Origin: an uncultured Gemmatimonadota bacterium
GTDB taxonomy: Bacteria > JAAXHH01
Assembly: GCA_951812955.1 (NCBI GenBank)
Contig: OX638340.1
Location: 512,001-576,000, forward strand
DNA: 64,000 nucleotides
Reading direction: 5' to 3'
Numbering within the stretch: the first letter of the stretch is position 1; every line of letters starts with the position of its first letter. A program made the translations under genes and the position numbers. Shown in pieces: positions 1 to 64,000 of the stretch. Under the pieces are notes generated by a model. The model did no database searches. It saw only the letters and a program-made list of their open reading frames with translations, and was not told the DNA's origin.

Positions 1-67
1 AATTCTGTACTTTTTTAAACGGTTTCGCCTATATTGTAAACCGCTTAAAAGAAAAACGCCATCCATA

Positions 68-1009
68 GTGATGTCAGGAGCGTACGTGCGGGACTTTTCA
101 AGCTTCTCGAGATCAATTCTGCTCTTCTGTCTTCTCCTGATTCCCCAGGCTGTTTCGGGTCAGACGAGCGTGACGGACGTCACCGGGACCACGTTTACCG
201 TGGGTAGCACCCCGCAGAGAATCGTGTCCTTAATCCCGAGTAACACCGAACTGCTTTTCGCTGTCGGGGCGGGAAGTTCGGTCGTCGGGGTGACGAATTA
301 CTGCGACTATCCCCCCGAAGCTCGGAAAATCGAGAAAGTCGGCGACCTCACGGCCATGAGCCTGGAAAAAGTCGTCGCCCTCGACCCTGAACTGGTACTG
401 GCCACGAAGGGAAACTCCAAGGAACTGGTATTCAGTCTGAGGGCGCTGGGTGTCCGGGTGTTCGTCCTCGACCCACAGACAATCGAGGAAGTACTCGATG
501 CCATTGGCAAGGTGGGTGCGCTCACAGGGCGTTCCGAGGCTTCGCGCGCGCTTGTCGACAGCTATAGACAAAGACTGGCCCATGTCGCGGACCGGATTGA
601 CGAGCTAACGGAAAGCGAACGTCCCACGGTATTCGTCGGCAGTCCGTTCAGGGACGAAAACTGGACGCCAGGTCCCGAAACGTATACCTCGGCGGTAATC
701 CGCCGGGCCGGTGGCCGGAACATTGCCGACGACCTGGCGCCACGTACCTGGGCGGTTTACAACCTGGAGAACATCGTCTCGAAGGACCCGCAGGTCCTGC
801 TGTCCACCCTGGGCGTGGGACAGGACCCCTCGGAAACGAGGACGAGGTTCCTTGAGCGGGCGAAGTCGCTCGAGGGCTGGCGCGATCTGGACGCCATTCG
901 CAACGAACGCGTCGTGCTGATTCCAGAGAACTGGCTGCTTCGGCCGGCGCCCAGGCTCTTCCAGGCGATCGAAACGCTGGCGAGTGCCCTGCATCCGAAC
1001 CTGTTCTGA
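68..1009 (+). CDS. Periplasmic substrate-binding protein of the BtuF/FhuD class (cobalamin or siderophore-type ABC binding protein)
   Basis: N-terminal signal peptide (SILLFCLLLIPQAVSG). The segment VSLIPSNTELLFAVGAGSSVVGVTNYCDYPPEARKIEKVGDL matches the conserved BtuF / Peripla_BP_2 core. Start is either GTG at 68 or ATG at 71. Confidence 0.8.
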   Translation: MMSGAYVRDFSSFSRSILLFCLLLIPQAVSGQTSVTDVTGTTFTVGSTPQRIVSLIPSNTELLFAVGAGSSVVGVTNYCDYPPEARKIEKVGDLTAMSLEKVVALDPELVLATKGNSKELVFSLRALGVRVFVLDPQTIEEVLDAIGKVGALTGRSEASRALVDSYRQRLAHVADRIDELTESERPTVFVGSPFRDENWTPGPETYTSAVIRRAGGRNIADDLAPRTWAVYNLENIVSKDPQVLLSTLGVGQDPSETRTRFLERAKSLEGWRDLDAIRNERVVLIPENWLLRPAPRLFQAIETLASALHPNLF

Positions 1010-1060
1010 AGGCGTCCACGAGTAAACGCTAACGATACCTGATACACCTGGCGATCCTTT

Positions 1061-3253
1061 ATGCCTCTTCTAAGCAAAATACCTAACGAGCTGTACAGCC
1101 TGTTACGGACCAGATTCCCGGCAGACGCGGACAAGGCGGAGCTGATTTTCGCCTGCAGAACGGATCTGGCGCCGGACGGCCGCATCCAGGAATCGATGTT
1201 GCTGGTCACCCGGCGTCACCTGGCGGTAGCCACGCTGTCCGACGGGCAGTGGTCGCTGACGCACTCCTTGCCCCTGGTGGACATCACTGGGCTGAACGTC
1301 GAGCCGCTCGTCGGCGCGAGCGCGCTAATGGCCAAGGTGGACGGCAGGGAGATCAGGCTGCTCCGGTATTCCCATGCGGTGGCCCAGGACATGTCGGACG
1401 CTGTCGAGTCCCTGTTGCATCTGATCGGTCCCGATGGCAGTCCGGACCATACGGAGCCCGTTATAGAAGACCCGGTTCCGGACTGGTCGAGCCGCGAGGC
1501 TCACCTGCGCACGTTCCGGCGCCTGTGGGCATTCTGCCTGCCGCACTGGCGCACGCTGGTCATCGCCATGGCCGTCACCATCGTGGCATCGGCCATCGAC
1601 CTGTTGCCCCCGTACCTGACCATGATCCTCGTGGACCAGGTCCTGGTGGACATGAGCACCTACATGTATCTTCCGCTGATCGTCGCGCTGCTGGCGGTGT
1701 CCCGTATCGTCCATACCGGAGTGACCGTCGTGAGCGGCAGAATGCTGGCCGTGCTGGGTGACCGGCTGGCCTTCGACGCGCGGTCGGAGTTGCTGAACGT
1801 CCTGCAACTGCTGCCTCTCAAGTACTACGATATGCAGCAGACGGGCGGACTCATGGCCCGTATCGCACGGGACGCCAAGTCGATCCACTACTTCTGGATC
1901 GATTTCGCGCCGCAGGTGATCCAGCAGGGACTGCTGGTAATCGGCATGACCGCGGTGCTTTTCTACCTGAACTGGGAGCTGGCCTTCCTCGTCCTGATCC
2001 CCATTCCCGCCATCATCTTCGCATCGATACACATCAAGCGCTACCTGATGTGGTTTTACGGAAGGTCCTGGGACAGCTGGGCGACCTTTTTCGAACGGGT
2101 CAACGACGCGCTGGCCGGCATCCGGGTCGTGAAGATCTTCGCCCAGGAGAAACGGCAAAGCCGGGACATGCATCTCGAGAACGAGAAGGTGTTTACGGCC
2201 GAACGCAACATACACGTCCGATCACGCACGGTGCGCCCCCTCCTCGCCTTCATCGTGTCCGTGGGCGGGCTCCTCGTCTGGTGGTATGGCGGGAGACAGG
2301 TTCAATCGGCGGAAATGACCATCGGCATGCTGATGGCCTTCTTCCTCTACCTGAGCATGTTCTACAATCCCGTGCAGCAACTGACCAGCATGGCCGACTG
2401 GATTCCCGAGATGATGACGGCCATAACCCGCACCTTCGAGGTCATCGACAGTCCCATCGAGGACTATACGCCAGGCGAGACCGTCGACGTGCCCCGTTTC
2501 GAGGGACGCCTGGAGCTGCAGGACGTCAACTTCGGCTACGTGGCGCACCAGCCCGTGCTAAAAGGGATCAACCTGCACGTCGAACCGGGCGAGATGATCG
2601 GGCTCGTGGGACACTCGGGCGCGGGCAAGTCCACCCTCATCAAGCTGATGTGCCGCTTCTACGACGTCGATGGGGGCGGGATACTCATCGATGGGATCGA
2701 CGTTCGACGGATGGACCTGATGCAGCTGCGCAGCCAGATCGGGTACGTGGAGCAGGATCCCTTTCTGTTCTCCGGGTCCGTGACCGACAATATCCGCTTC
2801 GGCAACCGGGAAGCGTCCCGGGAGGAGATCATCGAGGCCGCCATCAACGCGAACGCCCACGAATTCATCGTCAAGCTGCCTGATGGTTACGATACGCCCG
2901 TAGGCGAACGGGGCGGCAGACTGTCCGGCGGTGAGCGTCAGCGCGTCGCGATCGCACGGGCCATCCTGCACGATCCGCGGATCCTGATTCTCGACGAACC
3001 TACGTCGGCCCTCGACCTGGAAACGGAGAAGAAGATCCAGGAAGCCCTGGGACGGCTCATGGAGGGCCGCACGACGCTCGCCATAGCCCACCGGCTGTCC
3101 ACCCTGAGAGACGCCGACCGGCTGCTCGTACTCAAGAACGGAGAGCCGGTGGAACTGGGTACCCACGAAGAGCTGCTGAACCGGCAAGGCGAGTACTACC
3201 GGCTGGTCCAGTTGCACACCAACGTCTCCAGCATCGTGGGCGTGGAGGGGTAA
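1061..3253 (+). CDS. Fused permease/ATPase ABC half-transporter with type I exporter (MsbA-like) fold and a roughly 155-aa N-terminal cytoplasmic extension
   Basis: Six predicted TM helices after residue 160. Walker A GHSGAGKST, ABC signature LSGGERQRVAIARA and Walker B ILILDEPTSALD are all present. The N-terminal 150 aa lie outside the canonical TMD-NBD unit. Confidence 0.85.
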   Translation: MPLLSKIPNELYSLLRTRFPADADKAELIFACRTDLAPDGRIQESMLLVTRRHLAVATLSDGQWSLTHSLPLVDITGLNVEPLVGASALMAKVDGREIRLLRYSHAVAQDMSDAVESLLHLIGPDGSPDHTEPVIEDPVPDWSSREAHLRTFRRLWAFCLPHWRTLVIAMAVTIVASAIDLLPPYLTMILVDQVLVDMSTYMYLPLIVALLAVSRIVHTGVTVVSGRMLAVLGDRLAFDARSELLNVLQLLPLKYYDMQQTGGLMARIARDAKSIHYFWIDFAPQVIQQGLLVIGMTAVLFYLNWELAFLVLIPIPAIIFASIHIKRYLMWFYGRSWDSWATFFERVNDALAGIRVVKIFAQEKRQSRDMHLENEKVFTAERNIHVRSRTVRPLLAFIVSVGGLLVWWYGGRQVQSAEMTIGMLMAFFLYLSMFYNPVQQLTSMADWIPEMMTAITRTFEVIDSPIEDYTPGETVDVPRFEGRLELQDVNFGYVAHQPVLKGINLHVEPGEMIGLVGHSGAGKSTLIKLMCRFYDVDGGGILIDGIDVRRMDLMQLRSQIGYVEQDPFLFSGSVTDNIRFGNREASREEIIEAAINANAHEFIVKLPDGYDTPVGERGGRLSGGERQRVAIARAILHDPRILILDEPTSALDLETEKKIQEALGRLMEGRTTLAIAHRLSTLRDADRLLVLKNGEPVELGTHEELLNRQGEYYRLVQLHTNVSSIVGVEG

Positions 3254-3256
3254 GCC

Positions 3257-3736
3257 TTGTCCTTTCTCGATCCGGCCGCCATACGCCTCGAACGGCGCGA
3301 AGAACAGCCGCCAACGTTGTCCATCGCGGGCGACCTGTTCTTCAACGTCAAAATCCGTCAGGCCTTTCCGCTCTCCTTCGAAAGCCGGTACATTACTTTC
3401 TTTGATCAGGAAGATGAATATCTGGGGATCGTGGCCGACCCGGAAGCCTGCGACGAGGATACCTGTCGGATTATCCGTGATGAAATCGAATGGCGCTATT
3501 TCCGGCCGAGGATAGAGCGCGTCCTGGAAATGGAAGGCCGGGGTGGCACGTCCATATTCTCGGTGGAGACGGACCGGGGCGCGGTAAAGATCCCGATGCG
3601 GGACCTCAGGGAAGGCATGATGGAGTTGTCGCCTGGCCGAATCCTGATCACGGACGAGCACGGCAACCGGTACGAGATCCCCGACCTCGACCGGCTGGAT
3701 CGACGGAGCCGCCGCCTGATCCGCCGCCTGATCTGA
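3257..3736 (+). CDS. Conserved hypothetical protein translationally coupled to the ABC gene (possibly DUF1854-like, recalled from memory only)
   Basis: TTG start 3 nt after the ABC stop codon. A soluble acidic 159-aa protein with no recognisable catalytic motif. Confidence 0.5.
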   Translation: MSFLDPAAIRLERREEQPPTLSIAGDLFFNVKIRQAFPLSFESRYITFFDQEDEYLGIVADPEACDEDTCRIIRDEIEWRYFRPRIERVLEMEGRGGTSIFSVETDRGAVKIPMRDLREGMMELSPGRILITDEHGNRYEIPDLDRLDRRSRRLIRRLI

Positions 3737-3740
3737 CGAC

Positions 3741-4160
3741 TTAACCCATCAGAATCGGCACAATCTTCGCATAGGCCGTCTTGAACCCGAGCACGGCCAG
3801 GTAGATCCCAACGCCCAGCAGGACCATCAGAATGGTGCCGATCGCGACCAGGAGCGGTTTGCTGCTGGCGAACCGTAGCTTGAGCCGTTCCACCTTGGCG
3901 TAGATATCGGGGTACTTCTGTTCCAGGCGGGACAGTATGCGTCTGGCGAAGGCGTTGCGCGTGGACAGGATCGTCAGCCCGATGACGATGAACAGCACGC
4001 CCTGCAACAGGGGCAGGAGAAGGCCCAGGACCCCAAGGACGAGAAAGGTCCATCCGAGAACGGACTGGGCCATGCGAAAGAGTAGTTTCTGTTCTATCTG
4101 CTTGAATCCAATCTCTTGACGGTATATCCAGTCAGTTAACGGTACGCCCAGTCGCAGCAA
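3741..4160 (-). CDS. YbaN/DUF454-family small inner-membrane protein
   Basis: Two long hydrophobic helices (LVLGVLGLLLPLLQGVLFIVIGLTIL; LLVAIGTILMVLLGVGIYLAV) typical of YbaN. The start is either TTG at 4160, abutting the TPR gene stop, or ATG at 4073. Confidence 0.6.
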   Translation of the reverse strand: MLRLGVPLTDWIYRQEIGFKQIEQKLLFRMAQSVLGWTFLVLGVLGLLLPLLQGVLFIVIGLTILSTRNAFARRILSRLEQKYPDIYAKVERLKLRFASSKPLLVAIGTILMVLLGVGIYLAVLGFKTAYAKIVPILMG

Positions 4161-4162
4161 GA

Positions 4163-4483
4163 TCAGTCAAGAAAAGCGAGGGCTTCCCGCATTTCTTCCA
4201 GGTCCTTGGCGTCGCCCTGGCGTTCCGCAACGACAATACCCCGTTCATAACATCTGCGGGCTTCTTCCTCCTGGTCCAGCTGTTCGTAAACTCGACCGGC
4301 CTGGTGATAGCCCACCGTATAGTCCGGCGACGCATCCATGAGCCGTTCCAGGATCCCCACCGCTTCTTCGAGCCGGTTCGAACTCACATATTCCAGCGCG
4401 ATCGCATACTGAATAAAGGGATCGCCGGGATCCTTCCGGGCGAGCAGTTCAAGCTGTTCGAGCCGTTCATTCATGCCGCACAT
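4163..4483 (-). CDS. Small tetratricopeptide-repeat protein
   Basis: Two to three TPR-like helical hairpins (AIALEYVSSNRLEEAVGILERLMDASPDYTVGYHQAGRVYEQLDQEEEARRCYERGI). Confidence 0.55.
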   Translation of the reverse strand: MCGMNERLEQLELLARKDPGDPFIQYAIALEYVSSNRLEEAVGILERLMDASPDYTVGYHQAGRVYEQLDQEEEARRCYERGIVVAERQGDAKDLEEMREALAFLD

Positions 4484-4499
4484 CCTGTATTAGCGCATC

Positions 4500-5270
4500 C
4501 TAAATCAGCGAACGGGACTGGCATCCGTCCACGTTGACACAGGCGCCCGTTACCCAACTCGCCCGGTCGGATGACAGGAAAACCACCACGTCCGCGATCT
4601 CTTCGGGCTTGCCGAATCGTCCGGCCGGGAGTTCCTGTTCCACGAACTTTCCAATCCCCTCGGGGTCCGCGTCCAGCCGTTTCTGCCAGTTTCCACCGGG
4701 GAATATCACCGAGCCCGGCGCCACCGTGTTCACGCGGATTCCTGTATTGGCCACTTCCTTGGCAAGCGTCTTTCCCATGGAGATCTCCGCGGCCTTGGTG
4801 GCGTTGTAGGTGGCGGGCCCGCCTGCTTCGCGGCCGAAGATCGAGGATATGGTGATGATCGATCCGCGCTCGCGGGTACGCATCGACGGGAGCACCGCCC
4901 GCGTCGCCCGTACGGCGGCGAACATGTTCAAGTTGAACACGTACAGCCATTCGTCATCGGAAACATCGTCGAAAGGGTTCCAGACGCTGCCGCCCACGTT
5001 GTTGACCAGGATATCGATGCGTCCCCAGCGGTCCAGGGTGGCTTTCACGATCCTGTCGATTCCTTCGGCCGTGGTCAGGTCCCCTGCCGTCGCCAGCGTT
5101 TCGACGCCCTTTTGTGCGACTTCCCGTTCGGTCTCAAGCAGCCGCTCTTCCCCCCTGGCGCTCAGGCTGACGTGGCATCCCTCGTCCGCGAAGCCCAGGG
5201 CGATCGATCGTCCGATGCCCCGGCTCGAGCCGGTTACCAGGGCGACTTTGTCCTTCAGACCCAGATCCAT
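4500..5270 (-). CDS. Short-chain dehydrogenase/reductase (SDR) family oxidoreductase
   Basis: N-terminal KVALVTGSSRGIGRSIA Rossmann motif, NNVG motif and YNATKAA catalytic Tyr-x3-Lys. Confidence 0.85.
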   Translation of the reverse strand: MDLGLKDKVALVTGSSRGIGRSIALGFADEGCHVSLSARGEERLLETEREVAQKGVETLATAGDLTTAEGIDRIVKATLDRWGRIDILVNNVGGSVWNPFDDVSDDEWLYVFNLNMFAAVRATRAVLPSMRTRERGSIITISSIFGREAGGPATYNATKAAEISMGKTLAKEVANTGIRVNTVAPGSVIFPGGNWQKRLDADPEGIGKFVEQELPAGRFGKPEEIADVVVFLSSDRASWVTGACVNVDGCQSRSLI

Positions 5271-5327
5271 TGGAATCCCTTTCGTTAGTGTTCTTTTCGT
5301 TGGTGTCCCCTGGTCGGCAGCGTTTCC

Positions 5328-6353
5328 CTAGTCGACCGGTTCGAACAGTATCTTCATGCCTTCTTTGTTTAAAAGCCGACGGAACGCGTTCTCCCACTCG
5401 AATAAAGGAACCACGTCCGACACGATTGGTTCCAGTTCGATCCTGCGTTGGTCCAGCATTACCATGGTGCGGTCCCAAGCATCCAGGGACCCGGCGAAGG
5501 AGGTCCGTATATCAATTTCCTTCAGTTCCGCCGGAAAGAAATCAACCTCGAACGGGGCGCCATGCAGTCCGATCTGCATAATGGTGCCCTGTTTTCTCAC
5601 CAGTTCGATGGCTGATCGTGTGGCCGCCGCCGACCCTGAACATTCGTAAATCACGTCGGCGCCGTAACCCTGGGTTCGATCCCTGACGAGCCCGAGCAGG
5701 TCGACCTCGTCGATGTTGACGGTTTCGTCCGCCCAGCGCGCGCCGAGTTCGAGCCTCTCCCTATCTTCCGAAGTGCCGGTCAGGATGACGTACGCGCCTT
5801 CCGCTTTCGCCACCTGCGTCGTCAGCATGCCGATGGGACCCGGTCCCGTCACCACCGCCACGTCACCGGCGGCAACGGACGTGCGTATGGAGACGGCCTT
5901 GACGCAGCAGCACAAGGGTTCGCTCAACGCGCCGATGGTGAGGTCCAGATGTTCCGGAATCCTTCGCAACGCCCAGGCCGGCATGACCACGTACTTCGTA
6001 AATACACCATGCACACCGCTGCCGATGGACAGGCGGCTGTCGCACAGACTGTGCTGTCCCGCCGTACAATACCTGCACACGCCGCAGACTACGGTGGTCG
6101 GTATGCCGGTCACCGCGTCGCCCAGGCGGTATTCGTCCGTGTCCGCTACCTCGTCCACGATGCCGGAGAACTCGTGGCCCATGATCACGGGCGGATTGTA
6201 GGGGTATTCGTCCTTGTAAATGTGGATATCGGTGCCACAGATCCCAGCGGCCCGGATTTCCACCCGGACTTCTCCGGGCTTGAGCTCCGGAACCGGCAAC
6301 TCCCGGACTTCCATGTTGACCGGTCCGTGGTCGTATTTGACCAGTCCTTTCAT
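5328..6353 (-). CDS. Zinc-dependent alcohol dehydrogenase (MDR family; threonine or sorbitol dehydrogenase-like)
   Basis: Motifs GICGTDIH, GHEFSG and CGVCRYC (structural zinc). The start was re-placed at the ATG at 6353 (MKGLVKYD), preceded by GGAGAT. The track ORF extends further upstream. Confidence 0.85.
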   Translation of the reverse strand: MKGLVKYDHGPVNMEVRELPVPELKPGEVRVEIRAAGICGTDIHIYKDEYPYNPPVIMGHEFSGIVDEVADTDEYRLGDAVTGIPTTVVCGVCRYCTAGQHSLCDSRLSIGSGVHGVFTKYVVMPAWALRRIPEHLDLTIGALSEPLCCCVKAVSIRTSVAAGDVAVVTGPGPIGMLTTQVAKAEGAYVILTGTSEDRERLELGARWADETVNIDEVDLLGLVRDRTQGYGADVIYECSGSAAATRSAIELVRKQGTIMQIGLHGAPFEVDFFPAELKEIDIRTSFAGSLDAWDRTMVMLDQRRIELEPIVSDVVPLFEWENAFRRLLNKEGMKILFEPVD

Positions 6354-6461
6354 CCTTCGGATCTCCGCTCCAGCGTTCGTCATCGACAAGGAAGGTTTGA
6401 ATATAGGGCGGCAGGTTTGGGATGACAAGATCAATCAAAGCCGGACTGCCGCAATAAGCCG

Positions 6462-6491
6462 TTGACAATCCGACAGGCGCATTCTTATGTT
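6462..6491 (+). promoter_or_regulatory. Candidate sigma-70-type promoter for tRNA-Arg (TTGACA, 17-18 nt spacer, TATGTT)
   Basis: A TTGACA hexamer at 6462-6467 and TTATGT/TATGTT about 18 nt downstream. tRNA 5' end about 26 nt after the -10 element. By-eye match only. Confidence 0.3.
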
Positions 6492-6516
6492 GAGCACGGA
6501 CCGGAATCAGGCTCCA

Positions 6517-6589
6517 GCCCCCGTAGCTCAGAGGATAGAGCAGCGGTTTCCTAAACCGTTGGTCGGGTGTTCGACTCACCCCGGGGGTA
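6517..6589 (+). tRNA. tRNA-Arg (anticodon CCT)
   Basis: Hand-folded cloverleaf. Acceptor stem GCCCCCG/CGGGGGT (G1-U72 wobble), D-arm GCTC-AGAGGATA-GAGC, anticodon stem GCGGT/ACCGT with loop TTCCTAA, T-arm GGGTG-TTCGACT-CACCC, discriminator A. CCA is not encoded. Confidence 0.85.
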
Positions 6590-6646
6590 TTCCCGGTCCC
6601 CGCCTGTATCAACCTGATCCCGACGCACGCAACGCAGGAGGTCGTC

Positions 6647-7948
6647 ATGTCCGATCTGTCCCGGTACATCCACGAGACACCACTCATCGACACACACGAG
6701 CATCTAAGGTTTGAAGAGGATTGGGTCGCCCACGGACCGGACGTGCTGCAGGATCTCTTCGAGAACTATGTCCCGGCTGATCTCGTGGTCGCCGGCGCGT
6801 CACAGGAAGCGGTCGATGTCCTACTGGATCCCGGTAAGGGAGACGTGTCGGCGCGCTTCGAACCGATCCGGAATGCCTGGGAGGCCGTGAAGCACACGGG
6901 ATACGGCGAAGCGGTACGCATTCTTGCGGAAGACGTATACGGCATGGCTGAAATCACGATCGACGGGCTGGTCGCGGCGCAGGCCGAGAACGACAGGTTG
7001 CGGTCACCGGGCCAACGGTTAGCCCTGTTGCGGAACCGCGCGGGCCTGGACCACGTGCAGATCGACAACTTCGTCTGGGCCTGCGAGCCGGACGTTTCCG
7101 GACCGGAATTCTTCCTCTACGATCTTTCGTGGGTGGGATTCTGCAATGGCGAGGTGCCCGTGGAGAAAATCGCGGAGGAAACGGGGATTACCGTGGACAG
7201 CCTGGGCAGTCTGCGCGAAGCCATGGCCGCGCTCTTCGCGAAATTCGGTCCCCACGCCATCGCGGTCAAGGCGCAGCACGCCTATTCCAGGACGCTCCGG
7301 TGGGAGGAACGGAGCGACGAAGAAGCGGCACGGGCCCTGGAAATCGTCCTGAAGGACCCCGGCAACCCGCCGGAGGAAGCCGCGCTGTGCCTGGGAGACT
7401 GGGGTTGGGCGCGTGGCGTGGAACTTTCCATCGAACACAATCTCCCGTTCAAGATCCACACGGGCTACTACGCGGGACACAGCCGGATGCCGGTGGACCG
7501 CATCAAGAGCGGTAACCTCTGCGGATTGCTGGCCCGGTACCTCGATGCCCGGTTCGTGCTGATGCACATCGCCTATCCCTACAGCCACGAACTGATCGCC
7601 CTCGCCAAGCACTACCCGAACGTCTGGGTGGACCTCTGCTGGGCCTGGTCCATCGATCCGTACAGTTCCTGCGATTTCGTCCGCCGATTCATCCACGCCG
7701 TCCCGATCAACAAGCTCTTCGCCTTCGGCGGCGACACCGGTTGGCCCACCAGTGCCTACGCCTACGCCGTACAGGCCCGGAAATGGCTGGCCAGCGCTTT
7801 GGAAGCCGAGGTTAGCGACGGCCTCCTCACCGAGAAACAGGCGATGGACGTGGCGCTCCGGCTCATGCAGACCAACCAGCGGGACTGCTTCGATATCGAG
7901 GGAACTCGGGGGCAAATCGCGCGGACGATGGCATCCGCCACGACCTAA
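6647..7948 (+). CDS. Amidohydrolase-2 / TIM-barrel metal-dependent hydrolase family protein
   Basis: N-terminal IDTHEHL metal-binding motif, plus later HTGYY and LMHIAYPY segments, typical of PF04909-like hydrolases and uronate-isomerase-like folds. Strong AGGAGG Shine-Dalgarno sequence before the ATG. Confidence 0.6.
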   Translation: MSDLSRYIHETPLIDTHEHLRFEEDWVAHGPDVLQDLFENYVPADLVVAGASQEAVDVLLDPGKGDVSARFEPIRNAWEAVKHTGYGEAVRILAEDVYGMAEITIDGLVAAQAENDRLRSPGQRLALLRNRAGLDHVQIDNFVWACEPDVSGPEFFLYDLSWVGFCNGEVPVEKIAEETGITVDSLGSLREAMAALFAKFGPHAIAVKAQHAYSRTLRWEERSDEEAARALEIVLKDPGNPPEEAALCLGDWGWARGVELSIEHNLPFKIHTGYYAGHSRMPVDRIKSGNLCGLLARYLDARFVLMHIAYPYSHELIALAKHYPNVWVDLCWAWSIDPYSSCDFVRRFIHAVPINKLFAFGGDTGWPTSAYAYAVQARKWLASALEAEVSDGLLTEKQAMDVALRLMQTNQRDCFDIEGTRGQIARTMASATT

Positions 7949-7955
7949 AAACGGG

Positions 7956-7984
7956 TTGCGTCCAGGGCTATTGAAGCTTATATT
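7956..7984 (+). promoter_or_regulatory. Candidate sigma-70-type promoter for tRNA-Thr (TTGCGT, 17 nt spacer, TATATT)
   Basis: -35-like TTGCGT at 7956-7961, a 17-nt spacer, and TATATT at 7979-7984. tRNA 5' end 17 nt downstream. Confidence 0.3.
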
Positions 7985-8001
7985 GTCAGCGGATTTAACA
8001 G

Positions 8002-8074
8002 GCCACGATAGCTCAGCTGGTAGAGCAATTCATTCGTAATGAATAGGTCGTCGGTTCGAGTCCGACTCGTGGCT
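8002..8074 (+). tRNA. tRNA-Thr (anticodon CGT)
   Basis: Hand-folded. Acceptor stem GCCACGA/TCGTGGC (all Watson-Crick pairs), D-arm GCTC-AGCTGGTA-GAGC, anticodon stem ATTCA/TGAAT with loop TTCGTAA, T-arm GTCGG-TTCGAGT-CCGAC. Confidence 0.85.
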
Positions 8075-8270
8075 TTCTTCCGCAGTCTGGTTCCCATAAA
8101 GATCACCTCGCATCATCCGTCTTCCCGGCAAAAAGACGTTCGAAGTCTTCGAACGATCCGCTCTGCCGTACCGGACGAGCCACAGTACCCGGTAAACAGA
8201 CTCCGTAAAACCTAACCAACCTCTTTCCTTCTTTCGTGAGAAGGATTTAGGGGTTTTCTCTATGCGGTAC

Positions 8271-9014
8271 CTACGATTTCTCTCTGTCCTGTTCGGCCCT
8301 GGCCTTTGACAGTGCCGACGCGATTATTCCCGATGGAATCGCAATGACACCTAATCCGATCATCAGGAGGATGAATGTGAAAATCCTTCCCCCTCCGGTC
8401 ACCGGATATGTATCGCCGTAACCCACGGTAGTCAATGTTACAACCGCCCACCACAGTCCATCCAGCACCGAACCGAATTTACCTGGCTGTACGGCGCTTT
8501 CAAAATACCAGATTCCCGCCGCCGCCAGGTAAATCAGTATCACGGACAGGACTGCGAACATTATGATTTCTTCCTTCACGATGACGACGGCTCGCTGTAA
8601 TCGATCTACCGCCTGGTTGTATCTGAACAGTCTGATAATCCTGAAGATACGCAATACACGAACGACGCGAAGTATTCGGCCGTCGACGTAACCAAAGCCG
8701 ATCAACATTAGGTAAAATGGCAGGATAGCTAACAGATCTATGATTCCATAGAAACTAAAAACATATTGCGTTCTGTTGTATGCAACAAAGCATCGCAAGC
8801 AGTATTCGAATGTGAATAACACGACGGTAATGGTTTCCACTAAATGGAGGAAAGACTGAGTCTGGCCGGTTATACCAGGGATTGTTCTTAACGTAAATGT
8901 GATCAGAGATAACAAGATCATGCCAAGTATGAAATCGTCAAACGTACGGCCCTGCCATGAGTCTCGACGTTCGACCACATGCCTGATTCGTTCAATGTAT
9001 GTTGTCTGGTTCAT
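8271..9014 (-). CDS. Voltage-gated potassium channel (6TM ion_trans family, KvAP-like)
   Basis: Selectivity filter TLTTVGYGD. S4 voltage sensor with Arg at every third position (RVVRVLRIFRIIRLFRY). GGAGGGAAGG Shine-Dalgarno sequence. Confidence 0.85.
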   Translation of the reverse strand: MNQTTYIERIRHVVERRDSWQGRTFDDFILGMILLSLITFTLRTIPGITGQTQSFLHLVETITVVLFTFEYCLRCFVAYNRTQYVFSFYGIIDLLAILPFYLMLIGFGYVDGRILRVVRVLRIFRIIRLFRYNQAVDRLQRAVVIVKEEIIMFAVLSVILIYLAAAGIWYFESAVQPGKFGSVLDGLWWAVVTLTTVGYGDTYPVTGGGRIFTFILLMIGLGVIAIPSGIIASALSKARAEQDREKS

Positions 9015-9190
9015 GTCCTTCCCTCCAGGTCTGGATTCACGTCCAGGACAGTGTGAACGCGTTTCTCACCCTCGTCGATTACGAATATGTCCTTGTCTAT
9101 GAAGGTCGGTAACCGGTTAAGTGGCCGGGGCGACTGCTGCAGAGCGTGGATCGAACTTGGTGAAATCGATTGTTGCACTTGGGGTTACAA

Positions 9191-12100
9191 CTAACACTCA
9201 GCCACGGCTCGTGGATTCAACCCCTCCAACAACGTGTCGATCGTCTGACTGATGGCGGTCTCAGACTGCAAGGTCTCGACCGGAATCGACACGTGCAATC
9301 CTGCCTCGATCCTGTTTCGTAACTCCACGGCCATGAGGGAATCCACGCCCAGGCTGCGCCAGGTCTGCCCGGTCTCCACGCTCCCTGGGTCCACTTCCAA
9401 GATCCGGCTGATCGCATCGGTCACGAATTCCTCGATGTAGTCGCGCATTATGTCAGGGGATAGCGCGCTCAGATCGGCTTTCGATAGGGGTGGAATCGCC
9501 CGTGTCGCCTGCGCTCCGCGAACATCCGGTGGCAGGAACCGGGCAAGAAGCGTATCTGCTTTTGGCTCAGTCGTGGGGATTACGCCGACGCGGTGGACAT
9601 CGCGACGGAGTATTCGATCAAGCAGCGCGCCTGCCTCATCGGGCGGGATCGATCGCAGGCCCTGCCGCCTCATACGATCGACGGCTCGTTCGTCGGTCAT
9701 CATGCCCGTATCTTCCCAGGGCCCCCAGTTTACTGTCGTCACCGGCAGACCCTCCTGACTCCTGAGGTCCGCCAGGCCGTCGAGAAACGCGTTCGCAGCG
9801 GCGTAGGATGCCTGTCCGGCCGTACCGAGCAGGGAGGCCACCGACGAAAAGAGGACGAAGAGGTCCAGTTCGCGGTCGCGGGTAATCGCATGCAGGTTCC
9901 ACGCGCCGACCGTCTTGGGTTCGAGTACCCGGCGGAACCTTTCCGCATTCTGGGTGAGCAAAATGCCATCGTCCAGCACGCCGGCCCCGTGGAAGACGCC
10001 CCTGACCGGTCCGTGCTCGATTTCCAGGCCTGCCAAGAGACCTTCCATCGCATCACGCTCGGTCGCATCGGCCTGAACGTACTTCACTTTGCCGTTGGGA
10101 TCACTTTCCAGTGACGTATCCACATGATGTCTTCGCCCCGTCACGACGACCAGGCCGGCTCCCCGGTCGAGTAGCCAACCCGTCAGGAAGCGGCCGATCC
10201 CACCCGCGCCGCCCGTGACGAGGTAGGTTCCGCCCGGACGAATGATCGGATCATCTTCTCCCAGGGCAACAGGGACGGACGCACCGTCGTCTACGAGCAC
10301 CAGTTTGCCCATGTGCCGCGCCTGCGACATGAACCGGAAGGCATCCCGCGCCTCGGCAAGCGGGTATGCATGGTACGGCAGGGGACGTATGCTGCCATCC
10401 GCAGCCAAGTCGGCGATTTTCTGTAGCATGGCGCCCGCACGGTCCGGCTGTTCCTCGATGAACTGTGCAAGATCGATGGGATGATAGGATTTGTTGCGGT
10501 CGAACCGGTTGAGATCGATGAGTCCATGGTTCAGCACATCGGTTTTGCCGATCTCAATGAAACGTCCGTGGGGCGCAAGTACGGCCAGAGAAGCCATCAT
10601 GGCGGGACCAGACAGTGTGTTCAGGACGATATCCATTCCCTTCCCGTCCGTCTTCTCAATGATCTCTTCTGCGAAGTCCAGGGAACGGGAATCCATCACA
10701 TGCGAAACGCCTATTTCCCGCAGAAAGGCTCGTTTTTCATCAGATCCGGCCGTGGCAAACACCTCGGCCTCTGCCTGACGGGCGAGTTGAAGAGCGGCCA
10801 GCCCCACCCCTCCTGTCGCGTTGTGTACAAGAACGCGGTCGCCGGCGGATATTCCGCCACGTACCACGAGCCCGAGGTATGCCGTCAGGAAGGCCACGGG
10901 CAGCGTAGCGGCTTCTTCGATACCCAGGCTATCCGGCTTCCGGACGACCAGGGCGGCCTTCGCGGTCACGTAACCGGCCATGGCCATCGGCACCATGCCC
11001 ATGACCAAATCACCGACTTCCACAGAGTCAGTCCGGCTTCCGCGTGCAACCACCTCGCCGACGCATTCCCAACCGAAGGAAGGTGGACGCGGCAATGAGG
11101 CTCGCAGCATGCCGAGGGCGGTAAGTACGTCCCTGAAGTTCAGCGCGGTTGCCTGCATGCGGATGACGACCTCGTCCGGTGCTGGTTCACGCTCCCGCTC
11201 CGACACAAAGTGGAGATCGTCAATCGAACCGGGCGTCGACTGTGTAAGTCTGTAACTGGTATTAAAATATGAAGATGCGGAAACACGCTTCGCTTTGGTG
11301 TTTGACAGGTCTAACGGAACGAGACGACGGGTATACAGCTCGGTCTCCCGTACCGCGATCTCGCCGGTCAGTTTGTCCGCGGCCACGATACAGGCGAGAT
11401 GTTCCAAATCGATCTCGTCGGTTCCGGCTGGAAGGTCGATCATCGCACAGTTCAACTCGGGGTGCTCCTGCGCGGCGACCCGTCCGCATCCCCAGATCGT
11501 CCCGAGTTCCGGCTTCGACCGGTCGCCATCAACCACGGACTGGGCACCCGCCGTAATCAACCTCAGGCGGTACGACAGATCGGGACTGTCCAGCACCGCC
11601 CTGACCATTTCAAAGGATTCCAGCGCGGGGCCGGTATGTCGGTTCGACCGCCTGGCGCCTTTTCCAGTCCAGATTCCCACGACGCCGACCGGTTCCCCGG
11701 ATTCGGATCTCACTGAGCCCAGTCTGCCGGCGAGGGCGTCGGCCGGGCTTGCCTTGCACTCACTGGACGCATCGATGAATTCACTCTTCCCGCCGCGTCG
11801 AGCCAGGGCATTAGCCAGGCCGGTTCCGAGTCGCGGGTCCTCCGTAATCACGTACCAGTGCGATGTTGTGCCGGGTTCCACCTGGTCTTCCGGGATTGGC
11901 ATGGCCATCCAGGCTTCCCGGTAGATTCCCTGTGGGTTATCAAGGCCATGCCGGCCTGCGCCTGTCCTGAACAGACCCCCTCCTGCCCGGAACAGGGACA
12001 CGCCTTCCAGTTGTACCACAGGAAGGCCCTTGTCATCTACGAGGTACACATCGGCCAGCAGCCCACCGTCACTTGATTTCTCCCTCAGTCTGGCGTATGC

Positions 12101-15100
12101 AACCAGGACATCATGCTCGTCCGGAAGCTTCTGCAGCACAACGGTTTCCACGCTGACGGGCAGATGCGGATCGTCTTCAGGAACGAGCATCAGCAGGACC
12201 TGCAGACCGGCATCCAGAACACCGGGGTGCAGGCGGTAGGGATTCTGATCATCATCTCGTACGGCCAGGACGGCCAGGACTTCCCGTTCGGAGTACACAA
12301 GCTCGTCAATCTGGCGGAAGGACGGGCCGTATTGAAACCCCAGAGCTGCTGCGCGTTCGTAGAATCGACCGCTCGCGACCCGGCGGTCGCAACGGGATCT
12401 GACGGCTTCCAGTTCTACGCGTTCTGTTATCTCATCTACGCGGGTTCGTTCGGCTAGCATGTTTGACAGCCAGCTCGAACCAGTCTCCTGGGATTCCGGC
12501 CTGGAGGAAAGCGTATACCGGTTCTGCCTGCGTACAACCTGGACGAGATGTGCGCCGATATCTGGCAATAACAGGGGGTTCAGGAGTTCAAGGTCCCGAA
12601 ATGCGACTGGAGCATCCTCCTCGTCGAGGGTCTCGAAGAGCATTTCTATCTGCCCTGCGAGCGGCATGATCGATCGGTCCAGTACGGTGTGATCCGCCAG
12701 CATAGGATGGGAGTCCAGGCTAATCGGCCGTTCCCACACGAAGGTTTCGGGGTCCACGGACGATTCGATGCCGGTACCGATCAATGGGTGCGGGTACTGG
12801 CTTCGCGGGCCACCCGGTTGATTCGTCATCCCGTCCAACCAGAAACGTTCCTTCTGCCAGGGATAGGTCGGCAACGGAACAGGAGTTCTCGGTGGATCCA
12901 CCAGGTGTTGCCATCGTATATCGTGGCCGTGGACGTAACATTTCGCCATGGCTTCGAGCAGGACGTCCCAGGTTCCGCGGTCTCGTCGTAGCGAGGCAAC
13001 CGCGTGCCCCGTCCAATTCAGATGAGCCAGGTTTTCATATATGATCGTCGAAAGCACGGGATGAGGGCCGATCTGGACGAACAGCGCCTCTCCGCCATCT
13101 GGAATCGCTTCGAATGAACGGCTGAACAGGACGGGACTCCGGATATTTCGCCACCAGTGATCCGCGTCGAGGTCCATTCCTTCAACCCGCGTACCCGTGA
13201 CCGTCGAGAACAGAGGTACGTGGGATTTCGAGGGAGACAGTCCATTCAGGGACGCCAGGAAATCGTCGCGGATCCCGTCCATTTGCCTGCTGTGATAGGC
13301 GATATCCGTATGTAGTTTGCGGCAGAAAATCCGTCGTCCATCCAACTCCGCCTGTAACCGGTCGATAGCCGCGGTCTCCCCGGATATGGTCACGGAAACC
13401 GGACTGTTGACCGCAGCAACGGACAGGCTGTCTCCGAAGGGTTCTATGGCCTCTTCCGCCTCGTCCGGCGACAGGCCCACCGCAAGCATCTCGCCCCGTC
13501 CCTGCCACGCCTTCTGCAGCCTGCTGCGCTGGTATATGATGCGAACGCCCTCTTCCAGGGAAAGGGCGCCCGCGACACAGGCTCCGGTGATTTCCCCGAC
13601 GCTGTGGCCAATGACGAACCGCGGCTCAATACCAAAGGACCGCCATAGGGCCGCCAGGGCCCACTGCAGCGCCATGTTGGCGGGCTGAGCGATCTCGACG
13701 CCGGTGATGCGCTCCCCGGCTGCACCGCGCCACATCTCATCCTTAATGGAATTTCCCGCAGCTGCCGAGTACAGGCGGTCGAACTCGTCCAGGGCTTCGC
13801 TGAACGGGGGCGCCGAATTATAGAGCGCCCGCCCCATACCGAACCACTGCGGCCCCATGCCGGTGAAGACGAAGACGACAGGTGTGGGATGCGATCCGAC
13901 ACGTGCCGTCTCGAACCGATCTGGGATGCCGCCTGCACGAAACGTCTCAAGGCCCTGCGCCGCCCCCCCGGCCTCCTCGAACACCAGGCCAAGGCGGTGG
14001 TCCAGATGGGACCTGTACAGGGCGAGCGCGGCCGCCAGATCGTCGGGTGGCGTATCGGGTTGGCTTCGGAGCAGAGATACTGTATCCGACGCCTTTTGCT
14101 TCAGCGCGGCGGCGTTATGGGCGGACAGGACCAGGAGCCGGGTAGCGCGCTGATCGTCCGTACGGCACGGGTCGGACGTGCCGGGTGAACCGCCCGATTC
14201 GACTTCCGCCGGGCCAGGCGGGGATCCCAGCACCACGTGGGCGTTGGCACCGCCGAATCCGAAGGAATTAACCCCGGCGTAACAGGATACGGGGATGTTT
14301 TCCGGTTCGGTGACCACCTTTAGCCCGAGCGCTTCAAAGGGTATATCGGGGTTTGGCTGATCGAAATGCAGGGAGGGCGGCAGGACGCCATGTTTCAGGG
14401 ACAGCGCTGTTTTGATGAGTCCGGCGACGCCGGCCGCCGCCTCGGCATGGCCGATATTGGTCTTCACCGACCCGATCAGGCAACCGGTGGATCCCGTGGC
14501 ACGGCCGATGGCCATGGCTTCCACGGGGTCGCCAGTGGGCGTTCCCGTACCGTGAGCTTCTACGAAGGCCAGGCGTTGCGCGTCCACGCCACCGGCCCGG
14601 GCGGCCGACTCGATGACGGTTTGCTGAGCGTTCTGGTCAGGTACGGTAAGCCCGCGCCCTTCCTGGCCACGCCCGTCCTGGTTTATCGCGGAGCCGAGAA
14701 TGACCGCGTAGATCGGATCGTCGTCCTCCACCGCGTCGGACAGGCGTTTCAGCACGACGATTCCCGCGCCGTCGCTCCGTCCGTACCCGCTCGCCCCCTG
14801 GTCGAAGGCCCTGCAGCGCCCATCCGGCGACAACATTTGCGCCTGTTGAAAGCCGCGCGTCGTCTGCGGAGTCAGGAGGAGATTCGCGCCACCGGCAAGT
14901 GCGGCCGAACAGATACCGGCCTGTATATCCCTGCAGGCCAGGTGAACGGCGGTCAGCGAAGAAGAACAGGCCGTATCCACCGCGATACTCGGGCCCTTCA
15001 GATCCAGGAAGTAGGAGATCCGGTTCGCCGCGATACTCAGCGTGCCACCCGTATTGGTGTGCATGCCGACGGCTGACGGCGCCGCGTACCGCTGCAGGTC

Positions 15101-15478
15101 CCAGTATTCGTCCAGGAAGATCCCCATGTACACGCCAACGGGCCGGCCTTCAAGCTTCGCCGGCGGAATCTGCGCGTCTTCCAGCGCTTCCCAGGCAAGT
15201 TCGAGCAGGACGCGCTGCTGGGGATCGATGTGGCGGGCTTCCCGTGGCGAGATATTGAAAAACGCTGCGTCGAATCGGTCGATCTCGTCGACGAACCCGC
15301 CATGGGCGGGATAGTCTTTATGGCCCGTCCACGGTTCCCACAGCGATTTGCGCTCATCCGGCACGGCGCGTATGGCGTCACCGCCGTTCAGGACGAATTC
15401 CCAGAAAGATCGGGGCGAAGATATCTCCCCGGGAAAACGGCAGGCGATACCTGTTATGGCAATGGGTTCACCGGACAT
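9191..15478 (-). CDS. Type I polyketide synthase, single fully reducing module KS-AT-DH-ER-KR-ACP, no thioesterase or reductase release domain
   Basis: KS: IAITGIACRFPG, DTACSSS, HGTGT. AT: GHSVGE. DH: HPLIGTGIESSV...P. ER: MDR-type GGVGLAALQLA. KR: LVTGGAGGIGRFLTGWL. ACP: LGVDSLMAVELRN. The start overlaps the preceding gene by 11 nt. Confidence 0.9.
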   Translation of the reverse strand: MSGEPIAITGIACRFPGEISSPRSFWEFVLNGGDAIRAVPDERKSLWEPWTGHKDYPAHGGFVDEIDRFDAAFFNISPREARHIDPQQRVLLELAWEALEDAQIPPAKLEGRPVGVYMGIFLDEYWDLQRYAAPSAVGMHTNTGGTLSIAANRISYFLDLKGPSIAVDTACSSSLTAVHLACRDIQAGICSAALAGGANLLLTPQTTRGFQQAQMLSPDGRCRAFDQGASGYGRSDGAGIVVLKRLSDAVEDDDPIYAVILGSAINQDGRGQEGRGLTVPDQNAQQTVIESAARAGGVDAQRLAFVEAHGTGTPTGDPVEAMAIGRATGSTGCLIGSVKTNIGHAEAAAGVAGLIKTALSLKHGVLPPSLHFDQPNPDIPFEALGLKVVTEPENIPVSCYAGVNSFGFGGANAHVVLGSPPGPAEVESGGSPGTSDPCRTDDQRATRLLVLSAHNAAALKQKASDTVSLLRSQPDTPPDDLAAALALYRSHLDHRLGLVFEEAGGAAQGLETFRAGGIPDRFETARVGSHPTPVVFVFTGMGPQWFGMGRALYNSAPPFSEALDEFDRLYSAAAGNSIKDEMWRGAAGERITGVEIAQPANMALQWALAALWRSFGIEPRFVIGHSVGEITGACVAGALSLEEGVRIIYQRSRLQKAWQGRGEMLAVGLSPDEAEEAIEPFGDSLSVAAVNSPVSVTISGETAAIDRLQAELDGRRIFCRKLHTDIAYHSRQMDGIRDDFLASLNGLSPSKSHVPLFSTVTGTRVEGMDLDADHWWRNIRSPVLFSRSFEAIPDGGEALFVQIGPHPVLSTIIYENLAHLNWTGHAVASLRRDRGTWDVLLEAMAKCYVHGHDIRWQHLVDPPRTPVPLPTYPWQKERFWLDGMTNQPGGPRSQYPHPLIGTGIESSVDPETFVWERPISLDSHPMLADHTVLDRSIMPLAGQIEMLFETLDEEDAPVAFRDLELLNPLLLPDIGAHLVQVVRRQNRYTLSSRPESQETGSSWLSNMLAERTRVDEITERVELEAVRSRCDRRVASGRFYERAAALGFQYGPSFRQIDELVYSEREVLAVLAVRDDDQNPYRLHPGVLDAGLQVLLMLVPEDDPHLPVSVETVVLQKLPDEHDVLVAYARLREKSSDGGLLADVYLVDDKGLPVVQLEGVSLFRAGGGLFRTGAGRHGLDNPQGIYREAWMAMPIPEDQVEPGTTSHWYVITEDPRLGTGLANALARRGGKSEFIDASSECKASPADALAGRLGSVRSESGEPVGVVGIWTGKGARRSNRHTGPALESFEMVRAVLDSPDLSYRLRLITAGAQSVVDGDRSKPELGTIWGCGRVAAQEHPELNCAMIDLPAGTDEIDLEHLACIVAADKLTGEIAVRETELYTRRLVPLDLSNTKAKRVSASSYFNTSYRLTQSTPGSIDDLHFVSEREREPAPDEVVIRMQATALNFRDVLTALGMLRASLPRPPSFGWECVGEVVARGSRTDSVEVGDLVMGMVPMAMAGYVTAKAALVVRKPDSLGIEEAATLPVAFLTAYLGLVVRGGISAGDRVLVHNATGGVGLAALQLARQAEAEVFATAGSDEKRAFLREIGVSHVMDSRSLDFAEEIIEKTDGKGMDIVLNTLSGPAMMASLAVLAPHGRFIEIGKTDVLNHGLIDLNRFDRNKSYHPIDLAQFIEEQPDRAGAMLQKIADLAADGSIRPLPYHAYPLAEARDAFRFMSQARHMGKLVLVDDGASVPVALGEDDPIIRPGGTYLVTGGAGGIGRFLTGWLLDRGAGLVVVTGRRHHVDTSLESDPNGKVKYVQADATERDAMEGLLAGLEIEHGPVRGVFHGAGVLDDGILLTQNAERFRRVLEPKTVGAWNLHAITRDRELDLFVLFSSVASLLGTAGQASYAAANAFLDGLADLRSQEGLPVTTVNWGPWEDTGMMTDERAVDRMRRQGLRSIPPDEAGALLDRILRRDVHRVGVIPTTEPKADTLLARFLPPDVRGAQATRAIPPLSKADLSALSPDIMRDYIEEFVTDAISRILEVDPGSVETGQTWRSLGVDSLMAVELRNRIEAGLHVSIPVETLQSETAISQTIDTLLEGLNPRAVAEC

Positions 15479-16295
15479 GACTCAGGGGTCTTCGAAAGGT
15501 CCATTCGGCGTTTCCGTACCGGGTTCTGACCAGCTCCTCGGTCGCGTGCCGTTCTTCATCGTTCAGCACGTCCCTTCGTCCTTCGAGGTTGAAATGTTCC
15601 ATGAACGACCGGGAAAGGCCGTCGGCCCATTCCTCGAAAGTCGGTAGACCGGAAGTCAATTCAGAAACGGTTATGGTCCGCTGATCCAGCAACCGGGCGA
15701 TGGTCTCCCGGCGTTGCTGGTCCTGGGAAGGTATCAGCAAAGGCAGTCTTTTGTGTCCCGGTCCCAGCAGGACGGATCCGTGGTGCAATACCCGTCCACC
15801 CGACCGGCGCTGGGCGCTTCCAGCCAGTTTTCTGCCTCGCGCTGTAATCTCGTAACGTCCCGTGGCCGTGAAGCATACGTCGCTATTGCCTCCAATGCCA
15901 CAGCTTGCTTCCAGCGCCGGATCTGCCGGGATTCCGAAGTGCCGTAACGTCCTGGCCAGCGCTTCCCCGGCCCCGCGGAACATAGCGCCGGACAGGGTAT
16001 TCATTGCGGGATGGGATTCCGGAAACACCAGGCTGTACGTCAGTTCCTGGTCATGCAGCACCGTGCGCCCACCGGTGATCCGGCGGACCAGGTCGATGCC
16101 ATACCGGTCGCATCGGCCGGGGTCGACCTCGTCTTCCACGTCTTGTCCATATCCGACGGACACAGCCGGAGGATGCCATGTGTAGATGCGCAGCGTCATC
16201 ATCTTCGTGTCCCGCCGGCACGCGCCGAACAGCGCTTCATCGACGGCCATGTTGTAAGCGGCGGAACACCCGGGGGAGGTCAGTATGCGGATCAT
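15468..16295 (-). CDS. Lipoate-protein ligase / octanoyltransferase family protein (BPL_LplA_LipB catalytic domain; LipM/LplA-like)
   Basis: NMAVDEAL motif, RRITGGRTVLHD motif (cf. LplA RRxSGGGAVxHD) and GRKLAGSAQRR (catalytic Lys motif). The start ATG overlaps the rnc stop (ATGA). Confidence 0.75.
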   Translation of the reverse strand: MIRILTSPGCSAAYNMAVDEALFGACRRDTKMMTLRIYTWHPPAVSVGYGQDVEDEVDPGRCDRYGIDLVRRITGGRTVLHDQELTYSLVFPESHPAMNTLSGAMFRGAGEALARTLRHFGIPADPALEASCGIGGNSDVCFTATGRYEITARGRKLAGSAQRRSGGRVLHHGSVLLGPGHKRLPLLIPSQDQQRRETIARLLDQRTITVSELTSGLPTFEEWADGLSRSFMEHFNLEGRRDVLNDEERHATEELVRTRYGNAEWTFRRPLSHVR

Positions 16296-17119
16296 GACCC
16301 TTCGCTGTCCCGGGCGGACTGCAACCGCTCTACTGCCTGCCGCGCCGCGTCCTGCTCCGCGTTCTTCTTGCTGGTTCCGGTGCCTTTGCTGACGGCGTTT
16401 CCGGCTACGAAGACCTCGATTGTAAAGACTTTCTCATGGTCGGGGCCGACGGCGGAATCGATGCGGTATTCCGGCTGCCCGATGCCTTCGCCCTGCGTAA
16501 ATTCCAGCAGCGCGCTCTTGTAGTTGCGCGAGTCATCGTCATCGGTGGGACGTTCATCGTTCAGTTCCTGCAGCAGGGTTCGATGCAGGAAGCGCCTGAC
16601 CGGCTGCAGCCCGCCGTCCAGGTATATGGCGCCGATGATGGATTCGTAGGCGTCAGACAGGATCGAGTGGCGAAAACGGCCGCCTGAACGCGCTTCGCTG
16701 GAACTCAGCAGCACGAAGCGCCCGAGTTTCATTTCCCGGGCCTGCCGGGCGAGCGCCTTGCGGTTAACCAGCGTGGAACGGAGCTGCGTCAACTGCCCCT
16801 CGCGGCACCTCGGGTACTTATCGTATATGAACTCGCCCACGACGAGATCCAGCACCGCGTCGCCCAGGAACTCCAGCCGTTCGTTGGAGTAAACTCCGGA
16901 CTGCTCCCGGGAATACACGTAGGAACGGTGTTTGAGGGCAGTTATCAGGTAATCGGGGTTCTTGAAACGGTAGTTGATATACTTCTGTACCTGGCGTGCG
17001 TTTTCCCGTTCGGCTGCGGTCCGGTTCACGGCGTTGCGGGATGCGCCGCGTTTCAGGCGGAAAAACAGGGTCGCGGCCACGCGCCGTAGTTTTTGCAGGA
17101 TAGGATGCCGTTTCGACAC
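16292..17119 (-). CDS. rnc: Ribonuclease III
   Basis: RNase III signature ERLEFLGDAVLDLVV, a C-terminal dsRBD and a GTG start. Confidence 0.85.
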   Translation of the reverse strand: MSKRHPILQKLRRVAATLFFRLKRGASRNAVNRTAAERENARQVQKYINYRFKNPDYLITALKHRSYVYSREQSGVYSNERLEFLGDAVLDLVVGEFIYDKYPRCREGQLTQLRSTLVNRKALARQAREMKLGRFVLLSSSEARSGGRFRHSILSDAYESIIGAIYLDGGLQPVRRFLHRTLLQELNDERPTDDDDSRNYKSALLEFTQGEGIGQPEYRIDSAVGPDHEKVFTIEVFVAGNAVSKGTGTSKKNAEQDAARQAVERLQSARDSEGS

Positions 17120-17158
17120 GGTAATCCCCGGAACACGTTCGAGGCGTTTCGGAGGACG

Positions 17159-18445
17159 TTACGCCGTGTACTTCTTTACCACGAGTGTTACGTTATGCCC
17201 ACCGAATCCGAATGAATTGGTCAAGGCCGCCCGTACTTCCCGTTCCCTGCCGGTGTTGGGAACGTAGTCCAGGTCGCAATCGGGATCGGGTACCTCGTAG
17301 TTGATGGTAGGATGGACGAAATCGCGGGCGACGGACAGTGTGGTCGCGATGAACTCTACTCCTCCTGAAGCTCCGAGCAGATGACCGACAAGTGACTTCG
17401 TGGAGCTGATGGCGAGACTTTTCGCGTGTTCACCAAAGACCTTTTTGATGGCCAGGGTTTCAATGCGATCGTTAAAGGGAGTGGACGTTCCGTGGGCGTT
17501 GATATAATCGATCCCGTCCGCGTCCAGCCCGGCGTTCTGCAATGCCAGTTTCATGGATCGCATAGCGCCTTCGCCGGATTCATGGGGCTGTGTGATATGA
17601 AAGGCATCCGCTGTCGCGGCGTAACCTGCCAGTTCGGCGTAGACAGTCGCATTGCGCCGCCGCGCGTGCGACAGGGTCTCGAGGACGACTATGCCCGCGC
17701 CTTCACCCAGGACGAATCCGTCCCTTTCGGCGTCGAAGGGCCGGCTGGCCCGCTCCGGTTCATCGTTGCGGAGTGAAAGGGCCCGCATATTGCTGAACCC
17801 GGCCACGGCCATGGGCGAAATGCTGGCTTCCGTGCCGCCGGTGATCATTACGTCGGCGTCCCCGTGCTGCAGGATCCGGAAGGCGTCGCCAATTCCGTGG
17901 GCGCCGCTGGAACAGGCCGATACCGTGGTGTAATTGGGTCCTTTCAAACCGTGTATCATCGAGATATAGCCGGGGGCCATGTCCGCGATCATCATCGGGA
18001 TGAAAAAGGGGCTCACGCGCCCCGGACCCTTGTTCACCAGGTTCGAATGCTGGTTCTCGAAGGTCCAAATGCCTCCGACGCCCGTACCCATGACCACCCC
18101 GATGCGTTCCCGGTCCTCTACATCGAGGTCCAACCCGGAGTCGTCGATCGCCATCTGCGCCGCAATGACCGCGTACTGGACGTTTTCGTCCATGCGCCGC
18201 ACTTCCTTCCGGTCGATGTAATCTGCCGCGTTGAAATCCTTCAACTCGGCGGCGATTTTCGCCGGAAAGGCGTCCACATCGAACTTGGTTATGGGCCCTA
18301 TGCCGCTTTGGCCGCTGCAAAGGGCATTCCAATAGGTATCGAGCCTGAGACCCACGGGGCTCAGGACGCCCATACCGGTGACGACTACGCGCTCGGCCAC
18401 GCCGATCCTCCCGAATTCAACCGGTCGCATTTCCAGGGACTGCAT
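17159..18445 (-). CDS. fabF: 3-oxoacyl-ACP synthase II (KAS II)
   Basis: RVVVTGMG, active-site Cys in TVSACSSG, and HGTSTP / NSFGFGGHN motifs. The true start may lie a few codons inside the track ORF. Confidence 0.9.
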   Translation of the reverse strand: MQSLEMRPVEFGRIGVAERVVVTGMGVLSPVGLRLDTYWNALCSGQSGIGPITKFDVDAFPAKIAAELKDFNAADYIDRKEVRRMDENVQYAVIAAQMAIDDSGLDLDVEDRERIGVVMGTGVGGIWTFENQHSNLVNKGPGRVSPFFIPMMIADMAPGYISMIHGLKGPNYTTVSACSSGAHGIGDAFRILQHGDADVMITGGTEASISPMAVAGFSNMRALSLRNDEPERASRPFDAERDGFVLGEGAGIVVLETLSHARRRNATVYAELAGYAATADAFHITQPHESGEGAMRSMKLALQNAGLDADGIDYINAHGTSTPFNDRIETLAIKKVFGEHAKSLAISSTKSLVGHLLGASGGVEFIATTLSVARDFVHPTINYEVPDPDCDLDYVPNTGREREVRAALTNSFGFGGHNVTLVVKKYTA

Positions 18446-18473
18446 AGGAACAAGGACCGGGCCTTGAGATGAA

Positions 18474-18704
18474 TCAGCCGTCTACATTGGCCTGGAGATA
18501 CTTGATCGCGTCACTAACCGTGACGATCTTTTCGGCGTCCTCGTCGGGAATCTCGAGATCGAATTCCTCCTCGAGCGCCATGACGAGTTCGACCGTATCG
18601 AGCGAGTCGGCGCCCAGGTCGTCGGTAAACGAGGCATTGTCGGTAACCTGGTCACCGTCAACGCCAAGTTGCTCGGCGATGATCTCCTTTACGCGATCTT
18701 CCAT
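18474..18704 (-). CDS. acpP: Acyl carrier protein
   Basis: [19 protein letters not shown] phosphopantetheine-attachment motif. Re-started at the ATG at 18704 (MEDRVKEII), preceded by AGGAGG. The track ORF has a 19-aa artefactual N-terminus. Confidence 0.9.
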
Positions 18705-18791
18705 CTTCTTTCCTCCTGTCCGTATGAATTGTTGGCTTTCTTGACTACATGTTGAAATCAAATTCCCGCTTCAGTTGCGAATGATCTATTT

Positions 18792-18870
18792 GTTTGCTCG
18801 ACTGTTTGCTCAATTGTGAGCTCGACGGTGAGCTCAATTGTCTGCTCAACTGTCTGCTCGTTCGGTTTGC
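18792..18870. promoter_or_regulatory. Six tandem 12-bp units rich in short palindromes (GAGCTC, CAATTG) in the acpP upstream region
   Basis: Units TTTGCTCGACTG / TTTGCTCAATTG / TGAGCTCGACGG / TGAGCTCAATTG / TCTGCTCAACTG / TCTGCTCGTTCGG read directly, 90-165 nt upstream of the acpP start on the minus strand. Confidence 0.5.
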
Positions 18871-18887
18871 TGTAGATTGTTTTGCAC

Positions 18888-19631
18888 CTACATCCCCATG
18901 CCGCCGTCGACACGCATTACCTGCCCCGTGATGAAGGCGGCGTCGTCGGACGCCAGGAACGTCGCGATGCCGGCCACGTCGTCGGGTTGCCCGGCCCGGG
19001 ATAACGGTGTGGCGTCCAGGAACGCGGCCCGCACCGTTTCGGGAAGCGACTCCGTCATGGCTGTTTCGATAAACCCCGGTGCGATCGCATTGACCGTGAT
19101 CCCCCGGCTTCCGACCTCCTTCGCCACCGACTTGGTGAATCCGATGATACCAGCCTTGGAGGCAGAATAGTTGGCCTGTCCCGCGTTACCCGTGAGGCCG
19201 ACGATCGAGGTCATATTGATGATCCTGCCGCTCCGCTGTCTCATCATTTGCCGGATGACCGCCTGGGTGCAAATGAACACGCCGCCCAGGTTGACGTGCA
19301 TGACTTCGTCCCAGTCGGCCTGTTTCATACGCATCAGCAGCGTGTCCCGGACCGTGGCCGCGTTGTTGACCAGTACGTCGATGGAACCGTAAGTCTCGAC
19401 CACGCCGTCGATCAGGTCTTTCACGCTGTCCCGGTCGTCTATGCGAACAGCCAGGCCTCGGGCTTCGCCACCTTGTTGCTTCAGCGCTTCGGCGGCTTCC
19501 TCGGCCTTGGTCCCGTCGCGGCTCGTAATGATTACCCGGGCGCCTTCTGCGGCGAACCGTTCGGCGACGGCGGAACCGATCCCCTGCGCTCCGCCCGTAA
19601 CGACGGCAACTTTGCCACTTACGCCGCGCAA
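18888..19631 (-). CDS. fabG: 3-oxoacyl-ACP reductase
   Basis: KVAVVTGGAQGIGSAV, NNAA motif and YSASKAG. TTG start with AGGAG 10 nt upstream. Confidence 0.9.
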   Translation of the reverse strand: MRGVSGKVAVVTGGAQGIGSAVAERFAAEGARVIITSRDGTKAEEAAEALKQQGGEARGLAVRIDDRDSVKDLIDGVVETYGSIDVLVNNAATVRDTLLMRMKQADWDEVMHVNLGGVFICTQAVIRQMMRQRSGRIINMTSIVGLTGNAGQANYSASKAGIIGFTKSVAKEVGSRGITVNAIAPGFIETAMTESLPETVRAAFLDATPLSRAGQPDDVAGIATFLASDDAAFITGQVMRVDGGMGM

Positions 19632-19673
19632 ATCAGGAACTCCTGTGGATAACTGCAGTTTAGCGCTCTGTCA

Positions 19674-20633
19674 TTACCGTTCTACCGCGAGCTGACCGAG
19701 CGTTTCTACTGCTGAAGACACGTCCTCTAGCTTGTCCGCATTCAGGATATTGACGCCTCGGTGCATTCTTTTCATGAGACCCGATAGTACGTTGCCCGGT
19801 CCGGCTTCCACCACCGTGTCCACCCCCCGGTCGGTCAGGGTCTGCATCGATTCCGCCCAGCGAACCGGGCTGGTCAATTGCTCGATCAACAGGCGGCGAA
19901 TTTCATCGGGCTCCGACACGATCCGGGCAGTCACGTTCGCAACCACAGGCGTTTTCGCTCGGCAGATGGAGGCCTTTTCGATCGCCTCCGCAAGATCCCG
20001 CCGCGCGTATTCCATGAGTTCGGAATGAAAAGCACCGCTGACCTTGAGCGCAACGACCTTTTTGGCCCCCGCCGCGCGAGCGTTTTCCATGGCCCGTTCC
20101 ACGGCCGGTACGGCTCCGGCGATGACCGTCTGCTTCGGCGAGTTGTAGTTGGCGGATTGAACGGGTTCGCCTTCCTCACTCGCAGACCGGCAGACTTCAT
20201 CGACTTCCAGCGGTGAAAGACCGATCACGGCCGCCATGGTGCCCGGCCGTTTTTGCCCGGCCTCGTGCATCAATCTACTGCGCAGGTGAATCAGGCGCAC
20301 CGATTCCTCGAATGAGAGTGAACCCGCGGCGACCAGCGCCGCGTATTCTCCCACGCTGTGTCCGGCGACGTAATCCGGATGGATCCCGTGCTCGTTCAGC
20401 TGGGACGCCACCGCCACGCTGTGCACCAGAATGGCCAGTTGCGTGTAATTCGTTTGCTTCAGGGTTTCCGCAGGGCCGTCAAAGGAGACTCCGGCGATAT
20501 CGGCGCCGGTGATCTCACGGGCCTGCCGGTACAGCGTCTGAATCCGAGGATACCGGTCGTGCAGGTCCCGTCCCATGCCCACGTACTGGGAAGCCTGCCC
20601 CGGAAACAAGAATGCGATCCTGGCTTGGGTCAT
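19674..20633 (-). CDS. fabD: Malonyl-CoA:ACP transacylase
   Basis: AFLFPGQASQ, GHSVGEY active-site serine and FHSELM motif. Confidence 0.9.
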   Translation of the reverse strand: MTQARIAFLFPGQASQYVGMGRDLHDRYPRIQTLYRQAREITGADIAGVSFDGPAETLKQTNYTQLAILVHSVAVASQLNEHGIHPDYVAGHSVGEYAALVAAGSLSFEESVRLIHLRSRLMHEAGQKRPGTMAAVIGLSPLEVDEVCRSASEEGEPVQSANYNSPKQTVIAGAVPAVERAMENARAAGAKKVVALKVSGAFHSELMEYARRDLAEAIEKASICRAKTPVVANVTARIVSEPDEIRRLLIEQLTSPVRWAESMQTLTDRGVDTVVEAGPGNVLSGLMKRMHRGVNILNADKLEDVSSAVETLGQLAVER

Positions 20634-20651
20634 GGATTGGCGGCGCCGAAC

Positions 20652-20834
20652 CTATATCGCTTCGACTTCCTGCACTTCCCTTCCCTGATAATATCCGCAA
20701 TGAGGACAAACACGGTGCGCGCGTTTCTTCTCTCCGCAATGCGAGCATTCCACCAGTGCCGGCATCGACAGTACCCAATGCGTACGTCGTTTACGACTCC
20801 GTGTCCGTGACTGGCGTCGCTTGGGCAGAGCCAT
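20652..20834 (-). CDS. rpmF: 50S ribosomal protein L32
   Basis: [20 protein letters not shown]... with CxxC...CxxC zinc ribbon. Start placed at the internal ATG at 20834 with GGAGG Shine-Dalgarno sequence. The track ORF is extended upstream. Confidence 0.85.
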
Positions 20835-20836
20835 TT

Positions 20837-21358
20837 CTATTCCTCCTTCAGCAACGTTTTCAGTGTGTGCCAGCGCGGGTCCTCTTGCCGCGTACCACAA
20901 TCGCAGGTGCCCTCGTTGAGGTTTCTGCCGCATTCGGCACAGAGGCCCTTGCAGTCATCGCTGCACAGGGGTTTCATCGGTAAGTTCAGGTTTACAAGTT
21001 CCGCGATGCGCCGGCGTAGATCAATCGTCTTCGCGCCGTAGTCCAGTATTTCCACATCGTCGGATTCGGTCAACTCCTCGCCCTCGGGTATGGCGCGGTC
21101 GGTCTTCTCGTAATAGGTCGCGATTTCGCCGCTGATATGTTCCTTCATGTCTTCAAGGCACCTGCCGCAGGAGAAGGCCAGATCGACACCTATGTCCGCC
21201 TGCAGCACCAGCGAATTCTCGGATACCGTGAGCGTGCCATCCACCTTAACGGGTGACGCGAATCGGCAGTCTTCGTCCGGTAGAAAGTCGGCGGCGGGCA
21301 TGTCTTCTATATGGATGGGATGTAGACCTTCGGACAGATGCTCGATCGCAATTTGCAT
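20837..21358 (-). CDS. yceD: YceD/DUF177 family protein (23S rRNA accumulation protein)
   Basis: Sits immediately upstream of rpmF in the conserved position. Acidic protein with a C-terminal Cys cluster ([23 protein letters not shown]). Confidence 0.8.
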
Positions 21359-21506
21359 ATCGGCTGCTTGTTCAGTATCGCTCGATCAGACTTCACACGC
21401 GTATCCCGTACCACGATCCGGATGTTGCCAGGCTTTCCGTCAATTGCCCGGAAGCCATTAATAATACGAGGGTTACCCCAGTCATGTCAAGAGGAAAATC
21501 CCCGGA

Positions 21507-22376
21507 TCAGGCGAGGGCGGAACCGACCAAATCGACCACGTCGGCCGATCGGTCGGCCACCGGAATTCCGGCGTCGTTCAGCGCGCGCACTTTCTCCTCG
21601 GCTCCTCCCGTTCCCCCAGATATGATCGCGCCGGCGTGCCCCATGCGTTTTCCGGGCGGGGCCGTGCGGCCCGCAATGAACCCAACCACTGGTTTATTCA
21701 TGTGCTGCCTGATGAATTCGGCCGCCCTTTCCTCGTCTGAGCCGCCGATTTCGCCAATCATGACTACAGCGTGGGTATCGGGGTCCGATTCGAAGGCCTC
21801 GAGGGCGTCGATGAAGCCGGTCCCGATGATCGGATCGCCGCCGATGCCCAGGCAGGTCGATTGACCTATGCCCGCGCTCGTCAACTGGTGAACGATTTCG
21901 TAGGTCAACGTGCCGCTTCGGGAAACCACGCCCACGTGGCCGGGTTGGTGAATGTGGCCGGGCATGATGCCCACCTTGGTGACTCCAGGTGTGATGGCGC
22001 CGGGACAGTTCGGTCCGAGCAGGCGTGCGTTGGATTGCTGCAGGACGGCGTATACACGGGCCATGTCAAGGGTCGGGATGCCTTCCGTGATGCATATCAC
22101 CAGGTCCATTTCGGCATCGACGGCTTCGTGGATCGCGTCGGCCGCGAACGCGGGACGGACGTAGATGATCGAGGTGTTGGCCCCGGTCGATTCGGCCGCT
22201 TCCGCCAGTGTATCGTAGACCGGTATGCCGTCCAGGTCCTGGCCGCCTTTTCCCGGTGTGACCCCGGCTACGATGTTCGTGCCGTATTCCACCATCTGGC
22301 GGGTGTGAAAAGAACCGTCCCGTCCGGTAATCCCCTGCACGACGACGCTGGTGTTTTCATTTACCAGTATACTCAT
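21507..22376 (-). CDS. sucD: Succinyl-CoA ligase alpha subunit
   Basis: [14 protein letters not shown], catalytic His region HAGAIISGG and CoA-binding fold. Confidence 0.9.
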
Positions 22377-23530
22377 CTTCCCGCCTCCCCCAGTTCAACG
22401 GCTTTCTGAACGGCTTCCGCCATCGTGTCTACGGCGACCAGTCCCACGGATTCGAGTATGCGCCGGCCCTCTGCTTCGTTCGTTCCGGTCAACCGGATGA
22501 CGATGGGCAGGGCGAGCGGACCGCCGGGTCCTTCGGCGATGCGGTTCAGGGCGGTCACGATGCCGTTGGCTACGTCGTCGCAGCGCGTGATGCCGCCGAA
22601 TATGTTGAAAAGCACGGCCTTCACCCGGTTGTCGGACGTGATGATGTTCATGGCGGTGACGACTTTGTCCGGGTTCGAACTGCCGCCGATGTCGAGAAAG
22701 TTGGCCGGCATGCCCCCGTAGAACTTCACCATGTCCATGGTCGCCATGGCCAGGCCCGCGCCGTTGACGATGCAACCGATGTCGCCGTCGAGTTTGACGA
22801 AGCTTAGATCGGCGTCACGCGCTTCGGCCTCGGTTGCCTCTTCGGAGTCGGGATCGCGCATGGCCTCAATTTCTTCGTGCCTGAACAGGGCGTTGTCGTC
22901 GATGTTCATCTTGCCGTCCAGGGCCCATAGTTTCCCATCCGGCGTCGTCACAAGCGGGTTGATTTCCGCCAGGGAAGCATCGCTTTCGATAAACACGTCG
23001 TAGAGCTGTGTGAGCATACGGGCGGCCTGCCTCGCCACGGCGGGATCGGCATAGAGTTTGTGGGCAAGGGATCGGGCCTGGTACGGCATGAGCCCCAGCA
23101 GGGGATCGACGGCCAGTTTGTGGATCTTCTCCGGTGTCTCGCGGGCGACTTCCTCGATATCGACGCCGCCCGCGGCGCTGACCATGAACACCGCCCGACG
23201 GGTCTGCCGGTCGAGGATGATGCCTACATAAGCTTCATGATCGATCTCCACGGCCTCGGCCACCAGCACCTGCCGGACCGTCAGTCCTTTGATGTCCATG
23301 CCCAGGATCTGATCCGCCTTTTCGAAGGCCTCTTCAGGCGTCGATGCCAGTTTAACGCCTCCCGCCTTACCCCGGCCGCCGACGTGCACCTGGGCCTTGA
23401 CGACTACCCGCACACCCAGATGCTCCGCGATACGCCTGGCATCTTCCGGCGTTCGAGCTACCTGTTCCCTGGGAATCGCCATCCCGTGCCGGGCGAATAT
23501 GTCCTTCGCCTGGAATTCGTGTATGTTCAA
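22373..23530 (-). CDS. sucC: Succinyl-CoA ligase beta subunit
   Basis: [13 protein letters not shown]-terminus, ATP-grasp domain and [10 protein letters not shown] motif. Its stop overlaps the sucD start. Confidence 0.9.
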
Positions 23531-23581
23531 TGCGTGCTCCTTCGGTATCGGATTTCTTCCGCTTCTATTAAGACTGCGCCG

Positions 23582-23660
23582 GCCCTTCCGTTCCGGCCGT
23601 CGCTCTTCCGTTCAGCTCTGCCCTTCCGTTCAGGTTTGCCTTTCCGTTCCGGCCGTCGTC
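23582..23660. repeat. Four tandem 19-bp direct repeats, core CTTCCGTTC, upstream of sucCD
   Basis: CCTTCCGTTCCGGCCGTCG / CTCTTCCGTTCAGCTCTGC / CCTTCCGTTCAGGTTTGC / CTTTCCGTTCCGGCCGTCG read directly, 50-130 nt upstream of the sucC ATG. Confidence 0.6.
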
Positions 23661-23670
23661 CTACGCGTTT

Positions 23671-25209
23671 TCAAACCTGTCTGGCCACCAACCCGCCCAG
23701 GGTATCGAAACCAGGTTTCAGGGCCGGGTACAAGGACCTGAAAACTTCGTAGTATTCGTCGTACCGCGCCGAGGCTTCCCGTTCCGGCTCCGTCGCGGAA
23801 ACGATTGTGACTAGGTCGTCCGCGGCCTCCTCGACGGTGCCGTACACGCCAGTACCTACAGCGGCGAGGATCGCGGCACCGAAAGCAGGCCCTTCCTCGG
23901 CGTTCACGGTGACCACTTCGGCGCCGTAGATATCCGCCTGGATTTGCCGCCAGAGGCTGCTCCGCGCACCGCCTCCCGTGGACCGGACCTGTTCGACGGA
24001 CAGTCCCAGCGCACGCATGATTTCTATGGAATCCCGTAGGGCGAAGGTCACGCCTTCCATGACGGACCGGATCATGTGGGAACGGCCGTGCCGCCCGGTG
24101 ATGCCGATGAATGCGCCCCGCGCGTTGGCGTCCTTGTGTGGGGTGCGTTCGCCCATGAGATAGGGAAGAAACACCAGCCCCTCGCTGCCCACAGGCGCCC
24201 GGGCCGCCTGGGCAGTCATCAGTTCATAGGGATCGGTGTCCAGCATCCGTGCCGCGCTCATCTCGACTTCGCCCAGGGTGTTGCGCAGCCATTGGAAGGC
24301 GCCGCCTGCAAAGAGGGTAACGCCCATCAGGTACCACTTGTCCGGAACGCTGTGACAGAAGGTGTGGACGCGCAGTTCCGGATCCACATGGACTTCGTCG
24401 GTGTGGGCGAAGACCACGCCCGATGTTCCCAGACTGGAAAGGATCCGCCCGGGGCGCACGATCCCGGCTCCCACGGCGCCGCAGGTGTTGTCGGCCCCGC
24501 CGCCGACAACGGGCGTGCCGGGCCTGAGTCCCATTTCCTCGGCCACTTCTTCCGTCACGTGGCCGCATACGTCGATGGATTCGTAAGTGGGCGGCATGAA
24601 TTCCGCCGGAAGGCCGATGGCGTCCAGCATGGGAGCCGACCATCGCCTTTCGCGTACGTCGAACAGCAGCGTGCCCGCGGCGTCGGACACCTCCATGGCG
24701 AATTCGCCTGTCATCCGGAACCGAATGTAGTCCTTGGGCAGCAAGACGCGCCGGATCCGTTCGTATATCCGTGGCTCATGGTCGCGGACCCAGATCAGTT
24801 TGGGTGCGGTGAAGCCTTCGAGGGCGGGATTGGACACCCACCGCACCAGGTTTTCCTCGCCCGCCTTTTCCGTAATCCAGCGGCACTGTTCTGTGGTTCG
24901 CGTATCGCACCACAGGATGGACGGCCGGAGCACCTCGTTCCGCGCGTCGAGCAGCACCGAACTGTGCATCTGTCCCGACAGGCCGATTCCGACGATGGAG
25001 TCGGCGGGAACTCCGGCGGCGCCCATGGCTTCGCGCACCGTGTTCGAAGCCGCACGCCACCAGTCCGCCGGATCCTGTTCCGCCCAGTTCGGCCGGGGGG
25101 TGTGCAGGGGGATCTCTTCGAAGGCCCGGGCCGCCAGTTCGCCCCGTTCATCGACTATGATCGTCTTGATGCCCGAGGTACCGATATCGATGCCAATGAG
25201 GTGTCTCAT
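23671..25209 (-). CDS. xylB: Xylulokinase (FGGY carbohydrate kinase)
   Basis: LIGIDIGTSGIKT N-terminal motif, FGGY domains and length about 500 aa. Confidence 0.85.
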   Translation of the reverse strand: MRHLIGIDIGTSGIKTIIVDERGELAARAFEEIPLHTPRPNWAEQDPADWWRAASNTVREAMGAAGVPADSIVGIGLSGQMHSSVLLDARNEVLRPSILWCDTRTTEQCRWITEKAGEENLVRWVSNPALEGFTAPKLIWVRDHEPRIYERIRRVLLPKDYIRFRMTGEFAMEVSDAAGTLLFDVRERRWSAPMLDAIGLPAEFMPPTYESIDVCGHVTEEVAEEMGLRPGTPVVGGGADNTCGAVGAGIVRPGRILSSLGTSGVVFAHTDEVHVDPELRVHTFCHSVPDKWYLMGVTLFAGGAFQWLRNTLGEVEMSAARMLDTDPYELMTAQAARAPVGSEGLVFLPYLMGERTPHKDANARGAFIGITGRHGRSHMIRSVMEGVTFALRDSIEIMRALGLSVEQVRSTGGGARSSLWRQIQADIYGAEVVTVNAEEGPAFGAAILAAVGTGVYGTVEEAADDLVTIVSATEPEREASARYDEYYEVFRSLYPALKPGFDTLGGLVARQV

Positions 25210-25303
25210 ACACGAACCGTTGCCTGCCGGAGAAGTGTCTCACCGGCACAAAAAAACCTGCGCAAAATCGCAGGAACTTGATGGTTGGAGCTGGAAGCCG
25301 GGT

Positions 25304-26188
25304 TCAACTCATGTAAGCGTGCAGCCGGACACTGCGGGAGGTGTGGCGCAATCGCCGGATCGCCCGTTCCTTGATCTGGCGCACCCGCTCGCGGGTCAGG
25401 CCGAACTGCTTGCCGATCTCGTCCAGGGTCATCGGCTTATCCTTGTTGATCCCGAAATAGTAACGGATCACGGTAGCTTCGCGGTCCGTGAGGGTATTCA
25501 GAGCCCAGAACACTTCCTCCTTAAGCGATTTATCCATGACCTGCGTTTCCGGCGATTCGACGTTCGTATCTTCAATCACGTCGAGCAGGCGTCCCTCCTC
25601 TCCCGGTGAAAAAGGCGCGTCAAGCGACAGGTGCGGGCTGAACGTCCGCATGATGGCAACCACATCCTTGTGATCCAGCGATAACCTGTCTGCGATTTCG
25701 TGGGTCGTGGGCTCCCGGCCCAGTTCCTGTTTAAGACCGCGTACGACCTTGTTGACCCGCCGCAATTCTTCCGCCCGGTTCAACGGAAGACGGAATATCC
25801 TGGACTGTTCGGCCAGGGCCTGCATGATTGCCTGCCGCACCCACCAGACCGCGTAGGAAATGAACTTGAACCCCTTGTGCTCATCGTATCGCTGCGCGGC
25901 TTTGATCAATCCGATATTGCCCTCGTTAATCAGATCGGAAAGGGGCAGACCCTGGTTCTGGTACTGCCTCGCTACCACGACGACAAATCTAAGATTGGCC
26001 TGTATGAGCTTGTTTAGTGCGCCGCGCACCCCGTTTCGCGCGTCGCGCGCCAGGGTCATTTCCTCTTCCAGGTTCAGCACCGGTATGGTCCGGATTTCTT
26101 TCAGGTAGGTGTCGAGCGAACGGTCATCACCGGGATTCCGCGATCCAACCCGGGAAATGCGGACTTCCGTTTGGGCGGACTTGGGCAT
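25304..26188 (-). CDS. RNA polymerase sigma-70 family factor (RpoD/RpoS-like; group 1 or 2)
   Basis: Regions 2-4 are present. Region 4 TLDEIGKQFGLTRERVRQIKERAIRRLRH closely matches RpoD. The start was placed at the ATG at 26188 (MPKSAQ) with GAGGAAG upstream. The track ORF starts 24 codons earlier. Confidence 0.8.
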   Translation of the reverse strand: MPKSAQTEVRISRVGSRNPGDDRSLDTYLKEIRTIPVLNLEEEMTLARDARNGVRGALNKLIQANLRFVVVVARQYQNQGLPLSDLINEGNIGLIKAAQRYDEHKGFKFISYAVWWVRQAIMQALAEQSRIFRLPLNRAEELRRVNKVVRGLKQELGREPTTHEIADRLSLDHKDVVAIMRTFSPHLSLDAPFSPGEEGRLLDVIEDTNVESPETQVMDKSLKEEVFWALNTLTDREATVIRYYFGINKDKPMTLDEIGKQFGLTRERVRQIKERAIRRLRHTSRSVRLHAYMS

Positions 26189-26391
26189 GGACTTCCTCGG
26201 GTACCGCATGCAGACCGTTTTAAGACAGTCGGTAACTGTCACGCCGAACCGATAGGGCACCGGTTGTTGCGAATATCGATCTGATTACGTAGAACCTGCT
26301 TTACGTGATTCCCAGTCTACCAGCACTATAATGGCGTGCCGGAATGGGCGTCAAGTTTTTTTAGGTTATATCGGCAGTTATTCATCCCCAC

Positions 26392-28119
26392 TCAGAAGAC
26401 CCGCTCTTCGACGTTGTTTCCAATATAGATGTCCATCATCGTGGTCCGGTTTCCCCAGAACAGATCCTGTCCCCAGGCATTGGGTTCGAGCCCCTTGAAC
26501 CAGGGCTTGCGCAGTTCCAGCACATGCGTGTGGTAGATGAACACGCCGCCGACGTCTTCCACGAGAATGCGCTCCGCCCTGGCGTAGTATGCCATGCGTT
26601 CAGCGTGGTCAAGCGTCGTGCCGCCTGCCCGGAGCAATCTGTCGAACTCGTCGTTCTTCCAGTCGTGCCTGCCATGGCCCACTGGCTGTGAATGCCATAC
26701 CTGGGAAAGCATGTTGTCCGGATCGGGATAGTCGTACTGGTAGGGAATCAGTCCGAAGGGGATCGTATACTGGTACATGTTATCCATGTAGAGGCCGATT
26801 TCCTGGTTACGGATGTCGACGCGCAAGCCCAGGGTTTCCTTCAGCATGCCCTGGATGGCCTGGGCAATGGACATCTGCGTGGGATCAGCCTGGCGTAGCC
26901 AGAATTCGATGGGCGGCAAGCCCCTGCCTTCCGGATAGCCGGCTTCCTCGAGCAGGCGCCGGGCCTCGGACGGATCGAAGCGCTGGACATCCTTCAGCTG
27001 GTCGCCCGTATAGCCTGGGAAATTAGGTGGGAGCATCGTATAGGCCGGGGTGCCGTGACCCTGCAGGATGACCCGGCAGATGGTCTCCCGGTCGATAGCG
27101 TGGCTGACGGCCCTCCGTATCCGCACGTCGTCGAAGGGCGGCACGGTTGTCCGGAAGAAGAGATACCAGGTCTGGAAGTGGGGATTGGAGGTCAGCTCGC
27201 GAGTCAAGTCCGGACTGTTTTCGATCTCGCCCAGGTACTGGGCAAATACGCCTTGCCGGTCGACCTCGTTGTTCTCGTAAGGAGCTATGCCCGGATGGGT
27301 GCCGGCGATGATGAACTTCAGCTTGATCTTTTCCAGGAATCCGGGGTAACGCCCGTTGTAGTAGGGGTTCAAGTCGTAGGAGATGTATCGGTCCGTGATC
27401 CATTCGTCCAGCTTGTAGCTGTAGTTGCTGACCATGTTGCCCGGCTCGGTCCAGCGGCGGCCGTGTTTCTCCACCTGCCAGGGGGGTACGGGCGCCGCGG
27501 AGTTGTAGGCCATGATGTGGGGGAGGTAGGGACAGGGCGCCTCGGCCTCGATCTCGAGGGTCAGATCGTCGATGGCGCGCACGCCTACCGAATCGGGGTC
27601 GCTGATATTGCCGTGATTGAAGTCCCGGGCGTTCTTGATATTGTAGAAGAGAAACGCGAAGACGTTGCCCTCGTCCGGATCCAGGAATCGCTTGAAGGTG
27701 TACTCGAAATCGTGGGCGGTAACCGCCCTGCCATCGCTCCAGCGCGCGCCTTCCCGGAGATGAAAGGTCCAGGTACGCCCGTCTTCGGACGGCTCCCAGC
27801 TGTCGGCGGCCCCGGGAATGAGGACGTCGTCGGCGTCGAACATGGTTAGCCGTTCAAACAGGTGGGGATCCGAGCCTTTGACACCGTAATTGTCCAGGCT
27901 CACGTCCAGGGTCTTGGGCTCTTCGATGAAATACATCAGGACCTGTTCGTGCAGGGGGGCGGCGTCCGGCGGCAGTTCTATACCCAGGCTGTTAATGACT
28001 GGACCGGCCGTGGGCTGGACCGCGTTATTCTCATCGCCGCCGCAACCGGTCAGGACGAGCAGAAGAATCAGGATGCAGCGGGATGTGCTGGCATGGTTAG
28101 GTAAGACATGGTAAGGCAT
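26392..28119 (-). CDS. ABC transporter substrate-binding lipoprotein, family 5 (Opp/Dpp/Nik-like)
   Basis: Lipobox LLVLTGCGG after the start MPYHVLPN at 28119. SBP_bac_5-type fold of about 570 aa. The upstream 66 codons in the track ORF are judged artefactual. Confidence 0.8.
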   Translation of the reverse strand: MPYHVLPNHASTSRCILILLLVLTGCGGDENNAVQPTAGPVINSLGIELPPDAAPLHEQVLMYFIEEPKTLDVSLDNYGVKGSDPHLFERLTMFDADDVLIPGAADSWEPSEDGRTWTFHLREGARWSDGRAVTAHDFEYTFKRFLDPDEGNVFAFLFYNIKNARDFNHGNISDPDSVGVRAIDDLTLEIEAEAPCPYLPHIMAYNSAAPVPPWQVEKHGRRWTEPGNMVSNYSYKLDEWITDRYISYDLNPYYNGRYPGFLEKIKLKFIIAGTHPGIAPYENNEVDRQGVFAQYLGEIENSPDLTRELTSNPHFQTWYLFFRTTVPPFDDVRIRRAVSHAIDRETICRVILQGHGTPAYTMLPPNFPGYTGDQLKDVQRFDPSEARRLLEEAGYPEGRGLPPIEFWLRQADPTQMSIAQAIQGMLKETLGLRVDIRNQEIGLYMDNMYQYTIPFGLIPYQYDYPDPDNMLSQVWHSQPVGHGRHDWKNDEFDRLLRAGGTTLDHAERMAYYARAERILVEDVGGVFIYHTHVLELRKPWFKGLEPNAWGQDLFWGNRTTMMDIYIGNNVEERVF

Positions 28120-28339
28120 GGTACGCGCCACCTTCGAACGAGCGTCGGTCCGGGATCGGGCTGGCAATTCCAAAGTAGAACCATCCGCAAGCGACGAGGA
28201 AACAACGCCCGGCAAACTGGTGGGTATTCGGCTTTCGGGTGTTTTCTGTAAGATGGTCGCGGCTCGTACCGGGGTCAATAGAAAAGGGGACCGATTGCCG
28301 GGGTCGTTGCTTGACATCGGTACGCCGTGAGGATACGTT

Positions 28340-28379
28340 GGGTGCGACCCTTTATCCTCGGGTGCGACTCTTTATCTTC
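28340..28379 (+). promoter_or_regulatory. Perfect-to-near-perfect 20-bp tandem duplication GGGTGCGAC(C/T)CTTTATC(C/T)TC immediately upstream of the APC permease
   Basis: Read directly. The two copies are adjacent and end about 20 nt before the ATG at 28399. Confidence 0.4.
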
Positions 28380-28398
28380 AAATTCGGAAAGCCCATCC

Positions 28399-29739
28399 AT
28401 GCCTGATAATCCATCGGGACCGTCCCGTCCCACGCTGCGCAAGTCCCTTGGGCTTTTCGATGGAATCACTATCCTCGTGGGCATCACCATCGGGGCCGGC
28501 ATCTTCTCGGCGCCCCAGATTATCGCGGGCTTCACCGATTCATTCACCCCCATTCTCTGGCTCTGGATCGCGGGCGGCGCCTTCATTTTCATCGGTGGAC
28601 TCGTGTACGCGGAACTGGGCAGCCGGCTTCCGGAAACGGGTGGTGAATACATGTACATCAGCCGCGCCTTCGGCCCCTTCGCCGGGTTCATGTTCGGCTG
28701 GTCTCAGCTGTTTATCATACGCACCAGCCCCCTGGCCGGACTGGCGATCGTGACGGTCAACTACCTGACCTATTTCGTCGACCTGTCCCGGACCGAACAG
28801 ATCGCCGCCGCCCTGTTCATCATCCTGATGTTGGCCATCCTGAATTACGTCGGCGTGCAACGGGCGGGGTTCTACCAGCGGCTGACCACCGTGCTCAAGG
28901 TCGGCGGCCTGATGCTCCTGGTCGTGCTCGGATTCACCCTGGACTACGGTGGTGACAACCTGCTGGAGACCACCGCGGCGCCGACGGGAACGCTAGGGCC
29001 CGTAGGAAATATCATCGCGGCCGCGTTCATGGTCGTCTTCGCCTACATGGGCTTCGAACGGGTAGGCTACTCGGCTGGAGAGATGAAGGATCCCCGCCGT
29101 ACCATACCCCTGACCATGTTCCTTGGCATCTCGGCGATCATCGTGATCTACGTCCTGGCGAATCTCCTCTACCACCAGACGCTCGGCATGGAAGGCGTCC
29201 GTACGAGCAACATCGTGGCCTCGGACACGGCCGTCCTGCTGCTGGGCCCCCTCGGTGCGGGATTCATCGCCATCACCGTGATGATCTCCACGACCGGCAG
29301 CATGAACGGGACCTTCATGACCGCCACGCGGGTCTACTACGCCATGGCGCGGGATGGACTCTTCTTCAAGTGGCTGGACTACATCCATCCCGTGTACCGC
29401 ACGCCTTCGCGGGCCATCATTGCCCATGCCGTGTGGGGATCGGCCATCCTGCTGTTTCGTGGAACCTTCGAGACCATCATGGCAGGCATGGTCTTCGCGG
29501 TGCTCATCTTCTTCGGCGCCAATACCCTGGCCCTGTTCAAGCTGCGCCGCATGGGCGCAGGAGTCGACGGGGGCTACAGGGTGCCGCTGTATCCCTGGAC
29601 GCCGTCCCTCTTCCTGGCCGGGATCGTCGCACTGGTCGTCCTGCGGGCCACCTTCGAATGGTACAATTCGCTCATCGACCTCGCCTTCATCGTCACGGGA
29701 CTGCCGTTCTGGTTGATCTGGCGCAAGACGCGCAGTTAG
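28399..29739 (+). CDS. Amino acid/polyamine/organocation (APC) family permease
   Basis: Twelve predicted TM segments. The APC-family N-terminal consensus LGLFDGITILVGITIGAGIF is present. Start at ATG 28399. Confidence 0.8.
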   Translation: MPDNPSGPSRPTLRKSLGLFDGITILVGITIGAGIFSAPQIIAGFTDSFTPILWLWIAGGAFIFIGGLVYAELGSRLPETGGEYMYISRAFGPFAGFMFGWSQLFIIRTSPLAGLAIVTVNYLTYFVDLSRTEQIAAALFIILMLAILNYVGVQRAGFYQRLTTVLKVGGLMLLVVLGFTLDYGGDNLLETTAAPTGTLGPVGNIIAAAFMVVFAYMGFERVGYSAGEMKDPRRTIPLTMFLGISAIIVIYVLANLLYHQTLGMEGVRTSNIVASDTAVLLLGPLGAGFIAITVMISTTGSMNGTFMTATRVYYAMARDGLFFKWLDYIHPVYRTPSRAIIAHAVWGSAILLFRGTFETIMAGMVFAVLIFFGANTLALFKLRRMGAGVDGGYRVPLYPWTPSLFLAGIVALVVLRATFEWYNSLIDLAFIVTGLPFWLIWRKTRS

Positions 29740-29909
29740 GTCCGGCCTTCAAAACGAAGCCGGGTGAAAAGCATATACTTCCTCCGACGAATACGCCGCG
29801 ATCCCCGCCTCAATCATACTTAAAATCGAATATCGGGCTGAAAGAAACCGCGTTCATGCCGGCGACCGGGACGTCCTCCCAGGATTCCGTCTTCTTCATG
29901 TAACCGATA

Positions 29910-30674
29910 CTACCTCCCGATACGCCTCGATATGGAATCGACAAAATCCGCTAGATTGACCATGCAGTGTGCAACAATACCGGGACGGACGCTGCGCGAA
30001 TGGATCGTTGTGTAGATGAGCGGCAGGATACCCAACGTGCGGACCGGAATCATCCATGGGGCGTCAAAATGGTATATGGAGAAAAGTAAGCTGTGTATGG
30101 CGGGCTTCAGGCGGCCGAACTGGCCTGGCATTCTTGGGAGCAGATACCCGCGGAAATAAAGCTCTTCAGTTATGGGTACGAGCATGCCGGTGAGCACGAT
30201 ATTTGCTATCAGAACGATTCCTGTGACGTCCGAAATCCCTATCATCTGGTACTTAGCGAAGACGCTGAATCCTACTAGATTTTCAAGCCGGTGGGTGATC
30301 GGCTCAAACGCTACGAAGATAATTGCGGTTGGTACCAGGATCGTGGGAACCCAAATGAAATAGCGGAAACCGGAGACTGGCTGATTGTATACAACGATGC
30401 CTTCAAGCGACCACCCGGGGTTGTGCCGCTTCTTGGCCAGGTAGTAGAGGTAGCCCAGCTGCATGGGAATCAGCACGAATACGTTTGACAATACGCCGAT
30501 TAATAGCTCCGGCGGTAACGACGGGTTCCATAGCGTCGCAAATCCCAGCAAGGTCGCCGCTACGTTTGCGATGCCGGGAGCAAAATGGAGGAATAGACAC
30601 TTCCCGAGAGAATGAGGTTTAATAGCCGAACCGGTCGGACCTTCTTCGGTGCGGTTTGACGCAAGTGCATTCAT
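29910..30674 (-). CDS. CPBP-family intramembrane metalloprotease (CAAX protease / Abi family)
   Basis: TEELYFRGYLLP (EExxxR motif) and FSIYH motifs in a polytopic membrane protein. Confidence 0.75.
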   Translation of the reverse strand: MNALASNRTEEGPTGSAIKPHSLGKCLFLHFAPGIANVAATLLGFATLWNPSLPPELLIGVLSNVFVLIPMQLGYLYYLAKKRHNPGWSLEGIVVYNQPVSGFRYFIWVPTILVPTAIIFVAFEPITHRLENLVGFSVFAKYQMIGISDVTGIVLIANIVLTGMLVPITEELYFRGYLLPRMPGQFGRLKPAIHSLLFSIYHFDAPWMIPVRTLGILPLIYTTIHSRSVRPGIVAHCMVNLADFVDSISRRIGR

Positions 30675-30873
30675 CCTGGATCTCCTCCAGTCTCATTCCC
30701 TTGAAGTGAGCAGGTATTTTCGCGATTATACGCTGTGACAACTTTCAAAGCCAGGATGAAAGTACCATCAGTTTTCCCTTTACTGATATGCATTCAGCGT
30801 GTATATTAAGCCGTCCAAATTAAGTGTATTCAATCATTAAACAATCGCCTCCCGTACAATTGCGAGACATCGG

Positions 30874-31866
30874 ATGAGCTACCAGCTAACGGATAGTTTC
30901 GGCCGAACGATCAACAACCTGCGGGTATCCGTAACGGATCAGTGCAATTTCCGCTGTATTTACTGCATGCCCGAAGTTGGGATGATCTTTCAGCCGCGGG
31001 AAGAGATCCTGACCTTCGAGGAGATCACCCGTTTCGTCGGGATCGTAACGGAACTCGGCATATCCAAGCTGCGGTTGACCGGCGGGGAGCCTACCGTTCG
31101 AAAGGATCTTCCGGTGCTGTTGCGCATGCTGGCGGCTGTCCCCGGCGTCCAGGACATGGCCATGACGACCAACGGGTTCCTGCTGAAGAAGATGTCGCGG
31201 GACATGTTCGAGGCGGGGTTGCCGCGGATCAACGTCAGCATGGATTCGCTGGACGAAGAGAAATTCAAGGAGATGACCCGCCGGGACGTCCTGCACAAGG
31301 TGCTGGATGGACTCGATGAGGCGACCCGGTATTTTCAGTTGCCGATCAAGATCAACGTGGTCGCCATGAAGGGATACACCGAAGACGAACTGCTGGATTT
31401 CGCGGAATTGGCGCGGACCGGCCCCTACCAGGTACGTTTCATCGAGTTCATGCCCCTCGACGCAGACCGGTCGTGGACCCGGGACCAGGTGCTGGACGGC
31501 GCTGAGATCATCGAACGGATCGGGGCGCGGTGGCCCCTGGACGCGGTGAAGCGTCCGGACCAGCGGGAGCCGGCCGACCTGTTCCAGTTCAGAGACGGCA
31601 AGGGCGAGATCGGTCTCATCGCATCGGTGAGCGAACCCTTTTGCAGCAGCTGCAACCGCATACGCATCACGGCGGACGGCAAGCTTCGGACCTGCCTGTT
31701 CTCGATTAATGAAACGGACATCAAGGCGTTGCTGCGAGGTGGCGCTTCCGATGGCGATATTGCCGAGACAGTCATCGAAGCGGTGCGCCACAAGGAGCCG
31801 GGGCATCACATCAACGAACCCGACTTCGTCCAGCCGGAACGGACCATGTCCTCCATCGGCGGATAG
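30874..31866 (+). CDS. moaA: GTP 3',8-cyclase, radical SAM, molybdenum cofactor biosynthesis
   Basis: CNFRCIYCMP radical-SAM cysteine triad, C-terminal CSSCNRIRITADGKLRTCLF second cluster and GGEPT motif. Confidence 0.9.
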   Translation: MSYQLTDSFGRTINNLRVSVTDQCNFRCIYCMPEVGMIFQPREEILTFEEITRFVGIVTELGISKLRLTGGEPTVRKDLPVLLRMLAAVPGVQDMAMTTNGFLLKKMSRDMFEAGLPRINVSMDSLDEEKFKEMTRRDVLHKVLDGLDEATRYFQLPIKINVVAMKGYTEDELLDFAELARTGPYQVRFIEFMPLDADRSWTRDQVLDGAEIIERIGARWPLDAVKRPDQREPADLFQFRDGKGEIGLIASVSEPFCSSCNRIRITADGKLRTCLFSINETDIKALLRGGASDGDIAETVIEAVRHKEPGHHINEPDFVQPERTMSSIGG

Positions 31867-32031
31867 CACGAAAGCAGTCATACAATACAAAAGTAGCGCC
31901 TGTGTGAAGGCCACTTTAACCGGATTGAACGAATTCAGAACCTGAGCGTATGTCAGAACCTGAATTGTCCGGGCGCACGAGCGTCTAACTCGGCGCCCGG
32001 TACCGTTTCCCAAAGTCTGCAGGAGATCATC

Positions 32032-33213
32032 ATGAGTCAGCGGTTGTCATCTCAGGAACTCCTCGCCCAGGTCAAGGGCGAAGTGAAAGAGATGTCCATG
32101 GAAGAACTCAAGGAGCGGCTTGACCGGAAGGACGACCTGGTCTTGATCGACGTACGAGAGCAGGACGAGGTCGACCAGGGCGTCATCGTTGGGGCCACCC
32201 ATATTCCGCGAGGTTTTCTCGAACTCAGAATCGAAAACACCGAAAGCGACAGAGACCGGGAAATCGTGCTGTACTGCGCGGGCGGCAACCGCTCGGCGCT
32301 GGCGGCGCAGTCCCTCGAGGCCATGGGGTACACCAATGTCATCTCCATGCGGGAGGGCTACACCGGTTGGAACGCTGCCGGTTTTCCCACGGTCCAGGAA
32401 CGCGCTTTGAGCAAGGAAGAGCGCCTGAGGTACTCCCGCCACCTGATCGTGCCGGAGATCGGCGAGCCCGGTCAGGTAAAGATTCTCGAATCGAAGGTGC
32501 TGCTGGTGGGCACGGGGGGACTGGGTTCTCCATCGGCCTACTATCTCGCGGCCGCCGGTGTGGGCACCATCGGACTCATCGACTTCGACGTCGTCGACGT
32601 GACCAACCTGCAGCGGCAGATCATCCACGGCACCTCCGACATCGGCCGTCCCAAGGTGGTCTCGGCCCAGGAGACGATCAACGACCTGAACCCGGACTGC
32701 AACGTGGTTCTCCATGAAACCCGGCTCATGGCCGAGAACATCATGGACATCATCAAGGACTACGACATCATCGTCGACGGGTGCGACAACTTCCCTACGC
32801 GGTACCTGGTCAACGACGCATGCGTGCTGGCCGGCAAGCCGAACGTCCACGGCAGCATTTACCAGTTCGACGGCTACGCCACGGTATTTCATCCCGCGAA
32901 GGGACCCTGCTACCGCTGTCTCTACCCCGAACCGCCGCCGCCCGGCGCCGTACCGAGCTGCGACGAAGCCGGGGTGCTCGGAGTCCTTCCCGGCACGGTG
33001 GGGCTTATTCAAGCCACCGAGACCCTCAAGCTCATACTCGACGAGGGCGATCCGCTCATCGGGCGGATCCTGATGTACGACGCATTGGACATGACCTTTC
33101 AGACCTTTAACGTTCAGAAGGATCCCTCCTGTCCCCTCTGCGGCGAGAACCCCACGGTTACCGAGTTAATCGACTACGAAGCCTTCTGCGGTTTCGCGCC
33201 GGCCGCCGGCTGA
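32032..33213 (+). CDS. Rhodanese-MoeB/ThiF fusion (sulfur-carrier adenylyltransferase with N-terminal rhodanese domain)
   Basis: Residues 20-120 form a rhodanese domain with active-site loop CAGGNRS. Residues 120-393 form a ThiF/MoeB domain (GTGGLGSP, two CxxC zinc motifs CYRC and CPLC). Confidence 0.85.
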   Translation: MSQRLSSQELLAQVKGEVKEMSMEELKERLDRKDDLVLIDVREQDEVDQGVIVGATHIPRGFLELRIENTESDRDREIVLYCAGGNRSALAAQSLEAMGYTNVISMREGYTGWNAAGFPTVQERALSKEERLRYSRHLIVPEIGEPGQVKILESKVLLVGTGGLGSPSAYYLAAAGVGTIGLIDFDVVDVTNLQRQIIHGTSDIGRPKVVSAQETINDLNPDCNVVLHETRLMAENIMDIIKDYDIIVDGCDNFPTRYLVNDACVLAGKPNVHGSIYQFDGYATVFHPAKGPCYRCLYPEPPPPGAVPSCDEAGVLGVLPGTVGLIQATETLKLILDEGDPLIGRILMYDALDMTFQTFNVQKDPSCPLCGENPTVTELIDYEAFCGFAPAAG

Positions 33214-33359
33214 CGGTGGTTCGGCGTGACCCATTGTGTTCGACCGCGCGAAAATCCGGACCAACTGGATTTATACTGGACGGCCGGGCGGTTATGGGAT
33301 TTTCATGTTCAATGAGTCAAGTGTCCATCCAATCCGTTAACCCATAAGGAATACTCACC

Positions 33360-34250
33360 ATGGCGGAAAGAATCGGTTTCATCGGCCTCGGCATCATGGG
33401 AGAGCCGATGTGCCGCAACCTGATGAAGGCGGGATATGCCTGCACCGTGAACACCCGGACGAAATCGCGGGCTGAAAAGCTCCTTTCCGAAGGCGCGGTC
33501 TGGAGCGATACCCCGAAGGAAACGGCAAGCAATTCGGACGTGATCATCACCATCGTGACCGACACGCCGGACGTGGAGAAGGTCATTCTAGGCGGGAACG
33601 GAGTCGTAGAAGGCATCCAGCCGGGTTCGGTCGTCATCGACATGAGTACCATTTCCCCTTCAGCCACCCGGGACATGGCCGCGGCGCTCAAGGAGCAGGG
33701 TGCCGATATGCTCGACGCGCCGGTCAGCGGCGGCGACACGGGGGCGATCGCGGGAACGCTCTCCATCATGGTGGGCGGCAAGCAGGACGTATTCGACCGG
33801 TGCCTGCCGGTCTTTGAGGCCATGGGCAAGAGCATCAATTTGATCGGCGATCACGGCGCCGGGCAGATGACGAAGCTCTGCAACCAGGTGGCGGTAAGCG
33901 TAGCGAACCTGGCCATGGCGGAAGCGCTCATCCTGGCCGCCAAGGCCGGGCTGGACATGGAGAAGATGCTCGCCGCGATCAGCGGAGGCGCCGCAGGCTC
34001 CTGGCAATTGTCCAACCTGGCGCCGCGCATCATCAAGCGGGACTTCGATCCGGGATTCATGGTGAAACTGCAACAGAAAGACCTGCGGCTTGTGATGGGC
34101 GCCGCTTCGGAACTCGGGCTGGGACTGCCCGGCGCGAGCCTGGCTCACCAGTTGTTCAACGCCATCGAAGCCGCCGGTGAGGGCGACGAGGGCACGCAGG
34201 CGCTGGTTAAATCCCTCGAACGCATGTCCGGGGTGGAAGTACACGGTTAG
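33360..34250 (+). CDS. NAD(P)-dependent 3-hydroxyisobutyrate / 2-hydroxy-3-oxopropionate reductase family dehydrogenase
   Basis: IGFIGLGIMGEPM N-terminal Rossmann motif, HIBADH-family core and C-terminal 6PGDH-like helical domain. Confidence 0.8.
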   Translation: MAERIGFIGLGIMGEPMCRNLMKAGYACTVNTRTKSRAEKLLSEGAVWSDTPKETASNSDVIITIVTDTPDVEKVILGGNGVVEGIQPGSVVIDMSTISPSATRDMAAALKEQGADMLDAPVSGGDTGAIAGTLSIMVGGKQDVFDRCLPVFEAMGKSINLIGDHGAGQMTKLCNQVAVSVANLAMAEALILAAKAGLDMEKMLAAISGGAAGSWQLSNLAPRIIKRDFDPGFMVKLQQKDLRLVMGAASELGLGLPGASLAHQLFNAIEAAGEGDEGTQALVKSLERMSGVEVHG

Positions 34251-34272
34251 CCGCGTTTCCTGAGGGAGATCG

Positions 34273-34746
34273 ATGCGTTTCAGCGTGCTGGTGACCCTCT
34301 TCGGCGTCGGCGCAATCCTGATGGCCGTTGCCGTTGTATTCATGTATGGCGTGGACGGAGCGGACGAACCCAGGACGCCGGAAGAGCACGGACGCCGGCT
34401 GTTTCGCCTGCAGGGATGCGCTACCTGTCACGCCATCGGCGGAGGCATTTCCCGCGGCCCGGACCTGGCCGGGTTAATCCCCAGGCTCGCCGCTCGCCTG
34501 ACTGACGACGTGTACCGGGCCCACCTGGACTCGCTTAATGTGGCAAGACCGGATGTATACGACTTTTTCGCTCCCCGGTACGAGGGGATCTTCAACGTAC
34601 AAGGCGATGAGCGGATCAAGGTATGGTTCGCCCAGCATTTGAAAAACCCCCGGTTCGATCATTTCACGGGACTGATGCCCAATTACAGTCATTTGACCGA
34701 GGACCAGGTCGATCGCTTGACCGCCTTTATCATGACCCTGAAGTAG
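34273..34746 (+). CDS. Membrane-anchored monohaem c-type cytochrome
   Basis: N-terminal TM helix followed by a single CATCH haem-binding motif. Begins 23 nt after the preceding gene. Confidence 0.7.
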   Translation: MRFSVLVTLFGVGAILMAVAVVFMYGVDGADEPRTPEEHGRRLFRLQGCATCHAIGGGISRGPDLAGLIPRLAARLTDDVYRAHLDSLNVARPDVYDFFAPRYEGIFNVQGDERIKVWFAQHLKNPRFDHFTGLMPNYSHLTEDQVDRLTAFIMTLK

Positions 34747-34779
34747 CAATCCGATTAGTGAACACTCACGTTGTGGGAA

Positions 34780-34880
34780 GAACTGTCGTACGAACTTACG
34801 CGCACGAACTGTCGCACAACTATCGCATAAACTTACGCGCACGAACTGTCGCACAACTATCGAATGAACTGTCGCGCGCA
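34780..34880 (+). repeat. Tandem 37-bp duplication with extra GAACTGTCG partial copies in the ilvD leader
   Basis: AACTTACGCGCACGAACTGTCGCACAACTATCG occurs twice in tandem (34792-34865). GAACTGTCG occurs four times. The array ends about 30 nt before the ilvD ATG. Confidence 0.6.
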
Positions 34881-34909
34881 GTCTACTCAAGCAGAACGGA
34901 GACCGAAAA

Positions 34910-36586
34910 ATGAATGACGCAGGAAAAAGACACAGCAGGACCATAACGGATGGCCCCTCGAGGGCTCCGGCCCGGGCCATGCTCAAGGCCTCCGGGTTCA
35001 CCGATTCGGATCTCTCCCGGCCGATCATCGGGATCGCCAACACCTGGATCGAGATCGGTCCCTGCACTTATCACCTCCGCGATCTGGCGGAATACGTGAA
35101 GGAAGGCGTCCGCGAAGCCGGCGGCACGCCCATGGAATTCAACACCGTATCCATTTCGGACGGGATCACCATGGGCAGCCAGGGCATGAAGGCATCACTG
35201 GTCAGCCGAGAGGTGATCGCCGATTCCATCGAACTGGTCACGATCGGAAACATGTTCGACGGTCTGATCGCCCTATCGGGATGCGACAAGACTATTCCCG
35301 GTACGGTCATGGCACTCGGAAGGACCAACGTCCCCTCGCTCATGCTCTATGGCGGTTCGATCATGCCGGGCAGTTTCCAGCAGCACGACGTCACCATTCA
35401 GGACGTCTTCGAAGCGGTAGGCGCCCACGCCTCGGGCAGTATGAGCGACATCGAACTGAAGGACATGGAAGATCACGCCTGTCCCGGCGCCGGCGCGTGC
35501 GGCGGCCAGTTCACGGCCAATACCATGGCCATCGCCTTCGAGATGCTGGGTATCTCGCCCATCGGAAGCGCGAGCGTGCCAGCCATCCACCCGGACAAGC
35601 CGAAAGTAGCCCGCGAGTGCGGACGCCAGGTCATGGAGCTGGCACGAAGGAACATCTGCCCCCGCGACATCATGACGCGGAACGCCTTTGAAAACGCCAT
35701 CGCCGCCGTGCTCACCACGGGCGGATCGACCAACAGCGTGCTCCACCTCCTGGCCGTCGCCCAGGAATCGGGCGTAGATCTGCAGATCGAAGATTTCGAC
35801 CGCATCAGCGAAAAGACGCCGCTGCTCGCCGATCTGAAACCAGGCGGCCAGTTCGTCGCCAACGACCTGTTCGCCGCGGGAGGCAATCGGCTCGTGGCCA
35901 AGCGCATGCTGGAAGGCGGCATGCTCCACGAGGACGAGATTACCGTGTCGGGCCGGACCATCTCAGAAGAAGCGGCCGATGCCTTGGAGACTCCCGGACA
36001 GATTGTCGTCCGCGAACTCGAGGAACCGCTGAAACCCACAGGCGGTTACGTGATCTTGAAAGGCAACCTGGCCCCCGAAGGCTGCGTGCTAAAGGTCGCT
36101 GGGCACGAAAAGACCCATCACCGCGGACCCGCTCGGGTCTTCGACTCCGAGGAAAACGCGATGGAAGAGGTCATGAACGGGGGGATACAGCCCAATGACG
36201 TGGTGGTCATCCGTTACGAGGGTCCGAAGGGCGGACCGGGGATGCGGGAAATGCTGGCCGTCACCGGCGCCCTGGTCGGCCGGGGCCTTGGCGAATCGGT
36301 GGCGCTGATGACCGATGGCAGGTTCTCAGGCGCGACCCATGGTTTCATGGTAGGACACGTAGCGCCCGAAGCCGCGGTGCGTGGTCCCATCGCCGCGCTG
36401 CGCGACGGGGACACCGTGGTCTTCGACGTCGAGTCCCGCCGCCTCGACGTGGAGATATCCGACGAGGCCATCGCCGAACGCCTTGCCGAATGGAGCGAGC
36501 GGCCCTCCGTTTTCGGCGACGGCGTCATGACCAAGTACGCCCGGCTCGTATCTTCAGCGGCAAGAGGGGCGGTAACGCGGGCGTGA
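34910..36586 (+). CDS. ilvD: Dihydroxy-acid dehydratase
   Basis: [15 protein letters not shown] motif, [Fe-S] cysteine ligands ([16 protein letters not shown]) and a length of 558 aa. Confidence 0.9.
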
Positions 36587-36590
36587 CCAG

Positions 36591-37499
36591 TCACAGAATC
36601 CCGTGGCCGAGCGCCGAACGCAGGAGTTCCACACCCAGTTCGGCCGTGGCATTGCGCACGTCCAGGATCGGATTCAGTTCGACCAGGTCCAGGGCGCGCA
36701 GCAGTCCACTGTCGGCCACCGTTTCCATGAGCAGGTGGGCTTCGCGGTAACTCAGTCCGCCCTTGACCGGCGTGCCCACGCCGGGTGCGATGCCCGGATC
36801 GCACACATCGAGATCGAAGGACACGTGCACGCCCGCCGTGCCGTTGCCCGCCAGCTCCAGCGCTTTCTCTGCCACCCGGGCCATCCCCAGTTGATCCACG
36901 TCCTTCATCGTATAGACATGAATACCTGACTCGAGCACCTGGTTGCGCTCGGCGTCGTCCAGGTTGCGTACACCTACGAGGACGGTGTTTTCCGCTTCGA
37001 CGGCCGGATCGGTCGGCCCGAAACCCGTCAATTCGGCCGGTCCTCCTCCAAGCAGTGCGGAAAGCGCCATACCGTGGACGTTTCCGCTCGCACTGGTGTC
37101 GGGGGTGTTCATGTCGCCGTGGGCATCGACCCACAACAGGCCAATCCGCTCGCCCTCGTCACGGGCGCATGCGGCCGTGGCTACCACCGAACCGGCGGCC
37201 AGGCTGTGATCGCCGCCCAGAACCACGGGGATCGCTTCATCACGCTGCGACGCAAGCGCCGTGTCGAAAACGTCCCGGCAGACGTCGGCGATATCTTCGA
37301 TATACTTCTTCGAGGGAACACCTGGACGGCACGTTTCCCGTATGGGCGCCGGCAGGTCTCCCCGGTCAGTCAACTCACGGCCAAGCTCAGAAACCACGCC
37401 ACCTACGCCGGCGATGCGCATGGCTGATGGCCCCATGTCGACTCCTCGGCGTCCCGCGCCGAGGTCGAGGGGCACCCCGATGATATGGATGGGATTCAT
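36591..37499 (-). CDS. Arginase/agmatinase-family ureohydrolase
   Basis: IIGVPLDLGAGRRG, DAHGD and SFDLDVCDP manganese-binding motifs. Start placed at the ATG at 37499 (MNPIHIIG). The track ORF carries a 76-aa artefactual N-terminus. Confidence 0.8.
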   Translation of the reverse strand: MNPIHIIGVPLDLGAGRRGVDMGPSAMRIAGVGGVVSELGRELTDRGDLPAPIRETCRPGVPSKKYIEDIADVCRDVFDTALASQRDEAIPVVLGGDHSLAAGSVVATAACARDEGERIGLLWVDAHGDMNTPDTSASGNVHGMALSALLGGGPAELTGFGPTDPAVEAENTVLVGVRNLDDAERNQVLESGIHVYTMKDVDQLGMARVAEKALELAGNGTAGVHVSFDLDVCDPGIAPGVGTPVKGGLSYREAHLLMETVADSGLLRALDLVELNPILDVRNATAELGVELLRSALGHGIL

Positions 37500-37593
37500 C
37501 GATGGATTTCCCTGGCTAGAATTGACCTGGAGGTCCTGACTAAACGAACGCAACATCAACGGAAAGGTCGGTCGATCCGTAGGAATCGTTTGG

Positions 37594-38022
37594 TCAATCC
37601 CGTACGGGCAGTGCTCCCGGTGGCGCGATGCGACAACCTGGCAGGGTGCGGAGAAAGGCCTCGGGACCGGGTGGACAGTAGATGGCGATGATGCGCATAG
37701 GTTCCCAGCCGGTGTTGATCGTTTCATGGTACATGTCGGCGGGAATGTGGCACATCATGCCTGGCGTGACTTTCTTACGAATCTCCTCGCCGTCTTCCTC
37801 CACCATCTGTTCACCTTCGCCCGAAATGTAGTAGAGGATCTCCTCCACGCCGGGATGGTTATGCCGTTCGTGTCCCTTGCCCGGTTCGAGTACGACCAGC
37901 CCCATGCTGAAGCGCTCGGTTTCGGTCACCCGGGGTTCGCTGAACCACTTGATGTTCCCCCAGTCGAACATCATGGTTTCCACGTCGTCCGGCTCTACGA
38001 ATCGTAGGCCCGGTTCAGGCAT
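37594..38022 (-). CDS. Cupin-domain protein
   Basis: Conserved cupin motifs HNHPGVEEILYYISGEG and MCHIPADMYH. Start placed at the ATG at 38022 with AGGAGG Shine-Dalgarno sequence. The track's upstream extension contains a 15-bp tandem repeat and is non-coding. Confidence 0.7.
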   Translation of the reverse strand: MPEPGLRFVEPDDVETMMFDWGNIKWFSEPRVTETERFSMGLVVLEPGKGHERHNHPGVEEILYYISGEGEQMVEEDGEEIRKKVTPGMMCHIPADMYHETINTGWEPMRIIAIYCPPGPEAFLRTLPGCRIAPPGALPVRD

Positions 38023-38204
38023 GTCCGCCTCCTGAGTCTGCGTTTGTGAGTCTGGTTTATACGAGTCTGGTTTATACGAGTTTGTGTTGGTGAATTTGTA
38101 CCGATTGAGCCAGTGTCGCGCTGGCTGTATGAATCCGCCGTTCATCCTGTGAACCCGTGTCGTGAAGGCTCTGCGAATCCGCGGATCACCGGCTCTATCT
38201 TTTC

Positions 38205-39032
38205 TTAAATGGCCAGTCCCTTGAAAAGACGGACCTGTTCCGTGAGCGCCCTTTCCACGGGCAGGCGCTCGATACTCGACGCCCCGAAGAAACCGACGAC
38301 CCCGGTTGTGTTGCTCAGCACGTACTCGGCGTCATCGGGTTCGGCAATAGGACCGCCGTGGCACAGCACCAGGATATCATTCCTAACACCGACTGCGGCA
38401 TCCCGGATGGCCTGCACCCTTTCTGCGGCCTCCTGTATCGTCATGGCCGTCCGGGCGCCGATCGTACCGCTCGTCGTCAGACCCATGTGGGGTACGAGCA
38501 CGTCTGCGCCGGCCTCGGCCATCTTCACGGCTTCTTCCTCGTTGAAGACGTAGGGACAGGTCATAAGCCCCGCCTGGTGGGCCTCGGCGATCATCTCGAC
38601 TTCCAGGTCGTAACCCATGTTCGTTTCTTCGAGATTCTGGCGGAACAGGCCGTCGATGAGTCCGACCGTGGGGAAGTTCTGGACCCCCGAGAATCCCTGG
38701 TCCTTCAACTGGCGAACGAACACGCTCATGATCCGGAAGGGATCCGTGCCGCAGACGCCTGCCAGCACGGGGGTGTCCTCCACGATGGTCAGGACCTCCT
38801 GGCCCATCTCCACGACCACCTGGTTGGCGTCGCCGTAGGGCATCATGCCCGATAGGGAACCCCGCCCGCCCATGCGGTACCGCCCGGAGTTGTAGATGAT
38901 GATAATGTCGGCGCCTCCCGCTTCCGCGCACTTGGCGGACAGACCGGTGCCGGCGCCTGTGCCGATGATGGGGCAGCCTTCGGATACCTGTGCCCGCAAT
39001 CGCCGCAGGCATTCGTCGTAGGGTATGGCCAT
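38205..39032 (-). CDS. Phosphoenolpyruvate-hydrolase-like TIM-barrel protein (Tm-1 C-terminal-domain-like; PF09370-type)
   Basis: Family recognised by recall from IIGTGAGTGLSAKCAEAGGADIIIIYNSG and the VLCHGGPIA C-terminal region. Start at the ATG at 39032 with GGAG upstream. The track starts at a TTG. Confidence 0.55.
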   Translation of the reverse strand: MAIPYDECLRRLRAQVSEGCPIIGTGAGTGLSAKCAEAGGADIIIIYNSGRYRMGGRGSLSGMMPYGDANQVVVEMGQEVLTIVEDTPVLAGVCGTDPFRIMSVFVRQLKDQGFSGVQNFPTVGLIDGLFRQNLEETNMGYDLEVEMIAEAHQAGLMTCPYVFNEEEAVKMAEAGADVLVPHMGLTTSGTIGARTAMTIQEAAERVQAIRDAAVGVRNDILVLCHGGPIAEPDDAEYVLSNTTGVVGFFGASSIERLPVERALTEQVRLFKGLAI

Positions 39033-39304
39033 TGATAACTCCGTAATCGGGTAGGAATTCAAAGTTCATACGGGAATAACCGCGTCTTTTCAATCTTCAG
39101 CGGCATGATTCGAGTATAGGAACACGTTGCCCAAACGTCAACGAAATTGGCGGGATGTGAAGGTGAACCCGAAATAGGTTTGAATCGTATCTCACCACGC
39201 TGTAAAATGTCTGTAGAACGGATCAAAATGTCCAATGAACGAAATCTCGATCAGATCCGTGCAACAGATCCACACATGGCCTGGAAATCATCCGGAGACT
39301 ACCC

Positions 39305-41716
39305 ATGATCGGTAATGAGATGCTGCGCATTCAGCAGATGCGCCACGGGCATGCCCACATCCTCCGTTTTGAAGTCCTCGATCCGAATGCCGGGTGGCGT
39401 ACGGTATTGTCCCACCGGGCCGAAACCAAGCATCGGCCATGGGAAAAGGACGAAGGATCTTCGGTGGAAGATTTGGAGGTCGCAGGCGCGGACGGAGTAG
39501 CAGACGCGGATGGGAAGTCGACCGCTGTCTTCTCGCAGATCGACCTGCAGGATGCCGGGAGGCTGACCCGTCGAGGCGAGATACCTGGCCATCGCATCGA
39601 GGAGCGAATTACTGTCGCATCGGACAATCTGCTTCGCGTCGAGGTGCGCGATCGACTCACCCGGCCCGGCCTACAGCTTGCGCGCCTGATGAACCACTAC
39701 TATTTCATGCCCGACAACCGGGCGATGGGTTACGCGCTGCCTCTGGACTTCGCCTGGCTTCCGGGTCTGCACGAAAACGAGAAGCACGTGGCCGGGGACT
39801 GGTTCTTCCGGTCTCCCTGCGCCATCGTCCTGGCCCACGGTGTGTACGCGGCCATCGTGCCCGATCTGGACCGAATGAACGAACAGCCGACCCTGCCCCA
39901 TGCCCTCGACCTTCGAGCATGGCATCATCCGTGTAGCGGTGAGACCTATGGCCTCCCGAGACTATCCTACGGAATCTGCCGGTGGAGGCCTGACGGGCAC
40001 GTGATCACGGCGCTCGATGTAGCCGCACCGATCGAGGAGACGGAAATCACCTACGCTTTCGATCTGATCATCGGGACGGCTGGAGGTCCCGAATCGATCG
40101 TAGGGCAGGTCACGGAGCTGCTGTGGGATAAGTACGGGGCGCGATACCTGCAGGACATCCGGCCGCAGGTCATGCCCTACGAGGAATACGGAAAGCGGTA
40201 TACCTACAAACATGAACTGAAACTCTGGGCGAAACGCGTAACCCTCTCTGGTAAAGATGGTTACGGAATTGAGAACACGTGGCGACGGGGCGTCAACTAC
40301 CACGCCTGGGAGAACGACTTCCAGTCCGGCTTCGGCATGTTGCACTACGGGCGAAAATGGGCCGACCGGGACCTTATGGCCATTGCCGAGGGCATGGTCA
40401 TTCTGCGCCTTTCCTCTCCAAGACGGGACGGGGCCTTCCCTTGTATATACAATGTAGATACAGCATCCTGGGAAGGAGCCATGTACTGGACCTCATGGCC
40501 CGCTCACCCGATGGATGGCTACGATTTGCAGTCCATGGGCGTAACGGCCTGGTGGATGCTCTACTGGTACGAACAGTATCCCGATCTTGAACGCGGCCCC
40601 GATGTGCTGAACTGGATCATCGATTTCTGCCGGTTCCTGGTCGACGCCCAGCTTCCCTCCGGCGCCATTCCAACCTATTTCGACGGCCAACTCAACCCTT
40701 CGCCCCAATTGAAGGAAGCGGCGCCCACGGCTATTGGAGGTGCGGTGTTGGCGAAGACCGCTGGCCTCATCGGCGATCCGGAAATGGAACGTGCCGCCTT
40801 GAAAGCCGGCGAGTTCATGATGAGGGAAATCGTCCCGCGGACTATGTTCCAGGACTTCGAACTCTTCTATTCCTGCGCGCCGCGACCATTGCACTGGGTC
40901 GATCCGCTCAACGGCATTCCACCGGTCAATACCCTGGCCATACAATGGACCGCGGACCACTTCCTGGCCCTGTACAAACTCACAGAGGACGGGCAATGGT
41001 TTAGCCAGGGCGAGTACTGCATTGGGTTGCTATCCCTGTTCCAGCAGGTTTGGGCACCTAACCGATACGGGAAGGCCTACCTCTTCGGCGGTTTCGGCGT
41101 GATGAACTGCGACGGGGAATGGAACGACGGCAGACAGTCCCGCATGGTTCCGACCTACGCGGACTACTTCCTTTCAACAGGTAAAATTGAATACCTGGAG
41201 CGGGCCGTGGCCGCCAGCCGCGCCGCCTTCGCCGCCATGGACATGGAAGAAAACCATGCTAACGGCATAAATGATTACCGTGTTACGATGGCTGAGCAGT
41301 TGAAAGTGGAAGCCGGTATTGGTCTCTCGCCGGAGAGCATCATGCACGGCGATCCCCGGGTGCATTCGGGAGAGGGTGGCGGCTGGACGGGAATCAATTG
41401 GGGCCCCGGCGGCGGCCTGGCTGCGACGGCCTACCTGGAGAGGCATTTTGGTAATGTGTGGGTAGACGGCAGGACGAAAAAAGCGGTCGCCATCGACGGC
41501 GCCAGCGCGGAAGTGAAGGAATGGACACGCGGGCACATCGCATTGACCGTAACCAACGCGCTGCGAAATCTCGTTTCACCGTATACCGAACGACGAACGA
41601 TCCTGCTTAAATTCGGTTACCTGGATGATGACGCATACACAATCACGCTGAACGGGCGGGACCTGGGTGAACAGAAGCGTGCCACACTGGAGCAGGGGCT
41701 GGCAATCGAGATTTAA
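39305..41716 (+). CDS. Large (803 aa) conserved hypothetical protein; Trp/Tyr-rich, possibly an (alpha/alpha)6-barrel glycoside-hydrolase-like fold
   Basis: Long uninterrupted ORF with coding-like composition and GGAGA before the ATG. No signal peptide and no catalytic motif recognised by me. The fold guess is inference only. Confidence 0.5.
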   Translation: MIGNEMLRIQQMRHGHAHILRFEVLDPNAGWRTVLSHRAETKHRPWEKDEGSSVEDLEVAGADGVADADGKSTAVFSQIDLQDAGRLTRRGEIPGHRIEERITVASDNLLRVEVRDRLTRPGLQLARLMNHYYFMPDNRAMGYALPLDFAWLPGLHENEKHVAGDWFFRSPCAIVLAHGVYAAIVPDLDRMNEQPTLPHALDLRAWHHPCSGETYGLPRLSYGICRWRPDGHVITALDVAAPIEETEITYAFDLIIGTAGGPESIVGQVTELLWDKYGARYLQDIRPQVMPYEEYGKRYTYKHELKLWAKRVTLSGKDGYGIENTWRRGVNYHAWENDFQSGFGMLHYGRKWADRDLMAIAEGMVILRLSSPRRDGAFPCIYNVDTASWEGAMYWTSWPAHPMDGYDLQSMGVTAWWMLYWYEQYPDLERGPDVLNWIIDFCRFLVDAQLPSGAIPTYFDGQLNPSPQLKEAAPTAIGGAVLAKTAGLIGDPEMERAALKAGEFMMREIVPRTMFQDFELFYSCAPRPLHWVDPLNGIPPVNTLAIQWTADHFLALYKLTEDGQWFSQGEYCIGLLSLFQQVWAPNRYGKAYLFGGFGVMNCDGEWNDGRQSRMVPTYADYFLSTGKIEYLERAVAASRAAFAAMDMEENHANGINDYRVTMAEQLKVEAGIGLSPESIMHGDPRVHSGEGGGWTGINWGPGGGLAATAYLERHFGNVWVDGRTKKAVAIDGASAEVKEWTRGHIALTVTNALRNLVSPYTERRTILLKFGYLDDDAYTITLNGRDLGEQKRATLEQGLAIEI

Positions 41717-41773
41717 AGGATAGCTGAATACCAGTTCCGTTGGCTGTAAGAGTCTATTGGACGGTGGTTCTCT

Positions 41774-42616
41774 GTGAAGTTGACCCCCACGCAACTCGAA
41801 GCGTATCGCCAGGATGGGTTTGTCATTGTTGATTGCCCCTTTCTTGCCGGCTACACGGAGGCTTGCCTACGGGCGGTAGATCGCGTGGCGGCCGATCCCG
41901 TATCAGACGATGTTGATACACGCCGAAACCATTTCCGGCTCGCTCCGCAGATGCCCGGATCATACTGGTGCGCCCTTGACCATTCCCAGCCATTTCTGCA
42001 GATCATTCTCCATCCGGAAATTCTCGAATTGGTTCGGCAACTGACCGGCGACGACGATGTCTTCCTTCGCAATGGCGGTATCAATGAACTGGCGCCTGGC
42101 AACTCGTTCTGGTGGCATCGCGACAGCGAGATGGTTTACACCGAGTACATGCACTACTTCTCTGGATCTTCCGTGGAACAGGGTTGCTTGAGGGTCATTC
42201 CCGGTAGTCATGTGGCCTCTGCGGATGAATTCAAGGAAGAAGCGGAACATCGTAGACGCGACCAGGGATATCCCGAGGAATACTGGGTCGATGGCCTTGC
42301 GGACGTGGAATTACCTGGAGAGGTCCCGCTCGAGGTCAGGCCGGATCAGCTCATCGTTCGCGATTCAAGGATCTACCACGCGACCGGGCTCAATACTACG
42401 AAGGATGCCCGACTGATGAGCCACTGGCTGTTTCGCGCCGGCGGCTGCGACGACCACCGGTTTCACTTCGAGGATGTGCTGACTAAAGAATTGATCGACG
42501 CGCTTTCACCCGAGCAGCAGGATGCGCTGTGGCTGGGCAGGGATTTCGAGATTGCCAAGGTGTACCGTGAAGAACGGGAAAGGGAGCGGGGGAAGGTGGC
42601 GTGGGGGGTGGTGTGA
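41774..42616 (+). CDS. Phytanoyl-CoA dioxygenase (PhyH) family Fe(II)/2-oxoglutarate oxygenase
   Basis: N-terminal LTPTQLEAYRQDGFVIVD motif, HxD (WHRDSE) and a distal His (IYHATG). GTG start. Confidence 0.8.
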   Translation: MKLTPTQLEAYRQDGFVIVDCPFLAGYTEACLRAVDRVAADPVSDDVDTRRNHFRLAPQMPGSYWCALDHSQPFLQIILHPEILELVRQLTGDDDVFLRNGGINELAPGNSFWWHRDSEMVYTEYMHYFSGSSVEQGCLRVIPGSHVASADEFKEEAEHRRRDQGYPEEYWVDGLADVELPGEVPLEVRPDQLIVRDSRIYHATGLNTTKDARLMSHWLFRAGGCDDHRFHFEDVLTKELIDALSPEQQDALWLGRDFEIAKVYREERERERGKVAWGVV

Positions 42617-42745
42617 GTAAGTCCCCGGAGTACGGCTTCGGAAGCGTCTTCTTAGTCGGTGTCTTCGCTCGACCCAGGTGAGCAGATTTTGAATGCGTAT
42701 TCCTAGAAGGCAGTTTCACTCGACCTATGCAGGCCGGCGGCGAGA

Positions 42746-43618
42746 TTAGAACGCATAGCGCAACGATGCCCTGAATCCCTGCCCATTGAGCATTGCCCTG
42801 GTTTCGACGAGGTCTATCTTTAGCGGTTCGCGTCTACCGTCTTTCCAGACGACCTCACCTGTGGCTCGTCCGGTCTCCGCAATCCCCCAATCCACGTATC
42901 GCCAGGCAAGATCAAGCGTGATTTTGTCCGAAAGAGACGTAGCCACGCCAGACGTCAGCATCACGGCGAGATCAACGTTCCGGCCATCGGGAACGATGGT
43001 CTCCGTATTAGGAAACGTCATGCGGAAGTTACTGATATCGACATAGTGCAGCCCAGCGCCGCTTCCCGCGAACATGCGAAATGGACCGTATTCAGAAAGA
43101 TCCATGTACGCGGCGACCATGCCGGACATGGACCACAGGTCCGCCGATACGGGTTGGTCCGCGCTAGTCTGGACAAAATTAGCGCTACCTTCGAATGTAA
43201 AACGAGGGCGGTAGGCTATGGACGTTTCCAGTCGCAGTTTCGGCGTTACCAAGAAGCCAAGGCCGACTTCGACACCGGCTGTCGATCCGAAATCACCCTG
43301 CGTGCCCAGCGTGGTGCCGTTGTTCCCCTTGCCACAGCCGTAGAGCGCCGCAGGAGACTTGCTCAAGCAGTCCGCGTCCCCGAACCTGGTTTTCGAGGAC
43401 AGATCGAGGTTTACTCCGGCTCGAAGGTAGAAAGGATTTTGGGGTGGGGTGAGGCCGGATGCGGGCTGTGCAGAATCGATCTGGCCTGAACTGGCTCCTT
43501 CTGAGCCAGAGACCGCACTCGCTTGAACACCTGCCGGATTGAGATACATGGTGGCTATGATTGAAGCCAGGGTAATGGCCGTTCTGATCCCTATAACTGT
43601 CATGCGGTCGCTGGTCAT
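42746..43618 (-). CDS. Outer-membrane beta-barrel protein (OmpA-like / porin family)
   Basis: Signal peptide, alternating hydrophobic beta-strand pattern and a C-terminal ...LRYAF ending in an aromatic residue. Confidence 0.7.
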   Translation of the reverse strand: MTSDRMTVIGIRTAITLASIIATMYLNPAGVQASAVSGSEGASSGQIDSAQPASGLTPPQNPFYLRAGVNLDLSSKTRFGDADCLSKSPAALYGCGKGNNGTTLGTQGDFGSTAGVEVGLGFLVTPKLRLETSIAYRPRFTFEGSANFVQTSADQPVSADLWSMSGMVAAYMDLSEYGPFRMFAGSGAGLHYVDISNFRMTFPNTETIVPDGRNVDLAVMLTSGVATSLSDKITLDLAWRYVDWGIAETGRATGEVVWKDGRREPLKIDLVETRAMLNGQGFRASLRYAF

Positions 43619-43803
43619 GTTCGTCTCTCGTTACGGTTCGATGTGGAGTGCTTGATTCTCGTCCAGATGGTTCGACGATAAAACCTCCGTGCGAAAATAG
43701 ACAAACTCCAAGCGAAAGTAGACAACCTTCCAGCGCAATCGTGGCTCGCCCACCGGATCGCGCTCACAATCCAACCAGATGTCACCCGTACTTAATCGTG
43801 AAT

Positions 43804-44649
43804 TCAATCGATTTCGATCAGAATCCGACAGTGATCGCTTGAACCCCACTCATCGGGTTCGTTCATCGCCTGAGTACGTACACTATGGTGGAATCCCCGT
43901 GAAGCGAATACGTAGTCGAGCTGATTTACGGCGTTTTCTGGCATTCTCGCACGTGGCGCGTAATATGTGGGTGTATTCTTCGTATCTTCAGGTAGTCCAT
44001 ACGGAATGGGATCGGTCCTTCTGCCATCCGGATATCGAGGTCCCACAAACTCTAGACCCAGGGCGTCCATTCGTTCGAAAACAGTACGGTCGCGATCAGG
44101 CAGCACCAGTTTCGTGTCTTTAGACCCGAAAACGGTGTTCAGGTCTCCTGCCGCCAGGATCCGATGGGTGCTTGAATCTAGATCTCCAATAAAAGCTGAG
44201 ATATCAGAGATGATCCGATGTGTCGACGCGTCTGAGTATCCGGCCCACCATTTCGAGTCAACCGAAGCGTGCGGTCTTAACCAACGCGCATACATGGATA
44301 CAGCGATAAAAGGCTCCTGATCGCGGGGAATCACCCGGGCGGCCGCGATGGTACCGATGTCGCTGACGACCATCTCGTCGGGGCCGGTTGCTTTGTATTG
44401 AGGGAGAACTCGCCTGAACCGCTCAACCATGACTCGGTCGGATAGCTTGACGATTATTGGCCAGCGATCGAAATCATCCAGGTCGCTCCACTGGTCGCCG
44501 GTTGTTTTGGTTCCGGTGTCGAGACGCGTGCGCAGATCTGGAGGCACTTTACCAGCCTCTTGAATCAGAGCGACGTCCGCGTTCATCTCAAGTAGTTCGT
44601 CCCACGGTGCTCTTCTCCTTGCGATATTCCAACTGACAACAGTTGTCAT
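43804..44649 (-). CDS. Endonuclease/exonuclease/phosphatase (EEP) family protein
   Basis: N-terminal VVSWNIARRR, DVALIQEAG and a C-terminal SDHCRILIEID motif typical of the EEP fold. Confidence 0.75.
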   Translation of the reverse strand: MTTVVSWNIARRRAPWDELLEMNADVALIQEAGKVPPDLRTRLDTGTKTTGDQWSDLDDFDRWPIIVKLSDRVMVERFRRVLPQYKATGPDEMVVSDIGTIAAARVIPRDQEPFIAVSMYARWLRPHASVDSKWWAGYSDASTHRIISDISAFIGDLDSSTHRILAAGDLNTVFGSKDTKLVLPDRDRTVFERMDALGLEFVGPRYPDGRRTDPIPYGLPEDTKNTPTYYAPRARMPENAVNQLDYVFASRGFHHSVRTQAMNEPDEWGSSDHCRILIEID

Positions 44650-44658
44650 CCAATCCCC

Positions 44659-45735
44659 TCATCCACCCACCTTCGCCTCGAACGCCGCGATCTCCTCCGC
44701 ACCCTCCAACACACCGATTTCCAGATGAAAATCGCGTACTTCGTCCGGTTCGATGTGCTGCAGGTAGCCGTTCTTGCGGTTCCAGGCTCGGCCGAGCATG
44801 CTGACGTTGCCGGGTTCGATGCCAGTGACGTAGGTTCCCCGGTGGAAGTGCTGCCAGTGGGTAACGATAGGGATTTCGGCCTTGGGGAAGGACCAGTAGA
44901 TTCCGAGGCCGAGGCGGTCGTTGATCAGACCCACGCGGCACAGGCCGGCGGCATCGGCCCGTGGATGAAGGATGTAGACGTCGTCATGCGCTTCGTCCCC
45001 GGGTGCGGAGACTGTAGCATAGGTTTCGGGGCCTACTTCACGGTCTTCGAGCCACTCGGTCGTTTTCTCGCTGTCAATGACGACGCGCGTGCCCTCGTCG
45101 AGGACGGGAAAACCGGGGTTGCAGTGATAGACGAACATCAGGGGTGAGCGATCGACCGATTGATTGTGTATCCGATCGTGAATATGCAGCGATTTTTCGC
45201 CCAGGACCGTCGAGATTTCCCGGGTGAGTTCCAGGTTGGTGCCGAAGACGACGGCCTCCCTGACCTTCCCTCGCACCTTGACGATGTAGTCGTCGCCGTC
45301 CCACTGGCCATCGGTATGTACCTGCCTGGCGGGGAGGAAGGACAGGCGGCCGTGGAGTCCGAGTTCTTCGTTTTCTTCTTCAGGATCGGTCTCCGGATGG
45401 CCTGTGAAGGTCATTCCGCAGCTAAGGACCAGGCCGCCAAAGAACCCGCGCATCCAGCCGTATCCCTGTGGCTCGTAGAAAGAAGGGCCCACGTCGCCCG
45501 TGCTTCCGCGAAAACAAAGCGACATGCCTTTGTAGTGGGCCGAGGCCACGTCGAGTGCACGTCCCGGCAGCAGGGAGAAGCATAGTCCCGATGCGTTGAA
45601 TACCTCGATGAGATCCGCGCCTCGATCGGTTCCCTCGCGCAATTCGCCTTGCCTGGCATGGGCTACCTGGCTCATGTCGCCCACGAGATCGAGCAGTTCC
45701 CTGCGGGTATATTCTTTTCCAAATAGACGCGCCAT
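44659..45735 (-). CDS. DUF4432-like protein (galactose-mutarotase-like fold; assignment tentative)
   Basis: About 358 aa. Start at the ATG at 45735 with GGGAGAAAG upstream, 17 nt after the glnS stop. The family assignment is from memory of the motif pattern only. Confidence 0.45.
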   Translation of the reverse strand: MARLFGKEYTRRELLDLVGDMSQVAHARQGELREGTDRGADLIEVFNASGLCFSLLPGRALDVASAHYKGMSLCFRGSTGDVGPSFYEPQGYGWMRGFFGGLVLSCGMTFTGHPETDPEEENEELGLHGRLSFLPARQVHTDGQWDGDDYIVKVRGKVREAVVFGTNLELTREISTVLGEKSLHIHDRIHNQSVDRSPLMFVYHCNPGFPVLDEGTRVVIDSEKTTEWLEDREVGPETYATVSAPGDEAHDDVYILHPRADAAGLCRVGLINDRLGLGIYWSFPKAEIPIVTHWQHFHRGTYVTGIEPGNVSMLGRAWNRKNGYLQHIEPDEVRDFHLEIGVLEGAEEIAAFEAKVGG

Positions 45736-45752
45736 AGTCACTTTCTCCCTGT

Positions 45753-47480
45753 TTACTTCTTCTGGATCTTCGCCCAGGTATCGCGCAGGGCGATGGTGCG
45801 GTTGAATACTGGTCCGGTCTGGCCGGTCTGGCCGTACTCTGGCGCAGCCCGGTCGATTGCCGGTCCATCGGACTGCGTTTCGTCGGCATCGATGCAGAAG
45901 TACCCAAGTCGCTCGAACTGGTAATTCACACCGGGTACAGCTTCGGCCAGTCCGGGTTCGACCTTGCAGTCCGTGACGGTCTTGAGCGAGTCCGGATTGA
46001 GTAAGGATCGTTCATCGTCCACTTCACCCGGACGGGGATCCGGATCGCTGAAGAGCCGGTCATAGAGCCGCACGGTCGCGTTCAGGGCGTGGGCGGCCGA
46101 AACCCAGTGTATGGTGCCGCGTACCCGTCTCCCGTCGGGCGTGCTTCCACCTCTGGATTCCGGATCGTAAGTGCAGTGCAGCTCGACAATGTTTCCCTGG
46201 TCATCCTTAATCACGTCCGTACAGGTAATGTAGTACCCGTAACGCAGCCTGACTTCCCGTCCCGGACCGAGCCGGAAAAACTTCCGCGGCGGATCTTCCA
46301 TGAAGTCGTTCCGCTCGATGTAGATCTCGCGAGAAAACGGGACTTCCCGTGTCCCCATTCCCTCGTCTTCCGGGTTGTTCACGGCTTCCATGTGCTCGGT
46401 CTGGTCGGCGGGATAATTGGTGATCACGACCTTCAGGGGATCCAGCACGCCCATGACGCGTGGTGCGCGCTTGTTCAGGTCTTCCCGGATGATGAAATCC
46501 GACAGGGCCATGTCTATGAGATTGTGGTTCTTGGCCACGCCGACACGGTCGCAGAGGGTTCGTATCGAATCGGGCGTATATCCACGTCGCCGCAAGCCGG
46601 ACAGTGTGGGCATGCGGGGATCGTCCCACCCGGAAAGCACGCCTTCCTCGATCAGGGGCCGGTAGAAGCGCTTTGACAGCACGGTGTGCGCCAGTACCAG
46701 CGGCGCAAACTCGATCTGCTGGGGATGGTAGACATCCAGCCGGTCCAAAATCCAGTCGTAGAGCGGCCGGTTGTTTTCGAATTCCAGCGTGCAGAGCGAA
46801 TGGGTGATGCCCTCGATGGAATCCGACAGGCAGTGGGTGAAATCATACATGGGATATACACACCACTTGTCCCCGGTGCGGTAATGATGGGCGTGCCGTA
46901 TCCGGTACAGCACGGGGTCGCGCATCGTCAGGTTCGGATGGCCCATGTCAATCCGGGCCCTGAGGACATGGGTGCCGTCCGGAAACTCCCCGGCCTGCAT
47001 GCGCTGGAACAGTTCCCTGTTCTCATCTCCCGGCCGGTCGCGGTACGGACTGTCCCGGCCCGGTTCCGTGGGTGTGCCGCGATAGTCCCGCATCTCGTCC
47101 CAGGTCAGGCTGTCGACGTAGGCGTCACCCTGGTCGATGAGCTGAAGCGCGTAACCGTACAGCTGATCGTAGTAATCGGAGGCGAAGTATAGCCGGTCTT
47201 CCCAGTCGAACCCCAGCCACTTGATGTCCCGCTTGATCCCCTCGACATAATTCGCGTCTTCTTTCTCGGGATTCGAGTCGTCAAACCGGAGATTGCACAG
47301 GCCGCCGTACTCCTCGGCCACCCCGAAATTCAGGCAGATCGACTTCGCGTGACCGATATGGAGATAGCCGTTCGGTTCCGGGGGAAAACGGGTCATCACC
47401 TTGCCCCCGAACTTGCCGCTTTCCATGTCCGCGTCGATGATCTCGCGTATGAAGTCCCTATACTGCTTTTCTTCGCTCAT
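45753..47480 (-). CDS. glnS: Glutamine--tRNA ligase
   Basis: [24 protein letters not shown] is near-identical to E. coli GlnRS. VLSKR (KMSKS-type) motif and C-terminal anticodon-binding beta-barrels. Start placed at the ATG at 47480 (MSEEKQ) with AGGAAGG. Confidence 0.9.
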
Positions 47481-47607
47481 AGCCTTCCTGTTCAGGTTAC
47501 TTTTTGGAGCAGAATAAAGACCGAATAATATAGATCGTCGAGGGGGAAAGGGCAAGGTTTAGAGCAGGGGAGAATGTCCATGCGTTGCCTTAAACAGTTT
47601 TTACGAT

Positions 47608-49014
47608 TTACTGCTTGATGAGTGGCTGATACAGTTCAATGAGTCCGGCTATGTGACTGATTGTGTTCCTTGAGATAGAATTATCCTCGTAGTGGTTGAC
47701 AAGTCGTAATATCTCTTCGATCCTTCTGTCGTCTGGTCTGCCCGTTCTGCTAGAGATGTTATCCAAAGGAGGACCAAGCGCCCCTTTTTCTTCGGACTCA
47801 AAATAACGACGCAGTTCGTATACAGAAACACTCATAGTACCTTTTACATCTGCGTTTTGCATCTTACGATCGGTTAAGTAAACAAATGTCTCTAACTCAT
47901 TAAGATTGTTATTTTGGGTGTCATTCAGATCAAAATTGGCAATTAATTCGTCAATGCGGTTCATTAACTCATACCCTTTTTTATCCCCTCGAACGAATGC
48001 GCGATAAAGCGATGGGTCATGTAACCGTAGCGTAACAAGCAAACTCAGTATAACTGCTCGAAGTGGTTCCCCCTCTTCTATGGATGCTCTTACAAAGGCG
48101 ATTGACCTAATGCATTGTTCGATATCACGAAGTGAAAAACCAAAACAACTGCAGAGAATTGGAAAAAACTCGCGGAACCAATCAGAATCCAATGAATGGT
48201 CTTTGAAAAACCTATCCAACAAATAACGATTAACTAAATGCCTACAATAGGCTTCCGGGTCGATTTCAGGTAAAGTAAACGTAAAATCAAAAAACCGTCT
48301 CAAGTAAACATCTGAATCGATTTTACCATAAACAGACTGGAATGATTTGCATAACTCATCTCGATTGATTCCAAAAATGAAAACCAAACCTGGTATCTCA
48401 AATATGTGTTTAACCCGTTCCAAGAGTTCTATCGCAAAAGTAGGTCTACAACGGTCAAGTTCATCAACAATAAAAACCAGAGGATGCTTGGTTTCTTCCC
48501 TTACTTGAGTAGCAAGTTTTTCGAGATGTTTTCTTAAATCATCACGTTTTTTAACAAGGCTTTCATATCTGCCAAGTACATTGGGGGAGAATAGCCTTCC
48601 CAAGTCCCATCCAGTCGTCCCCTTAACCACAGTGAGCAACCCTGATATCAATCGTCCCCCGTGTTTCTGAATCAGCTTAATTGCACAATTGTATTTACTA
48701 TCATTCACTTGATCTGTCAGTTGTCCAAGAATCGAAGCTAAGGGGTCATCGCCAAAGTCATCATTCCACGCGTTTATATAGACACTTTCAAATCCTCGGT
48801 TTTGAAGATCTTTCTGCCATCGCTTGAGAAAGAACGTCTTACCCGTTCCCCAATCTCCATGTAAACTTACGATAAGGGATGGTCTTTGGGCCTGAACAAG
48901 ATTCGTCAATGTATTCGCAACTTCGGCTCTGCTCATTACATCATCTATCCAGGGGTCCTGTACGTTAATCACAGGTTCTGGGACCTTTAGGATTTTTCTG
49001 TTATCTTCGTACAA
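47608..49014 (-). CDS. KAP-family P-loop NTPase
   Basis: Walker A LHGDWGTGKTFFLKRW and Walker B region FIVDELDRCRP (the DxxDRC hallmark of KAP NTPases). The whole gene is markedly AT-rich relative to its neighbours. The start is TTG at 49014, or an internal ATG 26 codons downstream. Confidence 0.75.
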   Translation of the reverse strand: MYEDNRKILKVPEPVINVQDPWIDDVMSRAEVANTLTNLVQAQRPSLIVSLHGDWGTGKTFFLKRWQKDLQNRGFESVYINAWNDDFGDDPLASILGQLTDQVNDSKYNCAIKLIQKHGGRLISGLLTVVKGTTGWDLGRLFSPNVLGRYESLVKKRDDLRKHLEKLATQVREETKHPLVFIVDELDRCRPTFAIELLERVKHIFEIPGLVFIFGINRDELCKSFQSVYGKIDSDVYLRRFFDFTFTLPEIDPEAYCRHLVNRYLLDRFFKDHSLDSDWFREFFPILCSCFGFSLRDIEQCIRSIAFVRASIEEGEPLRAVILSLLVTLRLHDPSLYRAFVRGDKKGYELMNRIDELIANFDLNDTQNNNLNELETFVYLTDRKMQNADVKGTMSVSVYELRRYFESEEKGALGPPLDNISSRTGRPDDRRIEEILRLVNHYEDNSISRNTISHIAGLIELYQPLIKQ

Positions 49015-49236
49015 TGAGTCGACCTTTCATTCTGATGATCATGGGTATTGGTTATATCCGACGTTATCGTATTCCTTACTTAGAGGCTTCAAAATCAACA
49101 ACATAGCCTAGATTGAGGCATTCGTCTTGGAACGGATATTTGAGGATAAGTTCATGGATTTATACACTGAATCGGTATGCATACAAATCGCATTTGAAAC
49201 ATGCAAAGCTATCCTACACTAGTCACGTCCGTTTCA

Positions 49237-50388
49237 TCACAGCCCAACCGTACATGCGTGTTCAAGCCCAACCACTTCCACGCGGTCGTGAATCCGGAAT
49301 CGCGATTCGCCGGGGAAAACGACGACTAGCCGGTCTAGTTTCAGGTCGGACAACGCCGTGTGCATGGAACGCGTCATCGAAGGCGCGCTGGATCGCTTGA
49401 ACTCGAACCCGGTTCTTCGACCGCCTTCCATGATCAGAAGATCGAGTTCCGACCCGCGATGGGTAGCCCAGAAATAACAGTCCTCCCAGGAAGCGCCCGC
49501 AATTCGGACCACCTCCTGCATGGCGAAACCCTCCCACGAAGCACCGGATTTTGGATGCCCCATGAGATCTGCCTCGTCCTTCACACCCAACAGCGCGTGT
49601 AACAGCCCGGAGTCCGAAAGATACACCTTGGAGGCTTTGACCTGACGTTTCTTAAGATTCTCGTACCATGGTTGCATCCTGCGCGCTACCAATGCGTCGA
49701 CGAGGGTGTCGAGGTATGAATTTACCGTTGGTGCGGTGACGCCAAGTGCGCGGCCGAGTTCGGCTCCATTCCAGTGATTCCCGTGGTAGTGGGCCAACAT
49801 GGTCCAGAATCGACGCATGGATGCGGCGGGAACAGAAATACCGAGCTGCGGCAGATCTCTTTCGAGGAAAGATCGAATGAACGCCGTCCGCCAGGTAAGG
49901 CTGTTCTCGTCGTTCTGGGCAAGGAACGAAGGAGGGAATCCGCCGCGCAACCAGAGTCGGTCCGTTTCAGCCGTACCCGTTTCGTTGATCCGTAGCGGCG
50001 GTAGTTCATAGTATGCGATCCTCCCGGCGAGCGATTCTGAAGACTGGCGAAGTAGTACGGGTCCCGCACTGCCCAGGACCAGAAAACGGGCCGGTGTACC
50101 TGGACGGTCCGAGAGCACACGAAGCAGGCGGAAAAGTCCTTCGTTTCGTTGGATCTCATCGATTACGACCAACCCGCGCAGCGGTTCCAACGCGAGCTTG
50201 GGATCAGACAGTCGCGTCTCGTCGGTCGGGTCTTCAAGATCGAAGAAGGTGACGGGACGCGCTTCGCCCTCTATCAGTTGGCGCGCGAGCGTGGTCTTTC
50301 CAACCTGCCGTGCCCCGATAAGACAGACCACGGGAAACTGGTTTAACAGTTCGCGAATTGCGGTGAGATGTTGGGTCCGTGGGATCAT
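49237..50388 (-). CDS. AAA+ superfamily ATPase of the COG1373 type (AAA_14 plus DUF4143)
   Basis: Walker A VCLIGARQVGKTTL, Walker B VVIDEIQ and a C-terminal DUF4143-like region. Start at ATG 50388; the track uses TTG at 50397. Confidence 0.7.
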   Translation of the reverse strand: MIPRTQHLTAIRELLNQFPVVCLIGARQVGKTTLARQLIEGEARPVTFFDLEDPTDETRLSDPKLALEPLRGLVVIDEIQRNEGLFRLLRVLSDRPGTPARFLVLGSAGPVLLRQSSESLAGRIAYYELPPLRINETGTAETDRLWLRGGFPPSFLAQNDENSLTWRTAFIRSFLERDLPQLGISVPAASMRRFWTMLAHYHGNHWNGAELGRALGVTAPTVNSYLDTLVDALVARRMQPWYENLKKRQVKASKVYLSDSGLLHALLGVKDEADLMGHPKSGASWEGFAMQEVVRIAGASWEDCYFWATHRGSELDLLIMEGGRRTGFEFKRSSAPSMTRSMHTALSDLKLDRLVVVFPGESRFRIHDRVEVVGLEHACTVGL

Positions 50389-50421
50389 ACGGGACAATAT
50401 ATGTGAAAATCGAAAGCGGCG

Positions 50422-51267
50422 CTATTGATTTTCTACATTAGTCCTCGCCCACGCGGCGAAATGTGGCGGAACGACCACGGGGCGCTTCGACGCTTCGATT
50501 TCCTCTCGAACGCGCTGTGGTATGGTATCTACGTCCACTTCTTCCGCGGTGGCAATTCCGTAATGCTCCAGGAGCGGAACAACGCTTCGGAAGGAATTCG
50601 CCACGTAGGAGTAACCCGGCCAGTCGGAGGCGGCGCCGACCAGCAGTCCGGCATCGAGCGTGGGTTCGGGCAGGCCGGCCTCGGTGAAAACCCGGTACAG
50701 TTCCAGCCCCATGGTGGCATTGGCACCGGACCGTTCGAATACCTCGACGATCCAGTCGCCGAGTTGTCCCATGAGCGGTGTGTCGGGGTGCTTATAGGTC
50801 TCTGTAATGGTGAAATCGATCTCCTGGAACATGACAATACCGCCGGGACGTACCTGGTTTAACAATTGCTTCAACGCCGTAACCGGATCGGGAAGGTACA
50901 TGAGCACCAGGCGGCCGACCAGGGCATCGAACCGGTCTCCAAGGTCCATGGTTTGTACGTCGCCGGCAAGGAACGCCACGTTTTCGTATCCCACCTCCTG
51001 GACGCGCGTCCGGGCGATCTCGAGTATATCGGGATTCATATCCACGCCCACCACTTGCCCTTCGGGCCCCACCAGTTCCGCCGCGATCAACGACACGTCG
51101 CCGGCGCCGCTACCGATGTCCAGTACTCGCATGCCTTCACTGATACCGGCCGATGTCAGAAACCGTCTCGTGATCGGCTCGAAAAGGCGTGACTGTTCGA
51201 TCAGGCGTTCCGTCTCTTCATCACTGCGTCCCATGGTATATTTCCGCTGGCTGTTTTGATCCGTCAT
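50422..51267 (-). CDS. Class I SAM-dependent methyltransferase
   Basis: Motif I VLDIGSGAGDVS and post-I acidic residue (VGVDMNPD). Confidence 0.85.
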   Translation of the reverse strand: MTDQNSQRKYTMGRSDEETERLIEQSRLFEPITRRFLTSAGISEGMRVLDIGSGAGDVSLIAAELVGPEGQVVGVDMNPDILEIARTRVQEVGYENVAFLAGDVQTMDLGDRFDALVGRLVLMYLPDPVTALKQLLNQVRPGGIVMFQEIDFTITETYKHPDTPLMGQLGDWIVEVFERSGANATMGLELYRVFTEAGLPEPTLDAGLLVGAASDWPGYSYVANSFRSVVPLLEHYGIATAEEVDVDTIPQRVREEIEASKRPVVVPPHFAAWARTNVENQ

Positions 51268-51439
51268 GTTCGGGATATCTCCTTTCGGGATATGCCGTTG
51301 GTGAGTCCTCGTGCGGACTTGTGGATGTCAGCTTTCGAACTGCCGAAGTTGGGTATCCGGGTCTGACGCGTCAACCCTAAAGTATATATCCTGCTGTCGT
51401 TTGATTTTGGTCAGGGACGATCCGTCACACGTCCTACTC

Positions 51440-51600
51440 CTTCACCGCCTCCTGCACGCTCACCACCCCTGCTCCCTTACCACCGTTGCTCTCCCGCTGC
51501 CCGTTGCTCTCCCGTTGCCCGTTGCTCTCTCACCGCCTCGCTATTCCCTCTCCGCGCCCCTGCCCCTTCACCGCCTCGCTATTCCTTCACTGCCCCGAGC
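51440..51600. repeat. Degenerate CT-rich short tandem repeat array (CCGTTGCTCTCC x3; CACCGCCTCGCTATTCC x2)
   Basis: Read directly. Lies between the sugar ABC permease stop and the methyltransferase start. The track ORF 51311-51604 (LPLPVALPLPVAL) is its translation artefact. Confidence 0.5.
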
Positions 51601-52403
51601 GTGATCCCCTGGACGAATTCCCGCTGCATCGCGAGGAACAGCACCATGATGGGCAGGATGGACAGCAGGGTGCCAGCCATGAGCATGCCGTATTCCTGGC
51701 GGTAGACGCCCACCAGGCTGGCCAGACCGAGGGGCAAGGTGTATTTGTCGGCGTCCCGCAGCACGATCATGGGCCAGAGAAACTCGTTCCAGGCACCGAG
51801 AAACCCAAAGATGCTCAGGGCCCCCATGGCCGGTTTTACGGCAGGAATGATGACGCGCCAATAGATACCGAATTCGGAGGATCCGTCTATCCGGGCCGCG
51901 TCGATGAGGTCCGTGGGCACGCCGAGGATGAACTGCCGCATGAGGAACACGCCGAATCCGCTGGACGCCAGGTAGGGCAGGATTACGCCCTGGTAGGTGT
52001 CCAGCCAGCCGAACTTGTACAGCAGGGTGAAGAGGGGGACCAGCACCAGGTGGAAAGGGATCATCATCGAGGCGAGGACGATGGCGAACAGGATGCCGCG
52101 TCCTTTAAAAGAATACTTGGCGAAGGCGAAGCCGCCCATGGTGGCGATGATCAGGAGCAATAGTGTATGGGAGGTGGCCAGGAAGGTGCTGTTGACTATG
52201 TACTGGATGATCGGCATCTCCTGGAACAGCCGGGTGAAGTTATCGAGCGTCGGATCCTGGGGAAGGAAAGTGGGCGGATAGGAGAAGATCTCGCCAGTCG
52301 GCTTGAACGAAGCGGATACCACCCAGAACAGCGGCGTGAGGACCATAACGGTCAGAAATACCAGGAGAACATAAGTGAGCGCGGTGCGCAGCGGGCTTCT
52401 CAT
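51579..52403 (-). CDS. Carbohydrate ABC transporter permease (MalG/UgpE-like)
   Basis: Six TM helices and an EAA-loop region (IDAARIDGSSEFGIYWRVIIPAVKP). Confidence 0.85.
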   Translation of the reverse strand: MRSPLRTALTYVLLVFLTVMVLTPLFWVVSASFKPTGEIFSYPPTFLPQDPTLDNFTRLFQEMPIIQYIVNSTFLATSHTLLLLIIATMGGFAFAKYSFKGRGILFAIVLASMMIPFHLVLVPLFTLLYKFGWLDTYQGVILPYLASSGFGVFLMRQFILGVPTDLIDAARIDGSSEFGIYWRVIIPAVKPAMGALSIFGFLGAWNEFLWPMIVLRDADKYTLPLGLASLVGVYRQEYGMLMAGTLLSILPIMVLFLAMQREFVQGITLGAVKE

Positions 52404-52407
52404 GTGG

Positions 52408-53259
52408 TCAGTTCTCCCTGAACACGCCGAAGAAGCGGACCTGTATGATAGAAATGACGCCGATAATCACAGCCAGGGCCCAGCCGATTGTGGCCGCGTA
52501 ACCGAGGTTAATGAACTCGAATCCGTGCTTGTACAGGTACATCACCATCGTCATGCTCGCGTTGCCCGGTCCCCCTTCCGTGAGTACGTAGGGCAGGTCG
52601 AAGAGCTGGAACGAACCGATCATGGAGGTGATCACCACGAAGGCGATTACGGGTCTTAGAGCGGGTATCGTCACGTGAATGAAGGTCTGCCAGGTTCCCG
52701 CTCCATCAACAGCGGCCGCTTCGTAGAGCTCACGACGGATGCTCTGCAGCCCAGCGAGGAAGTAGACCATGTTGAACCCGGCCCATCGCCACACACCGGC
52801 CAACACCAGGGCCGGCATGACCAGGTCCGGATCCTGGAGCCACGGGATTTCGAATCCGAGTACCTTGTTGACCAGGCCGTATCGACGATCGTAGAGCAAG
52901 TAGAAGATCACGGCGATGAACACGCCGGAAATCAGGACGGGCGAGAAGAAGGAAAGACGGAACAGGTTCCGGCCCTTCAGACGGGCGTTGCTAAGAAGCA
53001 GGGCAAGTCCCAGAGCCACGGGCAGTTGCAGCAGCAGGCTGCCGAGGGCGAAATAGGCCGTGTTCCAGAGGGCGGTCCAGAAAAGCGGATCGGCGAGCAG
53101 CCGTTCGATGTTCTCGAACCCCACGAAGGTTTGGTGCCGCATGCCCCGGACACTGTACGTACTGAGCCGGATCGAATCAAACAGGGGATAGACCATGAAA
53201 ACGCCGAAAAGCAGGAAGAAAGGCGCGAGGAAGAAGTAGGGTGCGTAACGGGGTTTCAT
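52408..53259 (-). CDS. Carbohydrate ABC transporter permease (MalF/UgpA-like)
   Basis: EAA loop YEAAAVDGAGTWQTFIHVTIPALRP. The stop is adjacent to the next permease. Confidence 0.85.
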   Translation of the reverse strand: MKPRYAPYFFLAPFFLLFGVFMVYPLFDSIRLSTYSVRGMRHQTFVGFENIERLLADPLFWTALWNTAYFALGSLLLQLPVALGLALLLSNARLKGRNLFRLSFFSPVLISGVFIAVIFYLLYDRRYGLVNKVLGFEIPWLQDPDLVMPALVLAGVWRWAGFNMVYFLAGLQSIRRELYEAAAVDGAGTWQTFIHVTIPALRPVIAFVVITSMIGSFQLFDLPYVLTEGGPGNASMTMVMYLYKHGFEFINLGYAATIGWALAVIIGVISIIQVRFFGVFREN

Positions 53260-54620
53260 TCGGTCTCTGACGTTTCGATTTGTGGTGACGGCAGTCTCAA
53301 CGCTCCACCTTCCGTCATGGCGGGAGTATCCTTCATCAGCGCCCGTACCTGTTCCGCCAGGTTCGAAAGCGCTTCGGTGGGCGTCCGAATCCCATTGGCG
53401 GCTTCGTAAACGGCCTGACGCAGGAGGTCGTTTGCCTCGGCCCAGTACGGGTTCAGGTAGAATCCGGGGATGTCAGGCGCGAGTTCGGTCAGGTTTTTCC
53501 CCAGGAACTGGCCGCCGAGGTAGGGGTCAGGCTCGGAGAACACCGGGTTGGACCATGCCGAACGTATCGGCGGAATGATATAGGTCTTGCGGTACCGGTT
53601 GGCCAGCGCCTCGTCGTCCATGTAGGCGTACTTGACGAATTCCCAGGCCAGATCCGGATTCTCGGCCTGGTTCGTGACCGCGATCATCGTTCCGCCCCAG
53701 GTCGAGGTGCGGCGTTCGCCTTCCCGCCAGGCCGGCAGGGGCATAGCCCGCCATTTCCCGGCCAGTTCGGGGACAAATCTCCGTACGGCACCGATATACC
53801 AGTCAGGCGCAAGGACGCCCAGCACCACGCCTTCTTTCATGGCGGCGAAGCTTGCGGGGTCCTGGGAGAATTCCGGGATGGCCAGCCGTTCTTCGTTGAG
53901 GAGTCGGCAGTAGAATTCCAGGGTGGAAACGGCGATTTCGTTGTCGATGATGACTCCGCCGTGCTCGTCGAACATCCCTCCGCCGTTCTGCAAGAGTAAT
54001 AACCAGAAGTGGCCTGGCTTGTGTGCGCTCAGCAGGAGCGGGTACCGGTCCGGACGCCCGTCTCCGTCGCCGTCGCGGGCGAGGGGACGGGTCTCGCGAA
54101 CGAAATCGTCCCAGGTCACAATGGATTCCGGCTCGATTCGCGCTTCTTCGTATGCGTCGTGCCGGTAGAGCAGGACGACGGGATGGACGTCGTGGGGCAG
54201 GCCGTAGACCCGGCCGTCGAGGGACCAGGGCGCCAGCCGGGCCTGGACGAATTCATCCCTGAACCCGTCCACCTCGATGCGGTCCGTCACGTCCACGAAG
54301 CCGATTTCTTCTTTGCTACCTTTAAAGAAGCGCCCTACCGAGGAGATCTCCACTTCGGCGAGGTCGGGCGCGCCGACGCCGGAAAGGAAAGCGGCCAATA
54401 GCTTGTCGTGGCTCTTGGAAATAAGTCGAAGTTCGATTCTTACGCCCGGATTCGCGGCTTCGAAGGCGGGTATCCTCGCGCTGTATTCATCGTAATGGAT
54501 CTGGTGGAAGACCCAGAATTCCAGCGTGTTCGAGCGGTCGTCGCCGCGGAACACGATGACGGGGAAGGCCAGGAGGAAAAGCAGGCCGAAAATCAGCGGG
54601 GCCTTACCTAGATGGTTCAT
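53256..54620 (-). CDS. ABC transporter extracellular solute-binding protein, family 1 (sugar-type)
   Basis: Signal peptide followed by an SBP_bac_1-like sequence. Overlaps the downstream permease start. Confidence 0.8.
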   Translation of the reverse strand: MNHLGKAPLIFGLLFLLAFPVIVFRGDDRSNTLEFWVFHQIHYDEYSARIPAFEAANPGVRIELRLISKSHDKLLAAFLSGVGAPDLAEVEISSVGRFFKGSKEEIGFVDVTDRIEVDGFRDEFVQARLAPWSLDGRVYGLPHDVHPVVLLYRHDAYEEARIEPESIVTWDDFVRETRPLARDGDGDGRPDRYPLLLSAHKPGHFWLLLLQNGGGMFDEHGGVIIDNEIAVSTLEFYCRLLNEERLAIPEFSQDPASFAAMKEGVVLGVLAPDWYIGAVRRFVPELAGKWRAMPLPAWREGERRTSTWGGTMIAVTNQAENPDLAWEFVKYAYMDDEALANRYRKTYIIPPIRSAWSNPVFSEPDPYLGGQFLGKNLTELAPDIPGFYLNPYWAEANDLLRQAVYEAANGIRTPTEALSNLAEQVRALMKDTPAMTEGGALRLPSPQIETSETE

Positions 54621-54679
54621 TTTCTATATTCGTTTCAGGTTTGAGGACTACATACGTGGCCACAATTTAGCCCCGGTTT

Positions 54680-54835
54680 CTAATCCTTAAAAACCGATAT
54701 GAACTCCTGGATACGGAGCTCAACGCGCTGTTTGGGCGTCATCGCGTTTTCAAGAATGTTGTTGGGGCGCTGCAGGTATGCATAGGTCATCAGAATCAGA
54801 CAGACCATAACCACTAACCGAAATAAGGTTTTCAT
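54680..54835 (-). CDS. Possible 51-aa small secreted or membrane protein (not in the ORF track; below its size cutoff)
   Basis: ATG at 54835 preceded by GGGAG. Hydrophobic N-terminus MKTLFRLVVMVCLILMTYAYL. A TAG stop follows. No homology evidence. Confidence 0.3.
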   Translation of the reverse strand: MKTLFRLVVMVCLILMTYAYLQRPNNILENAMTPKQRVELRIQEFISVFKD

Positions 54836-54931
54836 TGTGTTCGCTCCCTATCGCACCAAGTCCTCCTGTCACGGCCTGCCGCTCTAGGTGCCGGATAACG
54901 TGATTCACCTCCCCGAACAAACGCCGATGGA

Positions 54932-56401
54932 TCAACCGTCCCCCATGGCCCGTCGAATGGGCCTCATCACGGGTTCGGTGACCTCTTCCGGCGGCGGGGA
55001 CGTGAAACGCGACACCACGATACCCACCACGGAAGTGGCCATGAAACTCCATGCAACCGGTATGAGCCCTGGATTCGGAAGCCATTCGTAAAACATGGCA
55101 ACGAGCACGGCGTTGCCCACGATGATGGCCGAAATGGCCGCCGTGGCCGTAAAGCGTCGCCAGTGTAGGCCCAGCAGCCAGATTGGGGTCAGCGTGACAA
55201 ATCCCGAGAAGGACAACTGTGCCAGGGCGAATATGGATGCCGGCCTTAGGATCACGATATAGTAGGCGATCCCCCCGAGTATGACGAGGAACAACCGGCC
55301 GAGCACCACCTGTCTGCGCTGGGACAGGCCGTGCCACACGTCGCGGGTGAGCATGGACGACAGGGTGAGCATCTGGGCGTCCAGGGTGGACATGACCGCC
55401 GCCAGGATGCCGGCCAGCGCGAGTCCCTGGATCAAGGGACCGAAGTGGCTGCGGATCACCATGGGGAAGACCAGGTCGGAATCCCGGCCGACGAAATCCG
55501 GAAACTCGATGCGTCCCCACACGCCGTAGAGCGTGGCCACAAGCATCAACCCGATCATGATAATGGGGTAGTACCGAATGGAGTTCTTCAGCGATTTCAC
55601 GTCTTTCGCGGCGAATACGCGCACCAGCAGGTGGGGAAAGGCGAGTACGACCAGTCCCATGGCCATGCCCCAAACGAACCAGTTGCCCGTCGTGAATGGC
55701 GGCGTGTCTTTCGTGGCCGTGAGCTCCGGAAACCGCTGGGCGACTTCCTTCATGACGCCTGAGATGCCTCCGAAATCGGCCGCGACAACGAAGATGGACA
55801 CGTACAGGAAAACGCCGAACACGAGGCCCTGGAACACGTTGGTCCACATGGTCGCCCGCATACCGCCCGTGGTAGTGTAAATCAGCGTGATGATCAGGAT
55901 GCCGGCCGCCGCGACCTCAAAGGAGATCGCCTGTTGGGTGAATACGTCGACGGCCAGTCCCACGCCGGCGACGCCGGTGGACAGGTAGGGCAGCATGTAG
56001 ATGAAGTACACCAGGAAGAGCAGGCGGCCGAGGTTGGGGCTGTCCAGCCTGCGGGCGAGCAGTTCCGCCGGCGTTACGGCGTTCAGTTTCCGCGAGGCGA
56101 TCCAGGCCGGATACCCGATGACGTAGTAGGCCACCGGTATGATCAGGGCCGCCATGGCCGCCGTATAGCCGAACACCCCGTAGCCGTGATGGTACGACAG
56201 GCCCGATATGCCCATGATCAGGAAGGGCGTGATGTTCGTGCCGAAAAGGGCCATGAACATCACCAGCGACCGGGCGAGGCGTCCCCCGAGGAAATAGTCT
56301 TCGGCCGTCGGCTTGGATCGGCGGAACGCGGCGGCTCCGATGGCCAGCACCACGGCGAAGTACACCACGACGACGACGAATATGGTCGCTTCAGGACCCA
56401 T
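54932..56401 (-). CDS. Sodium:solute symporter (SSS) family transporter
   Basis: Thirteen-TM topology with SSS-family N-terminal region and GG motifs. The start overlaps the upstream small ORF by 11 nt. Confidence 0.85.
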   Translation of the reverse strand: MGPEATIFVVVVVYFAVVLAIGAAAFRRSKPTAEDYFLGGRLARSLVMFMALFGTNITPFLIMGISGLSYHHGYGVFGYTAAMAALIIPVAYYVIGYPAWIASRKLNAVTPAELLARRLDSPNLGRLLFLVYFIYMLPYLSTGVAGVGLAVDVFTQQAISFEVAAAGILIITLIYTTTGGMRATMWTNVFQGLVFGVFLYVSIFVVAADFGGISGVMKEVAQRFPELTATKDTPPFTTGNWFVWGMAMGLVVLAFPHLLVRVFAAKDVKSLKNSIRYYPIIMIGLMLVATLYGVWGRIEFPDFVGRDSDLVFPMVIRSHFGPLIQGLALAGILAAVMSTLDAQMLTLSSMLTRDVWHGLSQRRQVVLGRLFLVILGGIAYYIVILRPASIFALAQLSFSGFVTLTPIWLLGLHWRRFTATAAISAIIVGNAVLVAMFYEWLPNPGLIPVAWSFMATSVVGIVVSRFTSPPPEEVTEPVMRPIRRAMGDG

Positions 56402-56618
56402 CGCTGTCCCGCCAGACGTATTGGGTGAAGTAGAGGACGAGCGCGGCTGCGGCGATGACCCAGACCATATGATAGGCCAGGTCGACGGGGAGCCAGCCGA
56501 AAATCGGTGGCGGGGATACTCCGTGGTTGAAGAAATCGACGTGGAGCGCGGCCAGCACGACCACGAGTACCCAGAATACTCTTCTATGGTGTCTTCGCGT
56601 CATGGCTGGCCTGTCCAT
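56391..56618 (-). CDS. Small two-TM membrane protein coupled to the SSS transporter (YhdT / DUF3311 / DUF485-type accessory subunit)
   Basis: 70-75 aa with two hydrophobic helices. Its stop overlaps the SSS start. Such small partner genes are a known feature of SSS loci (E. coli yjcH-actP, yhdT-panF). Confidence 0.55.
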   Translation of the reverse strand: MDRPAMTRRHHRRVFWVLVVVLAALHVDFFNHGVSPPPIFGWLPVDLAYHMVWVIAAAALVLYFTQYVWRDSDGS

Positions 56619-56679
56619 GCTGCCGGTCTATCTCGAAGGTTTCAATCCAGTGATCGCTGATGGCTTCGGGATGTGGCGA

Positions 56680-58047
56680 TCAAGACCCTTTTGATGCTGT
56701 TGCGCCTCGCAAACCGGCCGCGTACCTGCGAGTTTCCGCCGCAACGATGGGCGAAAGGAAAAGCAGGGCCACCAGGTTCGGGAAGGCCATGAGGCCGTTC
56801 ATGATATCGGATACTCCCCAGACCAGTTCCAGCTCTGATACGGCGCCGATTCCTACGAAGAGGCAGAACAGCGTGCGGTAAGGCAGCGCGGAACGCTCAC
56901 CGAGCAGGTACACGACGGATTTCTCGCCGTAGTAGCTCCAGCCCAGGATGGTGGAGTAGGCGAACAGCACCAGGCCAATGGCTACCAGGTGGCCACCGAA
57001 TCCTCCCGGCAGTCCCGCAGTAAATGCAGCGGCGGTGAGCGGCGCTCCGGTGTCGCCGGATAGCCATACCCCCGTGCCGATTATGGTGAAACCTGTGATC
57101 GTGCACACCACAAGCGTATCGATGAAGGTCTGCGTCATGGACACCAGGGCTTGCGTGACCGGATCCTTCGTTTGCGCGGCGGCGGCGGCGATACCCGCGC
57201 TCCCCAGCCCGGATTCGTTGGAGAAGATGCCTCTCGCCACGCCGAACTGGACCGCCTGGCGGACCATGGCCCCGGCGAAGCCCCCGGCAGCCGCGGTGGG
57301 TGTGAAGGCGTGCATGACGATGAGTTCGAAGATGCCCGGGATCGCGGATGCGTTAATGAGGATGGCCGTCAGTCCGCCCAGGATGTATAGCACGATCATC
57401 GTGGGGACGATCAGGCTGGCCGCGCGTCCGATGCTCTTGATCCCGCCTATCAGGACCAGTCCCGTGCCGGCCATGAGCACGATACCCGTAACCCAGGGCG
57501 AGACCCCGAAGGTACTCTGGATTACGTCGGCCATGGAGTTCGACTGCGTCATATTCCCGATGCCGAAGGCCGCGAGCGCGGCAAACAGGGCGTAAGCGGC
57601 GCCGAGCCACTTCCATCCCAGGGCATTGGAAATGTAATACATGGGACCGCCCCTCATGAGTCTCTTCGAATCGGTCTCGCGGTACTTGACGGCCAGGACG
57701 GCCTCGGAGTACTTGGTGGCCATGCCCACCAGGCCCGTCATCCACATCCAGAAAAGCGCGCCCGGTCCGCCGGCCGCGATGGCCGTGGCCACACCCGCGA
57801 TGTTTCCCGTACCGACGGTCGCTGCCAATGCCGTCATCAGGGCCTGGAAATGGCTGATATCGCCCTCCGCGTCCGCCTCGCGGCGGCGTACGAAGGCCAG
57901 ATACAGTGCGTGGCACAGGGAGCGGAATTGCACACCCTTCAGCAGGACCGTAAGGTAGAGACCCGTACCGCCCAGCAGCACCAGCATGGGTAGTCCCCAA
58001 ACGAGTGCCTGAACGTTGCCGACGTAATCAAGAAACGTGTTTTCCAT
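56680..58047 (-). CDS. Alanine/glycine:cation symporter (AGCS) family
   Basis: N-terminal motif [18 protein letters not shown] and overall AGCS topology. Confidence 0.85.
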
Positions 58048-58319
58048 ATCGTTTTCCGTGTGAGGGTGAAGAGGAGAATAACGAAGGCCAACCTAAGAGC
58101 CCACTCGAATCGCTGTCAAGCACTTTCATTTTGTTGCTTGATCTTTAAACGCCCCGTTTTTATAGTGAACCATCGCCGGTGACGGTTGGAAGAGACCAGG
58201 CCGGTTTTCCGTCTTTCATGGCAGTACCAGCTTCTATGGCAGAACCTTTGTCGCAATACCAGTTTTATGTCAGAACCTTCGTGGATGAACCAGCATTCAC
58301 CAACTGAGGATCATGCTAC

Positions 58320-59309
58320 ATGTCAACACTACAGATCGGCATTGCCGGCGCCGGCGGCATGGGCGGCCACCACGCCCGGATGATTTCCGCCCGGGAGGAC
58401 GCCCGGGTCGTGTCCCTGTTCGATACAGACCCCGTGGCGATGAACCGTTTGGAGAAGAACCTGGGAACGGCGGCGCAGGGCCTGAACCACTATGGGTCGC
58501 TCGAAGCAATGATCGATTCAGAGGAACTGGACGGCATCGTCATCGCCACCCCTCATACCCGGCATGCGGACCAGGTTCGCGCCAGCCTGGAAGCGGGTCT
58601 GCACGTCCTCGTGGAAAAGCCCATGGCGACGACTACGCGGGACGCCAGAGACTTCATCGCGTATTCAGAACGGGCGGGCAAGGTGCTTGCCGTCGCCTAT
58701 CAGCGCCATGGCGAGGGCAAGTTCATAAAGGCTCGGCAGATGATCGCGGAAGGAGCCATCGGCGACGTACGGCTCGTCCACGTCATCATCGCCCAGGACT
58801 GCCTGGGGATCTTCAGTCCCGGCGCGTCCTGGCGCGCGGACCCCGAGTTATCCGGCGGCGGCCATTTCATGGATACGGGCAGCCATATCAACGACATCCT
58901 GTTGTGGACGACCGGACTGGAACCGAAGTCGGTCCACGCCTTTATCAACCCGGAAGGCACTCTGGTCGACGTGAATACAGCCATTTCGGTGGAGTTCACC
59001 AACGGCGCCGTCGGCAATCTTTCCTACACGTCCCTGTCGCCCGAATGGCGGGAAGAGTTTACCTTCTACGGTACGGAAGGCGTGATGCGCTTCGGCGCGT
59101 CGGAGCCGCTGTTCGTCCACCGCAAGGGCGAGGATATACGGTTGCCTCAGACCCCCGGCCGAGGAAAGCCGCCGGCGGACAATTTCATCGAAGCCATACA
59201 GGGCGAGGCGGACGTACAGGCGCCGCCCATCTGCGGATTGCGCGTGGTACAGCTGACCGAGGCGGCCTACAAATCGGCCGCGAGCGGTAAGCCCGAGGCA
59301 GTCGGTTGA
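58320..59309 (+). CDS. Gfo/Idh/MocA family NAD(P)-dependent oxidoreductase
   Basis: N-terminal IGIAGAGGMGGHHA Rossmann motif and VLVEKPMA consensus. Confidence 0.85.
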   Translation: MSTLQIGIAGAGGMGGHHARMISAREDARVVSLFDTDPVAMNRLEKNLGTAAQGLNHYGSLEAMIDSEELDGIVIATPHTRHADQVRASLEAGLHVLVEKPMATTTRDARDFIAYSERAGKVLAVAYQRHGEGKFIKARQMIAEGAIGDVRLVHVIIAQDCLGIFSPGASWRADPELSGGGHFMDTGSHINDILLWTTGLEPKSVHAFINPEGTLVDVNTAISVEFTNGAVGNLSYTSLSPEWREEFTFYGTEGVMRFGASEPLFVHRKGEDIRLPQTPGRGKPPADNFIEAIQGEADVQAPPICGLRVVQLTEAAYKSAASGKPEAVG

Positions 59310-59372
59310 TCCGGACTATCTCGGTCCAGTTAGATCGAGCACGGTCATGTACAACATCCTTTGAGGAGTAAG

Positions 59373-60839
59373 ATGAACGAAAATGGTATGAACACCTGTC
59401 CCCTGTTTATCGATGGCAGCTGGACCGACGCGGGCGACGTAGCGACGGAACCGGTATTTAACCCATCGGACGGCAGCGTCATCGCGAGAACGCCCATGTG
59501 CGGCGAAACCGAGGTCGATTCGGCGGTCCGGGCAGCCCGTGCGGCCTTGCCCGATTGGTCCGCGACCCCGGTCGTTGACCGTGCGCGGATTCTCTTCCGT
59601 TACGTGCATCTGCTAGAAGAGAACTTCGAAGCGCTGTCCCGCCTGGTAACGCGTGAGCATGGCAAGACCCTGGTAGAAGCCCGGGGTTCGGTGCGCCGCG
59701 GTATCGAAGTCGTGGAATTCGCCTGCGGTGCGCCTACCCTGCTGATGGGCGATTCGCTCGAGCAGATCGCCAGCGGGATCGATTGCGACACCATACGCCA
59801 GCCCGTGGGGGTCTGCGCGGGGATCACCCCTTTCAACTTCCCCGCCATGGTGCCCATGTGGATGTATCCCATCGCCATCGTCTGTGGGAACACCTTCGTA
59901 CTCAAGCCTTCCGAAAAAGTACCCCTCACCGCCATACGGCTCGTGGAACTGCTCCATGAAGCCGGCCTGCCGTCCGGGGTGATGAACCTGGTCCACGGCG
60001 GCGTGGACGTGGTAAACGCCCTGTGCACGCACCCGGATATCGACGCCGTCTCCTTCGTCGGTTCTTCCCCCGTGGCGAGGCACGTCTACCAGACCGCAAC
60101 CGCCCATGGCAAGCGCGTGCAGTCGGCCGGAGGCGCCAAGAACTACATGATTATCCTGCCCGACGCGGACCCTGCCTTCACGGTGGATGCCCTGATCGGC
60201 TCGGTATACGGTTGCGCCGGGGAGCGATGCATGGCCGGCAGTGTGGCCGTGGCCGTGGAGGAAGCGGCGCAGCGCGTGCTGCCTCCGCTGCGCGAAGCGC
60301 TGGATGAAATGAAGGTAGGACCGACGGACCGGGAACCGGCGGCGGACATGGGGCCGGTCGTCACCCGCCAGCACCTCGACAAGGTGCATGGTTATATCGC
60401 TTCGGGCCTGGCGGACGGCGCCTCGCTTTACCGGGACGGCCGCGGTGTTGAAGTACCGCAAACACCGGAAGGCTTCTACCTGGGTCCCACGATATTCGAT
60501 GATGCCGCCACCAGCATGAAAATCGTCCGGGAGGAGATTTTCGGTCCGGTGCTTTCCGTGATTCGCACCGACAGCCTTGACAAGGGCATCGAAGCCTGCA
60601 ATCAGAGCGGATTCGGCAATGCCGCGGTCCTTTTCACGGGCGACGGGAAGGCTGCCAGGACGTTCAGAAACCGGGTCAGCGCCGGGATGGTGGGCATTAA
60701 CGTCGGCGTCCCGGCGCCCATGGCGTTCTTCCCCTTCACGGGCTGGAACGGCTCGTTCTACGGCGACCTGCACATGCAGGGCAAGGAAGGTTTCGCTTTC
60801 TATACCCGTCAGAAAGTCACCATGAGCCGGTGGGCGTGA
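59373..60839 (+). CDS. mmsA: CoA-acylating methylmalonate-semialdehyde dehydrogenase-like aldehyde dehydrogenase
   Basis: ITPFNFPAMVPMWMYPIAIVCGNTFVLKPSEKVP closely matches MmsA/IolA. Catalytic Cys in GERCMA. ATG at 59373 preceded by GAGGAG. The track starts at an upstream TTG. Confidence 0.8.
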   Translation: MNENGMNTCPLFIDGSWTDAGDVATEPVFNPSDGSVIARTPMCGETEVDSAVRAARAALPDWSATPVVDRARILFRYVHLLEENFEALSRLVTREHGKTLVEARGSVRRGIEVVEFACGAPTLLMGDSLEQIASGIDCDTIRQPVGVCAGITPFNFPAMVPMWMYPIAIVCGNTFVLKPSEKVPLTAIRLVELLHEAGLPSGVMNLVHGGVDVVNALCTHPDIDAVSFVGSSPVARHVYQTATAHGKRVQSAGGAKNYMIILPDADPAFTVDALIGSVYGCAGERCMAGSVAVAVEEAAQRVLPPLREALDEMKVGPTDREPAADMGPVVTRQHLDKVHGYIASGLADGASLYRDGRGVEVPQTPEGFYLGPTIFDDAATSMKIVREEIFGPVLSVIRTDSLDKGIEACNQSGFGNAAVLFTGDGKAARTFRNRVSAGMVGINVGVPAPMAFFPFTGWNGSFYGDLHMQGKEGFAFYTRQKVTMSRWA

Positions 60840-60888
60840 GCGCGGCCTAAAGCATTAACGCGGCCATAACCAAATGAGGGATGAAAGC

Positions 60889-61971
60889 ATGTCCAAACCC
60901 GATGTCTACATTTTGAAAACCCAATTGGACGGCGAAGATGCGTTGAACGACGCCGCCTTCGCCACCCCGGCCCGAGAGATGCTGCGCGCGCTGGACATCG
61001 ATCCCGGAAACCGCGCCGTGATGATGAAGCCCAATGTCACGGCGGGAGCGCCGCGCAACAGTGGAATCGTTACGCATCCGGCCTTCGTGGGCGGTATGGT
61101 CGACTACTTTGTCGAGGAAGCGGGTGTGCCGCACGAACGTCTCTACGTCGGCGAAGCGACAAGCCGGCTGACTTCGAAGACGCAACGCGACCTGAGTTGG
61201 GCCCGGAGCGGCTACACGGAGATGGCGCGCGAGAAGCGCGTGCGGCTGCTCGAACTGGCGGACTATGGCAACGTGCGCGTGATGCCGGGCGGCACGGTAC
61301 AGCTCCACAACATCGGGATCTCCCGTTGGGCGGCATCGGAAAACGTGTTCTACATCAACGTTCCCAAACTGAAGACCCACAACCTGGGCGTGGTCACCCT
61401 GTGCGGCAAGAACCAGCAGGGCATCATGATACCGGTCACGGAACGGCACCTGTGCTCGGATGCGTGGCGCGCCACATTCGGACGGGACGACAAGAGAAAG
61501 CAGGGACGGGAATGGATGCGCGAGGAGGACCACGAGGCGTGGCAGCGGACCATTGCGCACATGCACTGGGACGTCTTCCTGGCGTGCCGGCCCGATTTCA
61601 ACCTGGTGGAGGGCATCGTGGGACGAGACGGCAACGCCTTCTACCAGGGCCGCAACTTTCCCACAGGTCTCGCTGTCGCCGGTGAATCCATGGCCGCGGT
61701 GGATCTGGTGGCGGCCCATCTCATGGACTTCGAGCCGCCGAACCTGGTCTATCTTCAGGTCGGGATCGAACGGGGACTTTGTCCGCCCTCGATCGGCGAC
61801 GTGAATGTACATCTCGTCCGGAACGGCGAGGTGGCCGGATTGACCGATGCGGATCGATTCAAGGCCGATCCTCCCTTCGAAGTATACCGCGATATCCCAG
61901 CTGACTACGCCAAAAAAGACCTGTTCGACGAGTACGATCCGAACGCCGAGGACTTTCAGATCACGGCCTGA
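60889..61971 (+). CDS. DUF362 domain protein
   Basis: KPNVTAG, INVPKLKTHNLGVVTLCGKNQQG and GIVGRDGNAF segments match the DUF362 consensus from memory. ATG at 60889 with GAGGGA upstream. Confidence 0.65.
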   Translation: MSKPDVYILKTQLDGEDALNDAAFATPAREMLRALDIDPGNRAVMMKPNVTAGAPRNSGIVTHPAFVGGMVDYFVEEAGVPHERLYVGEATSRLTSKTQRDLSWARSGYTEMAREKRVRLLELADYGNVRVMPGGTVQLHNIGISRWAASENVFYINVPKLKTHNLGVVTLCGKNQQGIMIPVTERHLCSDAWRATFGRDDKRKQGREWMREEDHEAWQRTIAHMHWDVFLACRPDFNLVEGIVGRDGNAFYQGRNFPTGLAVAGESMAAVDLVAAHLMDFEPPNLVYLQVGIERGLCPPSIGDVNVHLVRNGEVAGLTDADRFKADPPFEVYRDIPADYAKKDLFDEYDPNAEDFQITA

Positions 61972-62040
61972 CGGAGAGCCGGATCACGGCCTGACGAAGA
62001 GCCGGTTCTCTCGGCGTGAGGAATACCCGGAGGGTCTCCC

Positions 62041-63225
62041 ATGACACAGGAAGTGGTGGATCCCCTCTACGCCGCTTTGATGTCACCCGGAACGCGTGAC
62101 TATACCCACGGGTTCCTGCCCCCAGAGGATCCGCTTCCCCGCCTGCCCGAGCTTTTCGAGGAATGGGAACAGACCGGCGACGTGTTGCCCAAGCTGGCCC
62201 TGACGCGGCATATCCGCCCCGCGATAGAGGATCTGCCTTCATTCGCGGTCGACCGGCTGGATACCCTCGCAGAGCATGAACGGGCCATGAGTCTGCTGTC
62301 CTTCTTGGCCAACATGTACGTTTTCGCCCCAGATCATCCGGTGGCCACGGCGATCCCCCGGAACCTGGCTCTGGCCTGGCACGGCGTGGCCTGCCGCCTC
62401 GGACGTCCTCCCATGCTGACCTACGCCTCCCAGGTCATGTACAATTGGCGAAGGTTCGACAAGCAAGGCCCCGTCGAAGTCGGCAATCTGCGCATGTTGC
62501 TTAATTTCCTCGGCGGCATGGACGAAGAATGGTTCGTCACCATACACGTGCACATCGAGGCCGTCGCGGGCCGCGCGCTCTCCTTGCTGATCCCCGGCCA
62601 GGAAGCGGTGTTGCGGGGCGAATCGGAAACGATCGCACATTGCCTGGATGCCGTGGCCGAAACGCTACGCGAAATGCGGTCGATCCTGGAGCGGATGACG
62701 GAACGGTGTGATCCGAATACGTACTATCACCGGGTCAGGCCGTACATGTTCGGCTGGAAGAACAACCCTGAATTGCCCGAAGGCATGGTGTATTCGGGCG
62801 TGGAAGCCTACGGCGGCATGCCTCAACAGTTCCGCGGCGAAACCGGGGCGCAGAGCGCGGTCATTTACGCGGTGGACGGGTTTCTCGGTATAGACCACGG
62901 GTACGACGAAATGCGGGCGTACCTGATGGAAATGCGCGACTACATGCCCGTTCAGGACCGCCATTTCATCGAAACGGTGGAAGGCGGACCGTCCGCCAGG
63001 GCGCACGTCCTGGACCGGAAGTCCGACCTGCCGGGGCTGCGGAAATCCTACAACGAAGCCGTGGAAGCCCTTTACGAATTCCGCCGGCTGCACATCGAGT
63101 ACGCTGCGATGTACGTGCTCAAGCCGGGACAAAAGGAATCCAAGGGCCACGTCGGCACCGGCGGCACGCCATTCACGGTATATTTAAAGAAGCACATCGA
63201 CGAAACCCTGGCCCACCGTATCTAG
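62041..63225 (+). CDS. Indoleamine 2,3-dioxygenase (IDO) family haem protein
   Basis: The C-terminal half aligns by eye to human IDO1. MRDYMPVQDRHF matches MRRYMPPAHRNF. RRLHIEYAAMYVL matches RSYHLQIVTKYIL (proximal His). GTGGTPFTVYLKK matches GTGGTDLMNFLKT. Also GETGAQSAVIYAVDGFLGI matches GGSAGQSSVFQCFDVLLGI. Confidence 0.8.
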   Translation: MTQEVVDPLYAALMSPGTRDYTHGFLPPEDPLPRLPELFEEWEQTGDVLPKLALTRHIRPAIEDLPSFAVDRLDTLAEHERAMSLLSFLANMYVFAPDHPVATAIPRNLALAWHGVACRLGRPPMLTYASQVMYNWRRFDKQGPVEVGNLRMLLNFLGGMDEEWFVTIHVHIEAVAGRALSLLIPGQEAVLRGESETIAHCLDAVAETLREMRSILERMTERCDPNTYYHRVRPYMFGWKNNPELPEGMVYSGVEAYGGMPQQFRGETGAQSAVIYAVDGFLGIDHGYDEMRAYLMEMRDYMPVQDRHFIETVEGGPSARAHVLDRKSDLPGLRKSYNEAVEALYEFRRLHIEYAAMYVLKPGQKESKGHVGTGGTPFTVYLKKHIDETLAHRI

Positions 63226-63312
63226 CCGCACTGTGGTCAAAACAGTTGCCCTTTCGTTCTCTCCGTGTTAAATTGTAGTACCGGTAAAGGCCATATCCAC
63301 AAGGGCTTAGAG

Positions 63313-64000
63313 ATGGCGCGCAAGTTCGATATCCCCAATTTCTACAAAAGCGAGATTACCGCCCGGATCAAGCAGGGCCGGAGACTGGTCGATCCCAAGA
63401 AAAAGGACCTGTCGCCCTCCATTCTGGATTTCGACAGCGTCCGGTTTGTCTTCGCCAGGCATTTCGGTTTCTGCTACGGCGTGGAAAACGCAATCGAAAT
63501 CGTATACAAGACTTTGGAGGAACACCCGGACAAGCGGATTTTCCTGCTCAGCGAGATGATCCACAATCCGAATGTCAACACGGATCTGCAGTCCCGGGGC
63601 ATCCGGTTCATTCATACCACCCTGGGCGAACAGCTTATTCCCTGGGACGAATTGACCCCCGATGACCTGGTCGTCGTTCCCGCGTTCGGCACTACGGTGG
63701 AAATCAAGGAGATGCTGACTCGCCGGGGGATCGATTTCTGCACCTACGATACGACCTGTCCCTTCGTCGAGAAGGTCTGGACCCGGGGCGGACAGATCGG
63801 CCAACAGGGATTTACGGTCGTCATTCACGGGAAACCCCGGCACGAAGAGACGCGCGCGACCTTCTCCCACAGTGTCCAGCAGGCCCCGACCGTCGTGGTG
63901 CGTAACCGGGAGGAGACCCGTCTCCTTGCCGATATCATCACGGGGAGATCAACCCGGGACCGGTTTTTCGAAGTATTCGGCGAAAACTGCTCGAAGGGAT
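63313..64000 (+). CDS. ispH: 4-hydroxy-3-methylbut-2-enyl diphosphate reductase, long (cyanobacterial/plant-type) form; 5' portion only, runs off the window end
   Basis: FGFCYGVENAI (first Fe-S Cys), TTCPFVEKV (second Cys) and HGKPRHEETRATFSH (conserved His-Glu region) align to E. coli IspH motifs. Not in the ORF track because no stop lies within the window. Confidence 0.7.
   Translation, partial: MARKFDIPNFYKSEITARIKQGRRLVDPKKKDLSPSILDFDSVRFVFARHFGFCYGVENAIEIVYKTLEEHPDKRIFLLSEMIHNPNVNTDLQSRGIRFIHTTLGEQLIPWDELTPDDLVVVPAFGTTVEIKEMLTRRGIDFCTYDTTCPFVEKVWTRGGQIGQQGFTVVIHGKPRHEETRATFSHSVQQAPTVVVRNREETRLLADIITGRSTRDRFFEVFGENCSKG

Follow-up and report, generated by a model that had tools for sequence, protein, structure and literature searches.

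Textbook ABC importers are the types I to III that are fed by a substrate-binding protein (SBP), and importers built on the exporter fold (type IV) are treated as exceptions. In the BtuCD-BtuF system, Glu72 and Glu202 of BtuF pair with arginines of BtuC. Type IV importers are nevertheless established in YbtPQ, IrtAB and Rv1819c/BacA, and cobalamin is among their known substrates; BacA moves cobalamin both ways, and in vitro BtuF can serve as a sink of high affinity. The use of SBPs by type IV importers was left as an open question in the YbtPQ paper, and no SBP was identified. Cluster-A SBPs also occur where the importer differs from the classical FecCD system, as with FecB and FecB2 of M. tuberculosis, which are orphan SBPs alongside IrtAB, and with CdtB, the SBP of the 'standalone' siderophore importer CdtABC of Streptomyces. 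A further relevant family comprises adjacent genes for an ABC protein and a DUF1854 protein, which in beta-proteobacteria adjoin cphA/cphA' and were proposed, from cphA-like cofitness, to be exporters with a polymer as their cargo (Price et al., bioRxiv 10.1101/072470).

Here we describe a locus in which genes for a BtuF-like SBP, an ABC half-transporter and a DUF1854 protein form a conserved trio, located in a 64-kb stretch of DNA (the window) from a 3.8-Mb genome. The trio resembles BtuCD-BtuF in the fold family of its SBP (Peripla_BP_2), for which E. coli BtuF is the best characterized solved relative, and in retaining both lobe-apex glutamates used for docking along with some of the B12 pocket, but it has no local FecCD permease or separate ATPase, its relatives lack a riboswitch, and the SBP scores below the BtuF equivalog cut-off and carries five pocket changes. 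With YbtPQ, IrtAB and Rv1819c it shares the fused TMD-NBD exporter fold, although import by the trio is a prediction, and IrtA too has an N-terminal cytoplasmic accessory domain; in IrtA this is a FAD-binding SID, whereas the trio has unrelated PH and DUF1854 parts. It differs from these importers in having an SBP gene built into its operon, where none has been identified for them, and in an ABC protein that matches ordinary ABCB-type exporters among the 60 PDB matches listed. The NF052233/NF052234 pairs share the gene order in which a TMD-NBD protein with an N-terminal extension precedes DUF1854, and are the top NCBIfam matches for both trio proteins, but the trio scores well below the equivalog cut-offs, has lost the zinc ribbon and gained an SBP, and has no cyanophycin-synthetase-like gene in the window. 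Neither FecB/FecB2, whose genes are unlinked to irtAB, nor CdtABC has PH or DUF1854 parts.

Organization of the locus

The SBP gene (68..1009, + strand) encodes 313 aa from a GTG at 68 and has only 67 nt of the window before it, its upstream side being otherwise outside. The part of the operon leader or promoter region that is present (1..67, +) is AT-rich, is truncated by the window edge and shows no match to the sigma-70 consensus. A database protein (P0001) of 307 aa is 100% identical to the SBP, and its length would fit an alternative start at GTG 86. The ABC half-transporter gene (1061..3253, +) starts with ATG and encodes a 730-aa protein consisting of a PH domain, a six-TM ABC_membrane domain and an NBD, and the DUF1854 gene (3257..3736, +) starts with TTG and encodes a 159-aa putative cytoplasmic ABC accessory subunit. 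All three genes point in the same direction and are separated by 51 nt (SBP-ABC) and 3 nt (ABC-DUF1854), and we found no terminator-like site between them. Reading of the ABC/DUF1854 coupling junction (3244..3259, +) shows a GGAGGGG Shine-Dalgarno sequence within the last ABC codons, followed by TAA, a GCC codon and the TTG of DUF1854, the stop, GCC codon and start all lying in one shared reading frame.

The binding protein

The SBP matches Pfam Peripla_BP_2 (PF01497) over profile positions 1-233 of 235, scoring 112.2 bits (cut-off 27.5; E 3.5e-32), and NCBIfam TroA_like (NF038402) with 60.6 against a cut-off of 30, but falls below that of the BtuF equivalog NF002894 (118.8 versus 234 bits). 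A PDB search places 4m7o and E. coli BtuF as its closest solved structures (E ~3e-30). By eye, the N-terminus has a basic n-region, a hydrophobic ILLFCLLLIPQAV and AVSG ahead of Q, and the protein probably carries a Sec-type signal peptide.

Residues were mapped onto a BtuF sequence that agrees with the PDB alignment. The equivalents of the docking residues Glu72 and Glu202 are E100 and E234, which are kept in 74/74 and 73/74 members of the trio clade and in all 44 of the 44 canonical relatives. The clade pocket differs from that of the canonical relatives by five clade-specific and consistent changes (BtuF numbering: W66 to L/V, F162 to P, F168 to W, D242 to N and E245 to L), and W85 is also among the changed positions; P31, Y50, W196 and R246 of the B12 pocket are retained. 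The SBP is of cobalamin ancestry and its predicted ligand is corrinoid-like, but with an altered pocket it may instead bind some other tetrapyrrole or a metal chelate.

The ABC protein and its DUF1854 partner

The ABC protein contains ABC_membrane at residues 166-438 (PF00664, 1-274/274) and ABC_tran (PF00005) at residues 500-649, with intact NBD motifs: Walker A, the signature LSGGERQ, Walker B ILILDE with its glutamate, and the H-loop AHR. It presumably acts as a homodimer. Residues 1-165 have no Pfam match; in this N-terminal extension (about 150 aa) we recognize a divergent bacterial PH domain, the cytoplasmic bPH_3-like part being encoded at 1061..1430 (+; approximately residues 1-123) and followed by a Pro/Asp/Glu-rich linker and elbow region that reaches to about nt 1555 (+). 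The top NCBIfam match is CphA_assoc_ABC (NF052233; 545.7 bits versus a cut-off of 880), and the top PDB matches are ABCB4/BSEP/ABCB1, TM287/288, Sav1866, TmrAB and BmrA; YbtPQ, IrtAB and Rv1819c/BacA are absent among the 60 PDB matches listed. The TMD of the clade is a distinct subfamily, with 61 positions at which all clade members share a residue that is rare among 69 homologues without an SBP, and the clade's ABC proteins have lost the zinc ribbon. The predicted periplasmic loops are minimal (ECL1 is about 8 aa) and have no conserved Arg or Lys, so that a dock in the style of BtuF-BtuC is not evident on the ABC protein in spite of the glutamates kept in the SBP.

The 159-aa protein is a member of DUF1854 (PF08909, E 6.1e-33) consisting of two PH-like beta-sandwich lobes, and scores 78.8 against a cut-off of 150 with NCBIfam NF052234. 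Natural fusions of DUF1854 to the C-terminus of similar ABC proteins of other organisms (P0224, P0253, P0290 and P0247) link it physically to the NBD, and DUF1854 is presumably a transporter subunit. The two-gene ABC(PH)+DUF1854 module is widespread, with 2,627 representatives, and is already recognized though uncharacterized; it typically has no SBP. DUF1854 directly follows the ABC gene at approximately 70 of 80 genome loci, the remainder, mostly at contig ends, lacking an ABC gene directly before it, and an SBP is absent from 72 of the 80.

These assignments bear out most of a previous sequence-only reading of the locus, whose open reading frames, lengths and 51-nt and 3-nt gaps match exactly. 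Pfam agrees with its calls of a BtuF-class binding protein and of a fused exporter-fold TMD-NBD half-transporter, its suggestion that the N-terminal extension might be PH-like has become a domain identification, and its guess of DUF1854 for an acidic downstream protein was correct, with a pI of 5.0 that is mildly so. It was mistaken in regarding the accessory domains as oddities of this locus, since PH and DUF1854 are standard across a large family that mostly lacks an SBP; the unusual part is the SBP linkage only.

Conservation of the trio and its canonical relatives

The SBP+ABC+DUF1854 trio is present at 13 further loci in a clade labeled Gemmatimonadota/Latescibacterota, which come from MAGs associated with sponges and from marine metagenomes of free-living bacteria. 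Identity to the window proteins ranges from 47 to 95% for the SBP, 69 to 98% for the ABC protein and 43 to 96% for DUF1854, and because the genes remain adjacent and diverge in step, the trio is not a chance adjacency. The SBP-ABC gap varies from 3 to 130 nt, and is 3 nt in both L005 and L090; the ABC-DUF1854 spacing is 3 nt in L001, L002 and L007-L013, and in L005 the genes overlap by 4 nt. Upstream of the trio, the 13 related loci carry unrelated genes, some of them divergent (AP_endonuc_2, CRCB and others).

All examined SBP relatives with at least 47% identity precede ABC+DUF1854, one of them on a contig that stops within the ABC gene. The nearest relatives beyond the clade (n = 2, 42-43% identity) lie in an ATPase-SBP-FecCD operon (L006) and an ATPase-SBP operon truncated by the contig end (L089), and the latter, the nearest canonical relative at 43% identity, is behind a cobalamin riboswitch (112.8 bits). 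The full leaders of L001, L002, L005, L087 and L090 gave no match to this riboswitch (RF00174) at E ≤ 1; the leader in the window is incomplete, and the result for the trio therefore rests on those of its relatives.

FecCD genes were sought in the 64-kb window and in the flanks of the related trio loci. A phmmer search with FecCD as query, together with Pfam annotation of 40 more open reading frames, revealed no FecCD or FepC gene in the window, and the 7-10 kb to each side of the 13 related trios likewise contain no FecCD permease; among the loci searched, a FecCD gene is present only at the canonical locus L006. We also found no cyanophycin-synthetase or cphA-like gene among the scanned window open reading frames or the conserved locus neighbors, and no corrinoid biosynthesis genes among the window open reading frames scanned.

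Discussion

We propose, with a probability of about 0.45, that the trio forms a single system encoded by one operon, a binding-protein-dependent type IV importer of a corrinoid-like ligand. The co-directional genes, tight gaps, internal Shine-Dalgarno sequence and lack of an intergenic terminator argue for a single operon, and the retention of the trio at 13 loci while the upstream flanks change argues for a common function. The displacement pattern, in which SBPs of at least 47% identity accompany ABC+DUF1854 and those at 42-43% lie in ATPase-SBP(-FecCD) operons, points the same way, as do the absence of FecCD from the 64-kb window and from 7-10 kb around any trio, the clade-specific SBP pocket and the distinct TMD subfamily. 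The reading is also consistent with the intact NBD motifs and with type IV importers being established, including for cobalamin. Against it are the mostly SBP-less occurrence of ABC(PH)+DUF1854 elsewhere (72/80) and its proposed role as an exporter, the closeness of the ABC sequence to ordinary ABCB-type exporters, the retention by the SBP of BtuC-type docking glutamates for which the short periplasmic loops offer no conserved Arg or Lys, and the lack of a cobalamin riboswitch at the trio relatives. The sequence-only reading had also suggested an atypical import system; its domain calls, the lack of FecCD/FepC genes, which holds locally across the whole window, and the SBP/ABC adjacency by which it was to be judged, retained at 13 co-diverging loci, all stand, but the accessory domains do not contribute to what is atypical.

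In such an importer the usual type II translocator, a FecCD permease with a separate ATPase, would be replaced by a type IV ABC homodimer. Perhaps, although we hold this somewhat short of an even chance, the SBP swapped its FecCD/ATPase partners for the PH-bearing TMD-NBD homodimer with DUF1854, giving a dedicated SBP-dependent importer on an exporter fold. The secreted SBP would capture the ligand in the periplasm and pass it to the outward-facing, ATP-bound (PH-TMD-NBD)2 transporter, and ATP hydrolysis would then produce the inward-facing state and release the ligand to the cytoplasm. The PH domain and DUF1854 would be cytoplasmic, beside the NBDs, where they may gate ATPase activity or receive cargo. 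In other importers such gating is done by regulatory domains at the C-terminus of the NBD. Against import, N-terminal cytoplasmic accessory domains of type IV transporters more often recruit export cargo (C39/CLD).

A doubtful but serious alternative is that the SBP feeds a FecCD permease and ATPase encoded elsewhere and that ABC/DUF1854 is an exporter, the two being co-expressed for a shared process rather than forming one machine, such as secreting a chelator or a compound related to corrinoids and taking it back up once loaded. It is kept alive by the near-invariant docking glutamates (74/74 and 73/74) together with the tiny periplasmic loops lacking a conserved basic residue, and it accommodates the exporters that are the closest matches of the ABC protein, the exporter role proposed for DUF1854 systems, the absence of an SBP from 72 of 80 DUF1854 loci and the orphan status of FecB and FecB2. 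It sits poorly, however, with the lack of FecCD within 7-10 kb at any of the 14 trio loci, with the 3-nt SBP-ABC spacing in two lineages and with the switch from canonical operon to trio coinciding with the clade boundary; the lack of a second close BtuF-like paralogue on the same large contigs among the 120 SBP matches listed speaks weakly against it. Less probable still, and in our view improbable, is that ABC/DUF1854 exports a corrinoid, related cofactor or chelator, recruited by PH and DUF1854, and that the SBP is its periplasmic acceptor, sink or shuttle, which may give direction to a possibly bidirectional translocator. The proposed exporter role of the family, the suitability of cytoplasmic PH-like parts for cargo recruitment and the bidirectional BacA with BtuF as an in vitro sink are compatible with this, and several trio carriers are sponge-symbiont MAGs, in which cofactor sharing is presumably plausible; but the same trio is found in free-living marine relatives, the SBP retains importer-type docking glutamates, the window has no corrinoid biosynthesis genes, and no cluster-A SBP is known to us to act as an export acceptor. 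That the SBP gene and the ABC/DUF1854 pair are simply unrelated, co-inherited neighbors is very unlikely: all trio loci belong to one clade, in which shared ancestry alone could preserve gene order, but the order holds in relatives whose SBP identity is as low as 47% and whose upstream genes differ, the genes are separated by 3-nt gaps or overlap with no intergenic terminator, and no other translocator is near the SBP.

If the trio is an SBP-fed type IV importer, then one SBP class can feed two unrelated ABC folds, and the locus supplies the SBP that has been looked for without success in YbtPQ and other importers of the exporter fold. The trio is a compact and purifiable natural test case for SBP use by type IV importers, with close relatives that use a classical translocator as built-in 'controls' within the same SBP family, and it would offer a first functional handle on DUF1854 and on the bacterial PH domain of ABC transporters, both of them widespread. 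Were the ligand a corrinoid, this would be a further route of B12 uptake (or release) in marine and sponge-associated bacteria. CdtA and CdtC may be fused TMD-NBD proteins, in which case CdtABC would be a direct precedent and the trio would be less novel.

Downstream neighbors

Two convergent genes follow the trio in the window, encoding a PGPGW small membrane protein (3741-4160, - strand; Pfam PGPGW) and a TPR protein (4163-4483, -; Pfam TPR). These are conserved neighbors and possible members of the transport system; they recur downstream of the trio although the upstream flanks differ, with PGPGW in L002, TPR in L001, and both in L005 and L087/L088.

Organization of the three-gene operon

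The three co-directional open reading frames recognized by the sequence-only reading at the left end of the window are recovered at the same positions in our ORF call, and no terminator-like site is present in either of the gaps between them. The first (68-1009, + strand) codes for a 313-residue substrate-binding protein (SBP) with a Sec-type signal peptide and a match to Pfam Peripla_BP_2 (E 3.5e-32). The second (1061-3253, + strand) codes for a 730-residue fused TMD-NBD protein with ABC_membrane at residues 166-438 and ABC_tran at residues 500-649, in which the Walker A, signature, Walker B/Glu and H-loop motifs are all intact. The third (3257-3736, + strand) codes for a 159-residue protein whose tentative assignment to DUF1854 proved correct (Pfam DUF1854, E 6.1e-33). 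The ABC gene ends with ...GGAGGGG TAA and the TTG start of the DUF1854 gene lies one codon further on in the same frame (3251-3259), so that a Shine-Dalgarno sequence lies within the last ABC codons. The pair resembles a split fusion, and read-through of the stop codon would restore a single chain.

Residues 1 to ~165 of the ABC protein are unmatched in Pfam. An alignment of the N-termini of ABC proteins encoded before DUF1854 genes in many phyla nonetheless reveals one homologous domain throughout, and 15 of 27 such domains match Pfam bPH_3 (best E 1.5e-7), which bears out the earlier suggestion that the extension may be PH-like. In 12 of the 27 the domain is followed by a zinc ribbon, which has been lost from the clade of the window (Gemmatimonadota- and Latescibacterota-labelled loci with all three genes). 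With the N-terminal 165 residues as query, a word-indexed homologue search returned one fragment only, and a structural model of the N-domain, built on two sequences with a pLDDT of 58, was counted only alongside the Pfam evidence. None of the N-domain, its profile and DUF1854 had a significant sequence match in the PDB, and homology between the N-domain and DUF1854 was rejected (hhalign probability 0.3). Since neither the PH extension nor DUF1854 has a signal peptide, and given the known topology of type IV (exporter-fold) transporters, we infer that both are cytoplasmic.

The ABC-DUF1854 module

Among 1.84 billion representatives, a profile search identified 2,627 DUF1854 proteins, several of which are single chains with the order ABC_membrane-ABC_tran-DUF1854 (the database proteins P0224 and P0253 are natural fusions of this kind), so that DUF1854 is physically an attachment to the NBD. 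Price et al. (bioRxiv 10.1101/072470) viewed DUF1854 likewise, and suggested that the system exports a cyanophycin-like polymer. A survey of genomes, one per species, queried with a narrow DUF1854 alignment, yielded 80 loci; an N-terminally extended ABC gene directly precedes DUF1854 in about 70, and an SBP gene is present in only eight, the closest, which are labelled Gemmatimonadota or Latescibacterota and lack FecCD genes. The PH domain and DUF1854 are thus normal equipment of a widespread module, and it is the SBP linkage that is unusual; of the features that the sequence-only reading took as atypical, this holds for the binding protein and not for the two accessory domains.

Some Firmicutes-labelled loci have the order ABC-DUF1854-ABC, which suggests a heterodimer. 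Neighbour clustering of the 72 non-SBP loci for a third conserved partner returned only a generic SDR family as common, which we judged to be chance. The DUF1854-linked ABC proteins of Poribacteria (loci L018, L035 and others, genes at about 4430-6940) are about 818 residues long and have a first periplasmic loop enlarged by an insertion of ~40 residues, as well as a zinc ribbon, and some Poribacteria genomes have two copies of the module.

Conservation and properties of the binding protein

Adjacency of the SBP and ABC genes is kept in related genomes, as SBP homologues at 69, 56, 52, 47 and 47% identity are each followed by ABC and DUF1854 genes with gaps of 3-130 nt. At 42% identity the SBP gene lies in an ATPase-SBP-FecCD operon (locus L006), and at 43% in an ATPase-SBP operon cut by the contig end (L089). 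A cobalamin riboswitch (112.8 bits, L089 6921-7114) lies upstream of the latter operon, whose contig also carries a TonB-dependent receptor. No riboswitch was found in the leaders searched upstream of the three-gene relatives.

Among solved structures, the window SBP comes closest to 4m7o and E. coli BtuF in a PDB search (E about 3e-30), and the top NCBIfam models, the archaeal PGF-anchored SBP and BtuF, both score under cut-off; the protein is BtuF-like without being a BtuF orthologue. Alignment to E. coli BtuF and 118 homologues shows the BtuC-docking glutamates (Glu72 and Glu202) to be invariant in the clade and its canonical relatives. Four B12-pocket residues (P31, Y50, W196 and R246, BtuF numbering) are retained, and at five other pocket positions the clade has substitutions of its own (L/V for W66, P for F162, W for F168, N for D242 and L for E245).

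In a PDB search the nearest relatives of the ABC protein are ordinary exporters. Its periplasmic loops are tiny, with ECL1 about 8 residues long, and neither an elaborated periplasmic surface nor conserved basic residues that could form an SBP dock were found. In the TMD, 61 positions, among them a His and a Ser in presumed TM2, are invariant in the clade and rare in 69 non-SBP homologues, a comparison set that is mostly Poribacteria; by this comparison, the clade TMD is a distinct subfamily.

Interpretation of the SBP linkage

The simplest reading, to which we assign a probability of roughly 0.45, is a swap of translocators, in which a cobalamin-family SBP that formerly served a type II machine (FecCD permease and separate ATPase) would now work with a type IV homodimer. 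Importers of type IV are known, and cobalamin is among their substrates; whether they can use SBPs is an open question, and extensive searches for an SBP for YbtPQ found none. Counted against the swap are the module relatives without an SBP, which are proposed exporters, the proximity of the ABC protein to ordinary exporters, and the retention of FecCD-type docking glutamates by an SBP whose would-be partner has tiny loops without a conserved basic residue. The SBP could instead serve a FecCD system encoded elsewhere, with the ABC/DUF1854 pair as a co-expressed exporter, an explanation that fits the docking glutamates and that we regard as a serious though less probable competitor; the absence of a FecCD permease gene noted by the sequence-only reading holds across the 64-kb window, which also lacks TonB-dependent receptor, corrinoid, haem and siderophore genes.

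Export of cargo to the SBP as a periplasmic acceptor or sink is conceivable because BacA moves cobalamin in both directions (PMC10960864), and we consider it unlikely. The SBP, ABC and DUF1854 proteins co-diverge across 13 loci and the upstream neighbours vary among those at 47-69% SBP identity; merely neutral synteny of the SBP gene and the ABC/DUF1854 pair seems very improbable. The translocator swap would make SBP use by type IV importers directly testable with these three genes, the parts of which are of known kinds in a combination that appears to be undescribed in the searchable literature. A possible precedent is CdtABC of Streptomyces, with the SBP CdtB. CdtA and CdtC, for which the accessible literature gives no domain architecture, may be fused TMD-NBD proteins, in which case the system would be a direct precedent.

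Other features of the window

Genes for a small PGPGW membrane protein and a TPR protein (3741-4483, - strand) converge on the 3' end of the DUF1854 gene, with the DUF1854 and PGPGW stop codons 4 nt apart. One or both follow the three genes in the related loci L001, L002, L005 and L087/L088, the upstream flanks of which differ, and in L087 the PGPGW gene overlaps the DUF1854 stop. A 2,095-codon ORF (9191-15478, - strand), at a position where L001 and L002 have a type I polyketide synthase (KS-AT-DH-ER-KR), is followed by FAS II-like KS, KR and AT genes (17159-20633). An SBP_bac_5 protein of the peptide/nickel type (26392-28317, - strand) adjoins an APC-family amino-acid permease with no ABC permease genes beside it, and is apparently a second orphan SBP. 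Pfam returned nothing at E <= 1e-5 for two sizeable ORFs of 374 (30886-32013) and 803 codons (39305-41716). A stretch with a GC content of 0.47, compared with about 0.60 elsewhere (47608-50397), codes for a KAP-family P-loop NTPase and an AAA_14/DUF4143 ATPase and may be a horizontally acquired islet. Indoleamine 2,3-dioxygenase is probably uncommon in bacteria, and a full-length homologue is encoded at 62041-63225 (E 4e-96).

Follow-up and report, generated by a model that had tools for sequence, protein, structure and literature searches.

A LipM-type acyltransferase gene and a FAS-like type I synthase gene at the 3' end of a fatty-acid synthesis operon in an uncultured Gemmatimonadota lineage

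Why does a type I PKS gene lie at the end of a housekeeping fatty-acid synthesis operon? The question is raised by a locus in a 64,000-nucleotide stretch of DNA from an uncultured Gemmatimonadota bacterium (GCA_951812955.1 OX638340.1:512001-576000), the whole of which is referred to here as the window. Open reading frames were assigned to families by Pfam and NCBIfam/TIGR profile searches, and from yceD to the PKS these assignments bore out the minus-strand gene order read in the initial annotation. The series begins with yceD (DUF177 / large-subunit rRNA accumulation protein; 20837..21358; PF02620, E 4e-29) and rpmF (ribosomal protein L32, 60 aa; 20652..20834; TIGR01031, 85 bits), the start of the latter, at 20834, having been reassigned by means of its translation and of relatives. 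The fatty-acid synthesis genes follow, namely fabD (malonyl-CoA:ACP transacylase; 19674..20633; TIGR00128, 321 bits against a cut-off of 261), fabG (3-oxoacyl-ACP reductase; 18888..19631; TIGR01830, 327 bits against 298), acpP (acyl carrier protein of 76 aa with a DSL motif; 18474..18704; TIGR00517, 114 bits) and fabF (KAS II; 17159..18445; TIGR03150, 632 bits against 494). After rnc (RNase III; 16292..17119; TIGR02191, 241 bits) come a gene for a LipM-type acyl (octanoyl) transferase of 275 aa (15468..16295; PF21948) and a gene for a single-module, fully reducing type I PKS, or FAS-like synthase, of 2095 aa, recognized by its Pfam domain order (9191..15478).

The last three genes are tightly joined. 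The rnc stop and the LipM start share the four nucleotides ATGA (the junction reads 'gggtcATGAtcc'), and the LipM stop overlaps the PKS start by 11 nt (15468-15478), with the PKS ATG placed 8 nt upstream of the LipM TGA; the junction sequence agrees with both overlaps as first described. In a consensus scan of the operon region, the sole strong sigma-70-like site was a promoter candidate upstream of yceD (21461..21490, minus strand; TTGACA-18-TATTAT, 11 of 12 matches), which sits between the sucD stop and the yceD start, and no convincing coding-strand terminator was seen by such scanning before the PKS end. The G+C content is unremarkable at about 0.61, and no signs of mobility were seen.

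A 99%-identical locus is present in isolate APA_bin_41. The comparison of gene neighbourhoods across related genomes that the initial annotation had called for revealed that the order through LipM and the PKS is conserved in 13 further loci (L001-L008, L081-L083, L085 and L086), as glpK-sucCD-yceD-rpmF-fabD-fabG-acpP-fabF-rnc-LipM-PKS, and that the LipM stop and PKS start overlap by 8-50 nt in these. Since order and overlap both recur, the arrangement is more than a product of chance. L081 is a Tara Oceans metagenome scaffold. Across the clade, the PKS is 38-88% identical, versus 73-99% for fabF, and is the fastest-evolving gene of the locus, with indels in its linkers between near-identical strains. 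Among the PKS-carrying genomes, LipM changes more quickly than fabD and rnc and at approximately the pace of the PKS; judged from these alignments, its constraint could have been relaxed or altered in connection with the PKS. Because the order recurs in 13 loci in which PKS identity falls to 38% while that of fabF is 70-93%, sequence comparison identifies the locus as an old, vertically inherited operon extension and not a mobile island. Overlapping junctions, a single strong promoter-like site and retention throughout a deep clade uphold the earlier contention that the PKS is part of the housekeeping FAS II operon rather than of a separate island. The arrangement is stable across a marine and sponge-associated Gemmatimonadota lineage, and apparently undescribed.

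These comparisons bear directly on whether the PKS might be an ordinary type I synthase of secondary metabolism that merely neighbours the fab operon. According to surveys with antiSMASH, T1PKS clusters occur commonly among the marine orders of Gemmatimonadota, with an enrichment in host-associated clades (PMC10469786; PMC11316326), and the rapid divergence and linker indels of the gene would suit such an origin. However, the gene occupies one fixed operon junction, with overlapping frames, throughout a deep clade to which a genome from a seawater metagenome also belongs. The synthase is not accompanied by genes for tailoring, regulation, resistance or export, and the base composition and lack of mobility signs give no hint of an island, so that we regard this explanation as unlikely. 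For genome mining the locus carries a caution, in that a "T1PKS cluster" of the kind counted as secondary metabolism in surveys behaves here like a core gene.

The order of events at the operon's 3' end is suggested by relatives in which fabF-rnc-LipM occurs without the PKS (L033, L084, L011 and L016). In L033 the three genes are followed by ABC-transporter genes, while L084 carries yceD-rpmF-plsX-fabD-fabG-acpP-fabF-rnc-LipM and then unrelated genes; L011 and L016 likewise carry fabF-rnc-LipM. In a neighbour-joining tree, the LipMs from genomes with the PKS group as a single clade, whose sister group is formed by the fab-linked LipMs of PKS-less genomes. Because fabF-rnc-LipM is found in PKS-less relatives as well, LipM is, by this comparison, older than the PKS at its operon position, and the PKS probably joined the operon's 3' end in a single addition. 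Set against the canonical yceD-rpmF-plsX-fabH-fabD-fabG-acpP-fabF, the locus keeps the order but is missing plsX and fabH, and has lipM and the PKS appended. The initial description of an unusual core-lipid locus must be narrowed in one respect: rnc follows the fab genes in the PKS-less relatives too, and this position is known from Bacillus, where the order is fapR-plsX-fabD-fabG-acpA-rnc.

The absence of the plsX-fabH pair between rpmF and fabD, noted at the outset, stands. The gap is 18 nt, into which neither gene fits, and neither family was matched in the 64-kb window by Pfam scans of the other large ORFs or by tblastn with a Gemmatimonadota PlsX. While plsX is present in none of the PKS-carrying loci, the PKS-less L084 has it at its canonical place, in an operon that is also without fabH. 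When the L084 PlsX was compared with a large protein collection, none of the matches listed (at least 120) was placed on a contig of the sizes that bear the PKS (3.6-3.9 Mb); those listed were all at least 52% identical and all belonged to other groups. Since the PKS-less L084 operon lacks fabH too, the missing operon fabH is, on this sequence evidence, not tied to the PKS, and the suggestion of a PKS substituting for FabH is correspondingly weakened.

The synthase might still replace some missing FAS II function, either as a source of FabH-like priming or as the main type I FAS, and the lack of both genes from operon and window, together with the distribution of plsX, is what such a replacement would leave behind. 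Yet the L084 operon dispenses with fabH in the absence of any PKS, and the fabD, fabG, acpP and fabF set beside the PKS is conserved at 57-99% identity, which argues that FAS II is in use. Moreover, the window covers about 1.7% of a genome of about 3.8 Mb, elsewhere in which fabH and plsX may lie, and the PKS diverges much more rapidly than the FAS II genes do, which would not be expected of an essential core enzyme. We therefore consider a replacement of FAS II function very unlikely.

What, then, would the synthase make? Its domains, all encoded on the minus strand, have intact active-site motifs throughout. They comprise a KS (aa 4-420, 14219..15469; DPQQR, DTACSS with Cys171, HGTGT and NIGH), an AT (aa 535-849, 12932..13876; GHSVGE, with IAYH at the HAFH/YASH position), a DH (aa 897-1164, 11987..12790; HxxxDxxxxP and LDAGLQ), an ER (aa 1413-1728, 10295..11242; GGVG NADPH motif), a KR (aa 1750-1929, 9692..10231; GGAGGIG, a B-type LDD and the catalytic Ser/Tyr/Asn) and a PP-binding ACP (aa 2012-2088, 9215..9445; GVDSL with Ser2047). 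The DH-ER spacer of about 250 aa has room for a pseudoKR only. No TE, R or C release domain and no methyltransferase domain was matched by Pfam in the synthase, which ends at aa 2095, about 20 residues past the ACP. The protein aligns end to end with the mycocerosic acid synthase of M. tuberculosis (9d2z; E 4e-285, residues 5-2084), in keeping with the earlier reading of a domain order as in that enzyme or animal FAS without a release domain. The C-terminal LKATSRT tail was considered as a docking motif and rejected, as it varies among close relatives.

Resemblance to known systems is partial. The synthase shares with M. tuberculosis Mas (9d2z) and with Pks2/PpsC-type synthases the single-module KS-AT-DH-(pseudoKR)-ER-KR-ACP architecture, a length of about 2100 aa and the lack of a TE, so that the comparison with a mycocerosate-type system proposed initially holds for architecture. 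It does not hold for AT motifs, profile scores or partner genes. The AT reads GHSVG / IAYH instead of the methylmalonyl GHSQG / YASH of DEBS ATs, and the scores fall far below the equivalog cut-offs (1156 bits against 2400 for the Pks2 model NF041183, although the whole model is aligned, and 1258 against 1740 for NF045894). No FAAL (FadD28-type) loader or PapA-type acyltransferase was found in the window or, for relatives, in the 10 kb flanking each side; nor did the conserved neighbourhood contain genes for a TE, FAAL, PapA-like enzyme, type III PKS or methyltransferase. Unlike Mas, the synthase here is encoded within the FAS II operon of a Gram-negative phylum. The GHSVG and [IV]AYHS motifs are kept in 14 family members and appear malonyl-like; an unbranched product is nevertheless uncertain because the overall similarity of the AT domain is highest to methylmalonyl-specific DEBS ATs.

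Other candidates were set aside. SupA, which Fieseler et al. are said to have described in 2007 with a methyltransferase domain (KS-AT-DH-MT-ER-KR-ACP), was ruled out because the synthase has no such domain. SupA and SwfA are like it in being small single-module FAS-like PKSs of sponge microbiomes (PMC3908369). SwfA is a KS-AT-DH-ER-KR-ACP protein with DPQ[IV]R in place of DPQQR, an altered HGTGT and the motifs GHSSGE / IAFH / QCALVEL, and its gene is followed by swfB (R-ST) and swfC (radical SAM) (PMC3908369); it was excluded by the presence of DPQQR, HGTGT and GHSVGE and the absence of QCALVEL, swfB and swfC. A PUFA (Pfa) system was dismissed on the PfaA model (301 bits against a cut-off of 1010) and the lack of partner genes. 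Nor did the locus match the alkylresorcinol (ArsABCD) or heterocyst-glycolipid systems, which the initial annotation had named as possible identities, there being neither a type III PKS nor any other partner gene.

The protein encoded between rnc and the PKS matches PF21948 (E 3.8e-35, residues 12-231) and PF03099 (E 3.9e-15). Its best PDB match is Thermoplasma LplA (2ars, E 3.7e-22), which has Ser where this protein has Cys at the catalytic position. It consists of the catalytic domain only, without the C-terminal accessory domain of LplA, does not reach cut-off against the NCBIfam ligase models, and has no LplB-like ORF beside its gene. Cys141 is invariant in 23 sequences and Lys156 in 12, and Cys141 aligns with Cys150 of the YqhM/LipM orthologue of Domibacillus (Bacillaceae), the acyl-enzyme residue of LipM. 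Among Firmicutes, the nearest homologue (P0075 / L021) is encoded in a yqhG-yqhH-yqhL-yqhM gene order, as lipM is in B. subtilis; identity to Firmicutes orthologues is only 34-37%, and assignment to LipM rather than to the amidotransferase LipL is tentative. In the LipL paralogue, too, Cys150 forms the acyl-enzyme (10.1101/419234), and enzymes of the LipM family use acyl-ACP thioesters by way of a Cys intermediate (10.1101/419234; PMC10332631). By alignment, the protein thus has both the catalytic Cys of LipM/LipL and the conserved Lys. It resembles B. subtilis LipM (YqhM), an octanoyl-ACP:GcvH N-octanoyltransferase, in its catalytic-domain-only form of about 275 aa, its PF21948 membership and its conserved Cys (Cys150) and GRKxxGSAQ lysine, but differs in being encoded after fabF-rnc in a FAS II operon and coupled to a PKS. 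It also differs in that it probably coexists with LipB in the phylum: LipM is common outside Firmicutes, and among Gemmatimonadota 83% have LipA with LipB and 60% LipA with LipM (Table S4, PMC10332631).

The reading that we favour, at a probability of roughly 0.55, is that a housekeeping LipM and a FAS-like elongase are co-expressed with FAS II from a lineage-wide, vertically inherited 3' extension of the operon. By comparison with relatives, a LipM gene directly after fabF-rnc is the older state. From its family, the protein would serve as a housekeeping octanoyl-ACP:protein N-octanoyltransferase, which would pass C8 from AcpP-bound FAS II intermediates through a Cys141 thioester to lipoyl domains; taking C8 from FAS II intermediates would make its place in the fab operon a logical one. 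One ancestor of the PKS-carrying clade, again by comparison, probably gained the KS-AT-DH-ER-KR-ACP synthase directly behind lipM, where it has been kept, with the overlap. Motifs and architecture suggest that this synthase is iterative, like type I FAS or mycocerosic acid synthase, condensing malonyl units with full reduction in each round to give a saturated, probably unbranched chain on its own ACP, with a primer that is most likely a FAS II-derived acyl group. The product is predicted to be a lineage-specific membrane or envelope lipid chain and not a secreted secondary metabolite, because the synthase would be co-expressed with core lipid synthesis and no tailoring genes are present; release would fall to a trans-acting enzyme encoded elsewhere.

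A functional link between the two neighbouring proteins would go beyond this housekeeping reading. The initial annotation proposed that the LplA-like protein off-loads the PKS, moving the finished chain from the PKS ACP to a lysine or other amine. The synthase's lack of a TE, R or C domain, the acyl-ACP chemistry of the LipM family and the translational coupling of the two genes would all fit, but adjacency is weak evidence here, the same LipM being found after fabF-rnc in the four PKS-less relatives and being older than the PKS at this position. In addition, the LipM family has an acyl pocket suited to C8, and the alignment revealed no pocket changes specific to the PKS-carrying clade. No gene for a candidate acceptor is linked, and synthases of the MAS type normally rely either on PapA-type acyltransferases of their own or on direct transfer. 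Off-loading is accordingly rated highly improbable.

Transfer in the opposite direction, a hand-off of octanoyl from LipM to the KS, would be the better alternative. Octanoyl from octanoyl-AcpP would move through Cys141 to Cys171 of the KS or to the ACP thiol and the C8 chain would be extended, with lipoylation perhaps retained. The KS begins at residue 4 of the PKS, with no loading domain ahead of it and no FAAL or acyl-ligase gene nearby, and in each of the 14 PKS-carrying loci lipM immediately precedes the PKS, its stop overlapping the PKS start. LipB being common in the phylum, a purely housekeeping role of LipM may be redundant, which could free LipM for another task, and its shared evolutionary pace with the PKS points the same way. 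There is also a proposed precedent: in section 8 of PMC10088813 (citing Moss et al. 2018), MgcA is a LipM homologue heading the malyngamide cluster of Okeania and is proposed to transfer octanoyl from FAS octanoyl-ACP to the first KS. In both systems the gene next upstream of a KS-first PKS belongs to the LipM family; unlike here, MgcA is regarded as a neofunctionalised copy in a dedicated PKS/NRPS cluster (PMC10088813). The present LipM is an ancestral operon gene, orthologous to and in the same position as that of PKS-less relatives, with no dedicated paralogue, and the present PKS is a lone iterative, fully reducing module in a setting of primary lipid metabolism. To our knowledge, the role of MgcA is itself a proposal without in vitro demonstration. 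A gene appended at an operon end, moreover, acquires its neighbour without any functional link, iterative FAS-like synthases can self-prime through their AT, and marks of neofunctionalisation sought near the LipM active site were not found, the loop around the Cys being common to fab-linked LipMs with and without a PKS. On balance, LipM-dependent loading is possible but doubtful.

If LipM, besides or instead of lipoylation, did act as a shuttle between two fatty-acid machines, carrying octanoyl from AcpP to the downstream KS for elongation into a lineage-specific long-chain lipid, which we hold to be rather improbable, it would constitute a second, independent and evolutionarily old case of LipM-mediated PKS priming, and a mechanism so far only proposed for MgcA would be at work in the primary lipid metabolism of a whole bacterial lineage. 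The favoured housekeeping reading, if true, would mean that a widespread uncultured marine and sponge lineage runs a type I FAS-like synthase within its core lipid operon, and would predict an unrecognised class of membrane or envelope lipid, possibly a biomarker. The locus is a natural test case for acyl exchange between FAS II and type I synthases, and can be used to test PKS priming by LipM-family enzymes, an idea with one unproven precedent.

On the 3' side of the PKS lie an ion-channel gene and a tRNA. Neither a 55-aa ORF (9011-9178) nor this ion-channel gene was included in the operon; the latter is absent from L081-L083 and L086 and, among the relatives compared, follows the PKS only in L002.

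On the minus strand, nine closely packed genes run from 21358 to 9191. The first two, yceD and rpmF, were assigned with Pfam and NCBIfam models, and fabD, fabG, acpP, fabF and rnc each scored above the curated equivalog cut-off of their own NCBIfam model. These are followed by a 275-aa protein consisting of an LplA/LipB catalytic domain only (LipM, 15468-16295, minus strand; PF21948, E 4e-35) and by a 2095-aa synthase (9191-15478, minus strand) with the Pfam domain order KS, AT, DH, ER, KR, ACP. Direct reading of the sequence placed the rnc stop and the lipM start in an ATGA overlap and the synthase ATG 8 nt upstream of the lipM TGA, which produces an 11-nt overlap. The true start of rpmF is at 20834, and since just 18 nt separate the end of rpmF from fabD, plsX and fabH do not form part of the fab cluster; neither was found within the 64-kb window by Pfam scans of the other large ORFs or by tblastn with Gemmatimonadota PlsX. 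The gene order, both overlaps and the missing plsX-fabH pair had all been described in the initial annotation, and every detail was borne out. A consensus-match scan revealed one strong sigma-70-like site only, upstream of yceD, and no convincing coding-strand terminator ahead of the synthase end. The G+C content of the locus was unremarkable.

Relatives of the locus were compared over 10-kb flanks. The close relatives of LipM and the synthase are metagenome-assembled Gemmatimonadota, and a 99%-identical locus is present in 'Gemmatimonadetes bacterium APA_bin_41'. The complete order glpK-sucC-sucD-yceD-rpmF-fabD-fabG-acpP-fabF-rnc-LipM-PKS recurred in loci L001-L008 and likewise in L081 (from a Tara Oceans metagenome), L082, L083, L085 and L086, confirming that the neighbourhood is conserved; in a further locus, L009, LipM and the PKS remain together at the end of a contig. 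The overlap of the LipM stop with the PKS start was present in every PKS-carrying locus, at 8-50 nt. Across these loci identity fell to 38-48% for the synthase, compared with 73-80% for fabF and 76-80% for sucD. We conclude that the operon has carried this extension for a long time, by vertical inheritance, and that it is not a mobile island. The records of L007 (JAJEEG010000006.1) and L009 carry the label 'Candidatus Latescibacterota'; L007 has the same operon, and since its housekeeping genes are 88-95% identical to those of our Gemmatimonadota window, its phylum label may be wrong. Locus L001 comes from a near-identical strain, its fab operon being 96.6% identical to the window at the nucleotide level. 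It is about 155 nt longer in the KS-AT linker (L001 12083-12239, at window position about 14213), and apart from the linker its PKS is only 91.5% identical. No other gene of the locus varies as much as the PKS.

The catalytic motifs of the synthase are all intact: DPQQR, DTACSS, HGTGT and NIGH in the KS; GHSVGE and the conserved Arg in the AT; HxxxDxxxxP and LDAGLQ in the DH; GGVG in the ER; GGAGGIG, LDD and Ser/Tyr/Asn in the KR; and GVDSL in the ACP. The protein aligned end to end with Mycobacterium tuberculosis mycocerosic acid synthase (MAS; 9d2z, E 4e-285). The Pks2 model also aligned end to end, yet the synthase missed the equivalog cut-offs by a wide margin. It has no methyltransferase, thioesterase, reductase or condensation domain, and as the KS starts at residue 4 a loading module is absent too. 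The motifs for AT specificity, GHSVG and [IV]AYHS, are kept in 14 family members and resemble the malonyl pattern, in which GHS is followed by a hydrophobic residue and the third motif position is aromatic; the AT domain as a whole is nearest to the methylmalonyl-specific DEBS ATs. From these motifs the product is likely, though not certain, to be an unbranched saturated chain. Two sponge-symbiont PKSs were rejected as identities. SupA carries a methyltransferase domain, which the synthase lacks. SwfA shares the domain order of the synthase, but the DPQQR and HGTGT present in the synthase are missing from it, it reads GHSSGE/IAFH/QCALVEL where the synthase has GHSVGE, and swfB and swfC lie downstream of it (PMC3908369). 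No FAAL, PapA-type acyltransferase, type III PKS or Hgl/Pfa partner was detected in the window or in the relatives' 10-kb flanks. Such a PKS is counted as secondary metabolism in surveys (PMC10469786; PMC11316326), and an ordinary secondary-metabolite PKS would also suit the speed at which it evolves, seen for instance in the linker indel between near-identical strains. However, its position in the operon is fixed, tailoring genes are absent and it is present in a genome from a seawater metagenome, so that we regard this explanation as improbable.

The PKS-less relatives bear on the order of events. In L033 a LipM-type gene directly follows fabF-rnc and is succeeded by oligopeptide ABC-transporter genes, and in L011 and L016 a LipM-type gene likewise comes immediately after fabF-rnc. 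L084, a 5.0-Mb chromosome (CP070758.1), has the order yceD-rpmF-plsX-fabD-fabG-acpP-fabF-rnc-LipM, followed by unrelated genes. In a rough neighbour-joining tree, built without support values, the LipMs of PKS-carrying genomes formed one clade, sister to the fab-linked PKS-less LipMs. The simplest history suggested by these comparisons is that fabF-rnc-lipM is ancestral and that a single event placed the synthase after the operon's last gene. Since appending a gene at the operon end produces adjacency anyway, the LipM-PKS adjacency is weak evidence of a functional link. The initial annotation had drawn on this adjacency in proposing that the LplA-like protein off-loads the PKS product, an argument undercut by the four PKS-less loci; off-loading also runs contrary to the C8 pocket of the family and has no linked acceptor, and we consider it the least probable of the alternatives. 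It had alternatively cast the PKS as a stand-in for FabH-type priming. Because the PKS-less L084 operon also lacks fabH, the absence of fabH from the operon is unconnected to the PKS, and with the FAS II genes well conserved a replacement of FabH or FAS II by the synthase appears improbable as judged from the 64-kb window. As for plsX, it occupies its canonical place in L084 (3408-4451) and is missing there in all PKS-carrying loci (window 20634-20651). Loss or relocation of plsX may have coincided with gain of the PKS, a lead for which one PKS-less genome is informative.

Among solved structures, the catalytic subunit of Thermoplasma LplA comes closest to LipM (E 4e-22). LipM is without an accessory domain and scored below the ligase model cut-offs. 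Its Cys141 and Lys156 are invariant across the family, with Ser in place of the Cys in Thermoplasma LplA. The nearest Firmicutes homologues are 34-37% identical and have the signature ACF...GRKxxGSAQ in common. The Domibacillus homologue, whose Cys is residue 150, lies in yqhG-yqhH-yqhL-yqhM synteny, the gene context characteristic of B. subtilis lipM. Cys150 is the acyl-enzyme residue of LipM. In the LipL paralogue, too, the acyl-enzyme residue is Cys150 (10.1101/419234), and outside Firmicutes LipM has proved widespread (PMC10332631). On the basis of the conserved Cys and Lys, the yqhM synteny of the homologue and this wide spread, we called the 275-aa protein a putative LipM-type, acyl-ACP-dependent transferase. 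Its location beside acpP and fabF fits octanoyl-ACP as substrate. Among Gemmatimonadota genomes 83% have LipA+LipB and 60% LipA+LipM (Table S4, PMC10332631), so both transferases must often coexist in this phylum; co-occurrence of LipB and LipM is termed very rare overall (PMC10332631).

The most interesting alternative, although an unlikely one, is that LipM acts as a loader that moves octanoyl onto the PKS. The synthase begins with its KS, no other loader is present, and its translation is coupled to that of lipM. There is a precedent in MgcA, the LipM homologue that heads the malyngamide cluster, whose movement of octanoyl from FAS octanoyl-ACP to the first KS is itself a proposal, cited here from a review (PMC10088813). 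Inside the PKS-carrying clade LipM also diverges clearly faster than fabD and rnc (L086 against L082: fabD 72%, rnc 82%, LipM 52% identity), whereas in PKS-less pairs all three diverge alike, the pairs being few and near saturation; in this small sample the difference may reflect a change of constraint. However, LipM belongs to the ancestral operon and is no dedicated copy, and an alignment of PKS-carrying with PKS-less fab-linked LipMs revealed no clade-specific change near the active site.

The best-supported reading, to which we assign a probability of roughly 0.55, is a housekeeping LipM and a FAS-like iterative synthase co-expressed with FAS II. Besides FAS II and RNase III, the operon would express a LipM that takes octanoyl-ACP for lipoylation, and in the PKS-carrying clade the synthase as well. 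On its own ACP the synthase would assemble a saturated acyl chain from a primer that is probably FAS II-derived, and the chain, released by an unlinked enzyme, would end up in a membrane or envelope lipid specific to the lineage. What the comparisons show directly is which genes are present, how far they are conserved and in what order they were acquired; the activities, the primer, the product and the way it is released are inferred. The components are of known kinds, namely a LipM-type transferase and a MAS-architecture iterative PKS, and rnc after fab genes is likewise known. In the searchable literature, where marine Gemmatimonadota yielded generic references to T1PKS clusters only, no account of a FAS II-rnc-lipM operon with a fused type I synthase came to light. 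The arrangement is robust and conserved, and the likeliest reading of it is a modest one.

Several other features of the window were recorded. A KAP-family P-loop NTPase and an AAA_14/DUF4143 ATPase, encoded at 47608-50397 (minus strand), fall within the one GC-poor part of the window (0.47, compared with about 0.60), which resembles a small islet of mobile or defence genes. At 39305-41716 (plus strand) lies an 803-aa ORF with coding-typical GC3 and no Pfam match. An indoleamine 2,3-dioxygenase family protein, of a family uncommon in bacteria, is encoded at 62041-63225 (plus strand; PF01231, E 4e-96). MoaA and a rhodanese-ThiF/MoeB protein, both of molybdenum-cofactor synthesis, are encoded at 30874-33213 (plus strand); synthesis of this cofactor is reported to be a trait of host-associated marine Gemmatimonadota (PMC11651109).

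Follow-up and report, generated by a model that had tools for sequence, protein, structure and literature searches.

On balance, our analyses slightly favor the view that the AT-rich gene described here encodes a stand-alone KAP NTPase of defense type (predicted family PDC-S20), which occupies a cargo slot shared across its lineage, is represented there by old, divergent and partly exchanged alleles and would work as a sensor-like switch. The gene is accessory yet old in this lineage. Some of its alleles were inherited vertically with their flanks and others were exchanged, and its AT-richness is a steady state. The window, that is, the whole stretch of 64,000 nucleotides that was analyzed, contains the following features at and around the gene:

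45753..47480, minus strand: glnS, glutaminyl-tRNA synthetase (Pfam tRNA-synt_1c, 1e-100; GC3 0.74)
47481..47556, minus strand: glnS promoter and leader, a promoter-like match with -35 TTGCCC at 47555..47550, a 17-nt spacer and -10 TATATT at 47532..47527
47557..47607, minus strand: spacer 3' of the KAP stop codon, marking the 3' end of the variable segment
47608..49014, minus strand: KAP-family P-loop NTPase gene, 468 aa, TTG start, soluble product, PADLOC candidate family PDC-S20
49015..49236, minus strand: upstream AT-rich region of KAP, 222 bp, low GC, within the variable segment
49237..50397, minus strand: AAA_14 + DUF4143 (COG1373-type) ATPase gene, PADLOC candidate family PDC-S01
50422..51267, minus strand: class I SAM-dependent methyltransferase gene (Pfam Methyltransf_31, 2e-28), native left-hand anchor of the slot

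The initial annotation had reported an AT-rich single-gene segment of about 1.7 kb at 47481-49236, and its composition and size hold. The variable segment proper measures 1.68 kb (~47557-49236), has a GC content of 0.41 against 0.60 elsewhere and contains one intact gene. It begins only at ~47557 because 47481-47556 is the native, conserved promoter and leader of glnS, and this part of the proposed segment does not belong to it. In 300-bp sliding windows, GC was 0.36-0.46 over ~47400-49300 and 0.57-0.63 in both flanks. The KAP ORF had a GC content of 0.408, compared with 0.599 +/- 0.025 for the other 1407-bp windows in the 64 kb (z = -7.6), the next-lowest of which reached 0.499. Its GC3 of 0.380 likewise stood apart from that of 46 other long ORFs (0.728 +/- 0.078, z = -4.5).

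At the glnS side, the promoter and leader block was kept in 10/10 related genomes and thus also where KAP is missing, in two of them. The true start of glnS is the ATG at 47480; the longer TTG start at 47555 in the ORF list was unsupported by homologues. The spacer 47557..47607 is not conserved among allele types, conservation beginning at ~47556 and running downstream from there, and no terminator-like site was found between KAP and glnS. The KAP TTG start aligned with an ATG, the start of the 82% identical allele in genome L001, and a database copy of the protein (P0001) starts 14 codons further downstream. At the other side, the region 49015..49236 presumably is KAP's own promoter and leader. 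It aligns over its length with the region upstream of the L001 allele, whereas the upstream regions of other allele types do not align with it; as it contains no match to a promoter-like consensus, we only infer its promoter role. The COG1373-type ATPase matched Pfam DUF4143 (7e-42), AAA_14 (2e-24) and PDC-S01 (1.8e-78), and its true start is likely the ATG at 50388. After the methyltransferase gene follows a conserved hairpin at ~50400-50433, with the same sequence at related loci.

Across ten genomes of the lineage, the interval between the methyltransferase gene, which is syntenic in all of them, and glnS, the native right-hand anchor with 88-96% identity, is a variable cargo slot. In eight of the ten slots a KAP allele immediately precedes the conserved glnS promoter; in the other two this place lacks KAP, which makes the gene accessory. 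Further cargo consists of higBA (TIGR02607 match, 2.6e-22), Fic and AAA_14 genes. KAP is the sole cargo gene in L003 and L005, and these two and the window lack higA, higB and Fic genes in the slot.

The neighboring COG1373-type ATPase had been considered a possible functional partner of KAP, and a two-gene system would be in agreement with several observations. In the window and in L001 the two genes are adjacent and have the same orientation, each matches a PADLOC candidate family, and in the unrelated genome L249 an AAA_14/DUF4143 gene again lies near a KAP gene, this one embedded in a type I restriction-modification (R-M) locus. Yet the two come and go independently in the slot, and the ATPase hence is not an obligate partner: four genomes have both, four have KAP without AAA_14 (L003, L005, L007, L252), one has AAA_14 without KAP (L008) and one has neither. 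L008 also answers the question whether glnS directly adjoins the AAA+ gene elsewhere, as it does so there. Moreover, a Fic gene is inserted between the two in L004 and L251, and in the window they are separated by the 222-bp AT-rich spacer. Their histories differ as well, the ATPase being 89-91% identical in the five of ten slots where it occurs, with dS like that of the flanks, against 41-82% for KAP. A two-gene system is thus most unlikely, and the proposed partnership did not find support.

The fixed place of KAP directly upstream of the glnS promoter in eight genomes, in the same orientation and with no terminator-like site in between, could also mean that KAP serves glnS in a housekeeping or regulatory capacity. 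However, the two relatives without KAP retain the same glnS promoter, and a KAP protein of 41% identity next to a glnS of 96% would be unexpected for a housekeeping partner. As the family outside this lineage is furthermore unlinked to glnS, we judge such a role extremely unlikely.

The segment had been described as an island without an integrase, in agreement with our search: 26 of the 47 long ORFs were scanned, among them all those from 32.0 to 63.9 kb, and none of the 26 contained an integrase domain. No tRNA genes lie within ~39 kb of the KAP segment; an Rfam scan gave two distant tRNAs only and no RNA element in the AT-rich spacers. Searches for direct repeats or attachment sites flanking the segment returned only short matches at chance level. 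With neither an integrase or recombinase among the scanned ORFs, nor a nearby tRNA, nor convincing repeats, an integrase-mediated genomic island is not supported. Homologous recombination in the conserved flanks may exchange the KAP alleles, and no integrase would be needed for this.

The alleles in the slot, all of them AT-rich, share 41-82% identity at one fixed position. In L007, the closest genome, glnS is 96% identical and KAP 41%; in L004, the values are 93% and 58%. Because KAP identity is only 41-58% where the flanks are 93-96% identical, we conclude that ancient alleles were swapped. In these divergent alleles, synonymous sites are saturated, while flank dS is 0.2-0.6. The 82% (L001) and 74% (L003) alleles behave differently, since their KAP dS to the window (0.60 and 1.04) is like that of the flanking housekeeping genes (0.63-1.02). 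Their dN/dS of 0.14-0.15 shows that the KAP gene is functional and under purifying selection. In a family tree with 121 members, all slot alleles fall inside one 20-tip subtree, in which 8/20 tips were verified in the slot.

From the low GC and the foreign codon usage, the initial annotation had deduced a recent horizontal acquisition, i.e., transfer of a single gene from a low-GC donor with no time for its composition to adjust. The strong GC and GC3 contrast fits such an event, and so do the absence of KAP from the slot in 2/10 relatives and the composition of relatives in other phyla, whose GC is also 7-13 points below that of their hosts. In contrast, the same slot is filled in 8/10 genomes, whose divergence reaches dS 0.2-1.0, and KAP dS equals flank dS in the pairs of the window with L001 and with L003. 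Polarized synonymous changes in KAP amounted to 63 AT→GC vs 58 GC→AT, where flank rates would predict 84 vs 27, and imply an equilibrium GC3 of 0.39, close to the current 0.37. Because these changes are balanced, the low GC of KAP is a steady state without drift toward host composition. With GC3 at equilibrium near 0.38, neither low GC nor codon usage dates the acquisition, and a recent transfer is very unlikely. Collections of viral contigs, phage genomes and plasmids contained only distant KAP relatives of at most 34% identity, another point against recent transfer; for the same reason, a phage or plasmid origin of KAP is unsupported.

Judged by its sequence, the KAP protein is a member of the predicted anti-phage family PDC-S20. 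Both the soluble KAP NTPase with its motifs and the link to a defense-associated family, as originally annotated, were confirmed. Pfam KAP_NTPase (PF07693) matched residues 29-379 (E 5e-39, 134.7 bits at a cut-off of 20). Walker A corresponds to G53-D-W-G-T-G-K-T60 and Walker B to F181IVDELDRC189 with D184-E-L-D-R-C189 at its core; both ATPase motifs are invariant among 50 family members. No transmembrane segment was found in the protein, the highest Kyte-Doolittle 19-residue mean being 1.14. Aravind et al. 2004 are said to have described transmembrane helices inserted within the P-loop domain as common, though not universal, among the KAP family. The protein studied here lacks such an insert, and in its model a soluble two-helix hairpin is found at that position. 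The PADLOC model for PDC-S20 (PDLC04959) was matched with E 3.6e-97 by residues 10-463 over model positions 4-460 of 464, and likewise by 8/8 other alleles and relatives tested (E 1e-102 to 1e-112). Homologues form a family of 2,561 clusters at 50% identity (E<=1e-30). An effector domain was not recognized in the protein.

Payne et al. proposed PDC-S20 as a one-gene candidate in their 'guilt-by-embedding' screen, which defined PDCs by their embedding in type I R-M, BREX or DISARM systems (bioRxiv 10.1101/2024.01.29.577857). Our literature search gave no mention of 'PDC-S20' and no defense phenotype reported under that name, nor did it yield, apart from this screen, a paper connecting KAP with hsdS or hsdM. 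The anti-phage role predicted for the family, this KAP included, we infer from association alone.

The AlphaFold2 model of the KAP protein (pLDDT 84, pTM 0.79) shows a helical hairpin inserted in the stretch from Walker A to Walker B (residues 106-176, with helices 106-133 and 144-175) and a C-terminal helical domain (residues 346-468). Among eight alleles, mean column identity was 0.67-0.80 in the cores but dropped to 0.38 for the hairpin and to 0.35 for the C-terminal domain. Positive selection on these variable surfaces is nevertheless not supported, because region-wise dN/dS reached a maximum of 0.30 and in no region exceeded 1, as calculated with pairwise methods that are too blunt for site-level selection. 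The nearest solved fold was that of RADAR RdrA (PDB 8fnu, 8fnt). Only the fold comparison gave this match, and a profile search of PDB sequences with KAP gave none; a library of viral structures returned generic AAA+ matches only, with low TM scores.

Outside the lineage, PDC-S20 members typically separate hsdM from hsdS in type I R-M operons. Four relatives with 42-44% identity were sampled from complete genomes, and each of them immediately precedes hsdS within a type I R-M locus. Three further relatives from metagenomes (37-42%) also have hsdS directly downstream, and two of the three have hsdM directly upstream as well. The metagenome scan, which gave mostly distant relatives and short contigs, was used for the count of hsd co-location; among control loci, 0/77 had hsd genes. 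Genes for AbiEii, Abi_2, GmrSD, DarT/macro and Schlafen proteins were found as cargo near the R-M-embedded KAPs.

This arrangement could mean that KAP is an accessory or guard of type I R-M, which might for example sense inhibition of the R-M enzyme by phage anti-restriction proteins, as PrrC does with EcoprrI, and would here act in trans with an R-M system encoded elsewhere. PrrC has been mentioned as a precedent for an R-M-embedded guard (bioRxiv 10.1101/2024.01.29.577857). The place of KAP immediately upstream of hsdS is invariant in seven relatives outside the lineage (L247-L250, L167, L169, L170). In the complete genomes, KAP stop and hsdS start overlap by 4 nt in three of four cases, hsdS beginning 4 nt past the stop in the fourth, and one outside relative overlaps hsdM, too. 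Within the lineage, L251 has split hsdM fragments ~1 kb past its glnS-DUF4432 pair. However, in 8/8 slot-bearing lineage genomes the gene stands without hsd genes and yet remains under purifying selection; no type I R-M (hsd) genes were found in the 64-kb window. Some relatives at 39-40% identity also lack adjacent hsdM or hsdS, with no hsd gene in L172 and a distant hsdS match only in L171. Furthermore, many unrelated stand-alone defenses are embedded in R-M operons, and embedding by itself hence implies no functional coupling (bioRxiv 10.1101/2024.01.29.577857). We therefore consider a guard function in this lineage unlikely.

Alternatively, KAP might be a selfish or addiction module, or else a toxic ATPase that persists for its own sake, with no anti-phage role, and the slot would be a sink for such elements. 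The slot also gathers the toxin-antitoxin genes higB/higA, and Fic, and defense by PDC-S20 is so far a prediction, with none reported in our literature search. But no antitoxin-like partner accompanies KAP, and the slots of L003, L005 and the window do without higA, higB and Fic altogether. Long vertical retention (dN/dS 0.15) and ancient allelic diversity fit better with host benefit and frequency-dependent selection, and the usual home of the family is inside R-M operons. A purely selfish element is thus quite unlikely.

Under the stand-alone defense reading, which we prefer, the KAP protein would act as an oligomeric switch that is driven by nucleotides, like RdrA, ORC and STAND proteins, with the conserved ATPase core as its engine. 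Its fast-evolving surfaces, i.e., the hairpin 106-176 and the C-terminal domain 346-468, might recognize a phage or foreign-DNA cue, the hairpin occupying the place where membrane KAPs have their transmembrane helices. After recognition, ATP binding and hydrolysis could halt infection, and effector candidates are ATP turnover itself or an action on a host or restriction-modification partner. The protein has no recognizable effector domain, no conserved partner gene in the lineage and no R-M within 64 kb, which counts against this reading.

We may further speculate, albeit tentatively and with more doubt than conviction, that the AT-richness of KAP is actively maintained and that these soluble sensor-ATPases began as R-M guards, here released to a fixed locus under balancing selection. 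Low GC could be maintained by selection, for instance if a defense ATPase that may be toxic has to be weakly expressed or silenced. Alternatively, the alleles may be too divergent to recombine internally and thus escape GC-biased gene conversion, which would keep GC high in all other parts of this genome (60% GC). In any case, the locus is a clean natural example of low GC and foreign codon usage without recent transfer: a GC3 near 0.38 was held through dS 0.6-1.0 inside a genome with GC3 of ~0.73. It cautions against dating islands by their composition and provides a test case for AT-rich defense genes. Our data also tie a large candidate family to a consistent genomic habit, typically between hsdM and hsdS, and identify a lineage in which KAP functions without R-M context, so that stand-alone defense and R-M guard can be compared directly in experiments. 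The allele series finally maps which protein parts vary, namely the hairpin insert and the C-terminal domain.

Several known systems share features with this KAP. Like RADAR RdrA, a ring-forming protein of phage defense, it combines a P-loop ATPase with additional helical parts, and the S. suis RdrA entry is itself labeled as a KAP NTPase domain protein. RdrA is, however, larger (~800 aa), has only 11-12% sequence identity to the KAP protein and works with the RdrB deaminase, and no RdrB-like gene lies beside any KAP allele here. A KAP-type NTPase core is also found in PifA of the F plasmid, which excludes T7 (PADLOC 2.7e-17), and in QatA of QatABCD (PADLOC 1.8e-11). In both cases the match is limited to the NTPase region. 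PifA has ~720 aa; QatA has ~630 aa, its NCBIfam model gave 48.7 bits at a cut-off of 600, and our gene has no qatBCD neighbors. Tmn is another single-gene P-loop NTPase defense, in which ATP turnover is part of the mechanism (PMC13001434). In contrast to our protein without transmembrane helices, Tmn belongs to the membrane proteins of the YobI family and acts via plasmolysis, and no Tmn model was among the PADLOC matches of the KAP protein.

In Enterococcus faecalis, KAP NTPases whose C-terminal regions are uncharacterized confer protection against phages that depends on Walker B (PMC13552941). EF_KAP and the other KAP defenses from Enterococcus and the gut (PLoS Biol 2026, PMC13552941) resemble the gene described here in being single genes that combine a KAP domain with an uncharacterized C-terminus. 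They differ in having transmembrane helices, a C-terminal region of ~320 aa and linked small serine recombinases, whereas this KAP is soluble, has a shorter helical C-terminus and no recombinase nearby. Both transmembrane helices and a long C-terminal region are present in the experimentally shown KAP defenses but absent from this KAP, which also stands against our preferred reading. With PDC-S20 itself, the protein shares a full-length HMM match, and its relatives there have the same size and the same single-domain architecture and are embedded in type I R-M. Unlike these relatives, the gene is not embedded in any defense system here or elsewhere in its lineage but stands by itself, at a fixed position beside glnS.

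The initial annotation had described an AT-rich island at 47481-49236 whose codon usage was unlike that of its surroundings and which encoded a KAP-family P-loop NTPase between glnS and a COG1373-type AAA+ gene. Both neighbours were found as described, and the three genes are located as follows.

47608..49014, minus strand: KAP ORF, 468 aa, Pfam KAP_NTPase 5e-39, 134.7 bits (cut-off 20)
49237..50397: AAA_14+DUF4143 gene (AAA14), PADLOC candidate PDC-S01, 1.8e-78
47480: true ATG of glnS; the mechanical ORF 45753-47555 starts 25 codons upstream of this conserved ATG

The compositional contrast is real. In 300-bp windows at about 47400-49300, GC is 0.36-0.46, against 0.57-0.63 in both flanks. The KAP ORF has a GC of 0.408 compared with 0.599 +/- 0.025 in the other 1407-bp windows of the 64 kb (z = -7.6), the lowest of which reaches 0.499, and its GC3 is 0.380 versus 0.728 +/- 0.078 in 46 other long ORFs (z = -4.5); GC1 and GC2 are likewise reduced. 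The proposed extent stands for the AT-rich segment itself, but not for its first 75 nucleotides or so. About 75 nt upstream of glnS are kept in 10/10 genomes, including both that lack KAP, and hold a promoter-like pair (-35 TTGCCC / -10 TATATT, window 47555..47527). Upstream of this block sequence conservation ends abruptly; the variable DNA therefore has its right edge at about 47556, and 47481-47556 is native sequence.

Elsewhere in the window, the second-lowest GC stretch (8001-9014, GC 0.47-0.48) contains tRNA-Thr(CGT) at 8001-8075 and directly after it an Ion_trans channel gene (8271-9014, minus strand), possibly a further acquisition, here at a tRNA site. A third dip (GC 0.50-0.53) coincides with a CAAX-protease/Rce1-like membrane protein gene (29910-30674, minus strand). 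Of native composition (GC 0.62) is a type I polyketide synthase encoded in a single 2095-aa ORF (9191-15478, minus strand) with the domain order KS-AT-DH-ER-KR-ACP (Pfam ketoacyl-synt 4e-86, Acyl_transf_1 1e-67, PS-DH, ADH_zinc_N, KR, PP-binding). A bacterial indoleamine 2,3-dioxygenase family gene (62041-63225, plus strand, Pfam 4e-96) is preceded on the same strand by genes for an aldehyde dehydrogenase (59361-60839) and a DUF362 protein (60874-61971).

The KAP assignment held, with Walker A GDWGTGKT at residues 53-60 and Walker B DELDRC at 184-189. As anticipated, the protein appears soluble: no membrane-spanning hydrophobic stretch was found, the maximum 19-residue Kyte-Doolittle mean being 1.14. 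Its TTG start lines up with the ATG of an 82% identical relative, and the annotated start of the public copy (P0001, 454 aa) lies 14 codons downstream of this homologue-supported TTG. The PADLOC search that had been proposed gave a full-length match to the single-gene phage-defence candidate PDC-S20 (PDLC04959, 3.6e-97); matches to PifA (2.7e-17) and QatA (1.8e-11) were partial and confined to the NTPase domain, and the NCBIfam QatA score, 48.7 bits, fell short of the threshold of 600. A profile search of PDB sequences gave no match. With 50 relatives as input, AlphaFold2 gave a confident model (pLDDT 84, pTM 0.79): a P-loop core, a long two-helix hairpin (H106-133, H144-175) as an insertion between the Walker A and Walker B motifs, and a C-terminal half consisting only of helices.

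The source genome belongs to a poorly sampled lineage: glnS at 88-96% identity occurs in only 3 of 185,579 species representatives, the next best reaching 66%. From species representatives and metagenome contigs, we compared ten versions of the interval between a methyltransferase gene (MT) and glnS.

Gene order in the methyltransferase-glnS interval of the window and of related-genome loci (L numbers); identities are relative to the window.
Window: MT-AAA14-KAP-glnS; reference
L001: MT-higA-AAA14-KAP-glnS; KAP 82%, glnS 88.5%
L003: MT-KAP-glnS; KAP 74%, glnS 88%
L004: MT-AAA14-Fic-KAP-glnS; KAP 58%, glnS 93%
L005: MT-KAP-glnS; KAP 47%, glnS 88%
L007: MT-higA-Fic-KAP-glnS; KAP 41%, glnS 96%
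L251: MT-AAA14-Fic-KAP-glnS; KAP about 41% (alignment-based estimate)
L252: MT-higB-higA-Fic-KAP-glnS; KAP about 44% (alignment-based estimate)
L008: MT-higB-higA-AAA14-glnS; no KAP, glnS 89%
L009: MT-higA-glnS; no KAP, glnS 88%

The differing gene content marks the interval as a variable cargo site for defence and toxin-antitoxin-type genes. KAP, where present (8/10), always adjoins glnS; no KAP remnant was detectable in L008 or L009, and in L008 glnS lies directly beside the AAA+ gene, an arrangement that the initial annotation had suggested looking for. That the COG1373 ATPase might be a functional partner was not sustained. AAA14 occurs independently of KAP, with Fic sometimes between the two, and its product is 89-91% identical in every genome having the gene, at flank-like dS. 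AAA14 is best regarded as another cargo gene in its own right, not as a partner of KAP.

Further cargo comprises higB-higA (HigA TIGR02607 2.6e-22) and a Fic adenylyltransferase-type gene in varied combinations (L007 4397-6279; L008 5864-6526; L009 7436-8000; L252/L253 3669-5908), and even the "empty" L009 interval retains a lone higA. A conserved DNA hairpin of the GTGAAAATC...GATTTTCAC type lies 3' of the MT stop (window about 50400-50433, L009 7436-7478 and equivalents); in L001 and L008 it stands after higA instead, so insertion of cargo has taken place on both of its sides. This hairpin may serve as a terminator, as a recombination landmark or in both ways. Past the glnS-DUF4432 pair the genomes differ as well, with split hsdM fragments (L251 11368-12858), a trypsin-like protease gene (L003 6109-6909) and an endonuclease/exonuclease/phosphatase-family gene (two copies in L001 7540-10398, one in the window 42746-44649).

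The divergence of the alleles speaks against the recent horizontal acquisition that had been read from the base composition and codon usage. KAP dS is at flank level for window-L001 (0.60; flanking genes 0.63-0.89) and window-L003 (1.04; 0.68-1.02), and dN/dS is 0.15 and 0.14, respectively. These three alleles were inherited together with their flanks under purifying selection. Window-L004 and window-L007 comparisons are saturated at KAP synonymous sites (pS 0.77-0.80), with a flank dS of only 0.2-0.6. KAP and flank identity are inversely related, the nearest genome carrying the most distant allele. A tree built from 121 members of the family places the interval's alleles in one 20-tip subtree, with the alleles of the window, L001, L003 and L004 forming a monophyletic group. 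The family protein P0065 shares 78% identity with the L007 allele, and the closest relative of the L005 allele not already placed in the interval is P0073 (54%); on look-up, both P0065 and P0073 lie in the same interval of further genomes. The simplest account is an old locus with ancient allelic lineages that are occasionally exchanged, probably by homologous recombination via the conserved flanks. In line with the initial annotation, which saw no integrase, no such domain was found in 26 long ORFs scanned, including all from 32.0 to 63.9 kb, and neither attachment-type repeats nor a nearby tRNA were found.

Low GC itself behaves as a steady state. All eight KAP alleles have a GC of 0.40-0.44 and a GC3 of 0.36-0.45; glnS GC3 is 0.76-0.83 in related genomes and 0.74 for the window ORF, and other cargo (higA, higB, Fic, AAA14) is intermediate (0.48-0.64). 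We counted majority-polarised third-position synonymous changes in the trio window/L001/L003; parsimony is crude at such divergence, and the flanks serve as internal control.

Third-position synonymous changes in KAP and in pooled flanks (glnS, DUF4432, MT).
AT→GC changes: KAP 63; flanks 79
GC→AT changes: KAP 58; flanks 209
Ancestral AT-ending sites: KAP 179; flanks 168
Ancestral GC-ending sites: KAP 105; flanks 813
AT→GC rate per site: KAP 0.35; flanks 0.47 (p = 0.03)
GC→AT rate per site: KAP 0.55; flanks 0.26 (p = 2e-9)

At flank rates, KAP would be expected to show 84 AT→GC versus 27 GC→AT changes. From its counts follows an equilibrium GC3 of 0.39, which matches the 0.37 observed today; the three flanking genes give 0.58-0.68. 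KAP substitutions are thus balanced near the present GC3, and the gene is not drifting toward host composition. The compositional contrast therefore does not date acquisition, and recent transfer is not supported. KAP relatives embedded in restriction-modification (R-M) loci are also AT-shifted, by 7-13 GC points under their surroundings, and the offset hence looks like a property of the family. One possibility is that it persists through selection for AT-rich sequence, e.g., to keep expression low or silenced. Alternatively, in line with the published gene-conversion hypothesis, the locus may escape GC-biased gene conversion, its alleles being too divergent for internal recombination. This stable disequilibrium, together with the ancient allele series, is the more interesting result.

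The family is large (16,942 50%-identity clusters at E<=1e-3; 2,561 at E<=1e-30), its best matches being mostly 450-510 aa long. All four relatives checked on megabase contigs (42-44% identity) lie inside type I R-M loci directly upstream of hsdS. In three of them the KAP stop and the hsdS start overlap by 4 nt; the fourth has hsdS beginning 4 nt past the KAP stop, and there the KAP start overlaps hsdM too. Surrounding cargo includes AbiEii, Abi_2, GmrSD, DarT/macro, Schlafen-type and PIN genes. Among metagenome relatives (37-42% identity), hsdS is directly 3' of KAP in L167, L169 and L170, and hsdM directly 5' in L169 and L170. Genes of the hsd type occurred in 0/77 control loci (1.0 Mb) and in 1/80 loci with distant viral KAP relatives. 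All these R-M-embedded and metagenome relatives match the same PDC-S20 model (1e-102 to 1e-112). In L249, from an unrelated genome, an AAA_14/DUF4143 gene (1-757, minus strand) is located a few kb away from a KAP gene inside an R-M locus, which may be coincidence, this family being common.

PADLOC candidates were put forward for testing, without validation, as genes genetically embedded in type I R-M, BREX or DISARM systems (Payne et al., bioRxiv 10.1101/2024.01.29.577857); PDC-S20 itself was not mentioned in the literature searched. The embedding of relatives reproduces this basis independently, and a defence role is argued chiefly from it. It also suggests the main rival explanation, in which KAP works together with a type I R-M complex or guards it; solo copies in this lineage, however, are selectively maintained, and we argue from them that KAP is at least able to function with no R-M system next to it. 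The window KAP is a new member of a predicted defence family in an unusual setting: solo, glnS-linked and allelically hypervariable. This family has been catalogued before, and well-defined experiments can be done at the locus.

In KAP the core of the ATPase is intact and strongly conserved; its Walker A, Walker B, NAWxxDF, ERVKH and RRFF motifs are invariant. Mean column identity among the alleles is 0.67-0.80 in the cores but drops to 0.38 across the hairpin insert and to 0.35 over the C-terminal 120 residues, where the variation is concentrated. The highest regional dN/dS values are 0.25-0.30 at the N-terminus, 0.17-0.23 in the hairpin and 0.17 at the C-terminal end, and 1 is exceeded in no KAP region. 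We found no nuclease, deaminase, protease or membrane domain in the protein and no conserved partner gene. KAP most likely works as an RdrA/ORC/STAND-type switch, oligomeric and nucleotide-dependent, in which the variable helical surfaces would recognise an invader-derived cue and the ATP cycle would trigger infection arrest. Direct experimental support for defence comes only from other KAP proteins: Enterococcus faecalis is protected by KAP NTPases whose C-terminal regions are uncharacterised, and this protection requires Walker B and the C-terminal region (PMC13552941). These proteins are membrane-anchored, in contrast to the window KAP with its lack of a membrane-spanning stretch.
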